From Nitrospirota bacterium (lineage in GTDB: Bacteria > Nitrospirota > Thermodesulfovibrionia > Thermodesulfovibrionales > UBA9159), in the NCBI GenBank assembly GCA_963699545.1, contig CAVOUE010000006.1, positions 160,001 to 224,000 of the forward strand: a stretch of 64,000 nucleotides of DNA, read 5' to 3'. Under the pieces are notes generated by a model. That model saw nothing but the letters and a program-made list of their open reading frames with translations. It was not told where the DNA came from and did no database searches. The translations under genes and the position numbers were made by a program. Of this stretch, positions 1 to 64,000 are shown piece by piece (position 1 is the stretch's first letter; each line of letters starts with the position of its first letter).

Positions 1-171
1 AAGGCAGTGTCGGGAGCCAAAACAAAAAGAGAGACAATAGAGAAAGCCCTCAGGGAGTTCATCAGGAGGAAGAAAGCGATGAAGCTCCTCGACCTCGAGG
101 GGAAGGTGGAGCTTTCTTATACGGTGGAAGATCTGCTCGAGAGGAGAAAAAGGGATGTTCCTCATCGATAG
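1..171 (+). CDS. vapB: VapB-family antitoxin, 5'-truncated by the window edge
   Basis: Frame 1 reads KAVSGAKTKRETIEKALREFIRRKKAMKLLDLEGKVELSYTVEDLLERRKRDVPHR* and overlaps the start of a PIN toxin. Confidence 0.8.
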   Translation, partial: KAVSGAKTKRETIEKALREFIRRKKAMKLLDLEGKVELSYTVEDLLERRKRDVPHR

Positions 172-544
172 CTCTGCGTGGATTGAGTATCTGAGGCCGG
201 GAGGATCGCAGAAGGTCAAGGAAAGAATCAGAGATGTCCTGCAAAAGGGAGAGGCCGCGTGTTGCGGCATAGTGGTTGTCGAGATACTCAGAGGTGCGAA
301 AAGCGAGAAGGACTTCAACTCCCTTCGGGACTCCCTTCTGTCCCTGCCCCAGATACCGATAGATGACGCCGTAATTGAGAGGGCTTCGAAATGGGGATAC
401 ATGCTTGACAGAAAGGGAAAAGTGACTTCGACCACAGACCTCCTTATTGCGTCGGCTGCATACAAAAAGGCCAGCCTTTTGCATCTCGACAGGGATTTTG
501 AGATGATAGGGTCTTTGGTCGGCCTGGCGGGGGAAAGACTGTAA
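155..544 (+). CDS. vapC: VapC PIN-domain toxin
   Basis: LIDSSAWIEYLR...EILRGA...TTDLLIASAA...LLHLDRDF PIN motifs, 129 aa. Confidence 0.9.
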   Translation: MFLIDSSAWIEYLRPGGSQKVKERIRDVLQKGEAACCGIVVVEILRGAKSEKDFNSLRDSLLSLPQIPIDDAVIERASKWGYMLDRKGKVTSTTDLLIASAAYKKASLLHLDRDFEMIGSLVGLAGERL

Positions 545-568
545 AGCCTTGTTGAGGAGGTTCAAGAA

Positions 569-934
569 ATGAAGGTAAAGAAAGTGAAGATAGGGATAAA
601 GAGCATTGGAGAGGCCCTTGAGGATGCAAAGGAGATCATGAAAAAGCTTGAGCGCGGAGAAAAGGTGAAGAAAGAGACCGGCGTCTACTTTACGAGCCTT
701 GAGGCCTTCAGGAAAGCGGTGACACCGAAAAGGCTGGAATTGCTCCATATTGTCAAGACAAGGAACCCTTCTTCCATCAACGAGCTCGCCAGGATGGCGA
801 AGCGGGACATCAAGAACGTGGCTGATGACGTGAAATACCTTGAGCAGATCGGGCTGATCGAGAAGAGAGAGATGAACCGGAAAACAAAACCCGTCATCAA
901 CTATGACCGGATCGCCCTGGAGATAGCTGTATAG
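569..934 (+). CDS. Winged-helix transcriptional regulator / putative antitoxin
   Basis: TPKRLELL...SINELARMAKRDIKNVADDVKYLEQIGLI; RBS GAGGAGG. Confidence 0.75.
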   Translation: MKVKKVKIGIKSIGEALEDAKEIMKKLERGEKVKKETGVYFTSLEAFRKAVTPKRLELLHIVKTRNPSSINELARMAKRDIKNVADDVKYLEQIGLIEKREMNRKTKPVINYDRIALEIAV

Positions 935-957
935 ACGCTTTAAAGCTCCAGGATAAA

Positions 958-1179
958 GCTTGTGAAAGTGCTAAAGTTGAGGATGCGACGCCGAGGGACC
1001 TTCGGCATAAAGCTATTACGGACATGAAACGTGCCGGGTTTAACGATGCGTTTGTTGGAAATGTCGCCGGTCATAGTGATCCGAGGACAACGAAAAGATA
1101 TACTCATTTTTCAGTGGAAGAAACAAGGATGCCTTTGCAGGCGTTGGCTGGCAAAAACTTTCTTGAAGCGGGTGGCTGA
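958..1179 (+). pseudogene. Tyrosine recombinase/integrase C-terminal fragment 1
   Basis: ACESAKVEDATPRDLRHKAITDMKRAGFNDAFVGNVAGHSDPRTTKRYTHFSVEE...* contains the xLRH, GH and catalytic Y motifs; no N-terminal part; absent from the ORF track. Confidence 0.85.
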
Positions 1180-1182
1180 AAA

Positions 1183-1377
1183 ATGAAGGTGCGTGATATT
1201 ATTAAACTAGTAGAGGGAGATGGATGGTATATTGTCGTTACTAAAGGCAGCCATAGGCAATATAAACATCCTACGAAGCAAGGTAGAGTGACGATAGCCG
1301 GACATTCTAATGATGATCTGGCTCCGGGTACTCTCAATAGTGTTTTGAAACAGGCAAAGCTTAGGGAGGTAAAATAA
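1183..1377 (+). CDS. hicA: HicA toxin
   Basis: GWYIVVTKGSHRQYKHPTKQGRVTIAGH...GTLNSVLKQA. Confidence 0.92.
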   Translation: MKVRDIIKLVEGDGWYIVVTKGSHRQYKHPTKQGRVTIAGHSNDDLAPGTLNSVLKQAKLREVK

Positions 1378-1378
1378 T

Positions 1379-1588
1379 ATGCATCGATTTCTTGTTGTGA
1401 TCGAAAAAGCAAATGGCAACTACTCTGCATATTCGCCGGATTTGCCGGGTTGTGTTGCAACCGGGGTGACTCGTGAAGAAGTGGAAAAGAATATGCACGA
1501 GGCTATTGAAATGCACGTGAAGGGCTTATTGGAAGACAAGCTTCCTATTCCCGAATCTCAATCTTTTGCGGAGTATGTGGAAGTTTAA
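1379..1588 (+). CDS. hicB: HicB antitoxin (short form)
   Basis: YSAYSPDLPGCVATGVTREEVEKNMHEAIEMH, directly after hicA. Confidence 0.92.
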   Translation: MHRFLVVIEKANGNYSAYSPDLPGCVATGVTREEVEKNMHEAIEMHVKGLLEDKLPIPESQSFAEYVEV

Positions 1589-1732
1589 GCGGACATGAAA
1601 AAAACAGGGTTTAATGATGCATTTGTCGGCAATGTTGCGGGGCATAGTAATCCTCGAACAACAAAGAGGTATACACATTTCTCTGTAGAGGAAACAAGGA
1701 AGCCATTTCAAGCTTTGTGTCTTAAGAAATGA
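1589..1732 (+). pseudogene. Tyrosine recombinase/integrase C-terminal fragment 2
   Basis: ADMKKTGFNDAFVGNVAGHSNPRTTKRYTHFSVEETRKPFQALCLKK*; 37/42 aa identical to fragment 1 over DMK..QAL. Confidence 0.85.
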
Positions 1733-1768
1733 GGGCAAAATGCCGCTGAGAGAAGAAATCCGGAATTC

Positions 1769-2484
1769 ATGGCGACACTTCGCAAGGCTGGACAAATGAA
1801 GCCACCTCGCTATTTGTATCGGTATATGTCGTTTAAGTACTTGGAGAGCATACTTGCGCATAAGACACTCTATTTTTGTGATTCAGCGGTTTTTAATGAT
1901 CCTTTCGATTGCAAGGCGACTTTCTCAGCGGACGGAGTTGGTGGAGCTATTGAGAAGAAACGTATAGCTTTCGAAGAAGTATTGAGAGATATGAGTGCTA
2001 AATGGGGAATATTATGCTTGAGTGAGATTCCTGATGATATCCTGATGTGGGCGCATTACAGCGACGGCCACCGAGGTGTTGTATTGAGGTTTTTGGGGGC
2101 GGGTCTTTCGGAACTCGGTTCTTGCAGAAATGTTCAATACCACGATAGTTTAGTAGATTATCGAGCTTTTGAGGACGCATGGAAGGAGCCGGGAAAGCAA
2201 TTCGAACAATTCGTGCTGAGAAAATCGTGGCATTGGGAATACGAAAGGGAATGGAGGGTTGTTGACAAAGGCGTTGGGTTCAAAAAGTTTGCTCCGGAAA
2301 TGCTTACGGCATCATTCTTGGCTGCCAGGCGAACTCCCGCCATACGGAGGAAGTACAAAAATATAGAGCGCAGTATGGCATAAACGTTGATGTGTTTAAA
2401 GCAAACAAATCGCGAAACCGGTATTGTGTGGAGATTGAATTATTGAAGGAGGGTGGTTCAACTTTTGCAGAAAGTGCTGCTTGA
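1769..2484 (+). CDS. DUF2971-like protein, one frameshift near 2305
   Basis: LYRYM...FNDPFDC...ILCLSE..DDILMWAHYSDGHRGV...KSWHWEYEREWR; the GIILGC C-terminus continues in another frame to the stop at 2484. Confidence 0.75.
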
Positions 2485-2585
2485 TATTATTGGATTATTT
2501 TTATTATAAGATTTATTATTTAGGAGGCAGTCATTTTGGAACAAATGTGTTCTAATCAGGTGAATAAGTTCATTTCATTTTGTTC

Positions 2586-2631
2586 ATTCGTAATCAGCAG
2601 GTCGGGAGTTCGACCCTCCTCCCCGGCTCCA
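2586..2631 (+). mobile_element. 3' half of tRNA-Thr(CGT): attachment-site (att) scar 1
   Basis: ATTCGTAATCAGCAGGTCGGGAGTTCGACCCTCCTCCCCGGCTCCA = anticodon loop, T-arm, acceptor 3' strand and CCA; no 5' half upstream. Confidence 0.85.
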
Positions 2632-2895
2632 TTAAAAAATCAAGCAGAAATCAATGCTGTGGAAAGCGGGCTATACCCTTTTCCACAGTACGATCCTCCA
2701 AATATCCAGAAGGAGAACAAGCAAATGAACAAGCGGCTGAACAGTTCCGAGGTTCTTTCAGCCCTGCCTGTGTCAACAGTGTTGGATATTTCGGTGGCTG
2801 CTTCTCGAATGCTTTCCCGTGTAACCTTTCTCTTGGTCTCAACGTCTAAGATTATAGAAGGGATAACTATCTAAGACAACGTAAGAGGAGGATTT

Positions 2896-3300
2896 ATGAG
2901 AAAGATCGTTGTAACGCTTATCGTTGTAAGTCTTCTATCCTTAACATCCGCAGCACCAGTGTTTGCCCACGGATGGGTCATTCCTGCGGCCATTATCGGT
3001 ACGGTAATCAATCTTGCAGCCACAGCAGCCGCAGCACCAGCGACATACGGTTATGCGCCTGGAACATACTACGCTCCTGGAGCGTACTATGCGCCAAGAG
3101 TATATGCAGCACCGACGGGATATTATGCGCCAAGAGCGTATGCAGCACCGACGAGATATTATGCGCCAAGAGCGTATGCAGCACCGACGAGATACTATGC
3201 GCCAAGAGCGTATGCAGCACCGACGAGATACTATGCGCCAAGAGCGTATGCAGCACCGACGAGATACTATGCGCGGAGAGGGTACTATCCCGTCAGATAA
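2896..3300 (+). CDS. Secreted Tyr/Ala/Pro-rich repeat protein
   Basis: RBS GAGGAGG, signal peptide, then (YYAPRAYAAPTR)n. Confidence 0.75.
   Translation: MRKIVVTLIVVSLLSLTSAAPVFAHGWVIPAAIIGTVINLAATAAAAPATYGYAPGTYYAPGAYYAPRVYAAPTGYYAPRAYAAPTRYYAPRAYAAPTRYYAPRAYAAPTRYYAPRAYAAPTRYYARRGYYPVR
3085..3270 (+). repeat. 36-bp tandem repeat, five copies plus a partial
   Basis: Unit TAYTATGCGCCAAGAGCGTATGCAGCACCGACGAGA, head-to-tail with no spacers, in frame. Confidence 0.95.
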
Positions 3301-3395
3301 TTGGCTTTTATACAGATATGATTATTCAAAAACGTTGCGGAAATCATAGCAGCAGTATATATATATATATAAGAGAGAGAGAAGAGGCGAGAAAA

Positions 3396-4826
3396 ATGAA
3401 AACATCAGCTATCATCCTGAGCGTTTTCATGTTATTTTCGATGTCGACTGCAGTAAACGCGCTGGCTGAACAGAAAATCCCAGGGCCTCCGCTTGCGCAA
3501 TCGCTGGTCAGAGAGGGCACCTTGACGGTGAATCTCGCTAACGCCCTGAAAATAGGTTCGCCTACAAACGAGGCCGAAGCCGAGAGCGCCTTGACATCAG
3601 CCGGGATAGCGCCCCGAAACGGGTGGATTGGAGATTATCCGGTCACACCCGATGTGGTCATCGAGCTGCGTAATGCCGTAGGCAGTGCTGCAGACTCCAA
3701 ATGGCTGAGCATGAACAAACAGGAAGCCCTGAATGTCTTTGACAACGTCACGAAGGACTACGAATTGCCGGTTTCAGCCGCAAACGCGGGGCCGACAGTC
3801 AGCCCCGATACATCACCGGGCACGGATCCCCCTGACCCAACGGTTATAAACGACTATTACACCCAGGAAGGCCCGCCCGTAGTGACCTACTATGCGCCTC
3901 CGGCAGACTACTCTTATCTGTATAACTTTGTGCCCTATCCGTTCTGGTGGTTGAATGCCTGGTTCCCGGGATATTACATGCTGGCGGACTTCATTGTGCC
4001 GTTGTTTGGATACGGGTGCTGGCACCACGGCTACTGGGGCGGTTACGGGTACGGTTATTGGGGAGGCTATGGACGCTATGGTTACTGGGGCGGCTATGGT
4101 TATAACCATTGGAGGGGTTACGATCATGACGGACATCCTGGCGGCCATGGTGGTCATGGGGACGACCGGTATGCCGTCAGCAACCATTACCGTCATCCTG
4201 ACGGGGGTGCGTCCCATCGCATCGACCCTGCAAACAGGGCTCACGGCGGCTTCAGCGACGGAAACCGTGCAGGAGGACAGAGATGGGCAACCCCTGCCGC
4301 ACAGAGGAGCGCCGGCGCGATTTACAACCGGAGTTCTCATGTGAATACGGCAAGAGACAGTGTGAATATGCGCCAGCCCGTGAACAACAGGACAGGTTAC
4401 AACAGAGACTACAATCCTAACAGTGGAAGGTCGGTCAACGCTCCATCGAGGTCTTATTCGGCGAACAGATCCTTTAACAGCCGCACAAAGGCCTCTACCA
4501 GACGCGGCAAAACACGTATTCTCGGGCAGGATGGCGGTTACAACAGAGGCTACAATCTACAGGGAAGGTCGGTCAACGCTCCGTCGAGGCCTTATTCGGC
4601 GAACAGATCCTTTAACCAGCCTGCACAAAGGGCCTCCTACCAGACACGGCAAAGCATGTATTCCTCGGGTAGAGGAAGAGGTTATAACGCGTCTTTCGTA
4701 GCCAACAGGGGTCAGTCTGGTGTCGGCGGACGGAGTTTCTCCGGCGGACATGGTTCTTACGGGGGTTCCTTTAGCGGGAGAGGCTCCTTCAGTGGCGGTC
4801 GCCGGGGCCAGAGCGGAAGAATGTAA
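3396..4826 (+). CDS. Secreted protein with YW/G-rich segment and RG/S-rich low-complexity tail
   Basis: Signal peptide MKTSAIILSVFMLFSMSTAVNALA; YWGGYG repeats; internal duplication near 4395-4480 and 4537-4616. Confidence 0.7.
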   Translation: MKTSAIILSVFMLFSMSTAVNALAEQKIPGPPLAQSLVREGTLTVNLANALKIGSPTNEAEAESALTSAGIAPRNGWIGDYPVTPDVVIELRNAVGSAADSKWLSMNKQEALNVFDNVTKDYELPVSAANAGPTVSPDTSPGTDPPDPTVINDYYTQEGPPVVTYYAPPADYSYLYNFVPYPFWWLNAWFPGYYMLADFIVPLFGYGCWHHGYWGGYGYGYWGGYGRYGYWGGYGYNHWRGYDHDGHPGGHGGHGDDRYAVSNHYRHPDGGASHRIDPANRAHGGFSDGNRAGGQRWATPAAQRSAGAIYNRSSHVNTARDSVNMRQPVNNRTGYNRDYNPNSGRSVNAPSRSYSANRSFNSRTKASTRRGKTRILGQDGGYNRGYNLQGRSVNAPSRPYSANRSFNQPAQRASYQTRQSMYSSGRGRGYNASFVANRGQSGVGGRSFSGGHGSYGGSFSGRGSFSGGRRGQSGRM

Positions 4827-5299
4827 GTGAGCTGCTTTTCCTGAATTGCTCGGCAGCCATAATCCACGGCTGCCGGGCAAAAAAGAAGATTAATGCCCAT
4901 CTCGCGAGGCATGAACAGAAGAAGGAAGAAGAAACCTCGCTGAAAACAGGCTCTCCCGACTCACCATTTCTTCCTGAAATGCTGATTTTGGCTCTTGTAT
5001 TAGCCACTCAAGACTTGATAGCGAAATCGATAGAACAAATGCAGCTGTCAATCCTGAGCGTCAAGATGTGATTATGGGCTTGCCACGTTAAGGGAAATAG
5101 ACGTTGACGGGTCGAGATTTGACTGTTACTATGTAGACATAAATAAGCGATCCCGACAAGACTAAACCCTTCGATAGGAGGGGACAGAAAGCGGCGGGTC
5201 TTTAGGGCGAAGATGGCCGAGCTACCGAAGGATAAGATTGAGGTATGTTCGGCCATACTTTTTGGGCAAGATGATGTAAAGGCACTAAGGAGGTGCACT

Positions 5300-6349
5300 A
5301 TGGAATAAAGTGGAATGAACCGCAGGGATTTTCTGAAGTATTCCGCAGCAACCGGGTATCTGATTGCAGCCGGAGAGGGATTGATAGACAGGCGTGATGG
5401 CAGAGGCTGCCACGGGTGTCACCGAAGTGGACAAATTGACGATTTGGGTCCTGGCAGACAACTATTATGACACTAATGAACCGGACACCAAAATCACGAA
5501 GCGCTACCGCTCAGTGGCCGGGAAATCGATTCACGCGCAACACGGTCTTTCTTATTATATCGAGACTGTTATCGGCGGAAAGACAAGCGCCTGCATGTTC
5601 GATTTCGGACTTGACCCTGCGGACGTGATGAGCAATATTGCGTTGCTGGGGCTTGATATTGGAAAGACAAATGCCTTCAGCCTGAGCCACGGCCATTACG
5701 ATCACTATACGGGCGCGGTCAGTATCCTCAAGCAGAACCAGTCGCGGATCGCCGCAGGGACACCATTTTATGTGGGCGAGGAGGCCTTTGCCCGGAGATA
5801 CACACTCCGCCCCGGAGCAACTGAACCTACAGACCTTGGACAACTGAGTAAAGAAGATATCGAAGCCCTTGGGCTAAAGGTTGTGGAGGCGAAAACCCCG
5901 GTTGAAATTGTTCCCGGTGCGTACTTTACCGGAAACATAGAGAGGGTCACGAGCTATGAGAAAGTGCCTGCGAGTTCATCAAATAAAGCGCGGCGAGAAG
6001 ATCGAATCACGACACTTTTCCGGGTGAGCAGGCTGTTTTCTTTAACGTAAAGGGAAAAGGCCTGGTGGTTCTTTCCGGTTGTGCGCATTGTGGAATCGTC
6101 AATACAGTCAAACAGGCGCAGAAAAGTGCCGGAACAGACAAGGTTCATGCGATAATGGGAGGGTTCCATCTGATTATTGCGAAGCCTGAGCTTATTCAGA
6201 GCACAGTTGCCGATATCAAAGCGATGAAGCCGGACTATATCGTGGGGACCCATTGCACCGGGTTCAGGGCGATGGTGGCTTTCAGCAGGGAAATGCCCGA
6301 CGCATTCACCCTGAATACGGCAGGAACAAAGTATACCTTTGGCGCATAG
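5300..6349 (+). CDS. Tat-exported MBL-fold metallo-hydrolase, frameshifted
   Basis: MNRRDFLK twin-Arg at 5315; HGLSY, LSHGHYDH, SGCAHCG, GGFHL and HCTG motifs across the ORF pieces. Confidence 0.8.
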
Positions 6350-6374
6350 GATTTTAAAGATAGGGACAATAACA

Positions 6375-6407
6375 CACAAGGGGAAGTCGAATACGACTTC
6401 CCCTTGT
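6375..6407. terminator. Hairpin after the MBL gene
   Basis: ACAAGGGGAAGTCG-AATA-CGACTTCCCCTTGT. Confidence 0.6.
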
Positions 6408-6516
6408 GAAGGTTTGCTCTTAAAAATCCGCATTTGTTTCAATTTCTGATACGTGTTGGCTCGTCGGTGAAAGCCGCACCCGCGATCCGGGCTCATGAGA
6501 TGCACTGAAGCCGGTT

Positions 6517-6891
6517 TTGTGCCATACTCCTACTATGGGAGGAAGAGAGCGGCTCTATCAGACCATCACTCTCGTTGTCATTGTTCTGTTCCTTGAACTT
6601 GCTCCATGGGAAGCAGGAGTGGCGTTCTCCCTGGGGGTGATGGTGAACATCTGGATTCACGCGAACATCTGGGTGGACCTCGGGCCCGTGCAAGAGATTT
6701 TTATCGCTCCCAACTACCACAGGGTCCATCACGGGGCACGGGGACTCTCGAACAAGAACCTCGGATTTATCCTGACCATCTGGGATAGAATGTTCGGTAT
6801 CTATGTCAGCCCACGGTCAGTGGGGAAGGACTTTGCCCTCGGTTTCATCCCGACACGGAACCGTCTTCTTCGCATGATCGTGGGTCTGTAA
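6517..6891 (+). pseudogene. C-terminal part of a sterol desaturase / fatty-acid hydroxylase family gene
   Basis: WIHANI...PNYHRVHH...NKNLG...IWDRMFG; the N-terminal His boxes are missing. Confidence 0.7.
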
Positions 6892-6945
6892 GACTCCCGC
6901 GGGCGCTTATCTCACATCCGCCCTGTTTGCGAGGACACGTACTTC

Positions 6946-6973
6946 AGGAGTTCAACTCTCCTCCCCGGCTCCA
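6946..6973 (+). mobile_element. Second tRNA-Thr 3' fragment: att scar 2
   Basis: AGGAGTTCAACTCTCCTCCCCGGCTCCA matches the T-arm and acceptor end of 2586-2631. Confidence 0.75.
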
Positions 6974-7280
6974 GTTATTCTAAGCTTTGTCCACTGCCGA
7001 TTGACCGCTGGCTGTGCACTTTGTTTCACTTCGCTCGTACCGAGCATACTGTTCTGTATACTCCCGGTGGAAATATCTTTGATAGAAAGCTTTCCTCTGG
7101 TCCCACGGAATTCATATTAACTTCACACTTATAAGCTATCCTAGCCTTCTCAATTTACTTATGCCGGCTATAAAAGGAGGTGAACACTCTCTGTTTTGCT
7201 CTTCTCTGCGCACAGGAAGTCGAACGAACGGCATATTCCGTGTTTATCATGAACAAATAACATCAAAAAAGGAGGCTCGC

Positions 7281-7821
7281 GTGAAAAAGTTAACAGTGAT
7301 AGTGGCAGTAGTTTCCCTCGTTGCATTGGCAGCCGTTGCATATGGACAAATGGGCGGTCACAGTATGGGCTCAGGAATGCCGGGTGGCCCGGGAATGGGA
7401 TGTGGAATGATGGGCGGTGGCGGCATGAGTGGTCGGATGATGGAGCCCGAACATCAGATGTGGAGAACATCTTGAGAGCCTTAATCTTGATGAACAGCAG
7501 AAAACTTCCATCTCAGAAATGAAGAGCAGAATGATGAAGGAGGCGGTCAGGAGAATGGCAGACATGCGTATCGCCCACATCGAACAGAGGGACCTCCTCG
7601 CCAAAGACCCTGTGGATATGAAGGCAGTTGAAACAATAATGAAACAGACAGAGCTATTGAGGACCCAAATGCAGCTTTCCCGCATAAAGGCAATGGAAGA
7701 AGTCAAAACAAAGCTGACGCCTGATCAGAAGAAAAAGTTTAGAGAGACGATCGCGACCGGACCCATGGCGGGCGGAATGGGGATGATGCACTGCCAGGAG
7801 TGCCCCATGACAAAGGAATAA
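7281..7821 (+). CDS. Spy/CpxP-family periplasmic protein, frameshift near 7470
   Basis: Signal peptide, G/M-rich segment, LNLDEQQK and LTPDQK motifs. Confidence 0.75.
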
Positions 7822-7946
7822 GGCCAACCTTGTCTGCGAAACGATAAGGTCAGTTCTCTGAGAAACAAATCGGGGGAGAGGGGGAGAAGGACACACGCCC
7901 TCTCCCCTTTTCATATCCTCCGAGCATTCAACCCAGCGGATTACCC

Positions 7947-8361
7947 TCAGATGTATCGCGGATCCGCGGAATTAAATTCGGATGCGGAGCCTGATGCAAA
8001 ACTTTTCAGAATCTCCGGAATCTTGTTGTATTCGGTGAGTTTGTCGACAAGGAAATCCGCTTTTTCGGATACCCTCTTCTGATACCGGCAACAGGCCTCG
8101 CTGGTGAGCAGTATCACTGCAGGAACGGGGGTGATCTTTCTGATGCTCTTGATAATGTCAATGCCGAAATGCCATTGGGTCTTTGCGTCCATGAGAATGG
8201 CATCGGGTTTCATTATGCGTATGAATTTCAATGCGCTGAGAGGGTCTTTCGTCTCGCCGATAATCCGCACTCCGGGCAGTGTCAGAATGAGTTTTCTGAA
8301 CCACCGGCGAAAGAAAAGGAGACTCATCCACAATCATGATCCTCAGTTTCTTCATCTTCAT
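7947..8361 (-). CDS. Stand-alone response-regulator receiver domain, frameshifted
   Basis: MKKLRIMIVDE...KPDAILMD...VILLT...FLVDK. Confidence 0.7.
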
Positions 8362-8473
8362 GCCCTCCTGCTGATACAATGCTACAGGAAGAACATTGCT
8401 TTTCGATTAACTTCTGATTAATTTTTCTTAATGTCCCGTGCTGAAGCGTGAAAGTGCGAACCGGGAAAGGTAA

Positions 8474-10414
8474 TTACTGGAATCTGATCCGTTCTATCGC
8501 CATCGCGCCGAGGCGGGCAACGTTTTGAGAACCACCCGTTTTTCGGTGTTCATCGTTTTTTCGACTCCCCTTGAAATCAAATCCAGCGACCCCAATGATC
8601 TCCTCCCCTGACATCATGGGAAGGTAGTATGCTTTGGACTGCGGCAAGGTACCGGTGCCACGACCCGCTGACTGTTTGTTGAGCAAAACCCATGACGCCA
8701 CCCCGATCACCTGAGGGTTGACCTCAAATTCTGTGGTCTTGGCCCGGACAATCAGCTCTTCATTCTCCGGCAGAAAGATCGACCATTTCGCAGGGGAATA
8801 TCTCCAGCGTATGGCGAACCATGATGGAGAGGACCTGGTCGATGGTGTGAGCGGTCACCAGATCCCTGCTCAAACCGTAAAGCCCTATGTTCTTCAGCTC
8901 GCTCTGCTTGAGCATCTCGACTTTTCCGCGTAATTTGGACGCAAGATTGCTGATCACCACCACGACGATGATGTACACGATGAACGAAAAGAAGTATTGC
9001 ACATCGCCGACCGCAAGACTGAAGTGCGGGAGAGACAAAGAGGTAGTCAAAGATCAGAATGCTCGTGATCGCAGCCACGATGGATGGTCCCTTTCCCAGA
9101 TAGAGCGCACTCAAAATGACGGGCAACAAAAGCAGGAAGAGCAGATTGACCTCATTGAGAACGTGGGCGCAGGAGAAAGGCGATGAGCGACACAATGCCG
9201 ACGGCGAGAATACCGAGCGCGTAATTGATGGGCTGGAAAACGATAATATGCTTCTTGGGCATGAGCCTGGGATCGACCTTGGCATCCAGCAGATAGATGT
9301 CGATGTTGGGTGTTCTGGTCAGAAGTTTCTTGGGAACAGACTGAAAGAGTCCAAAACGAGGTTTCCCGATGACGATCTTGGTCACATTGTTGTTCCGCGC
9401 ATAGTCCGCCATCTCTTCCATCACATCACTTCCCTTGATCCAGACCAGGCGTGCTCCCAACTGTTTTGCCAGGTCCATCGCCTTATTCAGCCATTCTTTT
9501 TCCTTCTCGGAAAGCGTCTTGTGTCGTTCCGTCTCCACATAGAAAGCGATCCATTCCGCGTCCATATCGTTTGCGAGCCTGAACGCCGCGCGTATCAGTT
9601 TCTCCGCGTAAGGACTGGCAAATACCCCGGCAAGGACACGGTCCGTTGCAGACCACGGTCCCGCTATGGCATGGGCCCGCATATACGTGCGCATCTTCTC
9701 GTCCACGCTGCCTGCCACTGCCCGGAGCGCCAGCTGCCGGAGCGCCAGCAGGTTGCCGGGACGGAAAAATTTCTGCACCGCGCTGTCTGCCATGTCCTTT
9801 ACATAGACCTTTCCCTCATGGAGCCTTTTCAGCAGTTCCTCGGGCGGCAGATCGACCAGCTTGATCTCATCTGCTGCTTCAATGACGGTGTCCGGCACCG
9901 TCTCGCGCACACGGATATTCGTGATCTGATGGACGATATCGTTGAGGCTCTCCACATGCTGCACGTTCATAGTGGTATAGACATCGATACCCGCATTCAG
10001 TAGTCTCTTCTATGTCCTGATATCTCTTGGCATTACGAAGATTCGGGGCATCGGTATGGGCGAGCTCATCCACTAGCACCAGTTTCGGTTTGCGCGTCAG
10101 AACCTTTCCCGAGATCGACTTCCTTGAGCGGTATCCCCATATACTTGACGACGAGAGGCGGACAGGATCTCCAGGCCTTCCAGTAAGGCATCGGTCTCGG
10201 GTCTGCCGTGGGTCTCGACATAGCCCACCACCACGTCTATCCCTTCCTGTTTTCGCTGGCGCGCATCAAGAAGCATCGCATAGGTCTTTCCCACGCCGGG
10301 GGCAGACCCGAAGTAGATGGTCAGCTTGCCGCGCCCCTTTTGAGTTTCCTCTTTTTGGGCCAGATCGAGAAGCGCTTCAGGAGATGGTCTTTTGTACTCT
10401 TCGTCTTCAGCCAT
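8474..10414 (-). CDS. kdpD: KdpD sensor (KdpD-N, USP, TM, GAF) without a histidine kinase domain; frameshifted
   Basis: RGKLTIYFGSAPGVGKTYAML, LVDELAHT, NVQHVESLND, GNLLALRQLALR; ends at LGAMAIERIRFQ*. Confidence 0.85.
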
Positions 10415-10418
10415 ATGT

Positions 10419-10983
10419 TTATAACTTGTCCAGAGCGAGATTCAGTTTCAACACATTGACCCTTGGCACTCCGAGGAAGCCGAACTGGCGGTCTTCAATA
10501 TGCTCCTGTACCAGAGCACGCACTTTTTCTTCAGAAACCTTCCGTTCCTTTGCGATACGGGGGATCTGTATGAGCGCCGCTTCGGGGCTGATATTCGGGT
10601 CCAGTCCACTCCCGGACGCCATCACCAGGTCGGATGGAAGCTGCTCCTGGATGCCCGATTCCCGAAATGATTTTACCCGATCCGCAACCTGATTGATAAG
10701 ATCCTGATTGGTAGGCCCCAAATTAGATCCCACCCGACGCCATGGCATTGTACGGGAAATCCGAGGTTGCCGAGGGCCGAGGCCAGAAGTACTTCGGATC
10801 GGAAAAGGGCTGACCGATCAACGACGACCCGATTGGCACGCCATCGGCTCTATACATGATGCTCCCATTGGCCTGCTGCGGAAACATGAGTTGCGCCAGT
10901 AGCGTTACCGCTGCAGGATACAGGACTCCGGTCAACAACGACAATGCTACGAAGAGCAATACACCGTTCTTTATCTCTTTCAT
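10419..10983 (-). CDS. kdpC: K+-transporting ATPase subunit C, one frameshift
   Basis: GSSLIGQPF..PKYFWPRPSA, DLVMASGSGLDPNIS, VNVLKLNLALD. Confidence 0.92.
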
Positions 10984-10996
10984 GACATTACTCCTT

Positions 10997-13060
10997 TCAA
11001 ATCAAGACATTTATCAATACGTCGATCAACTTGATCCCGGCAAAGGGGGCCAGAAGCCCTCCCACCCCATAAATCAAAAGGTTATAGACCAGCAGCTTTT
11101 CCGCAGGCATCGGCCGGTAAGGGGTCCCTTTCAATGCAAGGGGAATCAGCAGGGAATGATGATCGCATTGAAGATGACGGCCGAAAGGATAGCGCTGAAG
11201 GGGTTGGCCAGATGCATGACATTCAGAATCCCCAGCTGGGGGATAGACTGCGGCACAGGCGGCCGGGATGATCGCAAAATATTTTGCGACATCGTTTGCG
11301 ATGCTGAAGGTGGTGAGCGTACCCCGTGTCATCAGGATCTGCTTGCCGATCTCGACGATGTCCAGCAGTTTGGTCGGATTGCTGTCAAGGTCGATGATGT
11401 TGGCTGCTTCCCGTGCAGGCTGCGTTCCCGTGTTCATCGCCACCGCCACATCAGCCTGGGCAAGGGCAGGCGCGTCATTGGTGCCGTCGCCGGTCATGGC
11501 CACCATGTAACCCTGTTCCTGGTTTTCACGGATCAGCCTGAGCTTGTCTTCAGGCTTTGCCTGGGCCAAGAAATCATCAACCTGGGCTTCAGTAGCGATG
11601 GCCGCTGCGGTGAGAGGGTTATCTCCGGTGATCATGATCGTCTTGATCCCCATTCTTCTCAACTGAAGAAAGCGTTCCTGGATCCCGCCCTTTAAGATGT
11701 CCTTCAGATTTATGACGCCAAGGACTTCAGCATCACGACTGACGACCAGCGGGGTTCCTCCGGACTTGGCGATACCGGTAACATGGCTTTCCAGGTCATG
11801 CGGGATAGTTCCACCCGTGCTCTGCACAATACGCGCGATCGAGTCCCCCGCCCCTTTGCGATACGCGTGCCCATCTGCGTTCACCCCGCTTAACCTTGTT
11901 TCGGCGCTGAAGGGTACGGACTCGGCATTGTGCGGCAGTTCCCGCATGCGGAGCTCGTATTTCTGCTTGGCAAGCACTACGATGCTCCGCCCTTCCGGCG
12001 TTTCATCGGTGAGCGAGGCCATCAACGCCGCCTCAGCCAGTTCCTTTTCTGAATGGCCTCCCACCGGAATGAAAGAAACCGCCTGCCGGTTACCGAGCGT
12101 GATGGTTCCGGTCTTGTCCAGCAGGAGCACATTCACATCTCCGGCGGCCTCGATCGCCCTTCCGGACAGGGCTATCACATTTTTCTGGAAGAGGCGGTCC
12201 ATTCCCGCGATGCCGATGGCAGGCAGAAGGGCTGCAATGGTTGTCGGTATGAGACAGACAAATAATGCGACCAGCGCCACGAGCGTCACCGGCTGTCCCT
12301 GGCCCATCGCTTTCACGCTATAGATGGAAAGGGGGCTCAGATTGACCACGACAAGAAAGAAGACGACGGTCATGGCAACCAGGAGAACCTCCAGGGCTAT
12401 CTCATTGGGGGTCTTCCGGCGCTTCGCCCCTTCCACCAGTGAAATCATCCGGTCAAGGAAGGTCTCGCCGGGATTTGCGGTGATACGCACCACAATGCTG
12501 TTCGCTATTACTTGCGTCCCGCCGGTCACCGCGCTGCGGTCTCCTCCCGATTCCCTCACAACCGGCGCGGACTCACCGGTGACAGCGGCTTCGTTGACGA
12601 GCGCCGCGCCAGCGATCACTTCTCCATCACCGGCGATCATATCCTTCGCCTCCACGAGTATAATGTCGCCTTTACGGAGCTGGGTGGAGGGAACAAGCTC
12701 ATACGCTCCTCCCGGTTCAGGCTTTTTCAGCTTTTTCGCCATGATATCCTGCCGGGTCTTCCTCATGGACTCGGCACGCGCCTTGCCCCGTCCCTCTGCC
12801 AGGGATTCAGCAAATGTGGCAAAAATGACGGTCAGCCAGAGCCATACCGAAACAATTCCGGTAAACCAGGCCGGCTCCCCTTTTCCTGTAGCCAGATTGT
12901 AAATAAAATTAACTGTTGTGATCACGCTGCCGATCTCGACCGACAGCATGACCGGATTCCGCCAGAGGGCACGGGGATCGAGCTTCTTGAAGGAATCTAT
13001 AAAAGCCGCTTTCAGCAGCTTCGGATCAAAGATGCTTTTGCTTTCCATACGTTTCGCCAT
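10997..13060 (-). CDS. kdpB: K+-transporting ATPase subunit B
   Basis: [26 protein letters not shown]. Confidence 0.97.
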
Positions 13061-13062
13061 GA

Positions 13063-14859
13063 CTAAACACCTCCAAGCATGATCATATGTTCAACGATCG
13101 GCCCAAGGGCAAGGACCGGGAAGAAGGTCAGGGCCCCGACGATCAGTATTACCGACACGAGCCAGAATATAAAGGGAAGCTGATCTGTCGGGAGAGTGCC
13201 CACACTGGGCGGAACATACTTTTTCCTGACCAGCGAGCCCGCCATGGCCAGGATCGCGATGGCGGGTCCAAATCTTCCCAGGAGCATGGCCACAGAACCC
13301 ATCAGGTTATAGAACACGGTATTTGCGTTCAGGCCGGCGAAGGCGCTGCCATTGTTGTTTGACATCGAGGCAAAGGCATAGAGCACCTCGCTCAGGCCGT
13401 GGGGACCGGGGTTGGCCATGGAACTCACGGCTGAAGGGGTTATCAGCGCTATGGCAACGAAGGGGAGGATCACCACCCCGGCGGTGAGAACCGTAATCAC
13501 CGACATCCACATCTCGGTGACCTCGATCTTCTTTCCAAGATACTCAGGGATCCGGCCGATCATGAGGCCGGCAGTGAAGACCGCGATAATGACAAAGGCA
13601 AGCATCGTGTAGAGACCCGACCCCACTCCTCCAAAAACAACTTCGCTCAATAGCATGAGCATCAGGGGGACCATTCCGCCGAGTGGCGTCAATGAATCAT
13701 GCATGTTATTCACTGCCCCGCACGAGGTTCCGGTAGTTGCACTGGCGAACAAGGCCGACCATCCGGTCCCGAAACGGACCTCCTTGCCTTCCATATTGGC
13801 ACCCGGGACACCCAGCTTCTGAAGTAGAGGATTGCCATTATACTCTGCCCAGTAGAGGACCCCGACTGCCAGGATCAAAAGGAACATCATCGCTGTATAG
13901 ATAGCCCACCCTTGCCGTTGCTTGCCGACCATGCGGCCGAACGTATTTGTCAGCGCAGCAGGGATCGAGAGGATCAAGAGGATTTCGAGAAAATTGGACA
14001 GGGGTGTCGGGTTCTCATAGGGATGCGCCGAGTTGGCATTGAAGAAACCGCCCCCGTTCGTCCCAAGCTCTTTGATCACCTCCTGAGAGGCAACCGGTCC
14101 CATGGGCAGGGTCTGTTCCTTCACTGTCACCTTCTCGGTGACGGCCTGTCCTTTTTCGTCCTTGACCGGGTTGCCCTCCGCGTCAAGTTTAGGCTTGTCA
14201 TAGCTTGTTGCCTCTACCAGCTGGGCTGTCTTGTAAGGACTGAAGTTCTGGATTGCGCCCTGCGAAACCAGCACAAGCGCTGCTACGAGTGATATCGGCA
14301 GCAGGATATAGAGAACGCTCCTGGTCAGATCAACCCAGAAATTGCCTATGGTTTCTGCTGTCCTGCGGGCAAGCCCTCGAATGAAGGCAATGACGACAGC
14401 CATTCCTGTTGCGGCTGATACGAAATTCTGTACTGTCAGCCCTGCTGCTTGAGTAAGATAACTGGCAGCTGATTCACCGCTGTATGCCTGCCAGTTTGTG
14501 TTGGTGACAAAACTCACGGCTGTATTGATCGCCAGATGCCAGGAGAAGGCCGGAAACTTACTGGGGTTAAGCGGCAGATATCCCTGCAGCATGAGAATGC
14601 TCAAAAGCACAACAAGGCCTAACCCATTAAAGATGAGCATCGCCGAGGCATATTGCTTCCAGTTCATTTCAGCATCAGATCCGATACCTGAGATCCTGTA
14701 AACGATCCTTTCGATCGGACCAAGGACCGGGCTGAGAAAAGTTCTTTCTCCCTCGTATACCCTCTTCATAAATCCGCCGAAAGGCTTTGCCAGGAGCGTT
14801 AGCACTGCTAACAGCGCAACGATCTGAACAATGTCAAAAGTCATACCAGTGTTTTGCAT
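13063..14859 (-). CDS. kdpA: K+-transporting ATPase subunit A
   Basis: [40 protein letters not shown]. Confidence 0.97.
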
Positions 14860-14886
14860 ACTCACCCCCAAAAAAGAAGTTTCCAG

Positions 14887-15189
14887 TTATCTTGCAAATC
14901 TGCATTCGATCTTAAATTCGGTTACGTTTCGCTCGCTCAGCTTGTTATTGATGTGCCTGGTCACCCATTCAAGCACGTCTTTCTTCGCTTCAGAGACCTC
15001 GAAAGCAAATTTCGCCGTCTGCTCTTCCTGCATTCCTCTTTCGTGGTCTTTAATGCACACAGTATGGATGGTACAAACAGTAGCGCTCATGCCGGGCTTC
15101 ACGTCTTCCGGCATCGGTGAAGTGGCCGACGCATTGCCGACGAGCCCGAACAAGACGCTCATGCATATTAAGATTGAGATTTTCTTCAT
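14887..15189 (-). CDS. Small secreted hypothetical protein inside the kdp operon
   Basis: Signal peptide and RBS GAGGGAG. Confidence 0.55.
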   Translation of the reverse strand: MKKISILICMSVLFGLVGNASATSPMPEDVKPGMSATVCTIHTVCIKDHERGMQEEQTAKFAFEVSEAKKDVLEWVTRHINNKLSERNVTEFKIECRFAR

Positions 15190-15295
15190 TTTTGTTCTCC
15201 CTCAATTTCACTCAAACGAACAAGGCCCGTTGCAAGACCATTGCTATGGTTGTTCAGCGAGTCCTTCCTCTTCGCGAAACCTGCTGACTTTCGTT

Positions 15296-16444
15296 CTACC
15301 ATGAGTACATCACACCAAGAGCGATGGTGTCCTGGCTTTTCTTTGTGCTGCCGCCGCTGCCGCCGGGAAATGATTCCGCGTTCGACCAGTCATGCCTGTA
15401 TTCAGGCCTCACGAGCAGGTTCTTCGCAACCACGAACTGAGGCGTCAGCGTTATCTCTTTCACCCTCTGTGCCGTTCCGGTCCGCGCGCCGTCCTGGTCG
15501 TTGAAATACTCACCTCTGAGGGCAACACTGAACCAGTCGTTCACGTCATACTTTCCGATGACCGCCCAGCCGTACCACTTCGCCTCTCCCCCGTCAGGCA
15601 CCGAATGCTGGTCCGTGCCGTAATCGATGTTGAGGATGAACGAGAGATTCTTCACCGGCTTCACGGTACCTATCCAGTCCAGGAGGAACCTGTTGTCATG
15701 GTTATTGTCCGGCTTTTCCGGACCATACATGACATTGAAAAGCATGGAGAGCTGTTCCATTGGCGTAACACCCAGAGACAATCCGACGCTCTTTCCCTTG
15801 TTGTTGTCATTCGTGTCATCCCAGCCATTCACAAGAAATAAGGCCCCATTGAACGCATCGCTGAACGGGTAACTGACCTTGAACCCCGTATGGGTGAACG
15901 GGACCGCATAGTTGAACAGAAATGAACGCGAGTAATTCGGATTGTCCCGGGCCTCAATGACCTCGGCCCCAAAGTAGGTGGCAAACTTCCCGAAATCAAA
16001 TCTCAATCCCTTGCCCACAGGTGCGGTGTAGCTTACATACGCCTCAGTGAGGTCAAACACGTCATCACTGCTGCCGAGACCATTTGAGTGAATGAACTTT
16101 GCCGTTTCCCCCACCGACAGCTTCAACTTGAAGCCCAGGCCGCCGACGGCAGGTTCTTTCAGGAACTGCAGCTGGGCAAGGTCTACAAGAAAGCTGTTTG
16201 CCTGCTGGTCAAATACCCTTAACCCGTTCTCTTTGTTTGCCGGGTTCTCAAAATTATAGGTATACCCCCCCTGAAGATAGATGCTCATACCGAGGGCATT
16301 CTTGATGTCTTCCGCTGTCATAGCCGGCTTTTTCTCTTCGGCGCTGGCCCCTGAAACAAACACACACAATGCCAGACACAACAAACTCATTGCCAAAAAT
16401 CCCTTCTTCATTCTGCTTCCTTCTTTCAATTCAGCAATTTTCAT
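15296..16444 (-). CDS. Outer-membrane beta-barrel porin
   Basis: Signal peptide, GKFATYFGAEVIE..NPNYSRS, terminal aromatic YSW. Confidence 0.85.
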   Translation of the reverse strand: MKIAELKEGSRMKKGFLAMSLLCLALCVFVSGASAEEKKPAMTAEDIKNALGMSIYLQGGYTYNFENPANKENGLRVFDQQANSFLVDLAQLQFLKEPAVGGLGFKLKLSVGETAKFIHSNGLGSSDDVFDLTEAYVSYTAPVGKGLRFDFGKFATYFGAEVIEARDNPNYSRSFLFNYAVPFTHTGFKVSYPFSDAFNGALFLVNGWDDTNDNNKGKSVGLSLGVTPMEQLSMLFNVMYGPEKPDNNHDNRFLLDWIGTVKPVKNLSFILNIDYGTDQHSVPDGGEAKWYGWAVIGKYDVNDWFSVALRGEYFNDQDGARTGTAQRVKEITLTPQFVVAKNLLVRPEYRHDWSNAESFPGGSGGSTKKSQDTIALGVMYSW

Positions 16445-16552
16445 TTCTTCTCCTTTTCCTTCTTCTCCAATGATAGCGCATAATTCGATGGCTTCATAGG
16501 GGCTTACCTTTCACGCGGCACAAATCCTCCTTTCGGGAGGGGCAGGAAAGCA

Positions 16553-16588
16553 GAAAATAAAAAACCGCCCAAGGCAAGGGGCGGTTTA
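16553..16588 (-). terminator. Intrinsic terminator (riboswitch expression platform)
   Basis: Minus strand AAACCGCCC-CTTGCCTT-GGGCGGTTTTTTATTTT. Confidence 0.85.
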
Positions 16589-16604
16589 ATTTCAGCCTTT
16601 TGCC

Positions 16605-16732
16605 CTTCCAAACGCCTACGAGGTTAGCTGACGGGCTCGGGCCTGGAAGTGCCCTTTTCCCGGGTATCCCGGAAAATACGCCCCAAATGCTTGGGTCCCC
16701 CGCATCCATTCTTTGAATGGATCTCGGCTGCT
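16605..16732 (-). ncRNA. c-di-AMP riboswitch (ydaO/yuaA class)
   Basis: Minus strand ...ATCC...GGATGCGGGGGACCCA...TTTGGGGCG...GAGCCCGTCAGCTAACCTCGTAGGC, upstream of K+ uptake genes. Confidence 0.9.
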
Positions 16733-16744
16733 ATGTAATTTTTA

Positions 16745-16773
16745 TTAATATCACTCGCCAAAAAAATTGTCAA
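16745..16773 (-). promoter_or_regulatory. Sigma70-type promoter of the riboswitch/kdp transcript
   Basis: TTGACA-17 nt-TATTAA on the minus strand. Confidence 0.6.
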
Positions 16774-16875
16774 GAGAAATCGGTCATTTTTCTTGAAGCC
16801 CGCTATAACCCATTGATTACTTGCGGCAATTCATATGCTCATAAAAGCATTCACCGGCTTATGAGGAGCTGTTCT

Positions 16876-18265
16876 TTAATCTTTTTCCTCTTTCCGCCTC
16901 ATCGAAAAGACGTGCAGAAAAGCTATGCCGACGATCCCTGAGACGAAAGAAGCGATGAGGATCCCCACTTTTGCGAAATCGAGCATCAAAGGGTCTCTGA
17001 AAGAGAGTGAAGTGATAAAAAGTGACATGGTGAAGCCTATCCCTCCGAGAATGCCGGCGCCGATGATATGCGGCCAGGCCACACCCGCAGGCAGAGATGA
17101 CAGATTCTTCCTCGTGAAGAGATAGGAGAAGAGGACGATTCCTACCGGCTTGCCGAAGAGCAGGCCAAGGCCCACCCCAAGGGTCACAGGCGAGGTCAAT
17201 GCCTGAGCAACGTCAATCGTCCCAAGTGTGAGCCCGGCGTTGGCAAGCGCAAAGACGGGGATCACCAGATAAGCGACCCAGGGATGGAGGGAATGCTCGA
17301 GACGCTGGAGAGGCGTTTCCACGTCATGGCAGGCAAGCTCGATGGCTTGCACCGCATCCCGGTGCTTCTCATCCAGAAGGATAGAGTGGCCGCATCCGTC
17401 CGGGGGGCAGTGGAATTCCCCGAGGTACTTGCTGACCTCCCCGAGAAATCTGTCGGTGTCATATTTCCCCCTGGCAGGGATGCACATCGCAACGAGGACC
17501 CCTGCGACCGTGGCGTGGATCCCTGACCCGAGCAAGGCAAACCAGAGTCCGATCCCGAGCAGCGCGTAAACGAGTGTCCTCCTGACCCAGAGGAGGTTCG
17601 CAATGACCATAAGAATGACAGCCACAAGGCCGAGGGCAAGGGAGGACAGAGCGATTGTCTCTGTATAGAAGAGCGCGATCACGACAACGGCCCCAAGGTC
17701 ATCGGCTATAGCGAGGGCGGAAAGGAAGACCCTGAGTCCGAAGGGTATCTTCTTCCCGAGTATAAAGAGGGCGCCCAGCGCAAAGGCGATGTCCGTTGCC
17801 ATGGCTATACCCCATCCGTGGACGGTCGGCGTTCCGTGGTTGAAGGCGAAGTAGACGAGAGCCGGGAAAACCATCCCTCCAAGGGCGGCGCCGACAGGCA
17901 GGAGGGCCTTCTTCAAAGAAGCAAGCTCTCCGGTGCTGACTTCACGTTTGATCTCGAGCCCGACGATGAAAAAGAATATCGCCATGAGCCCTTCGTTGAT
18001 CCACTCGCGGAGACTCTTTACGACCGAGTATCCACCAAGGCCGATCGACAGTTCGGATTCCCAGAAGTGATGATAGGCAGCGCCAAATGGGGAATTCGCC
18101 CAGAGGAGGGCTATGGCTATGGCGCAAATGAGGAGGATGCTGCTCGAGGCCTCCGCCTCGAAAAAGAGATGGAAGGGCTTGATCAGCCCGGCCCGAAGCT
18201 TTTCAGGCTGTCAAAAGGTATTCCCTGAAGAATCTCTTCATCATACTTGTTTCTTCTCCGGCACA
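16876..18265 (-). CDS. nhaA: Na+/H+ antiporter NhaA; 5' end frameshifted, start approximate
   Basis: WINEGLMAIFFFIVGLEIKRE, ATDIAF, AIADDLGA, GIGFTMSLFI. Confidence 0.92.
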
Positions 18266-18299
18266 CGATCAAATATCCCTCTGCTGTTCACGACACTTC

Positions 18300-18384
18300 T
18301 CGCCATGACTATGCGCTTCTCTGCATGAGCATATGCTCAACGATCGGTCCAAGGGCAAGCGCCGCAAAAAAGGTCAAGGCTCCG
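18300..18384 (-). pseudogene. Relic of a second kdpA 3' end / kdpB start
   Basis: Reads [24 protein letters not shown] then ATG GCG; intact kdpA reads [24 protein letters not shown] then ATG GCG. Confidence 0.8.
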
Positions 18385-18388
18385 TCAA

Positions 18389-18790
18389 CTATTCGCGAGG
18401 AGACACGAGTATTGATTTGCCTTTTACGGTCTTCACAAGGTTGTGCTTCTCCACGAGGAAATCGACCACCTCATTCCACGATACACTCGTCAACTGCAGC
18501 GTGATCTTCCCCTGTATCCTCTTGTCGACGGTCAGCATATAGCCGTCCTGCCTCGCTATGTCGGAAAGGACGGTGAATATGCCGATGAGACTCGCTTCTT
18601 TGAAATCAAGGGTGACTTTCCTGCCGGTATATTTCACCGGCGTCTCCCGGCTTTTCTTGCCCGTATACTTCTCCAGGTCTTTATCCGTATAGATCTTCCT
18701 GCCCCCTGCAAAAACAAAGGACACGGCAAATAACACCAGCAAGGCCAGAGCGAACATCGTCGCCCGTTTCGTCATTGAACGCCTCCTCAA
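18389..18790 (-). CDS. Secreted protein with a single PilQ/secretin N0 (STN-like) domain
   Basis: YTGRKVTLDFKEASL...IQGKITLQLTSVSWNEVVDFL resembles PilQ N0. Confidence 0.65.
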   Translation of the reverse strand: MRRRSMTKRATMFALALLVLFAVSFVFAGGRKIYTDKDLEKYTGKKSRETPVKYTGRKVTLDFKEASLIGIFTVLSDIARQDGYMLTVDKRIQGKITLQLTSVSWNEVVDFLVEKHNLVKTVKGKSILVSPRE

Positions 18791-18970
18791 ATCTATGCAC
18801 CATTATATCACGGCACGGCAGGGAGCAGTGTCCCGCGGCATATACAGACACGTGCGTTTTCCCCTCACGTCTGAGCATCGGGGTGTATGTCCAAAGCAAA
18901 AACAAAATTGACTTGGGAATAACCAATCTGATAGCATTCCCAGGAAATCCGGCACAGGAGGGATCGAACA

Positions 18971-19468
18971 ATGAAGCGCCTTTTCAGTCTTCCCTTAAAG
19001 ATCATGGTATCCCTTTTTCTCCTTGCAGTTCTGTTTTCCCCTGCCCTGCTTCTGTCAGCTGAGTTCGGGAGCGGGCAGGACCGCGCCGACCACGGTACCT
19101 TTGTGGTGAGCGGCATCGGATATCCGCCCATAAAGGCAGAGAATGCCGCCCAGGCCCGTTTGCTGGCGAGGAGGGCAGCTGTTGTCGATGCATACAGGAA
19201 TGCCCTGGCCGGCGCAGGGGCGTCAAATAATGATGAGCAGGCGTTTTATGCCGGTCTGTCGGGTTTCGTGAGGGGGCTGACCATAGAAAGAGAAGAATAC
19301 ATGGAGGACGGCAGCGTAAGGATCCTTGCGAGGGTCCCGGGAGAACCGTTGCCGTAACATCACCGAGACCCCGCGAAATCCTGCCTGAAAAAGGCCGGGG
19401 AGGACCGTCGCCGGTTCCCCTGAATGAATGGTACAGGATCATAGAACGCTCAGTAAGATTCGAATAGG
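18971..19468 (+). CDS. LPP20/FlgP-like exported protein, frameshift near 19345
   Basis: QARLLARRAAVVDAYRN...GFVRG...EDGSV. Confidence 0.65.
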
Positions 19469-19485
19469 ATAAAAGAGGGGGTTGT

Positions 19486-19924
19486 ATGGAGAAGGGGCTG
19501 CATTGGAGGTTCGGGGTATTCCTCCCTTCGGTTATTCTGGCTGTCATTCTTTCCCTGCCTGCGCTGGCGGGCGCCCAGATGGAACCCGTGCCTCCCGCGC
19601 CTGCGGCAGACTTTGTAAGAGCAAAGGGCTATGGGATAGAGCCGCAGGATGCTTCTATGACCTCTGCAGAAAAGGCCCTCATGGCAAAGAGGGCTGCCAA
19701 GGTGGATGCCCTGAGAAACCTGGCGGAGCAGGTCAGGGGAGTGAGGATAACGAGCGATTCTTACGTCAGGGACTTCATCACCCAGAGCGACGAGATAAGG
19801 GCCAGGGTCAACACCTTCATTCAGGGAGCGAAGGTCGTATCGGAGCGGCAGATGCCCGACGGCAGCTATGAAGTGGAAGTGGAAGCCGAGCTGGAACCGT
19901 TAAGAAGGGATCTTTTCCAGATAA
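19486..19924 (+). CDS. LPP20/FlgP-like exported protein
   Basis: ALMAKRAAKVDALRNLAEQVRGVRITS...FIQGAKVV; end inferred from the RBS of the next gene. Confidence 0.75.
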
Positions 19925-19935
19925 GGAGGGATGAC

Positions 19936-20354
19936 ATGTTGAAAATGAGAGCGGGTGTTATTCTGGCGGTCTGTCTCGTTATGACAGTGGCGGCTTGTTC
20001 TGCACAGCAAGTCGCGCCGGAGCCGGGGGCCGACTGGATCCCTGTAAGGATATCGGCCAAGGGCGCGGGAGCGCCACCCGCCACAGCGGTGAATCAGGCA
20101 CAGGCGCGGCTCATGGCGGAAAGGGCTGCAAAGGTGGATGCCCTGAGAAATCTCCTTGAGCAGGCTTATGGGGTGACCATATCCTCAAGCACTACGGTGC
20201 GGAACTTCATCACCGAGAACGATACCATACGGGCAAGAGTGGACGCATACATCAAAGGCGCAAGGATCGTTGATACCAGGTATCTGAGCGACGGCAGCGC
20301 CGAGGTCGAGATGGAGATCAGTCTCGACTATGAATTCAGGGGATCTTCCCGTGA
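19936..20354 (+). CDS. LPP20/FlgP-like lipoprotein
   Basis: RBS AGGAGG, lipobox VAAC, RLMAERAAKVDALRNLLEQAYGV; end approximate. Confidence 0.75.
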
Positions 20355-21532
20355 GGCATTTTCCCGGAAGACATGCATTGACTGTCGCGTGGGCTTTCCT
20401 CGCGGCGCTCTTCCTGCAGACCGCTCATGCTGAAGGGGGCGAACTCATCACTGCGGACGGCATGGCGGCCATAACAGGCGGCAACACGGTGATTGCCCGG
20501 GACAAGGCCATTGACGACGCCCTCAGAAAAGCGGTAGAGCAGGCAGTGGGTACCGTGGTATCCTCCGACACCATGACCGAGAACTACAGGGTCATACACG
20601 ACAAGATACTCGCCCGGACCGCAGGGTACGTCGAACGCTACAAGGTGATGTCCGAGAAATCCCGGGGGGATGTGTATGTAGTGACCATACAGGCCGAAGT
20701 GGGCAAGGCGGATCTCACGGACGACCTCCGCGCCCTCGGTTTCCTCCACGTCCTGAAGGAAAAGCCGAAGGTCATGGTGCTCATCGACGAAAAAGTGGGC
20801 GGTATGTACGGGACCACAGGATGGGAGAGCGTGGGACAGGCAGAGTCGACCATCATGGAAAAATTCATCGCCGCGGGATTTAATGTGGTGGACCCCGCCA
20901 CGGTAAAGGCGAACATCACGAGGGACGAGGCCCTCAGGATGCTTGAAGGGGATCCCGCAGCTTCTGCCGCAGAAGGTCTCAAGTACGAGGCCCAGATCGT
21001 GATTACGGGCAAGGCCTTTTCAAAGAATGCCGGGGGGAGGATCCTCGGGACAGGGATGCAATCCATCCAGGCGACCCTCCAGGCACGGGTGGTGCGGACC
21101 GATACCTCCAGGGTCATCTCCTCAAGGAGCGCTACCGGGGCGCAGGCACATATTGATGAACTGCAGGGCGGTGCCCTTGCCATCAGGGAGGCCAGCGAAC
21201 AACTCGCCGATGCCCTGATGCAGGACATCATAAAACAATGGAGCGGAGAAGTGTATGGCCGCTCCCAGGAGATGACCATCATGATCAGCGGGCTGTCCTC
21301 ATACAACCAGCTGGCCGCCATCAAGAAGTTTCTCGAAAAGGAGGCTCAGGGGGTGAAGGCGGTACACCAGAGGAGTTTTACCGGAGGCGTGGCAGAGTTA
21401 TCCCTGGATTACGGCGGCAAGTCCGGCACTATCGCCGATGAGCTTGCGAACAGGAAATTCCCGGGGTTCAGCCTTGAGCCCACCAATGTGACACCAAACA
21501 GGGTCGATGTAAGATCGGTCACGGGAAAATGA
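20330..21532 (+). CDS. FlgT N-terminal-domain protein
   Basis: ADGMA...ARDKAIDDALRKAVEQAVGTVVSS, followed by a TolB-N/CsgG-like middle region. Confidence 0.7.
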   Translation: MNSGDLPVRHFPGRHALTVAWAFLAALFLQTAHAEGGELITADGMAAITGGNTVIARDKAIDDALRKAVEQAVGTVVSSDTMTENYRVIHDKILARTAGYVERYKVMSEKSRGDVYVVTIQAEVGKADLTDDLRALGFLHVLKEKPKVMVLIDEKVGGMYGTTGWESVGQAESTIMEKFIAAGFNVVDPATVKANITRDEALRMLEGDPAASAAEGLKYEAQIVITGKAFSKNAGGRILGTGMQSIQATLQARVVRTDTSRVISSRSATGAQAHIDELQGGALAIREASEQLADALMQDIIKQWSGEVYGRSQEMTIMISGLSSYNQLAAIKKFLEKEAQGVKAVHQRSFTGGVAELSLDYGGKSGTIADELANRKFPGFSLEPTNVTPNRVDVRSVTGK

Positions 21533-22508
21533 TGAACATATGTCGTCTCATGGGGTTAGCCCTTTTCTCCTCCCTCATCATTCTTTTTGCATCTGCAGGA
21601 ACCACCGGCGCAGCTTCAGAAAGGAAGTGGGCACGGTAAAAGACATGAGGGGTTCAGCCAGTATCCAGAGGGAAAAAGAGACGGTCGACGCCAGGAAAAG
21701 CGAGCCCATCTTCAAGGCTGATACGGTAAAGACCTTTGACAAGTCGAAAATGAAGCTGCTCTTCACGGACGACTCGCTGCTGATGATCGGAGAAAATTCC
21801 CGGGTGCTCGTATCGACCATCATAGACAAAAAGGGCAGGACCAATGTGTTCAATCTCGCCGACGGCACAGTGAATGTGATCGTCGGGAAATCGGGACTGG
21901 AGATCCATTCCCCCACCTCGATCTCGGCGGCCCGGGGGACTTCCTATGTCGTGTGGGTCGAAAATGATGGAACACAGAGAACCGGGGTGGCGGTCTCGGA
22001 GGGAAGAGTCGAACTAAGGAACAGTGAGGAAGCCGTCACAGAGAAAGTCGTCGTCCCTGCGGGAAAGATGTCCTTCGTCGAGAAGGGAAAGATACCGTCA
22101 CCGGCGGTGGTGGCCCCCCCTGAAGTCATCCAGGTTCTGTATAAGAAGACCCTTGAGCAGGAAGAGATATGGGGCCCGGTGGTCCTCAGGGCAAAGGGGA
22201 GCGCCATCCCTCCTCCGGATTCTGTAAACCCTGCGCAGGCCCGGCTGATGGCCCTCAGGGGAGCCAAGATCGAGGCATTAAGGAACCTCCTTGAGCAGTC
22301 TTACAGCGTCACCGTCACCTCTGATTCCACTCTGCGGGATTATGTGCTCAGGAGCGACACCGTAAAGGCGAAGATTGAAGGTTTTATAAAGGGCGCCTGG
22401 GTGTCGGAAGAGAGGCTCCTTGCCGACGGCAGCTATGAGGTGGAGATGGAAATAGGACTGGGTATCGGCTTCAGGAGGATGCTGCTGGAGCAGGGAGACA
22501 CGAAATGA
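21530..22508 (+). CDS. FecR-domain + LPP20 fusion protein; N-terminus frameshifted
   Basis: DTVKT...LLFTDDSLLMIGENSRV...HSPTSISAARGT...VSEGRVEL, then ARLMALRGAKIEALRNLLEQ. Confidence 0.7.
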
Positions 22509-22702
22509 CGATGCCTGTGAAAACGAATATCTGCAGGAGCGGTGTGAAAACATCGGGATGCTGCCGGTAGTAAGCGCAAGTCTGTTCGCGCAGAGGTCCT
22601 TCGCTTGTTGATTTGTTGATTTTGGCTGTTCTATAATTTTGACGGAACCATACACCGTCACATGGCATGTCAGGATAAGAAGAAATAAAGGGGAGGGAGT
22701 GT

Positions 22703-23704
22703 ATGAAAAATAAACCGCTGTTGTTCCTCGTCTGTATCATATGTGCTCTTGGTGTCACAGCAGCCTTTGCTCTCGGTCAGGCGTCCGCCCTGAATGCGGG
22801 GGGACCGGAGGTCATGATGCTTGCGCAGGCAGATCTTTCTGGTTCCCCGGAGCATACGTGGCCGGCTTACACCGGGCCTAAGAAGAGAATTGCGGTGACC
22901 AAGTTCGAGAATAAGGTGACCGGTGTATACGGCAACTGGAGGCTGGGTGACGGTTTTGCTGAAATGCTCACTACGGAACTCATGAAGACGGGTCAATTTG
23001 TCGTGGTTGAACGCCAGGCATTGCAGGATGTCCTCGGCGAACAGGAACTGGGTCAGTCAGGGGTGGTCAGGAAAGAGAGTGCTGCAAAGGTCGGCCAGGT
23101 GCTGGGAGCTCAGATCATCATCAGAGGCGTGGTGTCGGAATTCACTCTCAATGAGTCGGGGGGCGGTGGCGGCATTGGCATAGCAGGCTTCAGGGTCGGT
23201 GGCAGGTCATCCAACGCCCATGTTGCCGTTGATATAAGGCTCATAGATACCACCACCGGGCAGGTGCTGCAGTCCCACAACGCTGTCGGGAAGGCGGAAT
23301 CAAGCGGCGTCAACGTAGGCGTCTCGCGAGGAAACGTTGATTTCGGCGCGGCCGCCTTTCAGAATACCCCCCTTGGTCAGGCGACACGGCAGGCGATCCA
23401 TGACGCAGTCCATTTCATCATGCTCAATATGGAAAGAATGCCCTTCACCGCCAAGGTGGTGAAAGTGGAAGGGAACAAGGTGTACATAAACGCCGGCTCG
23501 CAGATGAATATCAAACACGGGTTCAAGTTCTCTGCCTACTCGGTAGGCGAGGATATCGTCGATCCCGATTCAGGATTAAAACTGGGGGCCGATGAAAAGC
23601 TTGCGGGAACCGTGGAGGTGAGGGACGTCCAGGAGAAGTATTCGATCGGCTCCCTGATGTCGGGAAGCGGACTCAAGAGAGGGGATGTCCTTAAGCTCCA
23701 GTAA
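22703..23704 (+). CDS. CsgG/HfaB-family protein with a FlgT-C-like tail
   Basis: KKRIAVTKF...EMLTTEL...FVVVERQAL...VDIRLIDTTTGQV; VYINAGS...GDVL. Confidence 0.8.
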   Translation: MKNKPLLFLVCIICALGVTAAFALGQASALNAGGPEVMMLAQADLSGSPEHTWPAYTGPKKRIAVTKFENKVTGVYGNWRLGDGFAEMLTTELMKTGQFVVVERQALQDVLGEQELGQSGVVRKESAAKVGQVLGAQIIIRGVVSEFTLNESGGGGGIGIAGFRVGGRSSNAHVAVDIRLIDTTTGQVLQSHNAVGKAESSGVNVGVSRGNVDFGAAAFQNTPLGQATRQAIHDAVHFIMLNMERMPFTAKVVKVEGNKVYINAGSQMNIKHGFKFSAYSVGEDIVDPDSGLKLGADEKLAGTVEVRDVQEKYSIGSLMSGSGLKRGDVLKLQ

Positions 23705-23795
23705 GAAATACCTTTTCCTACGATGCAGGAAGGGGGTCGGCGACATGTCGCCGACCCCCTTCCTCGTTCCTGTGAGAAAGAGAACAGATCTCTTC

Positions 23796-24546
23796 TTATT
23801 GCACGTGGCATTTCCCGCAGTCTGTCGAGGGAAAAGCCTTTTCCCCGTTATGACAGGAGCCGCAGTATTTGCCGTTATACATGGCGTCCATGTTCATCTT
23901 CTTCTGGGTCCTCTTCATATCGAAGACCTTCGGATGGCAATTGTCGCAGGGGAATATCTGGGTGTGGAATTCATGGCTGAAAGAGACGTTCCCTATGCCT
24001 TCCACTTTGTACGTAACGGACTTCTTGAATCCCTTCGCCTCATGACACTTTCCGCAATCAGAAGATGAGAACGCCTTTTTCCCATCGTGACAGGCACCAC
24101 AGTATCTTCCCTGGTAGATGGCTTCCATGGTCATCCTGCTTGTACCCTTCTTCATCGGGAAGATCCTGTGTGGCACTCCTTGCATCCCAGCTTTGTGTGG
24201 GACTCGTGGTTGAATTTTGCCGGGTACCCTGACGCGGCATACGTGAACGTCTTAATGCTGTGGCAGGTATTGCAGACCGTCATGTCGGTCTTCATGAAAC
24301 GGTGCGCTTCGAAACGGTGACACTGGTTGCAGTGATATCCTGCGTTCATGTGGAGACCGTGAGGAAAGGCCCCTTTCGCCGGGGAGACGAACTTCTGATA
24401 CGAGTGGCACTTGAAGCAGGGGAGTTCCCCCATGACCTCATCCCGGCTGACCACCCTCTCCTGGGGTTTCTCCACCTTTTCCTTCTCCATATGGGGAGAA
24501 CATGAGGCAGAAAGGACAAACAGGCAAACGTATATGCACCATCTCA
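23796..24546 (-). CDS. Nine-heme c7-repeat cytochrome c (lipoprotein), frameshift near 24160
   Basis: Nine CxxCH across two ORF pieces; F(S/N)HxxH and YCGxCH c7 signatures. Confidence 0.8.
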
Positions 24547-24572
24547 TTTGATATGCCCTCCGTCCCATCGGC

Positions 24573-25316
24573 CTAAGACTTCCCTGGCTTCCTGAAGGAT
24601 GCGGGATTTTCCTTCATTTCCAGTTCATATTCGAGGGGATGCTCCTCCTTGAAGTGATGCATCGAGAGCCTGCCGGTGATCCATGTCATGCTCATGGGGA
24701 AGTTCTCCCACTTCAGGTGCTCGCCGTAGAAGTGCATGATGAGAATATAGGTGATGGCCAGCAATGCCTCATCACTGTGGAGGATAAAGAAGACCTCCCA
24801 TATCCAGTTGGCGCTCCACTGGGGGATGAAATTGGCGGCCTGAGTCGGAAAGGTGAGCACAAAACCCGACAACCCGATGATCGCCATGCCCCAGAAGACC
24901 GCCCAGTAGTCGAACTTCTGAATGTAGTTGTACCTTCCGAACTTGGGCTTTGTGTCACCCATCCCGAGGAAATAGAGGATGTTCTGGATTGCGTTCTTTA
25001 TATCGCTGGGAACAGGAACAATGGTGGTGACGGGGTCGAATTTCATCTTCCCGGTGAGGAGCATATAGACCATATAGAGCACGTGCCATATGAAATCCAG
25101 GAGCATGATCACCCCGGCCACCCTGTGGATGATGCCCGCCGTCTTGGCCCCTCCCCAGAGCCGTATCCACCAGCCCGTATGCTCAAGGACCGCTTCCGGG
25201 TACTTAAGGGACCACCCGGTAAAGGCCAAAAGCAGGAACGTCACGAGGAGGATGACGTGCTGGATCCTGAAGGTCACATTAAATCGCTGAAATTCTGCTG
25301 GTCTTGCATCAGTCAT
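24573..25316 (-). CDS. Di-heme cytochrome b (FdnI/CbcB-like)
   Basis: RIQH, IHRVAG, YIQKFDYWAVFWG, LHSDEALLA, MHFY. Confidence 0.85.
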   Translation of the reverse strand: MTDARPAEFQRFNVTFRIQHVILLVTFLLLAFTGWSLKYPEAVLEHTGWWIRLWGGAKTAGIIHRVAGVIMLLDFIWHVLYMVYMLLTGKMKFDPVTTIVPVPSDIKNAIQNILYFLGMGDTKPKFGRYNYIQKFDYWAVFWGMAIIGLSGFVLTFPTQAANFIPQWSANWIWEVFFILHSDEALLAITYILIMHFYGEHLKWENFPMSMTWITGRLSMHHFKEEHPLEYELEMKENPASFRKPGKS

Positions 25317-26247
25317 GGGGTCCCTCCTTTTTCCTTCTGAAAACACGGTCTCTGATATCTGCGAACGCCTCCAGAAAGACATGGAATATGACAAAGGCTA
25401 TGGTCCCGGCAGTCAGTATGATAAGTCCCTTTTCCGCATAGAAGGGAATGGGGTTGTGTTTGCCGGTAGGTTTATGGGTGATGGAGGCCACAAACTTCTT
25501 GTTTGCACCGGGATGGCATTTCCCGCACGTGACGGTCCTCTTCTCCCACGACACAGGGGAAGCAGGGTCGTCCCATTTCTTAATATCATGCGCACCGTGG
25601 CAGTCGACGCAGGTGGGTGCCCCGGGATGTCCGAGCTTGTATTTCTTCCCGTGGAAGCTTTCATCATATTTCTCCACGATGTGCGTCCCGAGATTGTATT
25701 TCTTGGCGATCTCCTCTTTGTCGTGGCATTCGCCGCAGCCCTTCACCACATTCCACCGGTTCGCCATAGACTCGCGGGATTTCCCCGGCATAATGTAGTG
25801 GGGTGAGCCGTGACAGTCTGCACAGAGGGCTCCGTCCGACTGCTTCTTTTCCATAACGTTCCTGCCGTGAACGCTTTCCGATACCCGTTTGTAGATATCC
25901 CCGTGACATTCACTGCATGCGGCATACGCGACGGGATCCACCTTTGCCTTCGGGGAAACACGGCTCGCAAGCTCTGCCAGATCCCTGGGCGCCTCCGCCT
26001 TTGGCGGTTCATGGGGGTTATCCTTGAATGTCTTGTGACATGCGGTACATCCGATCCCGCCATGGACAGACCGGGAGAACCGCGCTTCATCGAGATGGAC
26101 ATCTATGAGCAGTCCCTTATCGGTCCTGATCTTGCCTTTCATGGCGCCGTGGCAGGCAAGGCAGGTAAATGTTTCGGCAGATGCTGGCGGTGAAAGAAAA
26201 TGCAATGATACCAACAGGAGTGCCAGTAACAGCAGAACCTTTTTCAT
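25309..26247 (-). CDS. Seven-heme cytochrome c with a C-terminal membrane anchor (CbcA-like)
   Basis: Seven CxxCH, SVHG repeats, signal peptide and C-terminal TM helix. Confidence 0.85.
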   Translation of the reverse strand: MKKVLLLLALLLVSLHFLSPPASAETFTCLACHGAMKGKIRTDKGLLIDVHLDEARFSRSVHGGIGCTACHKTFKDNPHEPPKAEAPRDLAELASRVSPKAKVDPVAYAACSECHGDIYKRVSESVHGRNVMEKKQSDGALCADCHGSPHYIMPGKSRESMANRWNVVKGCGECHDKEEIAKKYNLGTHIVEKYDESFHGKKYKLGHPGAPTCVDCHGAHDIKKWDDPASPVSWEKRTVTCGKCHPGANKKFVASITHKPTGKHNPIPFYAEKGLIILTAGTIAFVIFHVFLEAFADIRDRVFRRKKEGPHD

Positions 26248-26565
26248 GTATCCTCCTCTATATAAAAGTCTGACAGGCAACGCCTGCATATACGAATTAT
26301 CCACGCTGTTGGAAGGCTCCTTGCGTGACAGGTGAAGAAGGCGCCCGGAGAGCCGGCATGAGAAACTTCAGGAAAAGCTCTTCTCCTTTTACAGTACACC
26401 CCTTCCAGTCCCCTCCATCCAGAAGTGATCAATGCACACGATTTTACAATGAGCCATCTAATTTTTCAATTAAAAAATATTATGGATTTATAACTATAGC
26501 CGGGCACAAAGAAAGGAGAGGCGTTTGCCTCTCCCTTCGGACGGTTGTCATCGGTACGCGGAAGG

Positions 26566-26901
26566 TTATTCAGCCTTGACGTGTGCTTCCTCTGCAGGGG
26601 CCTTCGCACCGGCGCTTGAGAGCGCCTCGGTCAGATAGCCCACCATCGTCCCGAATATGGCTCCCACCACGATGGTCACTGATGCTATGCAGGTGATACC
26701 TACCAGCACTCCCATTGCCACCGCTACCCTCACCAGCACTGATGCCTCCAGCGGCCCTCCGAACAGGTGGTTCAGAAGTACCAGCGTCCCGTAACTGCCA
26801 AAGTAAAACCCCGGTACGATCCCGAATGCCAGAAATGCGATCCCTCCCAGTACTGCTCCCACCTTCGTCCCCATCCTTACCATCTCTTTCCTTGCTTTCA
26901 T
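26566..26901 (-). CDS. Small Gly-rich membrane protein
   Basis: Hydrophobic; paralogous to the next gene (G-x-x-P-G-x-x-x-G pattern). Confidence 0.75.
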   Translation of the reverse strand: MKARKEMVRMGTKVGAVLGGIAFLAFGIVPGFYFGSYGTLVLLNHLFGGPLEASVLVRVAVAMGVLVGITCIASVTIVVGAIFGTMVGYLTEALSSAGAKAPAEEAHVKAE

Positions 26902-26955
26902 CGTCTTGCCCTCCTTATTAATATTCCTCTCCGGGTATCCCGGAGTACTCCGTAT

Positions 26956-27270
26956 CTATTTCTTGACCTCTGCGGTCACTGTCTTGCCTGCCGTCAAAGT
27001 ATCAATCACATACCCGATAAGCCAGCCTGCCACTGTTGCGCCCGATATGAAGATGATGCCTGATACCAGTACTCCCATAAGCATCGATATGCCTACGATC
27101 AGTCTCGGCACAAGCGCCGAACTCACCGGCATCCCAAAAAGGCTCCCCGCTATGTTCAACCCCACTACTCCGCCAAGAAAAGAACCGGGCAGCAGCCCCA
27201 CTACCGCAAAAAGCACCAGTCCTGCACCTGCCCCTATGTATGCCATCTTTCTTGCCATCTCTTTTTTCAT
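26956..27270 (-). CDS. Small Gly-rich membrane protein
   Basis: MKKEMARKMAYIGAGAGLVLFAVVGLLPGSFLGG; RBS AAGGAG. Confidence 0.75.
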   Translation of the reverse strand: MKKEMARKMAYIGAGAGLVLFAVVGLLPGSFLGGVVGLNIAGSLFGMPVSSALVPRLIVGISMLMGVLVSGIIFISGATVAGWLIGYVIDTLTAGKTVTAEVKK

Positions 27271-27309
27271 CTCCTTGTCCTCCTTCCTTTTGACTTCATT
27301 ACTATACAA

Positions 27310-27325
27310 AGCAGGTTCCATGCCA
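27310..27325 (-). promoter_or_regulatory. Sigma54 -24/-12 promoter
   Basis: TGGCATGGAACCTGCT (GG-N10-GC) about 40 nt upstream of the ATG. Confidence 0.7.
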
Positions 27326-27651
27326 CATAAAATAACCATGATTTTAAACGATATTCACAAAGAAGCCCTTCGTAGATATGAGAAAACTACCTGTCGCTTT
27401 TGCAGAAATGCAAAAAAATGCGACCCTTCCCTGCTGTCCTGATCTGCAGCAGCAGCCGCTGATAACTTCCTCCTGCTTCATACCTCTTATATGGTTCTCA
27501 GAACTGAAGCTTTCGGATTCGCAATCAATAGATAAGTCCCTTTTTGCTCAATCTGACCTAAAGTTACAGCTTGACAGTAGCATGTTAGCGTGATACAAGG
27601 TAATTGAGAGGCAATCCCGGCAAATTGGAGAAATTATGCTCAACTTAATGG

Positions 27652-28596
27652 ATGAGTATGAAGAAGAAAAATAAGAACTGCTGGGAAGTTAAGGGATGCG
27701 GAAGAGAGCTTGGCGGAAAGAACGCCAAGGAGCTTGGTGTATGTCCCGCAGCAATCTACAGGAGGCTTGACGGCGTTCACGGTGGTAAAAATGCAGGGAG
27801 GGTATGTTGGGTAGTGGCAGGCACTATGTGCGCTGTAAGGGTCCAAGGCACCTTTGCCCAAGAATACAAAGACTGTCTGGAATGCGATTTTTATCAATCA
27901 GTAAAGGAGGAGGACAGTCACTACTTTGGGATGACGACGGGTCTGGAGGAGGCATTGCTGGAGAGTGAGAATCGCTATCGGGTGCTGTTCGAACGTGTGG
28001 GAGATGCGATTTTCATTCTGGAGGCTGAGGGAGAAAAAGCTGGCCAAATCGCGGCTGCAAATGAGGTGGCAGCGGAAATGCATGGGTATGCAGTTGATGA
28101 GCTGTTAGCCCTCAACATAATGGCTCTTGATGCACCAGATTCTGCTAAAGAGGCTCCAAGCCGGATCCAGCGCTTGTCAAAAGGGGACTGGATGAAAGCA
28201 GAGATCATGCACCGTAAGAAGGACGGTACTATTTTCCCTGTTGAGATGAGTGCTGGGTTGGTAGAGCTGGGAAAGCATAAATACATTCTTGCCCTTGATA
28301 GGGACATCACTGAGCGTAAGAGGGCTGAAGAAGAGCGGGAGAAACTTATTCTGGCACTGCAAGATGCCATCGCCAAGGTCAAAACACTAAAGGGCTTGCT
28401 GCCTATCTGCGCCTGGTGCAAGAAGATACGCGACGACAAGGGGTATTGGACAAAAGTCGAAACCTATATTAGAGAACATTCCGATGCATCGTTTACCCAC
28501 GGAATATGTCCAGAATGTTTGAAGAAAGAGAGCCCCGAAACTTACGATGCAGTATTTAAAACTGATACTGAAGATGAAGAAAAAGGTAAGACTTGA
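27652..28596 (+). CDS. two-CW domain + PAS + Cys-rich C-terminal domain sensor protein
   Basis: NCWE..C...CP...CW...C..CDFY; PAS/PAC ending RDITERK; LLPICAWCKKIRDDKGYW...FTHGICPEC. Confidence 0.8.
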   Translation: MSMKKKNKNCWEVKGCGRELGGKNAKELGVCPAAIYRRLDGVHGGKNAGRVCWVVAGTMCAVRVQGTFAQEYKDCLECDFYQSVKEEDSHYFGMTTGLEEALLESENRYRVLFERVGDAIFILEAEGEKAGQIAAANEVAAEMHGYAVDELLALNIMALDAPDSAKEAPSRIQRLSKGDWMKAEIMHRKKDGTIFPVEMSAGLVELGKHKYILALDRDITERKRAEEEREKLILALQDAIAKVKTLKGLLPICAWCKKIRDDKGYWTKVETYIREHSDASFTHGICPECLKKESPETYDAVFKTDTEDEEKGKT

Positions 28597-28672
28597 CCTA
28601 TCTGCGCTATTGTGAGTATTTCGAATAAGCTTCGTTACTGTTGCGGCGTGTTTGCGGCCGAGCAACCGAGAC

Positions 28673-29513
28673 TTACTTCACGGCCCCCATCGTGAAGCCC
28701 GCAATAAACCGGTCCAGGAAGAAGGTGTAGACGACGGCAACGGGGATGCTTGCAAGAAGCGCCCCTGCCATGAGCGGTCCCCACTGGAAGACATCTCCGC
28801 GCACAAGTTCCGTCGGCACGCCGATGGAGACCGTTTTCTTTGCAGAGACGGAGATGAAGGTGAGGGCGTAGATAAACTCGTGCATGGAGAGGGTGAAGGC
28901 GAACACGACGACCGTCAGGAGCCCCGAGATCCCGAGGGGCAGGACGACCCAGAACATCGCCCCCAGGCGGGAGTGCCCGTCGATCATGGCCTGCTCCTCG
29001 ATGTCCTTCGGGATCGTCTTGAAGAACCCCATGAGGAGCCACGTGCAGAACGGGATGGTGAAGGTCGGATAAATGAGGATCAACGACCAGAGGGACTCCT
29101 GAAGTCCCAGGGCCGAGGCGAACCGGGAGAGAGGGATGAACAGGATAGTCGGCGGGACAAGGTAGGTGAGGAAGATCCCGATCCCAAGCGTTTCGCCCCA
29201 GCCCCTGTGCCCAGCGGGCCAGGCTGTATGCCGCCGGGACCGCGACCGCGAGCGTGATCGCGACCACCGCGAGGCCGACACAGAGGGTGTTCAGGACGTA
29301 CGTCAGGAAGTGCGTGTCGAACAGGAGGAGCCGCAGGTGGTCCAGCGTCGGGGGTTCGTTGAACAGGAACGGGTTGGCGACAGGGTTGAACAGGTCGTGG
29401 TCCCGCTTGAACGTCGCGATGACCATCCAGTAGAACGGGAAGGCCCCGAACAGCGCGAAGCTTCCCACGAGGGCGTACAGGCCTCCGCGGCGCATCGTTT
29501 TCCATGCGTTCAT
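28673..29513 (-). CDS. Carbohydrate ABC permease (MalG-type), frameshifted
   Basis: IPKDIEEQAMIDGHSRL EAA loop. Confidence 0.85.
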
Positions 29514-30470
29514 CACACCACCTCGCTCTTCCGGACCATCCGCAGCATCAGGATGGCGATGCCTGAGAGGACCGGGAACAGGAAAAGGGAGATGGCAGCC
29601 CCCTGGGCGAGATCCCCTCCCTCGATCCCCTTGAAGAAGGTCCACGTCGAGAGCACCTGGGTGCTGTGCACCGGGCCGCCCCGCGTCATGACGTAGACGA
29701 CGGTCATATCGGTGAAGGTGAAGACGAGCCCGAACAGGAAGGCGATGCTGATGATGGGAAGGGTCAGCGGGATCGTGATCTCCCAGCGTCCTTCGCCAGG
29801 GGCTCGCCCCGTCGACCTCGGCCGCCTCGAGCAGGTCCTTGGGGATCGAGCTCAATCCCGCCAGCTGGATCACCGTCGCCAGCGGCAGCAGTCTCCACAC
29901 GTGGACGATGATCACGGAGGCCATCGCCAGAGCCCGGGCACGCCGAGCCAGTAAAGGTTCTGCATGGGTCCCAGCAGGGCACCAGGAGAGCCGAGCAGCC
30001 CCGCGTAGCGGAGGATCCAGTCGAACGGGCTGAAGATCGAATCGAACATCCAGAGCCAGCCGATCGTCCCGAGCGATATCGGCGCCGTCCAAGGGAGCAT
30101 GATGAGGAACCGGGCCAGCCACTTGCCGCGGAACTCCTTCATCAGGGCGGTAGCGACGATCCTCGAAAGGAGGATCACCAGGATCTGGGAGATGAAGGCG
30201 AACAAGAAAGTGTTCTTCAGGGCGAGCCGAAAGACGGAGTTGTCCAGGATGGCGCCGAAGTTCTGGAAGCCGACGATCCGGAGGGTCGGGTCGCCCGTCG
30301 TCACGTCGCTGAGGCTGTAGAGGATCGCCATGACGAACGAGAATCCGATCAGCACGGCGATATAAAGGATCGCGGGGGCGATCATGAGCAGGGCGAGCTG
30401 CCCGGAATGGTCCCGGATGCCAGGCTTCAACCCGGGTTCCGAGATTTCCGACCTTGCCGTTCATCCTCAT
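29513..30470 (-). CDS. Carbohydrate ABC permease (MalF-type), frameshifted
   Basis: IPKDLLEAAEVDGASPW, VYVMTRGGP. Confidence 0.85.
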
Positions 30471-31500
30471 GCCGTGCCCCGGTCCGTCCGCAGTCCGCTC
30501 TTCCGGTCGAAGAAACGGAGATTCGGGTCGCGCGACACGCCGAAGGTGTACGTCCGACCCGTTCGATCGGGAAGGTCACGTTGCCCGGCAGCCGCGATAC
30601 GACGTGGCGGGCGTGGGACTTTTCCCCGACATTTCCGTATACGAGCCGTTCCGCGCCCAGGTATTCCGTCCAGGTCACTTCAAAGGGATAGGTTTGACCC
30701 GTCGCTCGGCTTTGACGAGATCGGCCGGCAGGAAGGTCTCCGGGCGAAATCCCGTCAGGATGTCTTCCTCTCCGAGCAGGTTCATGGGGGGAGAACCCAC
30801 GAAGGTGGCCACGAAGGTGTCGGCCGGCCACTGGTAGATCTCCCGGGGCGTGCCCACCTGCCGAATCTTGCCCTTGCTCATGACCACGATCCGGTCCCCC
30901 AGCCCCATGGCCTCGATCTGGTCGTGGGTGACGTAGATGGTGGTGACCCCCACCCGTTTCTGGAACTGCCGCAGCTCCTCCCGCGCCGAGGTGCGCAGGA
31001 GGGCATCCAGATTGGAGAGGGGTTCATCCAGGAGGAAGACGCTCGGCTCCCGGACCATGGCACGGGCCAGGGCGACCCGCTGCCGCTCTCCGCCGGAGAG
31101 TTCGCGAGGTTTGCGGTTCAAGCAGCCGCCCGATCCCGAACATTCCCGCCGCCCAATGGACTTTATCCTTGATCGTGGCTCTTGTCCACCCCCCGGGCGC
31201 GCAAAGGGAAGGCGATGTTCTTGTAGACCGTCATGTGGGGATAGAGGGCATAGCTCTGGAAGACCATGGCGATGTTCCGCATCCTCGGCGGGAGGTGGGT
31301 GACCACCCGTTCGTCGATGAGGATATCGCCGCTGGTCGGCTCTTCGATGCCGGCGATCATCCGGAGAAGCGTGGTCTTGCCACAGCCGGAGGGCCCGAGG
31401 AGGACCAGGAACTCCCCCTCGACGGTTTCGAGGTCCACGTGATCGACCGCCCGAACTTCCCGAACAGCTTCGAGATCTTACGTATTTCAACTCGTGCCAT
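30467..31500 (-). CDS. Carbohydrate ABC ATPase (MalK-type), frameshifted
   Basis: [32 protein letters not shown]. Confidence 0.9.
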
Positions 31501-31604
31501 GATACCCGATTCCCCCGTCCGTTTCCGTTGTGGTTTCTGGAGATGATTCACTTGCGCGGGGGAGAGCGGGGAACTCTCCGCCTCCCCCGGAATACGTTTT
31601 GTTC

Positions 31605-33034
31605 CTAGGTCTTCCCGCCCACGAGCCCCTTCTTGCGCCACTTGGCGTAGATGGCTTTCACCAGGAGCTCGGCCTGTGCCACGGCACTCGTCGGCCTTCA
31701 TGCCCCGGGCGGCATTGGCCATCATGTTCGGCAGGATGAAGGTGGCGAAGACCTCTCCGGTGGCCGGGTTCGCCGCCCCCGGGTGCCCCACGTTGGTGCT
31801 CCACTTCTCCGCGTCCTTGAGCACGGCCAGCTTTCCCTTGTCTTCCCCCGGGAGCGCAAAGGGATCGTCGTCGAACCAGGTGTTGTGAAGATCCCGAAGC
31901 TTCTTGGCGCCCTTGCACCGCCGGGTAGCCGCGGTCCCCGGAGGGAATGGGGGCGTCGAAGAAGGCCGGGGAGTTGTAGAGCTCGCTGTGCGTACATGGC
32001 CTGATCGTAGTTCGCACCAGGTCCAGGAGGAATTTCTTCGCCGTATCGGCGTTCTTGGAGTACTTGGGCACGATGTAGTTGTAGATCACGTGCTCGCAGC
32101 TCCACCGCGTGCCCCGCGGTCCCTTGAGCGCCGGGGTGAAGTAGATGTCCTTGGCGATCTCCGGGACCTCCTTCTGGGCGGATCGGTAGGCCGAAATGGA
32201 GTTGAGTATGTAGGCGGCCCTGCCGGCGATGAGGGCCTGATTGTTGGAGACGGCGGTCCAGGCGAAGACCTCGGGGACCATGGCCTCTTTGAACAGGCGG
32301 GCCATATACTTGACGGCTTCGATGGTCTTCGGGTTGTTGAGGACCACGTTCTCCTTCGCATCCTGGATGCTGCTGTCGTAGGACCAGATCAAGCCCCGGG
32401 CCGCCATGTTGGAGTCCAGTTCCTGGGAGAGGCCGATGCCGAGCTGGATTCCCTGCTCCTTCTTGATCTTGCCGCCGTAGGTGATCAGGTCTTCCCAGGT
32501 CTCGGGTCCGTTGGCCTTGCCCGCCTTCGCCCACAGGCTCTTCCGGTAGCATCCGGGGTCGATGGTCCAACCGGGATAGAAGCTGTAGAACTTCTTGGTG
32601 TTCGGGTTGTAGGAACTGCGTCTGCAGAGCGGGTGCATCGTCCCGAACCGCTTCTCCGCCTCCTTGACGAGGTCGCTCAGGTCGAGCACGCTCGGCTCGA
32701 ACTGGGAAGGCGGTGCGATCCACTCGATCAGGTCGTGCCCCGCGCTTGCCGAAATTTCGGCGGCGGTCCGGGAGGGGATCTCGGCCAGTCCGATGTGGTC
32801 CACGGTGACGTTGACGCCGTTGTTCTTCCCCCAGTTCTTGGCGTAGTTATCGTACCATTCCTTGTCGAAGCGGGGAACGAAGTGCGACCAGACGAGGATC
32901 TTAAGTTCCTTTGATGCCGCGCCACTTTGACGGGGAATAAAGATCTCGGGCGCAACTCCCATTGCAACCGCCCCAAACGCAGACGCCTTGACGAACTCCC
33001 TCCGGGTGATTCCCTTCTTGCGCTCTCTAGCCAT
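31605..33034 (-). CDS. Tat-exported ABC solute-binding protein, frameshifted
   Basis: ITRREFVK twin-Arg, PETWEDL. Confidence 0.85.
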
Positions 33035-33224
33035 ACGATACCCTCCTTTCACGAACAACGAGTTTATAGGTGACAGCATACCTACCATGACCTGCACCCT
33101 GAAAATCGCTATGGATATGATGGAGCATTTTGAACCTTCACGCCCTTATTGTGCTATTGCTCAGCAGGGAAGTCAATACCCTGCATGGCTCTGAAATGGC
33201 TGGGCGGAGGACTCAGCCGTTGCG

Positions 33225-34112
33225 TCAATAGATAAATGTTTTCGGGTCCTTGATCCTGTGGCAACGGTTGCAGAGATTTTTTGCTTCTCCCTGTCCCACA
33301 ACCCATTTGTGCGCCTTGTGGCAGTCGAGGCACTCCATGCCCTTTTTCATGTGGAGATTGTGCTGCCCTACCCTGGCCTCGTTTCCGTGACATTCTCCCA
33401 AGCAGTCTGATGACCTGAGCTTGATCTTCCCGTGGGGCTTATGACACTGGTGGCACTGGAAGTTCGCCATGGGTCCGCTGGCAGGGACTCTGTGACACCT
33501 CAGGCAGCGGTCTTTCGGGACCATGGTGGGTGACTTCTCCCCAAAGGAATGACACTTGAGACAGGAGAACGCCTCCATCCCGACGCCGTGGACCCCCTTG
33601 TCCTTGTGGCAGCCCTCACATGCGCTTTCATCAGGTTTGAACTGATGGAGGCTCCGCCCGTGACACACCTTGCATTCCACGTTGTGCATGAATACATGCT
33701 TCGCGTGGCCGTGGGATTTCCGCAGCGTCACCGAGCCCTGGCTTATCTCGCTCAGATGGCAGTTCCTGCACTCGGACCACGGCTTCTTCCTGCCATGAGT
33801 CCCGGAAAAATCGCTCTTCCCCTTTACCACATAGGTGACAAGGAGCTGGTTCTGTTCAATGAGATTCAGGTGGTGACATTTCTGGCACACAATGTCCCTG
33901 TGTTTGCCCCTCTGCCACTCCTGAAACGCTTCCTTCATCATGTGGCATGACATGCAGAACTCAGGGTCCTCCTGGGTATGCCGGTAGTATTTATATCCCA
34001 CCACGATGCCGAGGACCGAGATGACCGCTATCAAAGCAAGGACAAACCCCTTGAGATGTTCAACAAGTCCGCTCACCAGCCTCGATACCCTGTTCCTGAG
34101 ATTTCTTTTCAT
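33225..34112 (-). CDS. Membrane-anchored multiheme cytochrome c with a NapC/NirT-like N-terminus
   Basis: TM helix, EFCMSCHMM; ten CxxCH plus one CLGECH. Confidence 0.85.
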   Translation of the reverse strand: MKRNLRNRVSRLVSGLVEHLKGFVLALIAVISVLGIVVGYKYYRHTQEDPEFCMSCHMMKEAFQEWQRGKHRDIVCQKCHHLNLIEQNQLLVTYVVKGKSDFSGTHGRKKPWSECRNCHLSEISQGSVTLRKSHGHAKHVFMHNVECKVCHGRSLHQFKPDESACEGCHKDKGVHGVGMEAFSCLKCHSFGEKSPTMVPKDRCLRCHRVPASGPMANFQCHQCHKPHGKIKLRSSDCLGECHGNEARVGQHNLHMKKGMECLDCHKAHKWVVGQGEAKNLCNRCHRIKDPKTFIY

Positions 34113-34143
34113 ACCCCCGGCTTTTTGTCCGAGCAGGGCATAC

Positions 34144-34912
34144 CTAATGCGCCGCCTTATGGAGAATTCTTTTTGCCATCACCGCCATTGCCGCAAGTCC
34201 GATGATCACGCTTATCACCTGGGAAACAGAGATTCCCGCAACAACATATCCCCTGACCTCATCGCCCCTGAAGAATTCCACGGTAAATCTAAGTGCCGAG
34301 TAAAGAACAATGTATGTCCAGAACAACTGTCCCTTGAAGGAGCGATGCCGCCTCAGGGTGATGAGGATCAGAAAGTTGAGGAATTCCCCCGCGGATTCGT
34401 ATAACTGAGTGGGATGAAGGGGTATCCCCGTCCTCGCCACGCATTCAGGGTCGAGGAACGTGACCGCCCACGGAAGACCCGAAGCTTTCCCGTAACAGCA
34501 TCCGGAGGCAAAGCAACCGATCCTTCCCACGGCATGGCCCACGGCCAGGGACGGTGCAAATATATCCATGAGACCTCCCGTATCCAGGGAATGCTTCCTT
34601 ATATACCACAGGGCAACGGGCACCGCCAGGAGCAGACCTCCGTAGAATACAAGGCCCCCCTCCCATAGTTTTATAATGTCCAGGGGGTGCTTGAGATAAT
34701 GGCCTGCATTGATCACCACAAAGAAAAGCCGGGAGCCCACGATGGCCGCAAGGAGGACATAAAACCCGATGTCGACGATTCTCTCCGAAGGGATTCCCTC
34801 TCTTCTTCCCTAGCCTCACCGCAAGGGCAAGACCAAGGAGAAAACCCACCGCTAAAAGGACCCCATACGTATGGATCGAAAGCGGGCCGATGCGGATCAA
34901 TACCGGGTGCAC
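34144..34912 (-). CDS. lgt: Prolipoprotein diacylglyceryl transferase, frameshifted
   Basis: GGLVFYGG, GRIGCF, HPTQLYE, RFTVEFFR. Confidence 0.92.
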
Positions 34913-35371
34913 TACGCGCTACTCTCTCTTCTGTGATGAAACAGGGAGCCCACCAGTAAAAGAACAAGTCCCACGGTCAGCGCGGAATCCGCAATGTTAA
35001 AGGCCGGCCAGTGAAGCCTTCCGGCAAATATGTCGATAAAATCTGTGACTTTCTGAAGACAACCCTGTCGATGAGATTGCCTGCAGCACCTCCCAGAATC
35101 AAGGAGAGCCCGAACCTGTCCTCCCTGCCTTTCATCAGCAGGTAAACGATGAAGGCCACGGCTGCCAAGGGAAATCGACGATGAATGCGCTATTCCCAAA
35201 ACTCTTGAACATTCCAAAGGCTGCGCCCTCATTCCTGACGCTCACCAGTTGAAGAAACGGCAGTATCTCAATAGTATCAAAAGTGCCTATATACACCCTC
35301 GCAAGGAATTTCGTTATCTGATCCACAAGGACGATGAGAAAGGCAAGGAGAAAATAGGGATATCTCTTCAT
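34912..35371 (-). CDS. lspA: Signal peptidase II, frameshifted
   Basis: [31 protein letters not shown]. Confidence 0.92.
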
Positions 35372-38188
35372 CTCAGGGTATTATAACAGCGGTCACAGAG
35401 TTCGGGAGCGTCTTCAAAGGTGCCTACCGCGTCGCTCCAGTTCCAGCACCGCTCACACTTTTTCCCCGGTGCCCTTTCCACAAGAACAAAAACAGCCTCC
35501 TGCTGAACCTGACCTGTGCCTCTCGAATCCCCCTCAAAGCCCACTTCCCCTTTGTATGTCCCCTCAGGCACGGTGTCTGTTCTTATCACTGCGGCGGATA
35601 CGATGAAGAGCGTGGTCAGAAAATCCGCATAGTCCTTAAGAAGACGCTGCAGCCTCCTCCCTTCGGCAACATAGAGGATGACGTTCGCCTCCAGAGAATT
35701 CCCGAGGGACCTTTCCTGCCTCTTTATCTCGATCGCCTTGTTCACTTCATCTCTCAGGGATATGAGCGCTGCCCACCTGCCCTCCAGGTCCGGGTCAAGA
35801 AACCGCTTGTCCACCACGGGAAAGCGAGAGAGGAAAACGCTTTCTTCTTTCTTCCCCGGCATGAAACCCCATATCTCCTCGGCGGTGAAGGAAAGCACGG
35901 GGGCCATCAATCGCGTCATCACCGAGACGATCCGGTGCATGACCCACTGGCCGGCCCTCCTCTCGGGCGAGTCCGCCCTGAACGTGTAGAGCCTGTCCTT
36001 AAGGATATCGAGGTAAAAGGCAGCTCATGTCGACGATGCAGAAATTATGGATGTTGTGATAGACCTGATGGAAGTCGAAGTTCTCGTATGCATCGGTGAC
36101 CTTTCCCACAAGGCCCTGCAATCTGCGACATGGCCCAGCGGTCGATCTCCAGGAGGTCCTGCTGTAGTCCCTGTCGTCGAAATCATGGAGATTGCCCAGC
36201 AGGAAGCGCGCTGTATTTCTTATTTTCCTGTACGCCTCCACCAGCCTGTCGATGATCTCCCTGGATATCCTTATGTCATCCCGGTAATCTTCAGCCGAGA
36301 CCCAGAGCCTGAGGATCTCAGCACCGTTCTTCTTGATGATATCCTGGGGAGCCACAACGTTGCCGAGGGATTTCGACATCTTCTTCCCCTGCCCGTCCAC
36401 CACAAATCCATGGGTAAGCACGGTTTTGTAAGGAGCCGAGTTCTCCGTCCCCACAGCGGCGATCAGGGAACTCTGGAACCATCCCCGGTGCTGGTCACTC
36501 CCTTCAAGATACATATCCGCGGGCCACGAAAGCCGTTCGTCCTTTTCCATGACCGCTGCGTGACTAACGCCCGAGTCGAACCAGACATCAAGGATGTCAA
36601 GCTCCTTGATGAACGATGAGTGGCCGCACTTTCTGCATGTATATCCTGAGGGCAGGAGCATCTTCAGCTTCTTTCGTAAACCAGATGTCGGAACCATCGG
36701 CCTCCACAAGCCTCACGATGCCGTCCAGCACCTCGTGGTCGCCCACGAACTCCCCGCAGTCACCGCACTTGATGAGCGTTATCGGCACACCCCATGACCG
36801 CTGTCGGGATATGCACCAGTCAGGCCTGTTAAAGACCATTCCGTAAATCCTGCTCTTTGCCCCATTCGGGAATCCACTGCACCTTATTGATCTCTTCTAG
36901 GCATCTGTCTCTCAGCTGATGTTTGCTCCATAGAGATGAACCACTGCTCAGTGGCACGAAATATCACCGGTTTCTTGCACCGCCAGCAGTGAGGATAGGA
37001 GTGGGTGATCTTTTCGACGCCGAGGAGCGCGTTTTTTTTCTTGAGCGTCTCTATGATCGCATCGTTCGCCTTGAAGACAAACTGTCCCTCGAACTCAGGG
37101 ACCTCCTTCGTAAAGCTGCCCTTGTCATCCACAGGAGCATAGATATCGAGACCATATTTGAGCCCGGCCTCATAGTCGTCCTCTCCGTGTCCCGGCGCGA
37201 TATGGACGATCCCTGTGCCTTCAACGGCGGTCACAAACTCTCCCAGGATCACCTTCGAGCGCCTGCTGATAAAGGGATGCTCAGCCTGCATCCCTTCAAG
37301 GCTTTTCACCCTTGACCGTGATGCAGAACCTCACCCTGAAAAAGAAGCCTTTCCTTCAGTTCACTCGGCGACGATGAGGACATCGCCATTCTTTGCGATC
37401 GCGGCATATTCATAATCCGGCTTAAGCGCAAGGGCAAGGTTTGCAGGAAGCGTCCACGGCGTCGTGGTCCAGATGACAAAAAAGACGTTCCTTCCCTTAA
37501 GCCCGGGGAGGTACCTCTCCACGTCCGCGTCCACCGACCCTGAACTTCACATAGACGGAAGGGGATTCCTTGTCGGCATATTCCACCTCGGCCTCAGCAA
37601 GGGCGGTCACGCAGGAAGGACACCAGTGCACGGGCTTTTTCCTCCTCTCCACATATCCTCCCTTCACAAACTTCATGAACTCCCTGACAATAGCACCCTC
37701 ATAGGCGTTCGTCATGGTGAGATAGGGAGAGAGCCAGTCCCCGAACACCCCGAGCCTCCTGAACTCCTCCCTCTGGATGTCGACGAATTCGGCGGCATAC
37801 TCCCGGCAGAGCTTTCTCTTTTCGAGGATACCGATCTTCTCTTTTCCGTCTCCCAGGTTCTTGTCCACCTGGAGCTCGATGGGGAGGCCGTGGCAGTCCC
37901 ACCCGGGGACGTAGGGAGAATAGAAACCCTGCATGGACTTGAACTTGACGATGATGTCCTTCAGTATCTTGTTCAGGGCATGCCCCATATGGATATGCCC
38001 GTTCGCGTAGGGCGGGCCGTCATGGAGCATATAAGTGGGCCGTTGTCTTTATTTTTCTGCTGAATCTTTTCATACACCCTTTTCTCATCCCAGGACCTCA
38101 GCATCTCAGGCTCCCTCTGGGCAAGGTTGGCCTTCATCGGAAAGGCGGTCTGTGGAAGGTTAAGCGTATCTTTATAATCCGTAGGCAT
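35368..38188 (-). CDS. ileS: Isoleucine-tRNA ligase, several frameshifts
   Basis: [38 protein letters not shown]-terminal CERCW zinc finger. Confidence 0.95.
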
Positions 38189-38292
38189 AGTCCATAAAAG
38201 TACCACTAGAGATTACGCGAAGTCAAGGCGAGAAGCGAATTCCGCGGTGCCGTTTTCCCTGATATGCGGCGGGGTTATAAGGGAACGATCGT

Positions 38293-39006
38293 TTAAGCGA
38301 CCTGCAAATGACTTCGGATGATTCCGAGGTCCAGATATTTCACTGCGGCTCTTTCAAGGGTCGCATTTTCGAGGTCGTCAAGACAGGGAAAGACGCCCAA
38401 TAGAGGAACCGGACTCACCTGCTGAAGGACAAGGGGGTTGGTATTTTCCGACACGGTCCCCTCAGACCTTCTGGTGAAATTGATCACGATCCCGGAAACA
38501 TTGATGCCTTCCTTCAATGCATAGTTCACCGTAAGGAGCGTATGATTCAGGGTCCCAAGGGTGGCCCGGGCAACAACGATCACGGGGAGGCCCAGCTGCT
38601 TTATGAGATCAATGACGAAATAGTCTCTTCTGATCGGGACGAGGATTCCCCCTACTCCTTCCACGACCACTGACTGATATCTCTGTAAAAGCGCGTGAAA
38701 CTTCTCGACGATACTATCAATCCTCACTACCTTGCTTTCCATCTCCGCTGCCAGAGATGGCGCAACAGGCGCTTCGAAACAATAGGGCGTTATCTGATTG
38801 ATATTCTCGTCCATCCCGGCCACTCTTTTGAGAAACATGCCGTCCGAGGGATAGAGGGTATTGCCGATACGGGAGCATCCGGTCTCGACGGGCTTCATGC
38901 CGCAGGCGTTCGCACCCAGAACATGGATTGCCTTTATCAGCGCTCCCGCGATGACCGTTTTCCCCACCCCTGTGTCAGTGCCGGTGATGAAGAACCCTTT
39001 GCTCAT
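38293..39006 (-). CDS. bioD: Dethiobiotin synthase
   Basis: FITGTDTGVGKT, MKPVETG, VEGVGG, LGTLNHTLLT. Confidence 0.95.
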   Translation of the reverse strand: MSKGFFITGTDTGVGKTVIAGALIKAIHVLGANACGMKPVETGCSRIGNTLYPSDGMFLKRVAGMDENINQITPYCFEAPVAPSLAAEMESKVVRIDSIVEKFHALLQRYQSVVVEGVGGILVPIRRDYFVIDLIKQLGLPVIVVARATLGTLNHTLLTVNYALKEGINVSGIVINFTRRSEGTVSENTNPLVLQQVSPVPLLGVFPCLDDLENATLERAAVKYLDLGIIRSHLQVA

Positions 39007-39710
39007 ACCCTCGAATCGAGGCAGAAGACCTGTCCCGTGACGGTTTCAGTCGTCACGAGATAGGCGATGAACCCCGCTACCTCTCCGGGATCTGAGAGAC
39101 ACCCAAGGATGCTCTCTTCCCTTGCCTGTTTCATGGCCCCTTGCGCACGCGTGCCCATCCCCGTGGGCATATAGCCGGGAAGGACACAGTTCACTTTTAT
39201 ATTATACTCCCCCAGTTCCTTTGCAAGAGAGTAAGTGAAGCCGATGACTGAGGCTTTTGAAGCGCTGTACGCAGCTTGCCCTGTCTTCCCTCTCAGTCCC
39301 GAGCGTGAAGATATGTTGATGATATGACCGCTCCGTGCCTGTATCATGAACGGCGCCACAGCCTTCACTGTGTTAAAGCATCCTTTGAGATTCACGCGAA
39401 AGACTTCGTCCCAGTCGTCTTCCCCGCACTTGATCATCAACCCGTCCCTCGTGATAGCGGCATTATTTATGAGCACATCAATTCTTCCCCACTTCTCATA
39501 AACCTTCCGGGCCATCTCTTCCACGTCCCGGAAGCTGCCGGCGTCCGCCCTCACCCCGATGGACCGCGGGCCTGTGCTCAGGACAACCTCCCCTGCCTCT
39601 TCCGACGAATGACGATAGTTGACCGCAACATTATATCCTGAACGTCCCAGCGCAAGGGCAACCTCTCTTCCGAGCCCCCTTGACGCACCGGTGACAATAG
39701 CGACGCTCAT
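39003..39710 (-). CDS. FabG-like SDR oxidoreductase
   Basis: TGASRGLG, NNAAITRD, YSASK. Confidence 0.85.
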   Translation of the reverse strand: MSVAIVTGASRGLGREVALALGRSGYNVAVNYRHSSEEAGEVVLSTGPRSIGVRADAGSFRDVEEMARKVYEKWGRIDVLINNAAITRDGLMIKCGEDDWDEVFRVNLKGCFNTVKAVAPFMIQARSGHIINISSRSGLRGKTGQAAYSASKASVIGFTYSLAKELGEYNIKVNCVLPGYMPTGMGTRAQGAMKQAREESILGCLSDPGEVAGFIAYLVTTETVTGQVFCLDSRV

Positions 39711-39926
39711 TGCAGGAAAACGGGTCTGTTCCATAGTGTTCCCGCACAGTCCTGCGCTCTCTCCGCGATGTGATCCGTTGTGCCCTCCTTGGGAGATCCT
39801 CCCGGGATACGAGATATTCGATACGATCCGCGCGTGCGGATAGCACCGCTCTCCCCTCATTTTTTTTAACTATACTCATTTCCCTGGCTCAATATCTACT
39901 GATTTTGGATTGTCCGGAACGGGGTG

Positions 39927-39980
39927 TTGACAAAGAATATTGGTTTAGGTTATGTTATTATCTCGTTCTTTGAATAGCTA
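39927..39980 (+). promoter_or_regulatory. rRNA promoter and boxA
   Basis: TTGACA near 39928; boxA-like GTTCTTTGAA; leader GTGCGTAGTAAACC pairs with GGTTTACTACGCAC after the 16S. Confidence 0.65.
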
Positions 39981-40023
39981 AAAATGTGCGTAGTAAACCT
40001 GTCGATTTTGAGTTAAACCAGTA

Positions 40024-41632
<1,609 letters not shown>

Positions 41633-41692
41633 AAAAGTGCAAAACGGTTTACTACGCACTTTTTAGATAAAGGGCCGGGGAAACTGGACCTC

Positions 41693-41769
<77 letters not shown>

Positions 41770-41894
41770 ACCAATTTTGCGTCGTGCAAGATTGGGGTTA
41801 TTAGTGATTAGTTGTTGGTTCGAGGAAAAATCTTTTACTGATAGCTAACCGCTGAGAACTGACAACTAGAGAATTTGCCAGGCAAATTCTTGTC

Positions 41895-41970
41895 GGGGGT
41901 GTAGCTCAGCTGGGAGAGCACCTGCTTTGCAAGCAGGGGGTCATCGGTTCGATCCCGTTCACCTCCACCA
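41895..41970 (+). tRNA. tRNA-Ala(TGC)
   Basis: Cloverleaf, anticodon loop TTTGCAA, CCA end. Confidence 0.97.
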
Positions 41971-42063
41971 ATAAGAGAGTTCGGCGTTCAGCGTCCAATG
42001 GTATAAGAACGTTGAACTTTGAATAGTTTTTTTGTTCTTTGACAACAGAAGGGAAGAAGTAAG

Positions 42064-45304
<3,241 letters not shown>

Positions 45305-45336
45305 TTATTTATTCCCTCCTGTTGTCAAAGAGCTTA

Positions 45337-45437
45337 GGGGACTGTCCATATTTACGGACGCCTGCCTGCCCGGTAGGCAGGGAACGAAGTGAAGTCGTAG
45401 AACCTGCCTGTCCGGCAGGCAGGTAGGGACTGTCCCA
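45337..45437. repeat. REP-like palindromes in the 23S-5S spacer
   Basis: Two CCTGCCTG..CGG.AGGCAGG hairpins flanked by GGGACTGTCC copies. Confidence 0.7.
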
Positions 45438-45501
45438 GCAAGAGAAGTTCCTTGCTTTTTGCTCTTTTGAAATGCTAAACTTTTTGCACCGAAATCAAGT
45501 T

Positions 45502-45616
<115 letters not shown>

Positions 45617-45627
45617 TTAAAATAAGG

Positions 45628-45664
45628 AAAGGCCCGGAAGAAATTCCGGGCCTTTTTTGTTTTT
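45628..45664 (+). terminator. rRNA operon terminator
   Basis: AAAGGCCCGGAA-GAAA-TTCCGGGCCTTTTTTGTTTTT. Confidence 0.9.
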
Positions 45665-45847
45665 GACGTACTCACGGGCCCTCCCGCAGGGACAGACCCC
45701 CTGTTCGTTCACCTGAGAGGACGTCCTATGCACAGGGTGCACGTCCTGTGGTAGAATGTGAACAAACAGGGCTATGCCCATGCATAGCATAACAAAATAG
45801 CACTGACAGTGACATGCGGTCTTTATTCAAGACCAAGGAGGAAGACC

Positions 45848-46345
45848 ATGACGAAAAGGAAAACAACGAAGTTTTTGAGCTTATTTGTTGCCCTCGCCCT
45901 GCTGTGCGCAGTATCCACAGTGACCGGTGAAGAGTATGAGGCCATGAAGGGCGTCATATCGGCCAAGGCGGTCTTTGATGTGAGGCACGGCAATCCGAAA
46001 AGCGCCGCATCCCTCATGAATCTCATCCACGAGACATACAAGGTGCTGGCAATAGAGAAGAAGCAGCCAGTCTTTGTGGTCGTCTTCATCGGGCCGTCCG
46101 TCAAGCTCGTTTCCAAGAACAGGGAGGGGTTTTCTGCTGAAGACCAGAAGAGTCTTGACCAGATCGCCGCTACGGTAAAGGAAATGTCAAAGGACGGAAT
46201 AAAGCTTGAGCTCTGCGGCGTGGCTGCCAAATCCTTTAACGTGGATCCCGCATCTGTCCTGCCTGAGATCAAGGTGGTGGGAAACGGCTGGATCTCGGAG
46301 ATCGGTTATCAGGCCAAGGATTACTCTCTGGTTCCCGTGTATTAG
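45848..46345 (+). CDS. Exported DsrE-family protein
   Basis: AVFDV, VVVFIGPSV, GIKLELC, VGNGWISEIGYQ. Confidence 0.7.
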   Translation: MTKRKTTKFLSLFVALALLCAVSTVTGEEYEAMKGVISAKAVFDVRHGNPKSAASLMNLIHETYKVLAIEKKQPVFVVVFIGPSVKLVSKNREGFSAEDQKSLDQIAATVKEMSKDGIKLELCGVAAKSFNVDPASVLPEIKVVGNGWISEIGYQAKDYSLVPVY

Positions 46346-46459
46346 GAAGGACGTTTGCCCGATTCCCTCGCTGTTGTGAGACAGTGGGGGAACCGAGAAA
46401 CGAGGTGCGATAATCTTTCTTTCTCGCACTGCCCCGGAAGAGATTCCGGGACTTTTTTG

Positions 46460-47773
46460 TTACAAGACACATTTCTTAAACTTCGCGAGATGTGACGGGT
46501 TTCCTTTCATCTTCAACTTTCCCGTTACCAGCGCCCTGAGGGGCGACACCTCTTCGTTCAGCATTTTGACCCACGTGTCGGAGTCCGCGCGGATACGGAG
46601 GTTGGCATTGCCGCTCAGGCCGGAGGAAACATTGACCGCGTTGTTTACTATCCGGACCGTTGCCTGTCCCGGTTCCTTTCCCGTGAATTCAAAATGAAGG
46701 GTCAGGTCAAGCCCCTCCGCCTTTTTTGGGTTGAACAGAAGAGGTATTCCGTTCAGAAAAGATTCGACAGACGCCGGTCTGATAGTATTCTTTACATAGC
46801 GAACGAACTTGTGCGTGTTCTTCGACGCCCTCTCTTCTGCCCTTGTGCCGCCTATGACATACACAGGCTCTCGTTTCTCTTTCAGGGGGTTTACGACGTT
46901 CTGAACATGCCGCTTCTTATCCTGCTGGTATTTTCCCAATTGCTTCGAGCCTGCAGGGCAGACTGCCATACAGTAGGAGCACCGGTAGAAGTGGCCGTAC
47001 GTGAGAGACTGCCATTTCGTGGCGGTCTCTGCGTCGGTGACCTTTGAACGGTACGCCCTGACGTTCTTTGAGGCGACCACGTCCTCGACCCATTCCTGGA
47101 ACCCGCCGAACAAGTCATGGTAGTTGTGCATTGCGCAGGACATAAAATCGAATTCTCCGTTCTTGCCTATGGCACCGACCGGACACACTGAGACGCAGAG
47201 CATGCAGTCAATGCACGGGTTCTCTTTGAGCGGGCCGTCGTATCGATCCAGTGTTGCGTTGATGAGGATTGTGTCAAGGATGATAAGATTGCCGAAGACA
47301 GGGTGAAGAACGATACGGCTTTTTCCCATACATCCCATGCCTGCTTCGACGGCCACCGTCTTGTGGCCTACCTCCCATATCTTCCCGGGCCACCGGTCCA
47401 TGTCCATGGGAAAGCCGGGGGGTATCGCGACACCCCTTATGCCTGATGCATTCAGGCGCTTGATGATCCGGCCGGTCACATCATAAAGGTCCTTGTGTAT
47501 CTTCGAAAACTCGTGGTCGGCGACCGAAGCGGAAGGGCTCTGTATGCTTTCCGGGTTAACGGCCTTGACGACGGAGATAAGCGTCCTGGTATCGCCATAA
47601 ACCCGGAGGATATCCCCTTTCTCTCCTGAGAGAGCTTCGCGTCCAACCTCAACAAAGCCGACATCATCGGCGCCCTCCTCGATGCATATCCTGCGGAGAT
47701 CATCCGCTGAGATGCGGGGTGTTTCCTGACCTTGTACTGCCACCAAACCTTCATCCATTCCAGCTGAACTCAT
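46460..47773 (-). CDS. QueG/reductive-dehalogenase-like 4Fe-4S protein with a C-terminal SCP2 domain
   Basis: GADDVGFV, HKTVAVEAGMG, CIDCMLCVSVCP, CSYCMAVCP, ALVTGKLKMKGN. Confidence 0.8.
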   Translation of the reverse strand: MSSAGMDEGLVAVQGQETPRISADDLRRICIEEGADDVGFVEVGREALSGEKGDILRVYGDTRTLISVVKAVNPESIQSPSASVADHEFSKIHKDLYDVTGRIIKRLNASGIRGVAIPPGFPMDMDRWPGKIWEVGHKTVAVEAGMGCMGKSRIVLHPVFGNLIILDTILINATLDRYDGPLKENPCIDCMLCVSVCPVGAIGKNGEFDFMSCAMHNYHDLFGGFQEWVEDVVASKNVRAYRSKVTDAETATKWQSLTYGHFYRCSYCMAVCPAGSKQLGKYQQDKKRHVQNVVNPLKEKREPVYVIGGTRAEERASKNTHKFVRYVKNTIRPASVESFLNGIPLLFNPKKAEGLDLTLHFEFTGKEPGQATVRIVNNAVNVSSGLSGNANLRIRADSDTWVKMLNEEVSPLRALVTGKLKMKGNPSHLAKFKKCVL

Positions 47774-47792
47774 CGCCCACCTCCTGTCATTA

Positions 47793-47806
47793 CGTGTATA
47801 TACACG
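47793..47806. promoter_or_regulatory. Putative MarR operator 1
   Basis: Perfect palindrome CGTGTATATACACG. Confidence 0.75.
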
Positions 47807-47822
47807 CCATTACCGAAAAAAT

Positions 47823-48281
47823 TTACACAGCCGCCCTGCCTGAAAACCCGTCCGAAAGTTCGGACAGGTCTCTGATCAACGAGGCGAATCTCTCTTCACC
47901 CAGCTTCTCAATTATCCGATTCTGCGTTTTCTCCCAATGGGGGAAAATGCTGACAAATGCCTTCTTCCCCTTCGCGGTCAGCGAAACCCTTTTGCTTCTG
48001 GGGTCTTCACCCTGCTCAAGCCTGATCATGCCCGCCTTTTCCATTGGCCTCAGGTTTCTCGTCAGCGTGGTCCGATCCATCACAAGGATGTCGGAAAGCC
48101 CGGTGATCGTCTCAGGGCCTGCCGCGGAAAGAACAGCGAGGATCGAAAACTGCGTTCCCCGAAGTCCATACGGCTTAATTGCCCTGTCGAACACCTGCGT
48201 AATTGCTCTCGATGCCTTGCGGAGGTTGAAGCATGTGCATTTGGCACAACTGGCAAGCCTTTTGTCGTCCACAATATCCAT
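47823..48281 (-). CDS. MarR-family regulator
   Basis: CTCFNLRKASRAIT...QFSIL...MDRTTLTRNL...DPRSKRVSLTAKG. Confidence 0.9.
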   Translation of the reverse strand: MDIVDDKRLASCAKCTCFNLRKASRAITQVFDRAIKPYGLRGTQFSILAVLSAAGPETITGLSDILVMDRTTLTRNLRPMEKAGMIRLEQGEDPRSKRVSLTAKGKKAFVSIFPHWEKTQNRIIEKLGEERFASLIRDLSELSDGFSGRAAV

Positions 48282-48289
48282 ATTTATTA

Positions 48290-48301
48290 GTGTATATACA
48301 C
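48290..48301. promoter_or_regulatory. Putative MarR operator 2, overlapping the -10 of the marR promoter
   Basis: GTGTATATACAC inside TTGACA-17-TACACT on the minus strand. Confidence 0.75.
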
Positions 48302-48528
48302 CTATGAGGCTTGTCAAGTAAATACTTCGGAGGGAGGGTCACACCGTTTCAGCTCCGGACTCGAGAACTATCAGCTCTCTGCCGGATTAGATAAGAAAAG
48401 GTCCAGAATCTCTTCGGGCCTTTTTGTTTTTTGCTGCAGTGAAGATGTTGCTCCCCCGCCCTTACCGCTCGCGCGATTTGTTAACGGGATGGGTTCCCCC
48501 TCATTATCTCTCTTTTAAATCCTGCTCC

Positions 48529-48645
48529 TTATCTCAGTGCGCTTTTCGGCTGTTTGCCCTGCTTCGCTTTCAGATCTTTTGCCTCTTTGATCGCCTTCTG
48601 TTTCAGACCCTTGTCTTTGTCCTTCTTGCCGCCTTTGTCTCCCAT
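48529..48645 (-). CDS. 38-aa lysine-rich small protein
   Basis: RBS GGAGG; MGDKGGKKDKDKGLKQKAIKEAKDLKAKQGKQPKSALR*. Confidence 0.6.
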   Translation of the reverse strand: MGDKGGKKDKDKGLKQKAIKEAKDLKAKQGKQPKSALR

Positions 48646-48926
48646 TGTATGCCTCCTTTGCTGTTGTCAGTCGTATTCGTCCCGTGAGGGACGAGTACCG
48701 AACGCTGTAGCGCATTATACACGCCCGCCTCGGGCTTGTGCGCTTATGGAGGAAACTCCCCGGTACGAGGCCTATGAGCGTTCCTCATATGCAATGCTAC
48801 CAAAAGTACGAGCCGAAGGCAAGGTCGATTTACGCGTTACCCCTCAGGGTTCCTAATGAGCTGAGAGCCATTCCCTCCTTCCTGCCGAGAAGAAAGGATT
48901 GACACGTGTGTTAATATAAAAAAGGA

Positions 48927-49985
48927 ATGAAGACAATAAAAAGCATATCCCGCAATATGTCCAATGATAGTCTTGCGGGCGAGAGCCGGCATGCCCCGGA
49001 GCCGAATTCTGTTCGCGATGATGAGCTGCTGGATGCGTATTCACGGGCAGTGATCAGCGCAGCCGAAAAGGTGAGCCCTTCGGTGGTTCATATAGGTGTC
49101 CGGCAGGCTGGAAACAGTGATACGCGGCACGATCTTCAGCGGAACCTCCACGCCAGCGGCTCAGGCTTCATATTTACACCGGATGGGTTCATCCTCACCA
49201 ACAGCCATGTGGTGCACGATGCTGCGAGGATCGAAGTGACCCTTCAGGATGGAAGGCATCACCGGGCGTATCTTGTGGGTGATGACCCCGATACCGACCT
49301 TGCTGTCATCAGGATCCATGCGCCGAACCTTGCCGTGGCCAGTCTGGGCGATTCCCAGACCGTCAGGGCCGGCCAGCTCGTTATTGCCATCGGCAGTCCC
49401 TTCGGCTTTCAGTACAGCGTGACCGCCGGCGTGGTGAGCGCGCTGGGCCGTTCACTCAGGGCGCGGTCGGGAAGGCTCATCGACAATGTTATCCAGACGG
49501 ATGCCGCGCTCAACCCAGGCAATTCTGGCGGGCCGCTGGTAAATTCCCGCGGCGACGTGATAGGAGTGAATACCGCGATGATCCAGTCTGCCCAGGGAAT
49601 CTGCTTTGCCATTGGGGTGAATACTGCTAAATTCGTTGCAGCAACCCTCATGAAAGACGGGAAGATGAGGCGCAGTTACATAGGTGTGGCAGGGCAGAAT
49701 GTAAGCCTTAACCGGCGCATGGTGCGTTTTCACAATCTGCCTCTTGAAAGCGGGGTCATAGTGGTAGCAATGGAGATCAACAGCCCTGCAATGAGGGCAA
49801 GTCTGCGCGAAGGGGATGTGATCGTCGGCTTTGGCGGTCAGCCGGTCGCGGGAATTGATGAACTGCACAAACTCTTGACGCAGGACGCAGTGGGGAAAAG
49901 CTTTCCCCTTACTGTTCTGAGGGGAGCTGAAAAGATAGTTCTTGACATAGTGCCTGAGGAATCCGTTTCCCGGTCAACCAATTAG
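48927..49985 (+). CDS. HtrA-family serine protease with one PDZ domain
   Basis: GSGFI, LTNSHVV, DLAVI, TDAALNPGNSGGPL. Confidence 0.92.
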   Translation: MKTIKSISRNMSNDSLAGESRHAPEPNSVRDDELLDAYSRAVISAAEKVSPSVVHIGVRQAGNSDTRHDLQRNLHASGSGFIFTPDGFILTNSHVVHDAARIEVTLQDGRHHRAYLVGDDPDTDLAVIRIHAPNLAVASLGDSQTVRAGQLVIAIGSPFGFQYSVTAGVVSALGRSLRARSGRLIDNVIQTDAALNPGNSGGPLVNSRGDVIGVNTAMIQSAQGICFAIGVNTAKFVAATLMKDGKMRRSYIGVAGQNVSLNRRMVRFHNLPLESGVIVVAMEINSPAMRASLREGDVIVGFGGQPVAGIDELHKLLTQDAVGKSFPLTVLRGAEKIVLDIVPEESVSRSTN

Positions 49986-50092
49986 GAAAACTATTTCCTT
50001 TTCCTGTGCCCTACGCTCTCTGCGCTTACGTTTTACGCCTGACGGTATTCAGAAGAAAATGTGATGCGTCCGGATCATTCCAGGTAATCCCC

Positions 50093-50521
50093 CTATTTGG
50101 ACGGTTGCCAGACCTCCGGGGTCATATTCCCCATCGTCCCGAATTCGATTCGCAACGGCCTGACAATTACTACGCAATAATTGGGGTCATCGGGGCCCGA
50201 AAAATAATTCTTCAGCTCGTCGAACCAGAATGAATGCCTTTCAGTCTTGTCGGTAGAAACTGCAGCAACTCCCACCACCTGCAACCAGTGCTTTGCCGTC
50301 TCCAGGGTTTGCGCCCCCAGAGATAGGTGAACATTTGGGTTTTTCCTGATCTGTGCGACCTTCTTCGTTTGCAAACGAGTGCAGAACCTGAATACCAGAT
50401 CACCATCGCACTTTCCCACAACATAGCGGACCCAGGGCTTCCCATCCGCAGTTATAGTCGCAAAATTAAGAAGCTGAAAATCCTTCGCCAAATCGAAAAT
50501 GTTTTTCTTCAAATCGCTCAT
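50093..50521 (-). CDS. Pyridoxamine-5'-phosphate oxidase-like (general stress) protein
   Basis: ATITADGKPWVR, KVAQIRKNPNV, YFSGPDDPNY. Confidence 0.8.
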   Translation of the reverse strand: MSDLKKNIFDLAKDFQLLNFATITADGKPWVRYVVGKCDGDLVFRFCTRLQTKKVAQIRKNPNVHLSLGAQTLETAKHWLQVVGVAAVSTDKTERHSFWFDELKNYFSGPDDPNYCVVIVRPLRIEFGTMGNMTPEVWQPSK

Positions 50522-50687
50522 GTCATGCCTCCTTCCAAGATTGGTACTGATATGCCGGTCACTTGCCCGGCAGTCATCAAAGAAAAAATAGATATTTAAA
50601 GTATATCACAACAGGAGAGAACCGCCAGAACGTGCGAAGGAAGAATGAAGATTTGACCCCTTAGGGCCTTCCTCATCCATAAAGGTA

Positions 50688-50909
50688 TTAGCGAAGGTCT
50701 TTATCGGTGAGGATTCCTTTCTTTTTTGCCTTTCTCGACCAGTAACCCTGTATCTCCTTGAGTTCCTTTCCCAGCCTTTGACTTCTTGCGATACGGAGGG
50801 CATCCTGGATGATCCCGCTCAGCGTCTTCCCTTTTTCAGCGGCCATGTCTTCAGCCTCTTTCGCAAGGTCAGGGGGAAGAGAAATAGTCCTCCTTACAGC
50901 TGTCGCCAT
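50688..50909 (-). CDS. CopG/RHH antitoxin-like protein, orphan
   Basis: RRTISLPPDL...KTLSGIIQDALR...AKKKGILTDKDL; no toxin gene follows. Confidence 0.7.
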   Translation of the reverse strand: MATAVRRTISLPPDLAKEAEDMAAEKGKTLSGIIQDALRIARSQRLGKELKEIQGYWSRKAKKKGILTDKDLR

Positions 50910-51050
50910 GCCATCACCTCCTGGTATGAATAAATACTGCCACAACCTGCGAGGAAAGACAACCATACCCGCCTCGTGACTTACGATTTACGTCTGACGG
51001 ACTTCAGGAGAAAATGGGATGTGTCCCTGGTTTTCTTCCCTTGTCGGGTA

Positions 51051-51431
51051 TCACAAGCCATCCAATTCCTTAAGGGCATCCTCCAGTTCTCGAATGGTGG
51101 CTTGCGATTGTCTAAGCACTTTATTGAGCATATCGGGATATTTCTTAACCACCTCCACCATTTTGTTCCATCCTTCTTTGCTCAATCGATATTCACCTTT
51201 TCGAATAAAGTCCATGTATCCTTTGTCTCGCATATTTTGGATAGTTTTTTGGATAGTCTGTTCAGGCTTTTCAGGACTTTCTTTGTGACCAAGCATAGCC
51301 GTAAGGTTAACTGCTAAATCAAGATTTTCGGCTGACATAAGCTGACGACGCAAGAAAATGCGATTGTCGTGGCTCAGCATCTTATTAATAATCAAAAATA
51401 CAGCAGTTCTCCCAGTTTGACCTCTCAACAA
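51051..51431 (-). CDS. Stand-alone DpnI-C-like winged-helix protein
   Basis: PEQTIQKTIQNMRDKGYMDFIRKGEYRL resembles the QxLRDxGxIEFxxxGxY motif. Confidence 0.55.
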   Translation of the reverse strand: MLRGQTGRTAVFLIINKMLSHDNRIFLRRQLMSAENLDLAVNLTAMLGHKESPEKPEQTIQKTIQNMRDKGYMDFIRKGEYRLSKEGWNKMVEVVKKYPDMLNKVLRQSQATIRELEDALKELDGL

Positions 51432-51476
51432 GTCTCGTGATTTCTGGCATCTCTACTTCCTTTCTGTTCCACCTTT

Positions 51477-51674
51477 TCACTTGGATTTTCTCTTACCCTC
51501 TTCTTCCATGAATGCAGCGAATTCATCGATGGAAACTCCGTACCACTTCTTTGAGTTTTTTCTTGCCCAGTGCACGCCGCTCGGCTTGATGCGGATGTGG
51601 CCAACAACCTTGTTTCCATCATCCACAATCTTAAAATCATGAAACTTTTCTGGACTAAATCTGTTCGTTGACAT
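51477..51674 (-). CDS. 65-aa hypothetical protein
   Basis: Strong RBS AGGAGG; starts 14 nt after the radical SAM stop. Confidence 0.7.
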   Translation of the reverse strand: MSTNRFSPEKFHDFKIVDDGNKVVGHIRIKPSGVHWARKNSKKWYGVSIDEFAAFMEEEGKRKSK

Positions 51675-51688
51675 CGTGATCCTCCTTC

Positions 51689-52810
51689 TTACTCAGAATA
51701 GACCTCTCGTGGAGTTGTGATATATCTTCTCTCGACTCCGTCAATATATCGTCCAGCTGGCAAATCGAGCATAATAGCGATGTTCTGTCTTCTTACAGCT
51801 CTTCTAAAAGCCCTGACCTGTTTATCTGTCCAGCCTTTGTGAATATAATACTCGCTTTCGTCCTGCCTCTTGGCATTTGGCCTGTAGTTATCAGAAATAC
51901 TATCCAACGGTCTAAACCTACAATCTATCACTCTGACTTGCCATCTGCGGCAAGCATCGAGTTTTGCTCTCATCTCCCCGTATGACAAATCATGGTTGAA
52001 GAGCACGAAAACAAATATATCGTCCGCCCGAAATTCTGCATCTCTTAATACCTGTATCTGCTCTTTGATTTTTGGCCAATGTGTATAAGGTCCGTCCCAT
52101 GCGATACGAGGATGCTGAAAGCGTGCTTTCTTTAAGTAAGTAGCAATTTCAGGATATTTAATAAGAATTCGCCCATCCAGGCCACTTTGACTCTCGCAAC
52201 GTACTCTGCTTTGATCAGGGAATTTGAAGTTTGTTATTTCAGAAAGGATATCTTTGATATAAGGGTTGGCAAGAAGATTATTGTCATAGAAAACAATCTT
52301 CTTTTTCCTGATTTCATCTTTGACACTTTTTTTATATGTGACATCAGGTTCGATTTTCCATGTGCCACAAAAATTGCATTTTCTGAAGCAGCCTCTCGAA
52401 GCGTGGACAATTTGATAGTCCACATTTACCAAATCATAGGCCGGTTTCAAGTTTTCCGCCTTCCCTTCTCCGTAAAGACCCGGTCTCACATAGTCGCACC
52501 CTGATGCCTTCGCATGTTCAGGCATCAAGGATGCATATATCCCCCCCACCTCCATTCTTGCGCTGGGATAAAGCTCTTTATAATACTTGACACTTTCCCA
52601 AACTTGCCTTGACCAGTACGTGAAAAGAGATGTTACTTTTATTTCATCGGGATAGCTCTTTGCCTCAAAGTTGCCTCGATGTAATTCAACGCTGTCCCCA
52701 ATGCTTCTATGATAAGCGGCGATCTTTAAAAGACCAATGGGTAAAAAGTTACAGTGGTTCTTGCTCTTTGCAGGAATCGGGAAATTAGGTTCGACAAGCA
52801 ATATATTCAT
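51689..52810 (-). CDS. Radical SAM enzyme with an N-terminal B12-binding-like domain
   Basis: ILLVEP...PIGLLKIAAY...VTSLFTY...GGIYASL; SRGCFRKCNFC; FYDNN. Confidence 0.85.
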   Translation of the reverse strand: MNILLVEPNFPIPAKSKNHCNFLPIGLLKIAAYHRSIGDSVELHRGNFEAKSYPDEIKVTSLFTYWSRQVWESVKYYKELYPSARMEVGGIYASLMPEHAKASGCDYVRPGLYGEGKAENLKPAYDLVNVDYQIVHASRGCFRKCNFCGTWKIEPDVTYKKSVKDEIRKKKIVFYDNNLLANPYIKDILSEITNFKFPDQSRVRCESQSGLDGRILIKYPEIATYLKKARFQHPRIAWDGPYTHWPKIKEQIQVLRDAEFRADDIFVFVLFNHDLSYGEMRAKLDACRRWQVRVIDCRFRPLDSISDNYRPNAKRQDESEYYIHKGWTDKQVRAFRRAVRRQNIAIMLDLPAGRYIDGVERRYITTPREVYSE

Positions 52811-54234
52811 CTCAATTTACCATTTGTCAGAACATAGTTATATATGTTTTCAAAAATGGTAATTGCATTATTCGGGGATAACTTAATATCGGTTGGATGT
52901 GCGCAATCGCACCGGGTCTGATAATTTCCTCGAAGAGCGTTAAATTGTGTTACCGTCAGTATTTTTTTATAAACCAGATAGCATAATAAATGCAAGTCAT
53001 TGCTTCGGATTAGGAGCTCATCGAGAGAAGAAATGTTTTTCTGAAAGTCCTTCGCAAAATGTTTCCATGCTGATGTCCGGTTATCAAACATCGCCTGAGT
53101 AGCGTCATTAAAGTCTTTAAGATTCGTGCCAACATATTCCAAAATTCTACTGATACAACATGACCAAATCATTAAAGTGGATGCCTTAAAGCAGTGTATT
53201 TCAAGGCAAAATAATGCTTCAGAAATATATTCATACTCGTTTTCCGTAAAACTGCCGCCTATTTTTTCAATAGCGGTTCTAATATCAGTTATGGATGCCT
53301 GCTGTTTGACTGACACTTTTATAGTTCGAGGACTGTAAACCAAAGGTGATGTGTATTTCATCCTCTTTTTTAAGCCCGGCTTAGTGGCTGGCTTTCTTAG
53401 CCCCTTTTTGGTCTTCTTCGAAGGTTCCGTAAGGTTCTTGAATTCACCGAGAGTTTCGCTGAGGGACTTTTCCTTTTTCTCCAAGAAATTGATCAGCAAA
53501 TCTTCAATTTCACTCTTTGGCTTGTCATGTGAGAAAACTTCCTTAAATTCATCCATGAGGAAACGCGTATTTATTAGCTTCCCTTCCAAAGCCTTCTGTA
53601 TCAGAATTTCCCGTACTTTGTCCTCGCCATATTTTTTGTAGATATCAGAATATTTCTTGCGAAGAGGGCTAATAAAGTTCGCCTCTATCTGAACTAGATA
53701 ACTCATGGACAATTCCTTGGCAAGCACCCTCTCTATTATTTTGTCATCGTATTTGATCAACCTTAAAAGATCAGTAATTTCATGTGAGGTATGTGAAGTC
53801 ACCTCCTCGACATTTTTTCTAATGGCGGCTTCTGTTATGTGAGGATTTGCTTCTTTAAGATCGAAGATAATTTTCTTAATCGCCTTGGTTTCTGCGGCCT
53901 TATCCCAATTTTCCCTTAACATATGAACTTGATATGCCAAGATGCGGCCGTCAGTGTCATCTTTAGCTATCAAGACGGGGACGTGGGATAGCTCCCCCGC
54001 AAGCGATGCCCTAAGCCTTCTTTCCCCATCTATAAGAATATAGGAATCAGCTTTCTTGACGTCAGGTTTCACAATCAATGGCTCCAGAATTCCATATTCC
54101 TTTATGGAGTTAACTAATTTACTGAACTGGGGAGATCCCATTATTTGCTTTTCCGAGAGTCCTCTGGGATTATTCTTATCGAAGGAAATATTCTGGGGGA
54201 TGATAAAATGAAGTTTTCTTTGCAATGTTTTCAT
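52807..54234 (-). CDS. ParB/Srx N-terminal domain protein with a C-terminal HEPN-like domain
   Basis: NNPR...LVNSIKEYGILEPLIV...LIDGERRLRA; C-terminal EALFC...KASTLMIW...RCDCAHP. Confidence 0.8.
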   Translation of the reverse strand: MKTLQRKLHFIIPQNISFDKNNPRGLSEKQIMGSPQFSKLVNSIKEYGILEPLIVKPDVKKADSYILIDGERRLRASLAGELSHVPVLIAKDDTDGRILAYQVHMLRENWDKAAETKAIKKIIFDLKEANPHITEAAIRKNVEEVTSHTSHEITDLLRLIKYDDKIIERVLAKELSMSYLVQIEANFISPLRKKYSDIYKKYGEDKVREILIQKALEGKLINTRFLMDEFKEVFSHDKPKSEIEDLLINFLEKKEKSLSETLGEFKNLTEPSKKTKKGLRKPATKPGLKKRMKYTSPLVYSPRTIKVSVKQQASITDIRTAIEKIGGSFTENEYEYISEALFCLEIHCFKASTLMIWSCCISRILEYVGTNLKDFNDATQAMFDNRTSAWKHFAKDFQKNISSLDELLIRSNDLHLLCYLVYKKILTVTQFNALRGNYQTRCDCAHPTDIKLSPNNAITIFENIYNYVLTNGKLR

Positions 54235-54612
54235 GACCCTCTCCTCATAGGCAGCATAGTGCTAGGTCTTGATTCTTGATTTCTTTCATCGGCTGCCTTT
54301 TGCGGTCTTTCCCTCTGACAATCTGAAGGCACTGCGGGCGATAATCTTGGCGCACTGATAGCAGATGAGGTCCCGGATGGTCTTTACGTCTCTGTCAGGC
54401 ACTGACCCCTGCCCTCCTCTGTCGAGCTCTGGAGAACGTGTTCACTCTCTTGACAACCCCTCCTTGTCAAACTAACCCTATCATACGCCCAAGCCACCCA
54501 AAGTTCAACACAAAAGACCGTGAAAAGTGGTCGCGAATGGGAAAGATATACGAGGCAAAAGGGTCCACAGTTCCACCGCTCAAGGTCCCATTGTTCAAGA
54601 GAGCCCAACAGG

Positions 54613-55149
54613 TCACTTTCTCCGCAGTCTTTTAAGGAACGCTTGATATTTTTCCCCATGTTCTTCTTTTTCCGACCACCGCTTCACTTCTGAAAGGCTC
54701 ACCTTTTGAAGCTTGGCGACCATGAGCGCCTGCTCCAGCGCCTGCGGGTCATTCCAGTGGTAATAAGCCGCCAATCTGTCCTTCACGCTGTCTGTTGGTG
54801 TCAGTAGCACCACCGTGCCAAGCCTTGTCTTCAGCTTCTCTTTGCCCTTGAGTGGTTCACTGCCTACCGCAGCAGGTGGGGAAACAAATTCAATAAAGAA
54901 AGGGCAGTCGCTGCGCATGAAATGGCGTGAACTTTCCTTCCGGAAACCGGCCTCCTCCATGACAGAGGTCACTTTCTTTATAGTCGCATGAGCGACGAAA
55001 TCAAGATCGAAAGACATGTATCTGTTCTTCGTGTAAATGGAAACACAGGCGCCGCCCACAAGGATCGCGTCGATCCCTTTTTCCTGAAGTTTTTCAGATA
55101 TGACCGCAGCCAGTTCCTTAATCCCTATCTGCTTCCAGTCAATGCTCAC
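54613..55149 (-). CDS. Nucleotidyltransferase-fold protein (type IV TA toxin-like)
   Basis: ILVGGACV...SFDLDFV...DSVKDRLAAY. Confidence 0.7.
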   Translation of the reverse strand: MSIDWKQIGIKELAAVISEKLQEKGIDAILVGGACVSIYTKNRYMSFDLDFVAHATIKKVTSVMEEAGFRKESSRHFMRSDCPFFIEFVSPPAAVGSEPLKGKEKLKTRLGTVVLLTPTDSVKDRLAAYYHWNDPQALEQALMVAKLQKVSLSEVKRWSEKEEHGEKYQAFLKRLRRK

Positions 55150-55475
55150 AGCGGCTTGCCCGCCCTTCTCGGCCTCGTGCGCCTGCTGTAAAACTTCTCC
55201 CTTTCCTTCTCCGGTATGAATTCGTATGCCCTTGCAATCAGGGCTCTCAACTCCTCCAAAAAAGGATACCTCGGGTTAAGCGTATATATTCTCACCCCGC
55301 CCACAATACGGCTTACCACGATCCCGGCATTTTCGAGCCGCCTCAGCTGCTGCTGAATCTTGTTCACCGGTTCTCCAAAGGTCTTCGCCATACCGGAGGC
55401 GTAGCCTTCTCCGTATACGTGGAGGGTAAAGAGTATCTTTTCGATTGTGATATTGCCGAACATTCCTTCAAGCAT
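55146..55475 (-). CDS. Winged-helix protein, partner of the nucleotidyltransferase
   Basis: EGYASGMAKTF...IQQQLRRLENAGIV...YTLNPRYPF; 4-bp overlap with the next gene. Confidence 0.75.
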   Translation of the reverse strand: MLEGMFGNITIEKILFTLHVYGEGYASGMAKTFGEPVNKIQQQLRRLENAGIVVSRIVGGVRIYTLNPRYPFLEELRALIARAYEFIPEKEREKFYSRRTRPRRAGKPL

Positions 55476-55731
55476 CTCCGTCCCCTTTTACCATGTTAGT
55501 TGGTTATACAACCATATCTTATGGTAAGTGATGTCACTTGATTTGTCAAGGGCGAGGGAATCACACCGAAAACCGTGAATTGCAAATCGTGAACAGTACC
55601 TGGTAAGGATCGAGGATGGAGCCAGCGGCCGCATGCTCATCTTGACAGTCCGGATCACGGTGGTATGATTTGATTGAGAGCATAGTCAGAAAGTGAGGCC
55701 TCTATTGATGAGAGGTCCAGGGAGGTGTGTG

Positions 55732-56151
55732 ATGAAAGTCATGAAACCATTTCTGATTGTCTGTCTTGTATCGCTTCTGTTCGCTTCCGCAGCAGTGGCA
55801 GAGGAAAAAACAGGGCAACCAGGGATGCAGGGTCCTGCCACAACCTATCAGGCAAAGTTTCCCGTGACATTACAGGCCGGCGAATACGAGTTGCTTACCG
55901 TTGTTATCGATTTCCCGCCTGGGGCAGGCTTTCCCAATCATATGCATGGAGGACACGTTCTAGCGACCGTTCTCAGCGGTGAGATAACGCTGCGGGAAAA
56001 GGGCACTGAGAGGATAATGAAGACGGGTGAGAGCTGGACCGAGAATCCGGGCGATGTGCATGCGGTCGTCAATGCCGGCGCCACAAATACAAGAGTGGCT
56101 GTCACCGTGTTGCTGCCGAAGGGCGGAAACGTTACCACAATAATCAAATAA
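55732..56151 (+). CDS. Exported cupin-domain protein
   Basis: PPGAGFPNHMHGG...GESWTENPGDVH. Confidence 0.85.
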   Translation: MKVMKPFLIVCLVSLLFASAAVAEEKTGQPGMQGPATTYQAKFPVTLQAGEYELLTVVIDFPPGAGFPNHMHGGHVLATVLSGEITLREKGTERIMKTGESWTENPGDVHAVVNAGATNTRVAVTVLLPKGGNVTTIIK

Positions 56152-56232
56152 CAATCTACTGAGAACGGGCGTCACAAATACTCCGCAGCCTATCCTTGCG
56201 AGCCGGGGTATTCCTTCGCCTTCGCCCTCTCG

Positions 56233-56712
56233 TCATCGGCCATCCTTCTTTCCGAGCATGCGAGGCCAGTTCTCGTCAGCCTTGCGGATATACTCGTTCA
56301 TGTCCTTCTCCCACAGTTTCTGGACTTCCTTGTTGAGGTTCAGATACAGCCTTCCCTCAAAGATGGTCCACGCATCAGGGTCGATATCAGCGGTCTTCCC
56401 CTGGCTCACCGCATAGGCGCAGTATCCTCCGTATTTGGGGGAGTATTTCTCAGGGTCTGTCCTGAACAGGTCGCGGTGCGCAGCGCTCGCAAAGCGCCAT
56501 TTCGCCCCGTTCCAGAGATATTCGAATTCGGCACTGCCCTGCGCAGGTCTTTTGTCGGTGAAATAGGAAAGAGGGTCGTAGCCTTTTATCGCCACTCCAT
56601 CGGGCGTGACATTGACAGGGGACAGAGGTGAAGCTCTTGCACAGGCGAGAAGGACGCTCAGCACGAGCACCGCGAGTGGAATGCCTCTTATCCGGCAATC
56701 CTTGCGCATCAC
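56233..56712 (-). CDS. YHS-domain lipoprotein
   Basis: AIKGYDPLSYF...WRFAS...PKYGGYCAYAV...GRLYLN. Confidence 0.85.
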   Translation of the reverse strand: MMRKDCRIRGIPLAVLVLSVLLACARASPLSPVNVTPDGVAIKGYDPLSYFTDKRPAQGSAEFEYLWNGAKWRFASAAHRDLFRTDPEKYSPKYGGYCAYAVSQGKTADIDPDAWTIFEGRLYLNLNKEVQKLWEKDMNEYIRKADENWPRMLGKKDGR

Positions 56713-56728
56713 CCTCCCCCAGAGTCCA

Positions 56729-57115
56729 TTATTTCTTCAGGTAGGTGATGAGCGAAAGCACCGCCCCCTGCGGATCGTGAAAGACACAAAAACGGCCTAC
56801 CTCCGGTATGTCCGTGGGCGGCACCATGATCCGTCCGCCAAGCTCCTGGACCTTTTTTGCCGCGGCATCCACATTGTCTACGGTCACATATACTCCCCAG
56901 TGAGGCGGTATTCCACCCGGCTCGGGAGGTATGTTCATGATGCCCCCGACCTCTTCGCCGCCCGCATTGATCACCCAGTAGGACATGCCTTCCATAGGGA
57001 ACTCGGTGAACTTCCAGCCCAGCAGCTGTTCATAGAACTTCCGTGCGCCCGCGCTGTCGATGGTCATCAACTCATTCCAGCTGAACATCCCGTGCTTCAG
57101 TAACCGCTCTTCCAT
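56729..57115 (-). CDS. VOC/glyoxalase-family protein
   Basis: FSWNELMT...FYEQLLGW...VYVTVDNVD...DPQGA. Confidence 0.9.
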   Translation of the reverse strand: MEERLLKHGMFSWNELMTIDSAGARKFYEQLLGWKFTEFPMEGMSYWVINAGGEEVGGIMNIPPEPGGIPPHWGVYVTVDNVDAAAKKVQELGGRIMVPPTDIPEVGRFCVFHDPQGAVLSLITYLKK

Positions 57116-57240
57116 GACTCCTCCTTGCCCTGACATAGATCTCAATGTTTCTTCACACACATCTTATCAGGACTGCCGAACTTTTCAAGGCAGGATGCCG
57201 GGTCATCGCGCAGTTCACTCTTTTCGTGTATCATAAAACT

Positions 57241-57693
57241 ATGAAGATGGTGTTCTCCGGTGTATTGCTTATATTTCTCGCAGCGGGGCTTACGGATGCC
57301 TTCCCTGCCACCTGCACGCCCACGGAACCTGACATGCTCGGGCCATTCTACAAGCCGGATGCGCCGGTGAGGCCGGGCGTAGGCAGGGGATACGTGCTTT
57401 CGGGCACTGTTCAGTCAGCAAAGGAGTGCAGTTCTCTGGAAGGGGCAAAGGTCGAGTTCTGGCTTGCCGGACCTGACGGCGAGTACGCGGACAGCTACCG
57501 GGCAACGGTCTTCTCGGATAAAACAGGCGCGTATCGCTTTGAAAGCCATTTCCCTCCGCCCTACTACGGAAGGCCGTCTCACATCCACATCAAAGTCAGT
57601 GCTCCGGGCTTTAAGACCCTTGTCACCCAGCACTACCCTGCCAGGGGCCGGACACAGGGGACATTCGACCTCGTGCTTGTGCCGGAGCAATAG
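57241..57693 (+). CDS. Intradiol dioxygenase-like exported protein
   Basis: GPFYKP, VEFWLAGPDGEY, PPYYGRPSHIHIKV. Confidence 0.85.
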   Translation: MKMVFSGVLLIFLAAGLTDAFPATCTPTEPDMLGPFYKPDAPVRPGVGRGYVLSGTVQSAKECSSLEGAKVEFWLAGPDGEYADSYRATVFSDKTGAYRFESHFPPPYYGRPSHIHIKVSAPGFKTLVTQHYPARGRTQGTFDLVLVPEQ

Positions 57694-57833
57694 CACCGGC
57701 GAAGACCACGTCAAGGGATCTGTCGCTGGCGGTCTTAAGGCGCTGGCCTCTCCCAAAATCCCGTGAGAGGCGCTCAGGCGAGGCAATGGTCTAGCAATAT
57801 TTATGAGACGTGATATAATTTGCAATTAAGAAG

Positions 57834-58094
57834 GTGAGATCTGTGGACTTCTCCGGGATAAAAGACGGCATCATATCCTTTTCCATGGACAATCCCATCA
57901 TTGCCCTTGTTGCCGGGCTTCTGCTCCTTTTCCTGCTCGTTCGAAAACCCAAGCTTGTTTTTGGCCTCCTCGGCCTTGTCTTGATCCTGACACTGGCGAT
58001 CTATTTCATCATGGACGTCGCCTCCCTCGGAAAAACAGAGAAAAGCAAAATGATTGAAAAAGGAGTTCATCCCGGGACGGACCCCGTACACTGA
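57834..58094 (+). CDS. Small membrane protein
   Basis: Two hydrophobic helices. Confidence 0.55.
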   Translation: MRSVDFSGIKDGIISFSMDNPIIALVAGLLLLFLLVRKPKLVFGLLGLVLILTLAIYFIMDVASLGKTEKSKMIEKGVHPGTDPVH

Positions 58095-58185
58095 CCTCCG
58101 GACCGGCGGCCCTCCTGATTCAAAGAGAGCACAACGCGCCAGCGCTTTGCAGGAACGAGAATATTTCTGCCTCATTCAATGTCTG

Positions 58186-58611
58186 TCAATAGCCCGGTCT
58201 TGAGATTGAGAAATAGATCTTCCCGCCACGGGCAAAAAGACTTATTTCCGTAAACTGGGCGGCGGATCTCTGGGCAGAGGTGAGAAGATACCCCACTATT
58301 TTGCCGTTGAAATGTACGCTCTTGATCGAAAGGGTATAGTCGGGTTTTTCTGCCTCCAGAAAGACCAGCGCCTCCTGGGCGGTACTCTTGGCTGTGGCTA
58401 TCTGGAGGGAATAGGGAACAACCTCCACATCGCTATCAGGACTTCTCAGAAAGATGACCCGCAGTTTCTCGCCCGCATCCGAGCGGAACATATAGGCGGT
58501 GTAGGCGGCTTCGGGAACAGAACTCATGCTGTCCAGGGTTGCCGTACTCATCACCTGGGCACAACCTGCACCAAGCAGCAGAGCGAGGAAGAGAACCTTC
58601 AGGGACTTCAT
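58186..58611 (-). CDS. Hypothetical lipoprotein
   Basis: RBS GGAGG, lipobox GAGC. Confidence 0.65.
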   Translation of the reverse strand: MKSLKVLFLALLLGAGCAQVMSTATLDSMSSVPEAAYTAYMFRSDAGEKLRVIFLRSPDSDVEVVPYSLQIATAKSTAQEALVFLEAEKPDYTLSIKSVHFNGKIVGYLLTSAQRSAAQFTEISLFARGGKIYFSISRPGY

Positions 58612-58797
58612 TGATTTTCCTCCCTTTCACGTCTCATGGTTTCAGTTTACCGCGAAAAATAATTATTGTCAAAAAGCCGCCTCAACCCCGCCCTTCCCTT
58701 TGCCCCTTTTTCCCGGGAATTTCCCGTTTATTGCTTTTCCCCGAAGCGATTGGTTACATTGAAAGAGGAATTATCCATTGCTGTGAGGAGGTCTGAA

Positions 58798-59373
58798 ATG
58801 AGGGTAGTGGCATTTAACGGCAGCGCAAGAAAGGACGGCAATACCGCGATTCTTCTGAACACTGTGCTGGACGAGCTGAAGAAGGAGGGCATCGAAACCG
58901 AGCTGGTTCAACTGGCAGGGAAGTCCCTCCAGGGCTGTATCGCCTGCTACAAGTGTTTCGAAAACAAGAACCACAAATGTGCCGTGGAAAAGGACGAGAT
59001 GAACACACACATCGGGAAAATGCTCGAGGCAGACGGCATCCTCCTCGGCTCCCCGACATATTTCTCCGATGTGGCAGCGAACATGAAGGCCCTCATCGAA
59101 CGCTGCGGTATGGTCGCCCGTGCAAACGGAGACATGTTCAGGAGAAAAGCAGGTGCAGGAGTGGTCGCGGTCCGGCGAGCCGGCGCCACCCATGTCCTCA
59201 GCTCTCTCAACTATTTCTTCCTCATAGGCCAGATGATAATCCCGGGTTCGACCTACTGGAATCTCGGCATCGGGAGAGAGCCGGGAGAGGTGAAGAGCGA
59301 TACTGAGGGGATGCAGACCATGGTCGACCTCGGGAGGAACATGGCCTGGCTCATCAAGAAGATCAGCGCCTGA
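58798..59373 (+). CDS. Iron-sulfur flavoprotein (flavodoxin family)
   Basis: FNGSARKDGNT, CIACYKC...C, GSPTYF. Confidence 0.9.
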   Translation: MRVVAFNGSARKDGNTAILLNTVLDELKKEGIETELVQLAGKSLQGCIACYKCFENKNHKCAVEKDEMNTHIGKMLEADGILLGSPTYFSDVAANMKALIERCGMVARANGDMFRRKAGAGVVAVRRAGATHVLSSLNYFFLIGQMIIPGSTYWNLGIGREPGEVKSDTEGMQTMVDLGRNMAWLIKKISA

Positions 59374-59400
59374 GGGATGGAATCAGGAAACCGACGGAAC

Positions 59401-59437
59401 GTTGCCTGCGGCCCGCGACAGCGGGGCCGCAGGCAAC
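59401..59437. terminator. Hairpin between convergent genes
   Basis: GTTGCCTGCGGCCC...GGGCCGCAGGCAAC. Confidence 0.6.
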
Positions 59438-59443
59438 ACCCGA

Positions 59444-59602
59444 CTACCCCTCACAGCACAGGCGTCTCATTCTCTTCTTCCCATTGGGAGAAACGGCAAG
59501 GACAACTTCAACCTTTTTCCCGCAGTTGCTGCAGAAACTTGCCTTGTTCTTTGACTCCATACGTGCCGCCACGTCGGTCTTTGACTTTTTTACCTCTGCC
59601 AT
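59444..59602 (-). CDS. 52-aa basic Cys-containing small protein
   Basis: RBS AGGAGG; MAEVKKSKTDVAARMESKNKASFCSNCGKKVEVVLAVSPNGKKRMRRLCCEG*. Confidence 0.65.
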   Translation of the reverse strand: MAEVKKSKTDVAARMESKNKASFCSNCGKKVEVVLAVSPNGKKRMRRLCCEG

Positions 59603-59978
59603 CTTGTTTCCTCCTTTCGTATCTCAAAATCCTCAGGAAATTTCCCTCTTCCCTTCGCCAGGCGCGCAGCTACCCTGTCAGGGTTCCTCTCTTGATTGGT
59701 ACAGCCACTGCGGGCGGGACGCAACGAATGAGGAAATTTCACAAAACCACTTATACTACATTAGAAATGGCTTATATGTCAAGAACAAGCGGGGAGATCG
59801 CATCCGCATTTCCTGTTCTTCAAGATCCTGACCTGTTCCCCGTACGAACCGACACACATATCCCGCGACAAGGATGTCCCTCCTCTGATCTAAATCATGG
59901 TCGCGGTCTGCTGTTCATGGCATTCTATAATAAACGACAGACCTTAAGAGAGGTCAGGCTATCAGAGAGGCATCGGCG

Positions 59979-60326
59979 ATGAAACAGAGACACCCAAGGA
60001 TAGCGAGGGAAAGCAGAACGATCCATGCCATGATCACGCTATACTGCCGTGATCATCACGGCGATCATGGGACCGCAGGCGCCCTCTGTCCGGACTGCAG
60101 AGAAGTCCTCGATTATGCAGAGCTGCGCCTGGATAAATGCCCCTTTCAGGAGAACAAGACTACGTGCGCACATTGTCCTGTGCACTGTTATACGCCATCC
60201 ATGCGGGAGAAAGTGAAAGCGATCATGCGATATTCAGGCCCGCGCATGACCTTCCGCCATCCGGTCCTTGCCCTTTTCCATCTTCTTGACGGAAGGAAAA
60301 AGCCCCTTTCCAAAGCAAAAGCATAA
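59979..60326 (+). CDS. YgbA-family protein
   Basis: MITLYCRDHH...CPDC...RLDKCPFQENKTTCAHCPVHCY...MRYSGPRM..RHP. Confidence 0.85.
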   Translation: MKQRHPRIARESRTIHAMITLYCRDHHGDHGTAGALCPDCREVLDYAELRLDKCPFQENKTTCAHCPVHCYTPSMREKVKAIMRYSGPRMTFRHPVLALFHLLDGRKKPLSKAKA

Positions 60327-60377
60327 TCGTCTTCGCCATGCTTATTTCCCGGAAGTGTGATAACATTTACCTGAGAC

Positions 60378-61709
60378 ATGGCGTCCATTAGGGAAAAGAT
60401 CGACGTTTTTTTCATGAGGACCATCCGGAAGGACACCGGATCCCTCGGCAGGTTGAAGGCGTTCCAGGTCAGGTTCCTTCAACTGCTCTATGTGGTCATA
60501 AGGGAGCTTTCAGGGGAGCAACTCCCCCTCAGGGCGATGGGCCTTGTCTATACCACCCTCCTCTCCCTTGTTCCCCTCCTGGCGGTGAGTTTCTCGGTGC
60601 TGAAGGCCTTTGGCGTCCATGCCAGGCTCGAAATTCTCCTCTATTACTTCATGGAACCCCTCGGTCCCCAGGGTACGGACGTTGCAATGAAGGTGATTGA
60701 GTTTGTTGAAAAGGTGAATGTCGGGGTCCTCGGCTCAGTCGGTCTTGCAACCCTCATTTACACCGTAATCTCTCAGGTCCAGAAGATTGAAAGCGCCCTC
60801 AATTCCATCTGGCAGGTGAAAGGAACGCGAAGTTTTGCCATGAGGTTCAGCAACTACATGAGCGTGCTCCTCGTCGGTCCCGTTCTCGTCTTCTCCGCTG
60901 CCGGTTTCACCGCAGCCCTTATGAGCACCGCGTTCGTGCATACGCTGCAGAAGATCGAGCCCTTCGGAATGCTGCTCTCTTATGCGGGCAAACTGCTTCC
61001 TTCTGCTCTCGTGTGTGCGGCCTTTGCTTTTCTCTACTACTCTCTTCCCAACACAAAGGTGCGTTTCGCCTCTGCCCTTGTGGGAGGTATCGTTGCAGGG
61101 CTCTCATGGATAGCCACCGGGCTGGTCTTCACTTCCTTCATCGTATCGTCCGCCCAGTATTCCGCCATCTACTCGGGATTTGCTGTTCTTATCCTCTTCC
61201 TTATCTGGCTTTACTGGAGTTTCCTCATCCTCCTTACGGGAGCCAGCGTATCCTTCCATCATCAGAATCCGCAGTTGATCGCTGCAGAAGGAGAAATGCT
61301 CACCCTAAGCCCGGTCGCTAAAGAAAGGCTCGCCCTCTCCATCATGTATCTGGTCGGTTCCTCCTTCCGTGACGGAACACGACAATGGACGATCGCCGCC
61401 ATGAGTGAGCGCCTCGGGCTGCCGGCAGTGCCTCTTCAGGCTGTTATGAATGCGCTTGAGGAAAGAGGACTCCTTGTCACATCCGGCGACGAGCCGGCAT
61501 ACTATCCTGCCAGGGACCTGGAGATGATCTCCGTGAAAGAGGTGATCGACGCTGTCAGGACAGCCGGGGAAGGCATCGGCACAGAAGAGTCAACCCTCGC
61601 GATTCCGGAGGTGGACGTCATCATGAGGAAGATCGAAGAGGGCATAACGGGTTCCCTTGAAAATGTTACAGTAAAGGCTTTGCTCCTGCCGCACAAAAAG
61701 AATAACTGA
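60378..61709 (+). CDS. YihY/BrkB-family membrane protein with a C-terminal wHTH
   Basis: YTTLLSLVPLL, IESALNSIW, LPNTKV, YSAIYSGFA. Confidence 0.88.
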   Translation: MASIREKIDVFFMRTIRKDTGSLGRLKAFQVRFLQLLYVVIRELSGEQLPLRAMGLVYTTLLSLVPLLAVSFSVLKAFGVHARLEILLYYFMEPLGPQGTDVAMKVIEFVEKVNVGVLGSVGLATLIYTVISQVQKIESALNSIWQVKGTRSFAMRFSNYMSVLLVGPVLVFSAAGFTAALMSTAFVHTLQKIEPFGMLLSYAGKLLPSALVCAAFAFLYYSLPNTKVRFASALVGGIVAGLSWIATGLVFTSFIVSSAQYSAIYSGFAVLILFLIWLYWSFLILLTGASVSFHHQNPQLIAAEGEMLTLSPVAKERLALSIMYLVGSSFRDGTRQWTIAAMSERLGLPAVPLQAVMNALEERGLLVTSGDEPAYYPARDLEMISVKEVIDAVRTAGEGIGTEESTLAIPEVDVIMRKIEEGITGSLENVTVKALLLPHKKNN

Positions 61710-61783
61710 ATTCTCGCCGCGCCGCGCACCACTTCATTTGAAGCTCAAAAGACGGCAGCCGTACCGGAACAATCACTCTTTTG

Positions 61784-62239
61784 TTATTGCACCTTCAGTT
61801 CCGAGGTGCAGTGAGCGCAGCGCACCGCCTTCACCGGAATGGCAGACATACAGTAAGGACATTCCTTTGTTGCCGGAGCCGAAGGCGGTACCTCCTCCTG
61901 TCTCCGCAGGTTATTAATGCTTTTCACGACGAGGAAGACCGCGAAGGCCACAATGAGGAAACTGATGATGCTGTTCAGGAAGAGACCGTAGTTCACGCTC
62001 ACCGCTCCCGCTCTCTGCGCGTCGGCAACCGTTGCGTACGGCCCGGCCACTGAACCCTCCTTGATCACAAGGAACAGGTTGGAGAAGTCCACGTTTCCCA
62101 GAAGCAGGCCTATGGGCGGCATGATAATGTCCGAAACCAGCGATTTGACAATAGACCCGAAAGCAGCACCGATGATGATGCCCACTGCCATGTCAACCAC
62201 ATTCCCCTTCATGGCAAATTCCTTGAATTCCTTAAACAC
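61784..62239 (-). CDS. mscL: Large-conductance mechanosensitive channel
   Basis: [27 protein letters not shown]-terminal CPYC..CAHC. Confidence 0.97.
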
Positions 62240-62455
62240 GGGAACCCCCTTTCATTGATCGGTCTGTTTTATCCTATAGTCACGGTATCATATTCTCGGC
62301 CATTTGACAAACAGCGACTGACCTGCCTCATGGGAAGTGTCCGGGGCAGGCTTGAAGGCAGATAAAAATGTGAATTGCTGTTAAAATTACATGGTATGCT
62401 TTAACAGGTTCGTGAACGTGAAATTCTTAACGTAAGAGGTATACTCTCAGCACCG

Positions 62456-64000
62456 ATGAAAAAGATCACTTTGTTCTTTCTGAATCTCGGGTTTCTCCTG
62501 GTCTCGCTCTTCGTCTACCATCTTGTCTTTCTCTTGAAGTATGCTGATTTTAAGGCTTTGGCGGGAGCCGCTTTTCCTCCTGTCCTTCTTGCCGGGCTCA
62601 GGTTCGATCTCGCCACTTCCGCATACGTGCTGATCCCCTTTGCGGCGATGGTGTTCCTTCCCTTTCTCTCAGGTCACAGGACATATCTGCGTGTCCTGGC
62701 GGTTGTGAATGCATGCTGGCTCGTCCTCCTGGACATTTACCTTTTTGTAGATCTGTTTTACTACCCCTTTTCCCTGCGACACCTCAGCTTCGAGCTCTTC
62801 TCCACAAAGGGGGACATCACGTCCATGGTCAAGCTCGGTCTCCTGGAATATCCCCTGGAGTTGGCTGTGTTCACCGTCTTTGTGGTCCTGTTGCTCTTCA
62901 CGTATTTCTCCCTCACCCGCAGAATACTCAGAGATTTTACGCGTTCGGACCACTCCTTCGTCAGAAGACTTATCGCCGATGCAGTTACCATTCTTGTCAT
63001 GACAACCCTTATCGTGGTAATGGCACGAGGCGGCCTCCAGATGAAGCCCCTGAAGTACAGTGATGCGTTCGCCTTTCATTCACCCCTTCTGGGGCAGCTG
63101 GTGCTCAACGGGGTCTATACCACCATGAGGACGTTTTACAGCTTCAGGGAGAACAAGGAGATGAGGGGATGGGAAAGGCGTCGCTCGACCGAGGGAAGAA
63201 GCGATGCGAAGGGGAGCTCAAATGCTCGTATCACCGGAGAGGGAAGAGGTCCCCGACCCGCGGTACCCCCTTTACCGCCACTTCAAGTATAAGGAGTCTG
63301 AATTCAGGCGGTTAAATCTGGTGGTCTTCATCATGGAGAGCTGGTCAAGCAAGTTTGTGGGGGCATTGGGGGGAGAGGACGACGCTATGCCTTATTTCAG
63401 CAGGCTTTCGAAAAAAGGCGTCCTCTTTAAGAACTTCTTTTCCAACGGGCAGCGTTCCACAGAGGCTATCTCAGCGATCCTCACGGCCATTCCCCCTTCC
63501 GGCGGCATGATCCTGTCCCAGAGCGGAGCCTTTTCCCAGATGCCGGTGAAATTTCTGCCGTCCCTATTGAAGGAAAGAGGGTACAAGACCTTTTTCATCC
63601 ACGGGGCAAAACCGGGTTCCATGGGGTTCAACAGTCTGGTGAAACAGACAGGCATCGAGCGGTATATATCAAAGGAAGAGATACTGAAGGAGGGGGGCAG
63701 GGAAGACGGTGTTTGGGGCATATACGACGAAGATACATTCCTTTACGCCCACAGGCTTTTTGATGCACAGAAAGACCCTTTCTTTGCGGTGATCTTTTCC
63801 CTGAGCAGCCATACGCCGTACAAGCTTCCCTCGGACCGTTTTAAGTATTTCGCCCCTGCGAAGCCGTTTCACGATTTCCTCGACTCCCTCCGCTATTCCG
63901 ACTATGCCCTTTCCCGTTTCTTCGATGAGGCGGAAAAGGCCGGCTATTTTCGAAATACGCTTTTTATCATCGTGGGGGATCATACCGAAGGGAAGTCCAC
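62456..64000 (+). CDS. LTA-synthase-family sulfatase; frameshifted, runs off the window
   Basis: GLRFDL, ARGGLQ, then NLVVFIMESW, SSHTPY, RYSDYAL, IVGDH in a downstream frame. Confidence 0.85.

Follow-up and report, generated by a model that had tools for sequence, protein, structure and literature searches.

A candidate defence module pairing a ParB-type protein with a radical SAM protein in a Nitrospirota bacterium

Gene layout and base composition

The ORF list places four co-oriented open reading frames, all on the minus strand, at positions 51051–54234 of the window (the whole stretch of 64,000 nucleotides that was analysed). The most upstream gene (52807–54234) encodes a 475 amino acid protein, ParB-X, with a ParB/Noc-like N-terminus, a helical middle part and a C-terminal HEPN-like domain (AF_1680, PF27235). 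The following gene (51689–52810) encodes rSAM, a 373 amino acid protein in which an N-terminal Rossmann (cobalamin-domain-like) module precedes a predicted radical SAM domain. Next come a gene for a 65 amino acid protein (51477–51674) and an ORF of 126 amino acids (51051–51431), possibly coding for a winged helix; the start of the latter is uncertain, and its product might comprise 109 amino acids from an ATG at 51380. The stop of ParB-X and the start of rSAM overlap by 4 bp (ATGA). The 65-aa gene, preceded by an AAGGAGG ribosome-binding site, begins 14 nt past the rSAM stop and is probably co-transcribed.

The GC content of the segment is 0.406. Across the window, 545 non-overlapping stretches of 3184 nt average 0.538 (sd 0.028, minimum 0.457), making the segment its most AT-rich 3.2 kb. 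All four genes have a GC content of 0.39–0.43 versus 0.50–0.52 in the flanking genes. Coordinates, junctions and base composition all agree with a preliminary description of these genes as co-oriented and AT-rich. We regard the ParB-X and rSAM pair as horizontally acquired. The same description had placed the segment between TA-type genes and noted that a parA or replicon context was lacking. The first point is suggestive only, resting on a weak RHH/DUF6364 match on one flank and on an HTH and nucleotidyltransferase-like pair on the other. The second holds: the neighbouring genes examined showed no parA, replicon or integrase, and none of the eight neighbouring ORFs scanned encodes a ParA-like protein.

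ParB-X: a ParB/Noc-type domain fused to a HEPN-like domain

The N-terminus of ParB-X matches ParB_N (PF02195; residues 13–91, positions 53962–54198) at 1.9e-11, its 44.3 bits lying above the Pfam cutoff of 26.3, which bears out the ParB domain recognised earlier. Over residues ~10–179 the ParB-X family profile matches Noc, ParB and Spo0J structures (6e-14 to 1e-12). The GERR motif inside ParB_N (54016–54027, coordinates verified) is invariant (G70, E71, R72 and R73 in 40/40 aligned ParB-X sequences) and aligns with GERRxRA of the ParB structures 1vz0, 6t1f and 7bnk. On sequence grounds, the domain is assigned to the ParB/Srx superfamily and, within it, to the canonical ParB/Noc type with GERR. 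Its nucleotide chemistry is uncertain, since the box after GERR (VHMLRENW) differs from the canonical ENLQRE of the aligned ParB structures. ParB-X has 211 homologues, and 114 of the 120 listed carry both PF27235 and PF02195. Its sole match in PADLOC-DB v2.0.0 (18.4 bits) is that of the ParB N-domain to the model of a ParB-containing type II methyltransferase. We considered and rejected a partition ParB: the TIGR00180 (parB_part) score of 55.3 bits is a near-miss below the cutoff of 58.45, none of the eight neighbouring ORFs scanned is ParA-like, and the C-terminal dimerisation region is replaced by the AF_1680/HEPN-like domain.

This C-terminal domain (residues 328–475, positions 52810–53253) is all-helical in its AF2 model (pLDDT 90.3) and, judging from its motif and predicted fold, is probably a HEPN RNase. 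It contains R441-x4-H446 (RCDCAH, 52897–52914); every one of 40 aligned family members has H446, and at least 90% of them retain R441. The residue after R441 is C or N in the family, and the 2013 HEPN survey (PMC3710099) gives N, D or H as typical after the motif arginine. The core helices of the model span residues 36–50, 54–74, 133–150 and 159–174 (model numbering), with three short helices between the second and the third. R146 sits at the end of helix 133–150, the third of the core, and H151 opens the following loop, a predicted placement that agrees with the HEPN rule in section 7 of that survey.

A Foldseek search of the PDB with this domain returned no match at E <= 0.001 (500 counted; best E 0.24). 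The top matches are HEPN proteins with weak scores (TM 0.40–0.47), including 2q00 (E 0.24, prob 0.98, TMq 0.40) and 2hsb (prob 0.96, TMq 0.44), and HEPN-MNT toxins, AbiV and Csm6 are also among them. A local Pfam copy gave no HEPN match for 7 family members or fragments, and a Swt1-type HEPN protein, compared by profile in a non-circular way, gave a negative result (hhalign probability 0.14). The nearest atlas clusters are those of PF27235 AF_1680 (score 0.87), while DUF4145, which the available part of PMC3710099 places in Pfam clan CL0291 alongside the HEPN domains first defined, appears only at rank 22 (score 0.81). As to the HEPN C-terminus proposed in the preliminary description, the conserved R-x4-H, its position in the model and the first rank of HEPN proteins speak for it, but the structural and profile scores are weak.

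rSAM: a radical SAM protein with a cobalamin-domain-type module

Motifs and predicted fold together assign rSAM to the radical SAM superfamily. C141, C145 and C148 of the CxxxCxxC motif (52367–52390) are invariant in 29/29 aligned sequences. The only other invariant cysteines are C287 and C297 (51920–51952), and those of the MiaB-type N-terminal auxiliary cluster are not conserved. The family has invariant motifs of its own, DCRxRPL and FRRxVRxQN, and its C-terminal helix is basic and invariant (FRRAVRRQN). With the AF2 model (pLDDT 90.2), Foldseek matched AprD4, MiaB, TsrM, MgmA, TokK, CysS and OxsB (E 3e-10 to 7e-6, TMq 0.55–0.67); the best match is AprD4, a radical SAM 1,2-diol dehydratase, and the corrinoid protein 1y80 is found as well. 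The N-terminal module is accordingly modelled as a cobalamin-domain-type fold, and use of cobalamin is putative; AprD4 has a cobalamin-type domain but is not known to use the cofactor. Both Pfam models fall below their cutoffs for the window protein (PF04055 Radical_SAM, 18.6 bits versus 29.5; PF02310 B12-binding, 15 bits versus 32.1), and PF02310 reaches 41.5 bits in the relative P0241. Of the earlier B12/radical SAM label, the invariant CxxxCxxC and the cobalamin-type fold stand, but the B12 part is putative as regards cofactor use.

A sequence search of the PDB gave no match for rSAM and PADLOC-DB v2.0.0 gave none among its families. A viperin-type antiviral enzyme was rejected: the fold matches are of cobalamin-domain and MiaB type instead, and viperin is absent among the 50 PDB matches listed. 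The family is large (2389 homologues, counted as protein clusters) and includes orphan copies in phages, namely in Marinitoga camini virus 1 and in phrog_9298, which matches rSAM at 2.1e-33. Protective modification enzymes are often found as orphan phage copies.

Gene pairing and partner exchange

Neighbourhoods were compared in 15 related loci, mostly from uncultured lineages, the upstream side being visible in 14. The ParB–rSAM pairing that the preliminary description had proposed to survey is recurrent and translationally coupled: in the window, L002 and L006, ParB-X lies immediately upstream of rSAM and its stop codon overlaps the start codon of rSAM, and 21 of the 119 listed ParB-X clusters are on a contig of exactly the same size as that of a listed rSAM cluster, versus ~1 expected by chance. 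The conserved unit is one of two genes, ParB-X and rSAM. ParB-X is present in a minority of rSAM contexts (3/15 loci). rSAM closes the cluster in 14/14 loci with a visible upstream side, and in most loci it is translationally coupled to the gene upstream.

The partners vary. A GHKL ATPase with a PP_RS20740-like protein (~340 aa) precedes rSAM in 6 of the 15 loci, ParB-like plus SNF2 helicase sets in 2, a DpdB-like/HEPN_Swt1 protein in 1, and a C5 methyltransferase with a type II restriction endonuclease (REase) and a PP_RS20740-like protein in 1. In L011 the partners are DrmA (1.8e-64), DrmB (1.3e-26), a DrmC-like PLD protein and DrmE; rSAM occupies the DISARM methyltransferase slot there, and the 11-kb contig is without a methyltransferase. 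Other family members adjoin PLD nucleases and SNF2 helicases. In L014 the N-terminal region of ParB-X (39% identity, residues 7–279) is joined to a DpnII/MboI-type REase (4.2e-26), which replaces the HEPN-like domain, and in L005 rSAM persists though its partner gene is broken. More distantly, one of 16 scanned representatives of a sister clade, P0345, has a C5 DNA methyltransferase (5.3e-57) fused to an rSAM domain, this clade being only ~35% identical to rSAM; in the sister-clade protein P0348 there is a ParB-like region, NPR...GNRR (hhalign E 6.2e-5, probability 65%). An rSAM gene on alphaproteobacterial plasmids, its product 28% identical, overlaps the end of a gene for a ParB-superfamily protein of DGQHR/DndB/DpdB-like type (TIGR03187, 7e-45), and on pNL1 a distant rSAM adjoins a DndB-like protein whose Swt1-like HEPN match is sub-threshold.

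In a quick maximum likelihood tree of rSAM, three well-supported groupings (the window with L001/L004, L013 with L014, L009 with L011) mix partner types; partners were verified directly for these loci, while labels of the P entries come only from contigs matched by exact size. rSAM is also the better conserved member of the pair, with 86% identity to its best match versus 62% for ParB-X, and 78/75% versus 52/55% in L002/L006, and rSAM proteins that are 84–85% identical serve unrelated partner proteins. What stays constant across this much larger family, while its restriction-like partners are exchanged, is rSAM and not the ParB-HEPN protein.

Comparison with known systems

No named system for the pair was found in PADLOC, NCBIfam or the literature searched, as the preliminary description had supposed, and rSAM appears to be the centre of an uncharacterised, widespread family of restriction-like gene clusters. 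The DISARM systems resemble it in general logic (a modification enzyme with restriction-type machinery) and in the DrmA-DrmB-DrmC-like-DrmE operon closed by the rSAM of L011. The window locus itself was rejected as DISARM: PADLOC finds no Drm genes in the window, those accompanying rSAM being confined to the relative L011, the effector is a ParB-HEPN fusion, and the modification slot is filled by a radical SAM protein instead of a SAM-dependent methyltransferase. TsrM, TokK, CysS, OxsB, MgmA, AprD4 and MiaB/RimO share with rSAM an N-terminal Rossmann module, a radical SAM barrel (Foldseek TMq 0.52–0.67) and CxxxCxxC, but are 10–15% identical to it, and rSAM is shorter (373 aa) and without their C-terminal domains; we know of none of them in defence or acting on DNA. 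Apart from prokaryotic viperins (pVips), no radical SAM enzyme is, to our knowledge, established as anti-phage. An analogy with pVips is possible through CTP, which ParB domains bind, but they have another radical SAM subfamily fold and are single-gene chain-terminator systems, whereas rSAM lies inside restriction-modification-like operons.

Dpd (7-deazaguanine) and Dnd/Ssp (phosphorothioate) are DNA modification-restriction systems. They are similar to the clusters described here in having a ParB-superfamily protein (DpdB, DndB) beside an unusual DNA-modifying enzyme, and interchangeable restriction modules (in part after the available text of PMC10853773, otherwise from general background), and the distant rSAM relatives on plasmids have a DGQHR/DpdB-like protein as partner. 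However, DpdA/DpdC, DndACDE and Ssp genes are missing, the window ParB is a canonical ParB/Noc domain with GERR rather than DGQHR, and radical SAM chemistry would be at work. ParB-HEPN fusions as such were already listed in 2013 (Swt1-like clade, Saro_3948, with intact Rx4-6H) in the part of PMC3710099 available to us, with the same architecture as ParB-X, a HEPN domain coming after one of the ParB superfamily; a DGQHR-rSAM-GHKL cluster adjoins the DndB-like protein of pNL1 with its sub-threshold match to HEPN_Swt1. The window domain differs in being AF_1680 (PF27235), not HEPN_Swt1, and in having no profile link to the Swt1-type protein, and 'radical SAM' does not occur in the available survey text. 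A three-gene HSP90-radical SAM-PAACC neighbourhood in a preprint (10.64898/2026.10.19.760177, section 32) may correspond to the GHKL ATPase, ~340-aa protein and rSAM arrangement of 6/15 loci; the available part of that text devotes one clause to it, with neither a name for the radical SAM family nor a ParB-HEPN form.

Possible function of the pair

The reading that we favour, while giving it slightly less than an even chance, is that ParB-X and rSAM form a horizontally acquired, restriction-modification-like defence module. By radical chemistry, rSAM would mark the DNA of its own cell, and ParB-X would load on DNA as a nucleotide-gated clamp of ParB type. Unmarked DNA, or another invader cue, would lead ParB-X to activate its C-terminal HEPN RNase, whose activity would stop growth or abort infection. 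Delivery of rSAM to DNA may be a further role of the ParB part, since rSAM is without a recognisable DNA-targeting domain. The data show domain make-up, conserved motifs, gene pairing, partner exchange and defence-type contexts directly, whereas DNA as substrate, the kind of mark, RNase action and gating of the effector are what we infer. The fusions in the sister clade, the deeply conserved pairing on plasmids, the orphan phage copies and the low GC of the segment also speak for the module.

A broader proposal, which we hold to be somewhat unlikely, is that the whole rSAM family makes a novel radical-derived covalent DNA mark as a 'self' label, and that ParB clamps read the modification state of DNA. 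If true, one mark would serve ParB-HEPN, ParB-REase, GHKL, SNF2 and DISARM-type systems across many bacterial and archaeal phyla. A candidate for the mark is a C-alkylation extending or replacing ordinary methylation, as hinted by the C5-methyltransferase fusion. Several observations run against the favoured reading: rSAM shows no recognisable domain for target recognition or DNA binding, and its conservation is unusually high for a modification enzyme, a pattern that a small-molecule substrate would also fit; the HEPN assignment is not secure; and PADLOC finds nothing for rSAM. The single C5 methyltransferase fusion, the minority share of ParB-X among rSAM contexts and the non-canonical box after GERR count against it too.

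It is improbable, in our estimate, that rSAM instead turns a free nucleotide (e.g. CTP) into a chain terminator or signal, with the ParB domain binding that nucleotide and gating the HEPN RNase; this corresponds to the other half of the writer/sensor/effector scheme in the preliminary description. The invariant GERR and the alignment with CTP-binding ParB/Noc structures would be explained, very high conservation of rSAM suits a universal small substrate, and viperin, which dehydrates a ribose diol, has a chemistry similar to that of the 1,2-diol dehydratase AprD4, the best fold match of rSAM. However, the fold is of cobalamin-domain/MiaB type with no viperin among the 50 matches listed, most partner sets have no ParB domain, and the C5 methyltransferase fusion, the DISARM methyltransferase slot and the DndB/DpdB-like partners all indicate DNA.

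The methyltransferase fusion likewise argues for DNA and against a toxic or regulatory action of rSAM on RNA (tRNA or rRNA) in the manner of MiaB, RimO and Cfr, with the upstream proteins as abortive-infection sensors or co-effectors, which we rate as distinctly improbable. Similarity in fold to RNA-bound MiaB and to RimO (E 1e-9 to 5e-7), pairing with an RNase-like HEPN domain and the basic invariant C-terminal helix, suggestive of nucleic-acid binding, would be in its favour, but the MiaB-type auxiliary-cluster cysteines are not conserved, and the orphan phage copies and the persistence of rSAM in L005 are odd for a toxin. Very little weight is given to post-translational maturation or modification of a protein partner by rSAM, or antitoxin-like regulation of it. 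This would account for the translational coupling to the upstream gene, and section 32 of preprint 10.64898/2026.10.19.760177, in its available part, reads the HSP90-like and radical SAM neighbourhood as TA-like; but rSAM proteins 84–85% identical have unrelated partners, so that one enzyme would need very different protein substrates, and the orphan phage copies have no such partner. A role outside defence, in mobile-element maintenance or metabolism, the defence-like neighbours being coincidental island cargo, is hardly credible. In its favour, most ParB proteins act in partition or regulation, the TIGR00180 near-miss shows close similarity to partition ParBs and COG1032-type enzymes are mostly metabolic. 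Against it, the neighbours examined include no parA, replicon or integrase, the dimerisation region of partition ParBs has given way to a nuclease-type domain (HEPN-like here, REase in L014), and the partners in the 14 loci with a visible upstream side are consistently nucleases, helicases or ATPases of defence types.

The 65-aa and 126-aa genes

The preliminary description had treated the locus as a four-gene cassette. Neither the 65-aa nor the 126-aa protein was found in any of the 15 related rSAM loci; the two genes, island-like in composition, came with the AT-rich segment and are not conserved parts of the system. The 65-aa protein has 9 homologues, all of 65 aa and 68–75% identical, and none shares a contig with a listed ParB-X or rSAM match (contigs matched by exact size). 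No atlas family was found for the 126-aa protein. The DpnI-like winged helix ascribed to it earlier could not be upheld: its match to DpnI_C (PF17726; 4.6e-4, 20.8 bits versus a cutoff of 23) covers profile positions 45–69 only (25 residues), and what similarity there is rests on 23–29 residues of a ~70-residue domain, the length over which it resembles, by BLASTP, the true DpnI_C proteins of L002 and L003. These latter proteins are encoded directly upstream of the operon in both loci (1.6e-26 and 1.7e-22, respectively).

A two-gene unit within an AT-rich segment

The segment at window positions 51051–54234 contains four ORFs, all on the minus strand and at the positions given in the preliminary description: ParB-X (475 aa; 52807–54234), which has a ParB/Noc-like N-terminus and a C-terminal R-x4-H domain, rSAM (373 aa; 51689–52810), a radical SAM enzyme, and two small genes coding for 65 aa (51477–51674) and 126 aa (51051–51431; possibly 109 aa from an ATG at 51380). 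As had been described, the stop of ParB-X and the start of rSAM overlap (in ATGA) and a gap of 14 nt separates the rSAM stop from the 65-aa gene; the latter is preceded by an AAGGAGG site, and ParB-X by its own GAGGAG site. The AT-richness noted beforehand was borne out, since GC is 0.39–0.43 in all four genes and 0.50–0.52 in their neighbours. At 0.406, the GC of the whole segment is below the minimum (0.457) of 545 equally long, non-overlapping windows (mean 0.538, sd 0.028), which makes it the most AT-rich 3.2 kb of the window. A search of the flanks for island boundaries gave no tRNA, no integrase and no convincing repeats, and the numbers of promoter and terminator calls were those of the background (9 versus 8.1 expected and 7 versus 6.1 expected, respectively). 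The surrounding genes appear chromosomal, with an rRNA operon 5 kb distant, and no parA gene was seen nearby, in agreement with the earlier view that there is no partition context.

Relatives of rSAM were sought by scanning one genome per species, which gave 15 loci (L001–L015) from Nitrospirota, Elusimicrobia, Spirochaetia, Ignavibacteria, Planctomycetota, Patescibacteria, Thermoplasmatota and one unclassified bacterium. The pairing of ParB-X with rSAM was upheld by this neighbourhood survey: besides the window, the rSAM gene is directly preceded by ParB-X in L002 and L006. L014 has no more than the N-terminal 279 residues of ParB-X. Among the clusters listed, 21 of 119 ParB-X clusters are on contigs exactly equal in size to that of an rSAM cluster, where about 1 would be expected. 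None of the 15 loci has either of the two small proteins or any of the three flanking proteins tested. The 65-aa protein is itself genuinely conserved, with 9 homologues, all of 65 aa, none of them on a contig equal in size to that of a listed ParB-X or rSAM match. Because neither small protein occurs in the 15 loci and no such match in contig size was seen, the conserved unit consists of two genes and not of four, and the four-gene cassette initially proposed was given up. The DpnI-like methyl-adenine reader proposed for the 126-aa protein was likewise rejected as a family assignment. The low GC and the 14-nt gap suggest that in this genome the two small genes arrived, and are transcribed, together with the pair.

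A constant enzyme with exchangeable partners

In the 14 loci whose upstream side is visible, rSAM closes a cluster of co-oriented genes and usually overlaps or abuts the preceding gene (L007 begins within the rSAM gene and was left out of partner typing). The partners are (i) ParB-X, a putative ParB-HEPN protein (L002, L006 and the window), (ii) a fusion of ParB_N with a DpnII/MboI-type restriction endonuclease (4.2e-26; L014), (iii) a 393-aa protein whose N-terminus is weakly DpdB-like and whose C-terminus is HEPN_Swt1 (2.6e-8; L012, where rSAM is frameshifted), (iv) a GHKL ATPase with a protein of ~300–346 aa (L001, L003, L004, L005, L008 and L013; the GHKL call was confirmed by Pfam in 4 of 6 and made from matching N-terminal sequences in L004 and L005, the gene being split in L005), (v) a ParB-like protein, a 140-aa protein, an SNF2 helicase and a second ParB-like protein (L009 and L010), (vi) DrmA (1.8e-64), DrmB (1.3e-26), a DrmC-like PLD protein and DrmE (3.8e-20) (L011) and (vii) a C5 methyltransferase with a type II restriction endonuclease-like protein and proteins of 233 and 292 aa (L015). 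All five proteins scanned, drawn from the ~300–346-aa partners of the GHKL ATPases and from L015 (its 292-aa protein), matched the NCBIfam model PP_RS20740, always under its cutoff.

The archaeal locus L011 (Thermoplasmatota; 1–8269) is a DrmA-DrmB-DrmC-like-DrmE operon with the rSAM gene last. Its 11-kb contig has no methyltransferase, and the locus has the appearance of a DISARM-type system equipped with another modification enzyme. In L003, the rSAM operon is immediately preceded by a fusion of a PLD nuclease with a DpnI_C winged helix (3444–4268), which matches mREase_II, a model of methyl-directed restriction endonucleases; a truncated 174-aa PLD and DpnI_C remnant occupies the same position in L002 (5004–5528). 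Genes for N6/N4 methyltransferases are found downstream of rSAM in L003 and L012.

Exchange of partners is also seen in a tree of 38 rSAM sequences, made by a quick maximum-likelihood search, in which three groupings of loci with directly verified partners contain mixed partner types (SH-aLRT support in brackets). The window, with its ParB-HEPN type, and the GHKL-type loci L001, L004 and L005 are in one 5-row clade (97), which includes a subgroup of the window, L001 and L004 (84); L013 (GHKL) pairs with L014 (ParB-restriction endonuclease; 100) and L009 (SNF2) with L011 (DISARM-type; 99). The rSAM of the window shares 85% identity with that of L001 and 84% with that of L004, against 78% for L002 and 75% for L006. 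For the rows that are representatives of rSAM-related clusters (P-numbers), the only basis of the partner labels is equal contig size, and one or more of the labels are doubtful.

More distant rSAMs (28–30% identity) are present in 13 records of alphaproteobacterial plasmids. Gene order was inspected in two of the plasmids, pNL1 and p187_1; in both, the genes run PIN, GHKL, DGQHR/DndB-like (TIGR03187, 7e-45), rSAM and HSP90-like GHKL, and the start of rSAM overlaps the DGQHR gene. In pNL1, an adjacent 769-aa DndB-like protein matches HEPN_Swt1 below threshold (7.9e-4). In phages, few copies were seen (3 records, among them Marinitoga camini virus 1, where the gene is an orphan), and the phage family phrog_9298 strongly matches rSAM (2.1e-33).

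Several further features of these loci were recorded. A frameshift splits the rSAM gene of L012 (1815–2914), and the GHKL gene of L005 (4330–5984) is in pieces of 232 and 216 aa next to an intact rSAM; these splits reflect either decay or assembly errors. The ParB-HEPN/rSAM pair of L006 lies between an 823-aa Mrr_N-GmrSD-HEPN protein (3057–5528) and a 440-aa HEPN/RES-NTD1-RES protein (8128–9450), on account of which it is placed in a dense defence island. In L001, the GHKL-type operon is immediately preceded by genes for a DUF5131 protein (1.9e-83) and its 187-aa partner (2967–4225).

The radical SAM enzyme

The rSAM family comprises 2389 protein clusters at 90% identity, labelled in their sources only as 'Fe-S oxidoreductase', 'radical SAM protein' or 'hypothetical'. 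An exhaustive search of representatives with rSAM gave 1311 related clusters at 50% identity (443 with E ≤ 1e-10 and 85 with E ≤ 1e-30). The enzyme is conserved far better than ParB-X, the best non-self matches having 86% versus 62% identity. Invariant in the family alignment are CxxxCxxC (C141, C145 and C148), C287, C297 (within DCRxRPL) and a basic helix, FRRxVRxQN. Sequence searches of the PDB with rSAM and with the related representative P0348 gave 0 matches. The predicted structure of rSAM (pLDDT 90.2) resembles radical SAM enzymes of the two-domain cobalamin-domain/MiaB group (Foldseek E 3e-10 to 7e-6, TMq 0.52–0.67), with AprD4, MiaB, TsrM, MgmA, TokK, CysS, RimO and OxsB among the matches; against viral models, only generic COG1032-type phage proteins were found (10–14% identity). 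One of 16 representatives scanned, P0345, is a fusion of a C5 DNA methyltransferase with rSAM, and the C-terminal NPR...GNRR region of P0348 resembles the ParB-X profile (E 6.2e-5, probability 65%). Inteins or LAGLIDADG/HNH homing-endonuclease domains interrupt 4 of the 16 (P0380, P0381, P0365 and P0374).

ParB-X and its C-terminal domain

The ParB_N match of ParB-X exceeds the Pfam cutoff, and over residues ~10–179 the family profile resembles solved CTP-binding ParB, Noc and Spo0J proteins (6e-14 to 1e-12). GERR (70–73) is invariant across 40 aligned relatives and aligns with GERRxRA of the solved proteins; the box that follows is VHMLRENW in ParB-X versus ENLQRE in the latter. ParB-X scores slightly under the cutoff of the NCBI partition-ParB model (55.3 versus 58.45 bits). 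Of 211 homologues detected, 120 are listed, and 114 of these have both PF27235 and PF02195. Among annotated plasmids only generic matches to the ParB N-domain were obtained (2 plasmids), and among annotated phages the C-terminal domain had no match.

The C-terminal 150 residues are well conserved in the same 40 relatives, with E333, Y336, E339, C343, M355, W357, D413, H446, P447, T448 and N471 invariant. As H446 is invariant and R441 is retained in at least 90%, the R-x4-H motif is a feature of the family. The AF2 model of this region is all-helical (pLDDT 90.3), with four long core helices and three short ones between the second and the third; R441 (R146 in the model) ends the third core helix and H446 (H151) starts the loop to the last one. 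The same motif placement, with inserts typically between helices 2 and 3, is given in section 7 of the 2013 HEPN survey (PMC3710099). In a Foldseek comparison with the PDB, the top places were taken by proteins of the HEPN fold that had been proposed (2q00, 2hsb, HEPN-MNT toxins, HepT, AbiV and Csm6), but no hit reached E 0.001 (best E 0.24, TM 0.40–0.47). HEPN was absent from Pfam scans of 7 ParB-X family members or fragments, and the domain carries the precomputed Pfam label PF27235 ('AF_1680' in the atlas), an uncharacterised family. A non-circular hhalign comparison of the alignment of the 40 relatives with the HEPN_Swt1 protein of L012 was negative. Another comparison with that protein, at 99.6% probability, was discarded as circular, the alignment used having contained it. 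Given the weak Foldseek E-values, the negative Pfam and non-circular profile results and the uncharacterised status of PF27235, the modelled domain is called a probable HEPN domain, short of proof.

A restriction-modification-like reading

Dnd, Ssp and Dpd systems have modification cores with swappable restriction modules (see PMC10853773). The constant, conserved rSAM with its interchangeable nuclease, helicase and ATPase partners matches this pattern. DNA as the putative substrate of rSAM is pointed to by the C5-methyltransferase fusion, the methyltransferase slot of the DISARM-type operon, the recurrent ParB-superfamily neighbour (ParB or DGQHR/DpdB-like), the ParB-like fusion and the orphan phage copies. 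Replacement of HEPN by a restriction endonuclease on the same ParB scaffold argues that the C-terminal domain of ParB-X is an effector. On the strength of the constant enzyme with swappable partners, the results pointing to DNA and the effector swap, we favour, tentatively and at somewhat less than even probability, a restriction-modification-like system in which rSAM would put a mark on self DNA and the ParB clamp would gate the C-terminal HEPN RNase.

Among the rival roles, a nucleotide-modifying, viperin-like function of rSAM is unlikely, and an RNA-directed effector is rather more doubtful still. That rSAM modifies or regulates its protein partner seems improbable. A complex prediction for ParB-X and rSAM, made for the pair alone (score 0.00 against a mark of 0.32), carries no weight for or against binding. 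A role outside defence is very improbable.

Were the restriction-modification-like reading true, a radical SAM enzyme would be the modification arm of a broad restriction-type immune family, the 2389-cluster rSAM family would be explained, new DNA chemistry would join the few non-methyl self-marks (phosphorothioate, 7-deazaguanine), and ParB-type clamps would act as immune sensors coupled to nuclease effectors. L011, with rSAM and no methyltransferase, raises the possibility that DISARM-like machinery uses non-methyl marks. Even if the substrate is not DNA, the exchange of partners around one constant enzyme is a clear and unexplored pattern of defence islands, as seen in the 15 loci and 3 annotated records examined. 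The structures used are predictions. With two genes in 2.5 kb, the system is directly testable in a laboratory host.

ParB-HEPN fusions were already listed in 2013 (PMC3710099, Table 1), in a survey whose text never mentions radical SAM. One clause in section 32 of a 2026 bioRxiv preprint (10.64898/2026.10.19.760177) refers to a neighbourhood in which a radical SAM enzyme occurs with an HSP90-like protein and a cyclase-like domain; this neighbourhood may correspond to the GHKL-type rSAM loci. Neither PADLOC v2 nor NCBIfam has a model for rSAM or for the pair, and the impression that the pair is not a named system thus held in the PADLOC check. No description of the pair was found in the full-text literature covered, although one could exist in subscription journals, most of which are outside that coverage. 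New here would be that modification-restriction logic, itself known, is combined with a new class of enzyme and with a fusion of ParB to an effector.

Other features of the window

Two genes of normal GC with a 4-bp overlap adjoin the segment on the minus strand, coding for a 178-aa nucleotidyltransferase-like protein (54613–55149; phrog_13263, 1.3e-34) and a 109-aa HTH protein (55146–55475; phrog_18520, 1.2e-20; weak match to the PADLOC candidate PDC-M05A, 6.3e-6). Both phrogs are phage families and, judged by these matches, the two genes are a conserved TA- or defence-type pair. Directly downstream of the segment, also on the minus strand and of normal GC, is a 92-aa RHH-like ORF (50688–50966; DUF6364 3.3e-4 and RHH_1 0.043, both under cutoff), beside which no toxin partner was identified. 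Two riboswitches exceed their Rfam gathering scores: c-di-GMP-I (5151–5229, plus strand; 53.5 bits) and c-di-AMP (16598–16739, minus strand; 89 bits). The rRNA operon (40024–45617, plus strand) is complete (SSU, tRNA-Ile, tRNA-Ala, LSU and 5S), and its 23S gene may contain insertions, since the LSU match spans 3242 nt against a model of 2925 positions.
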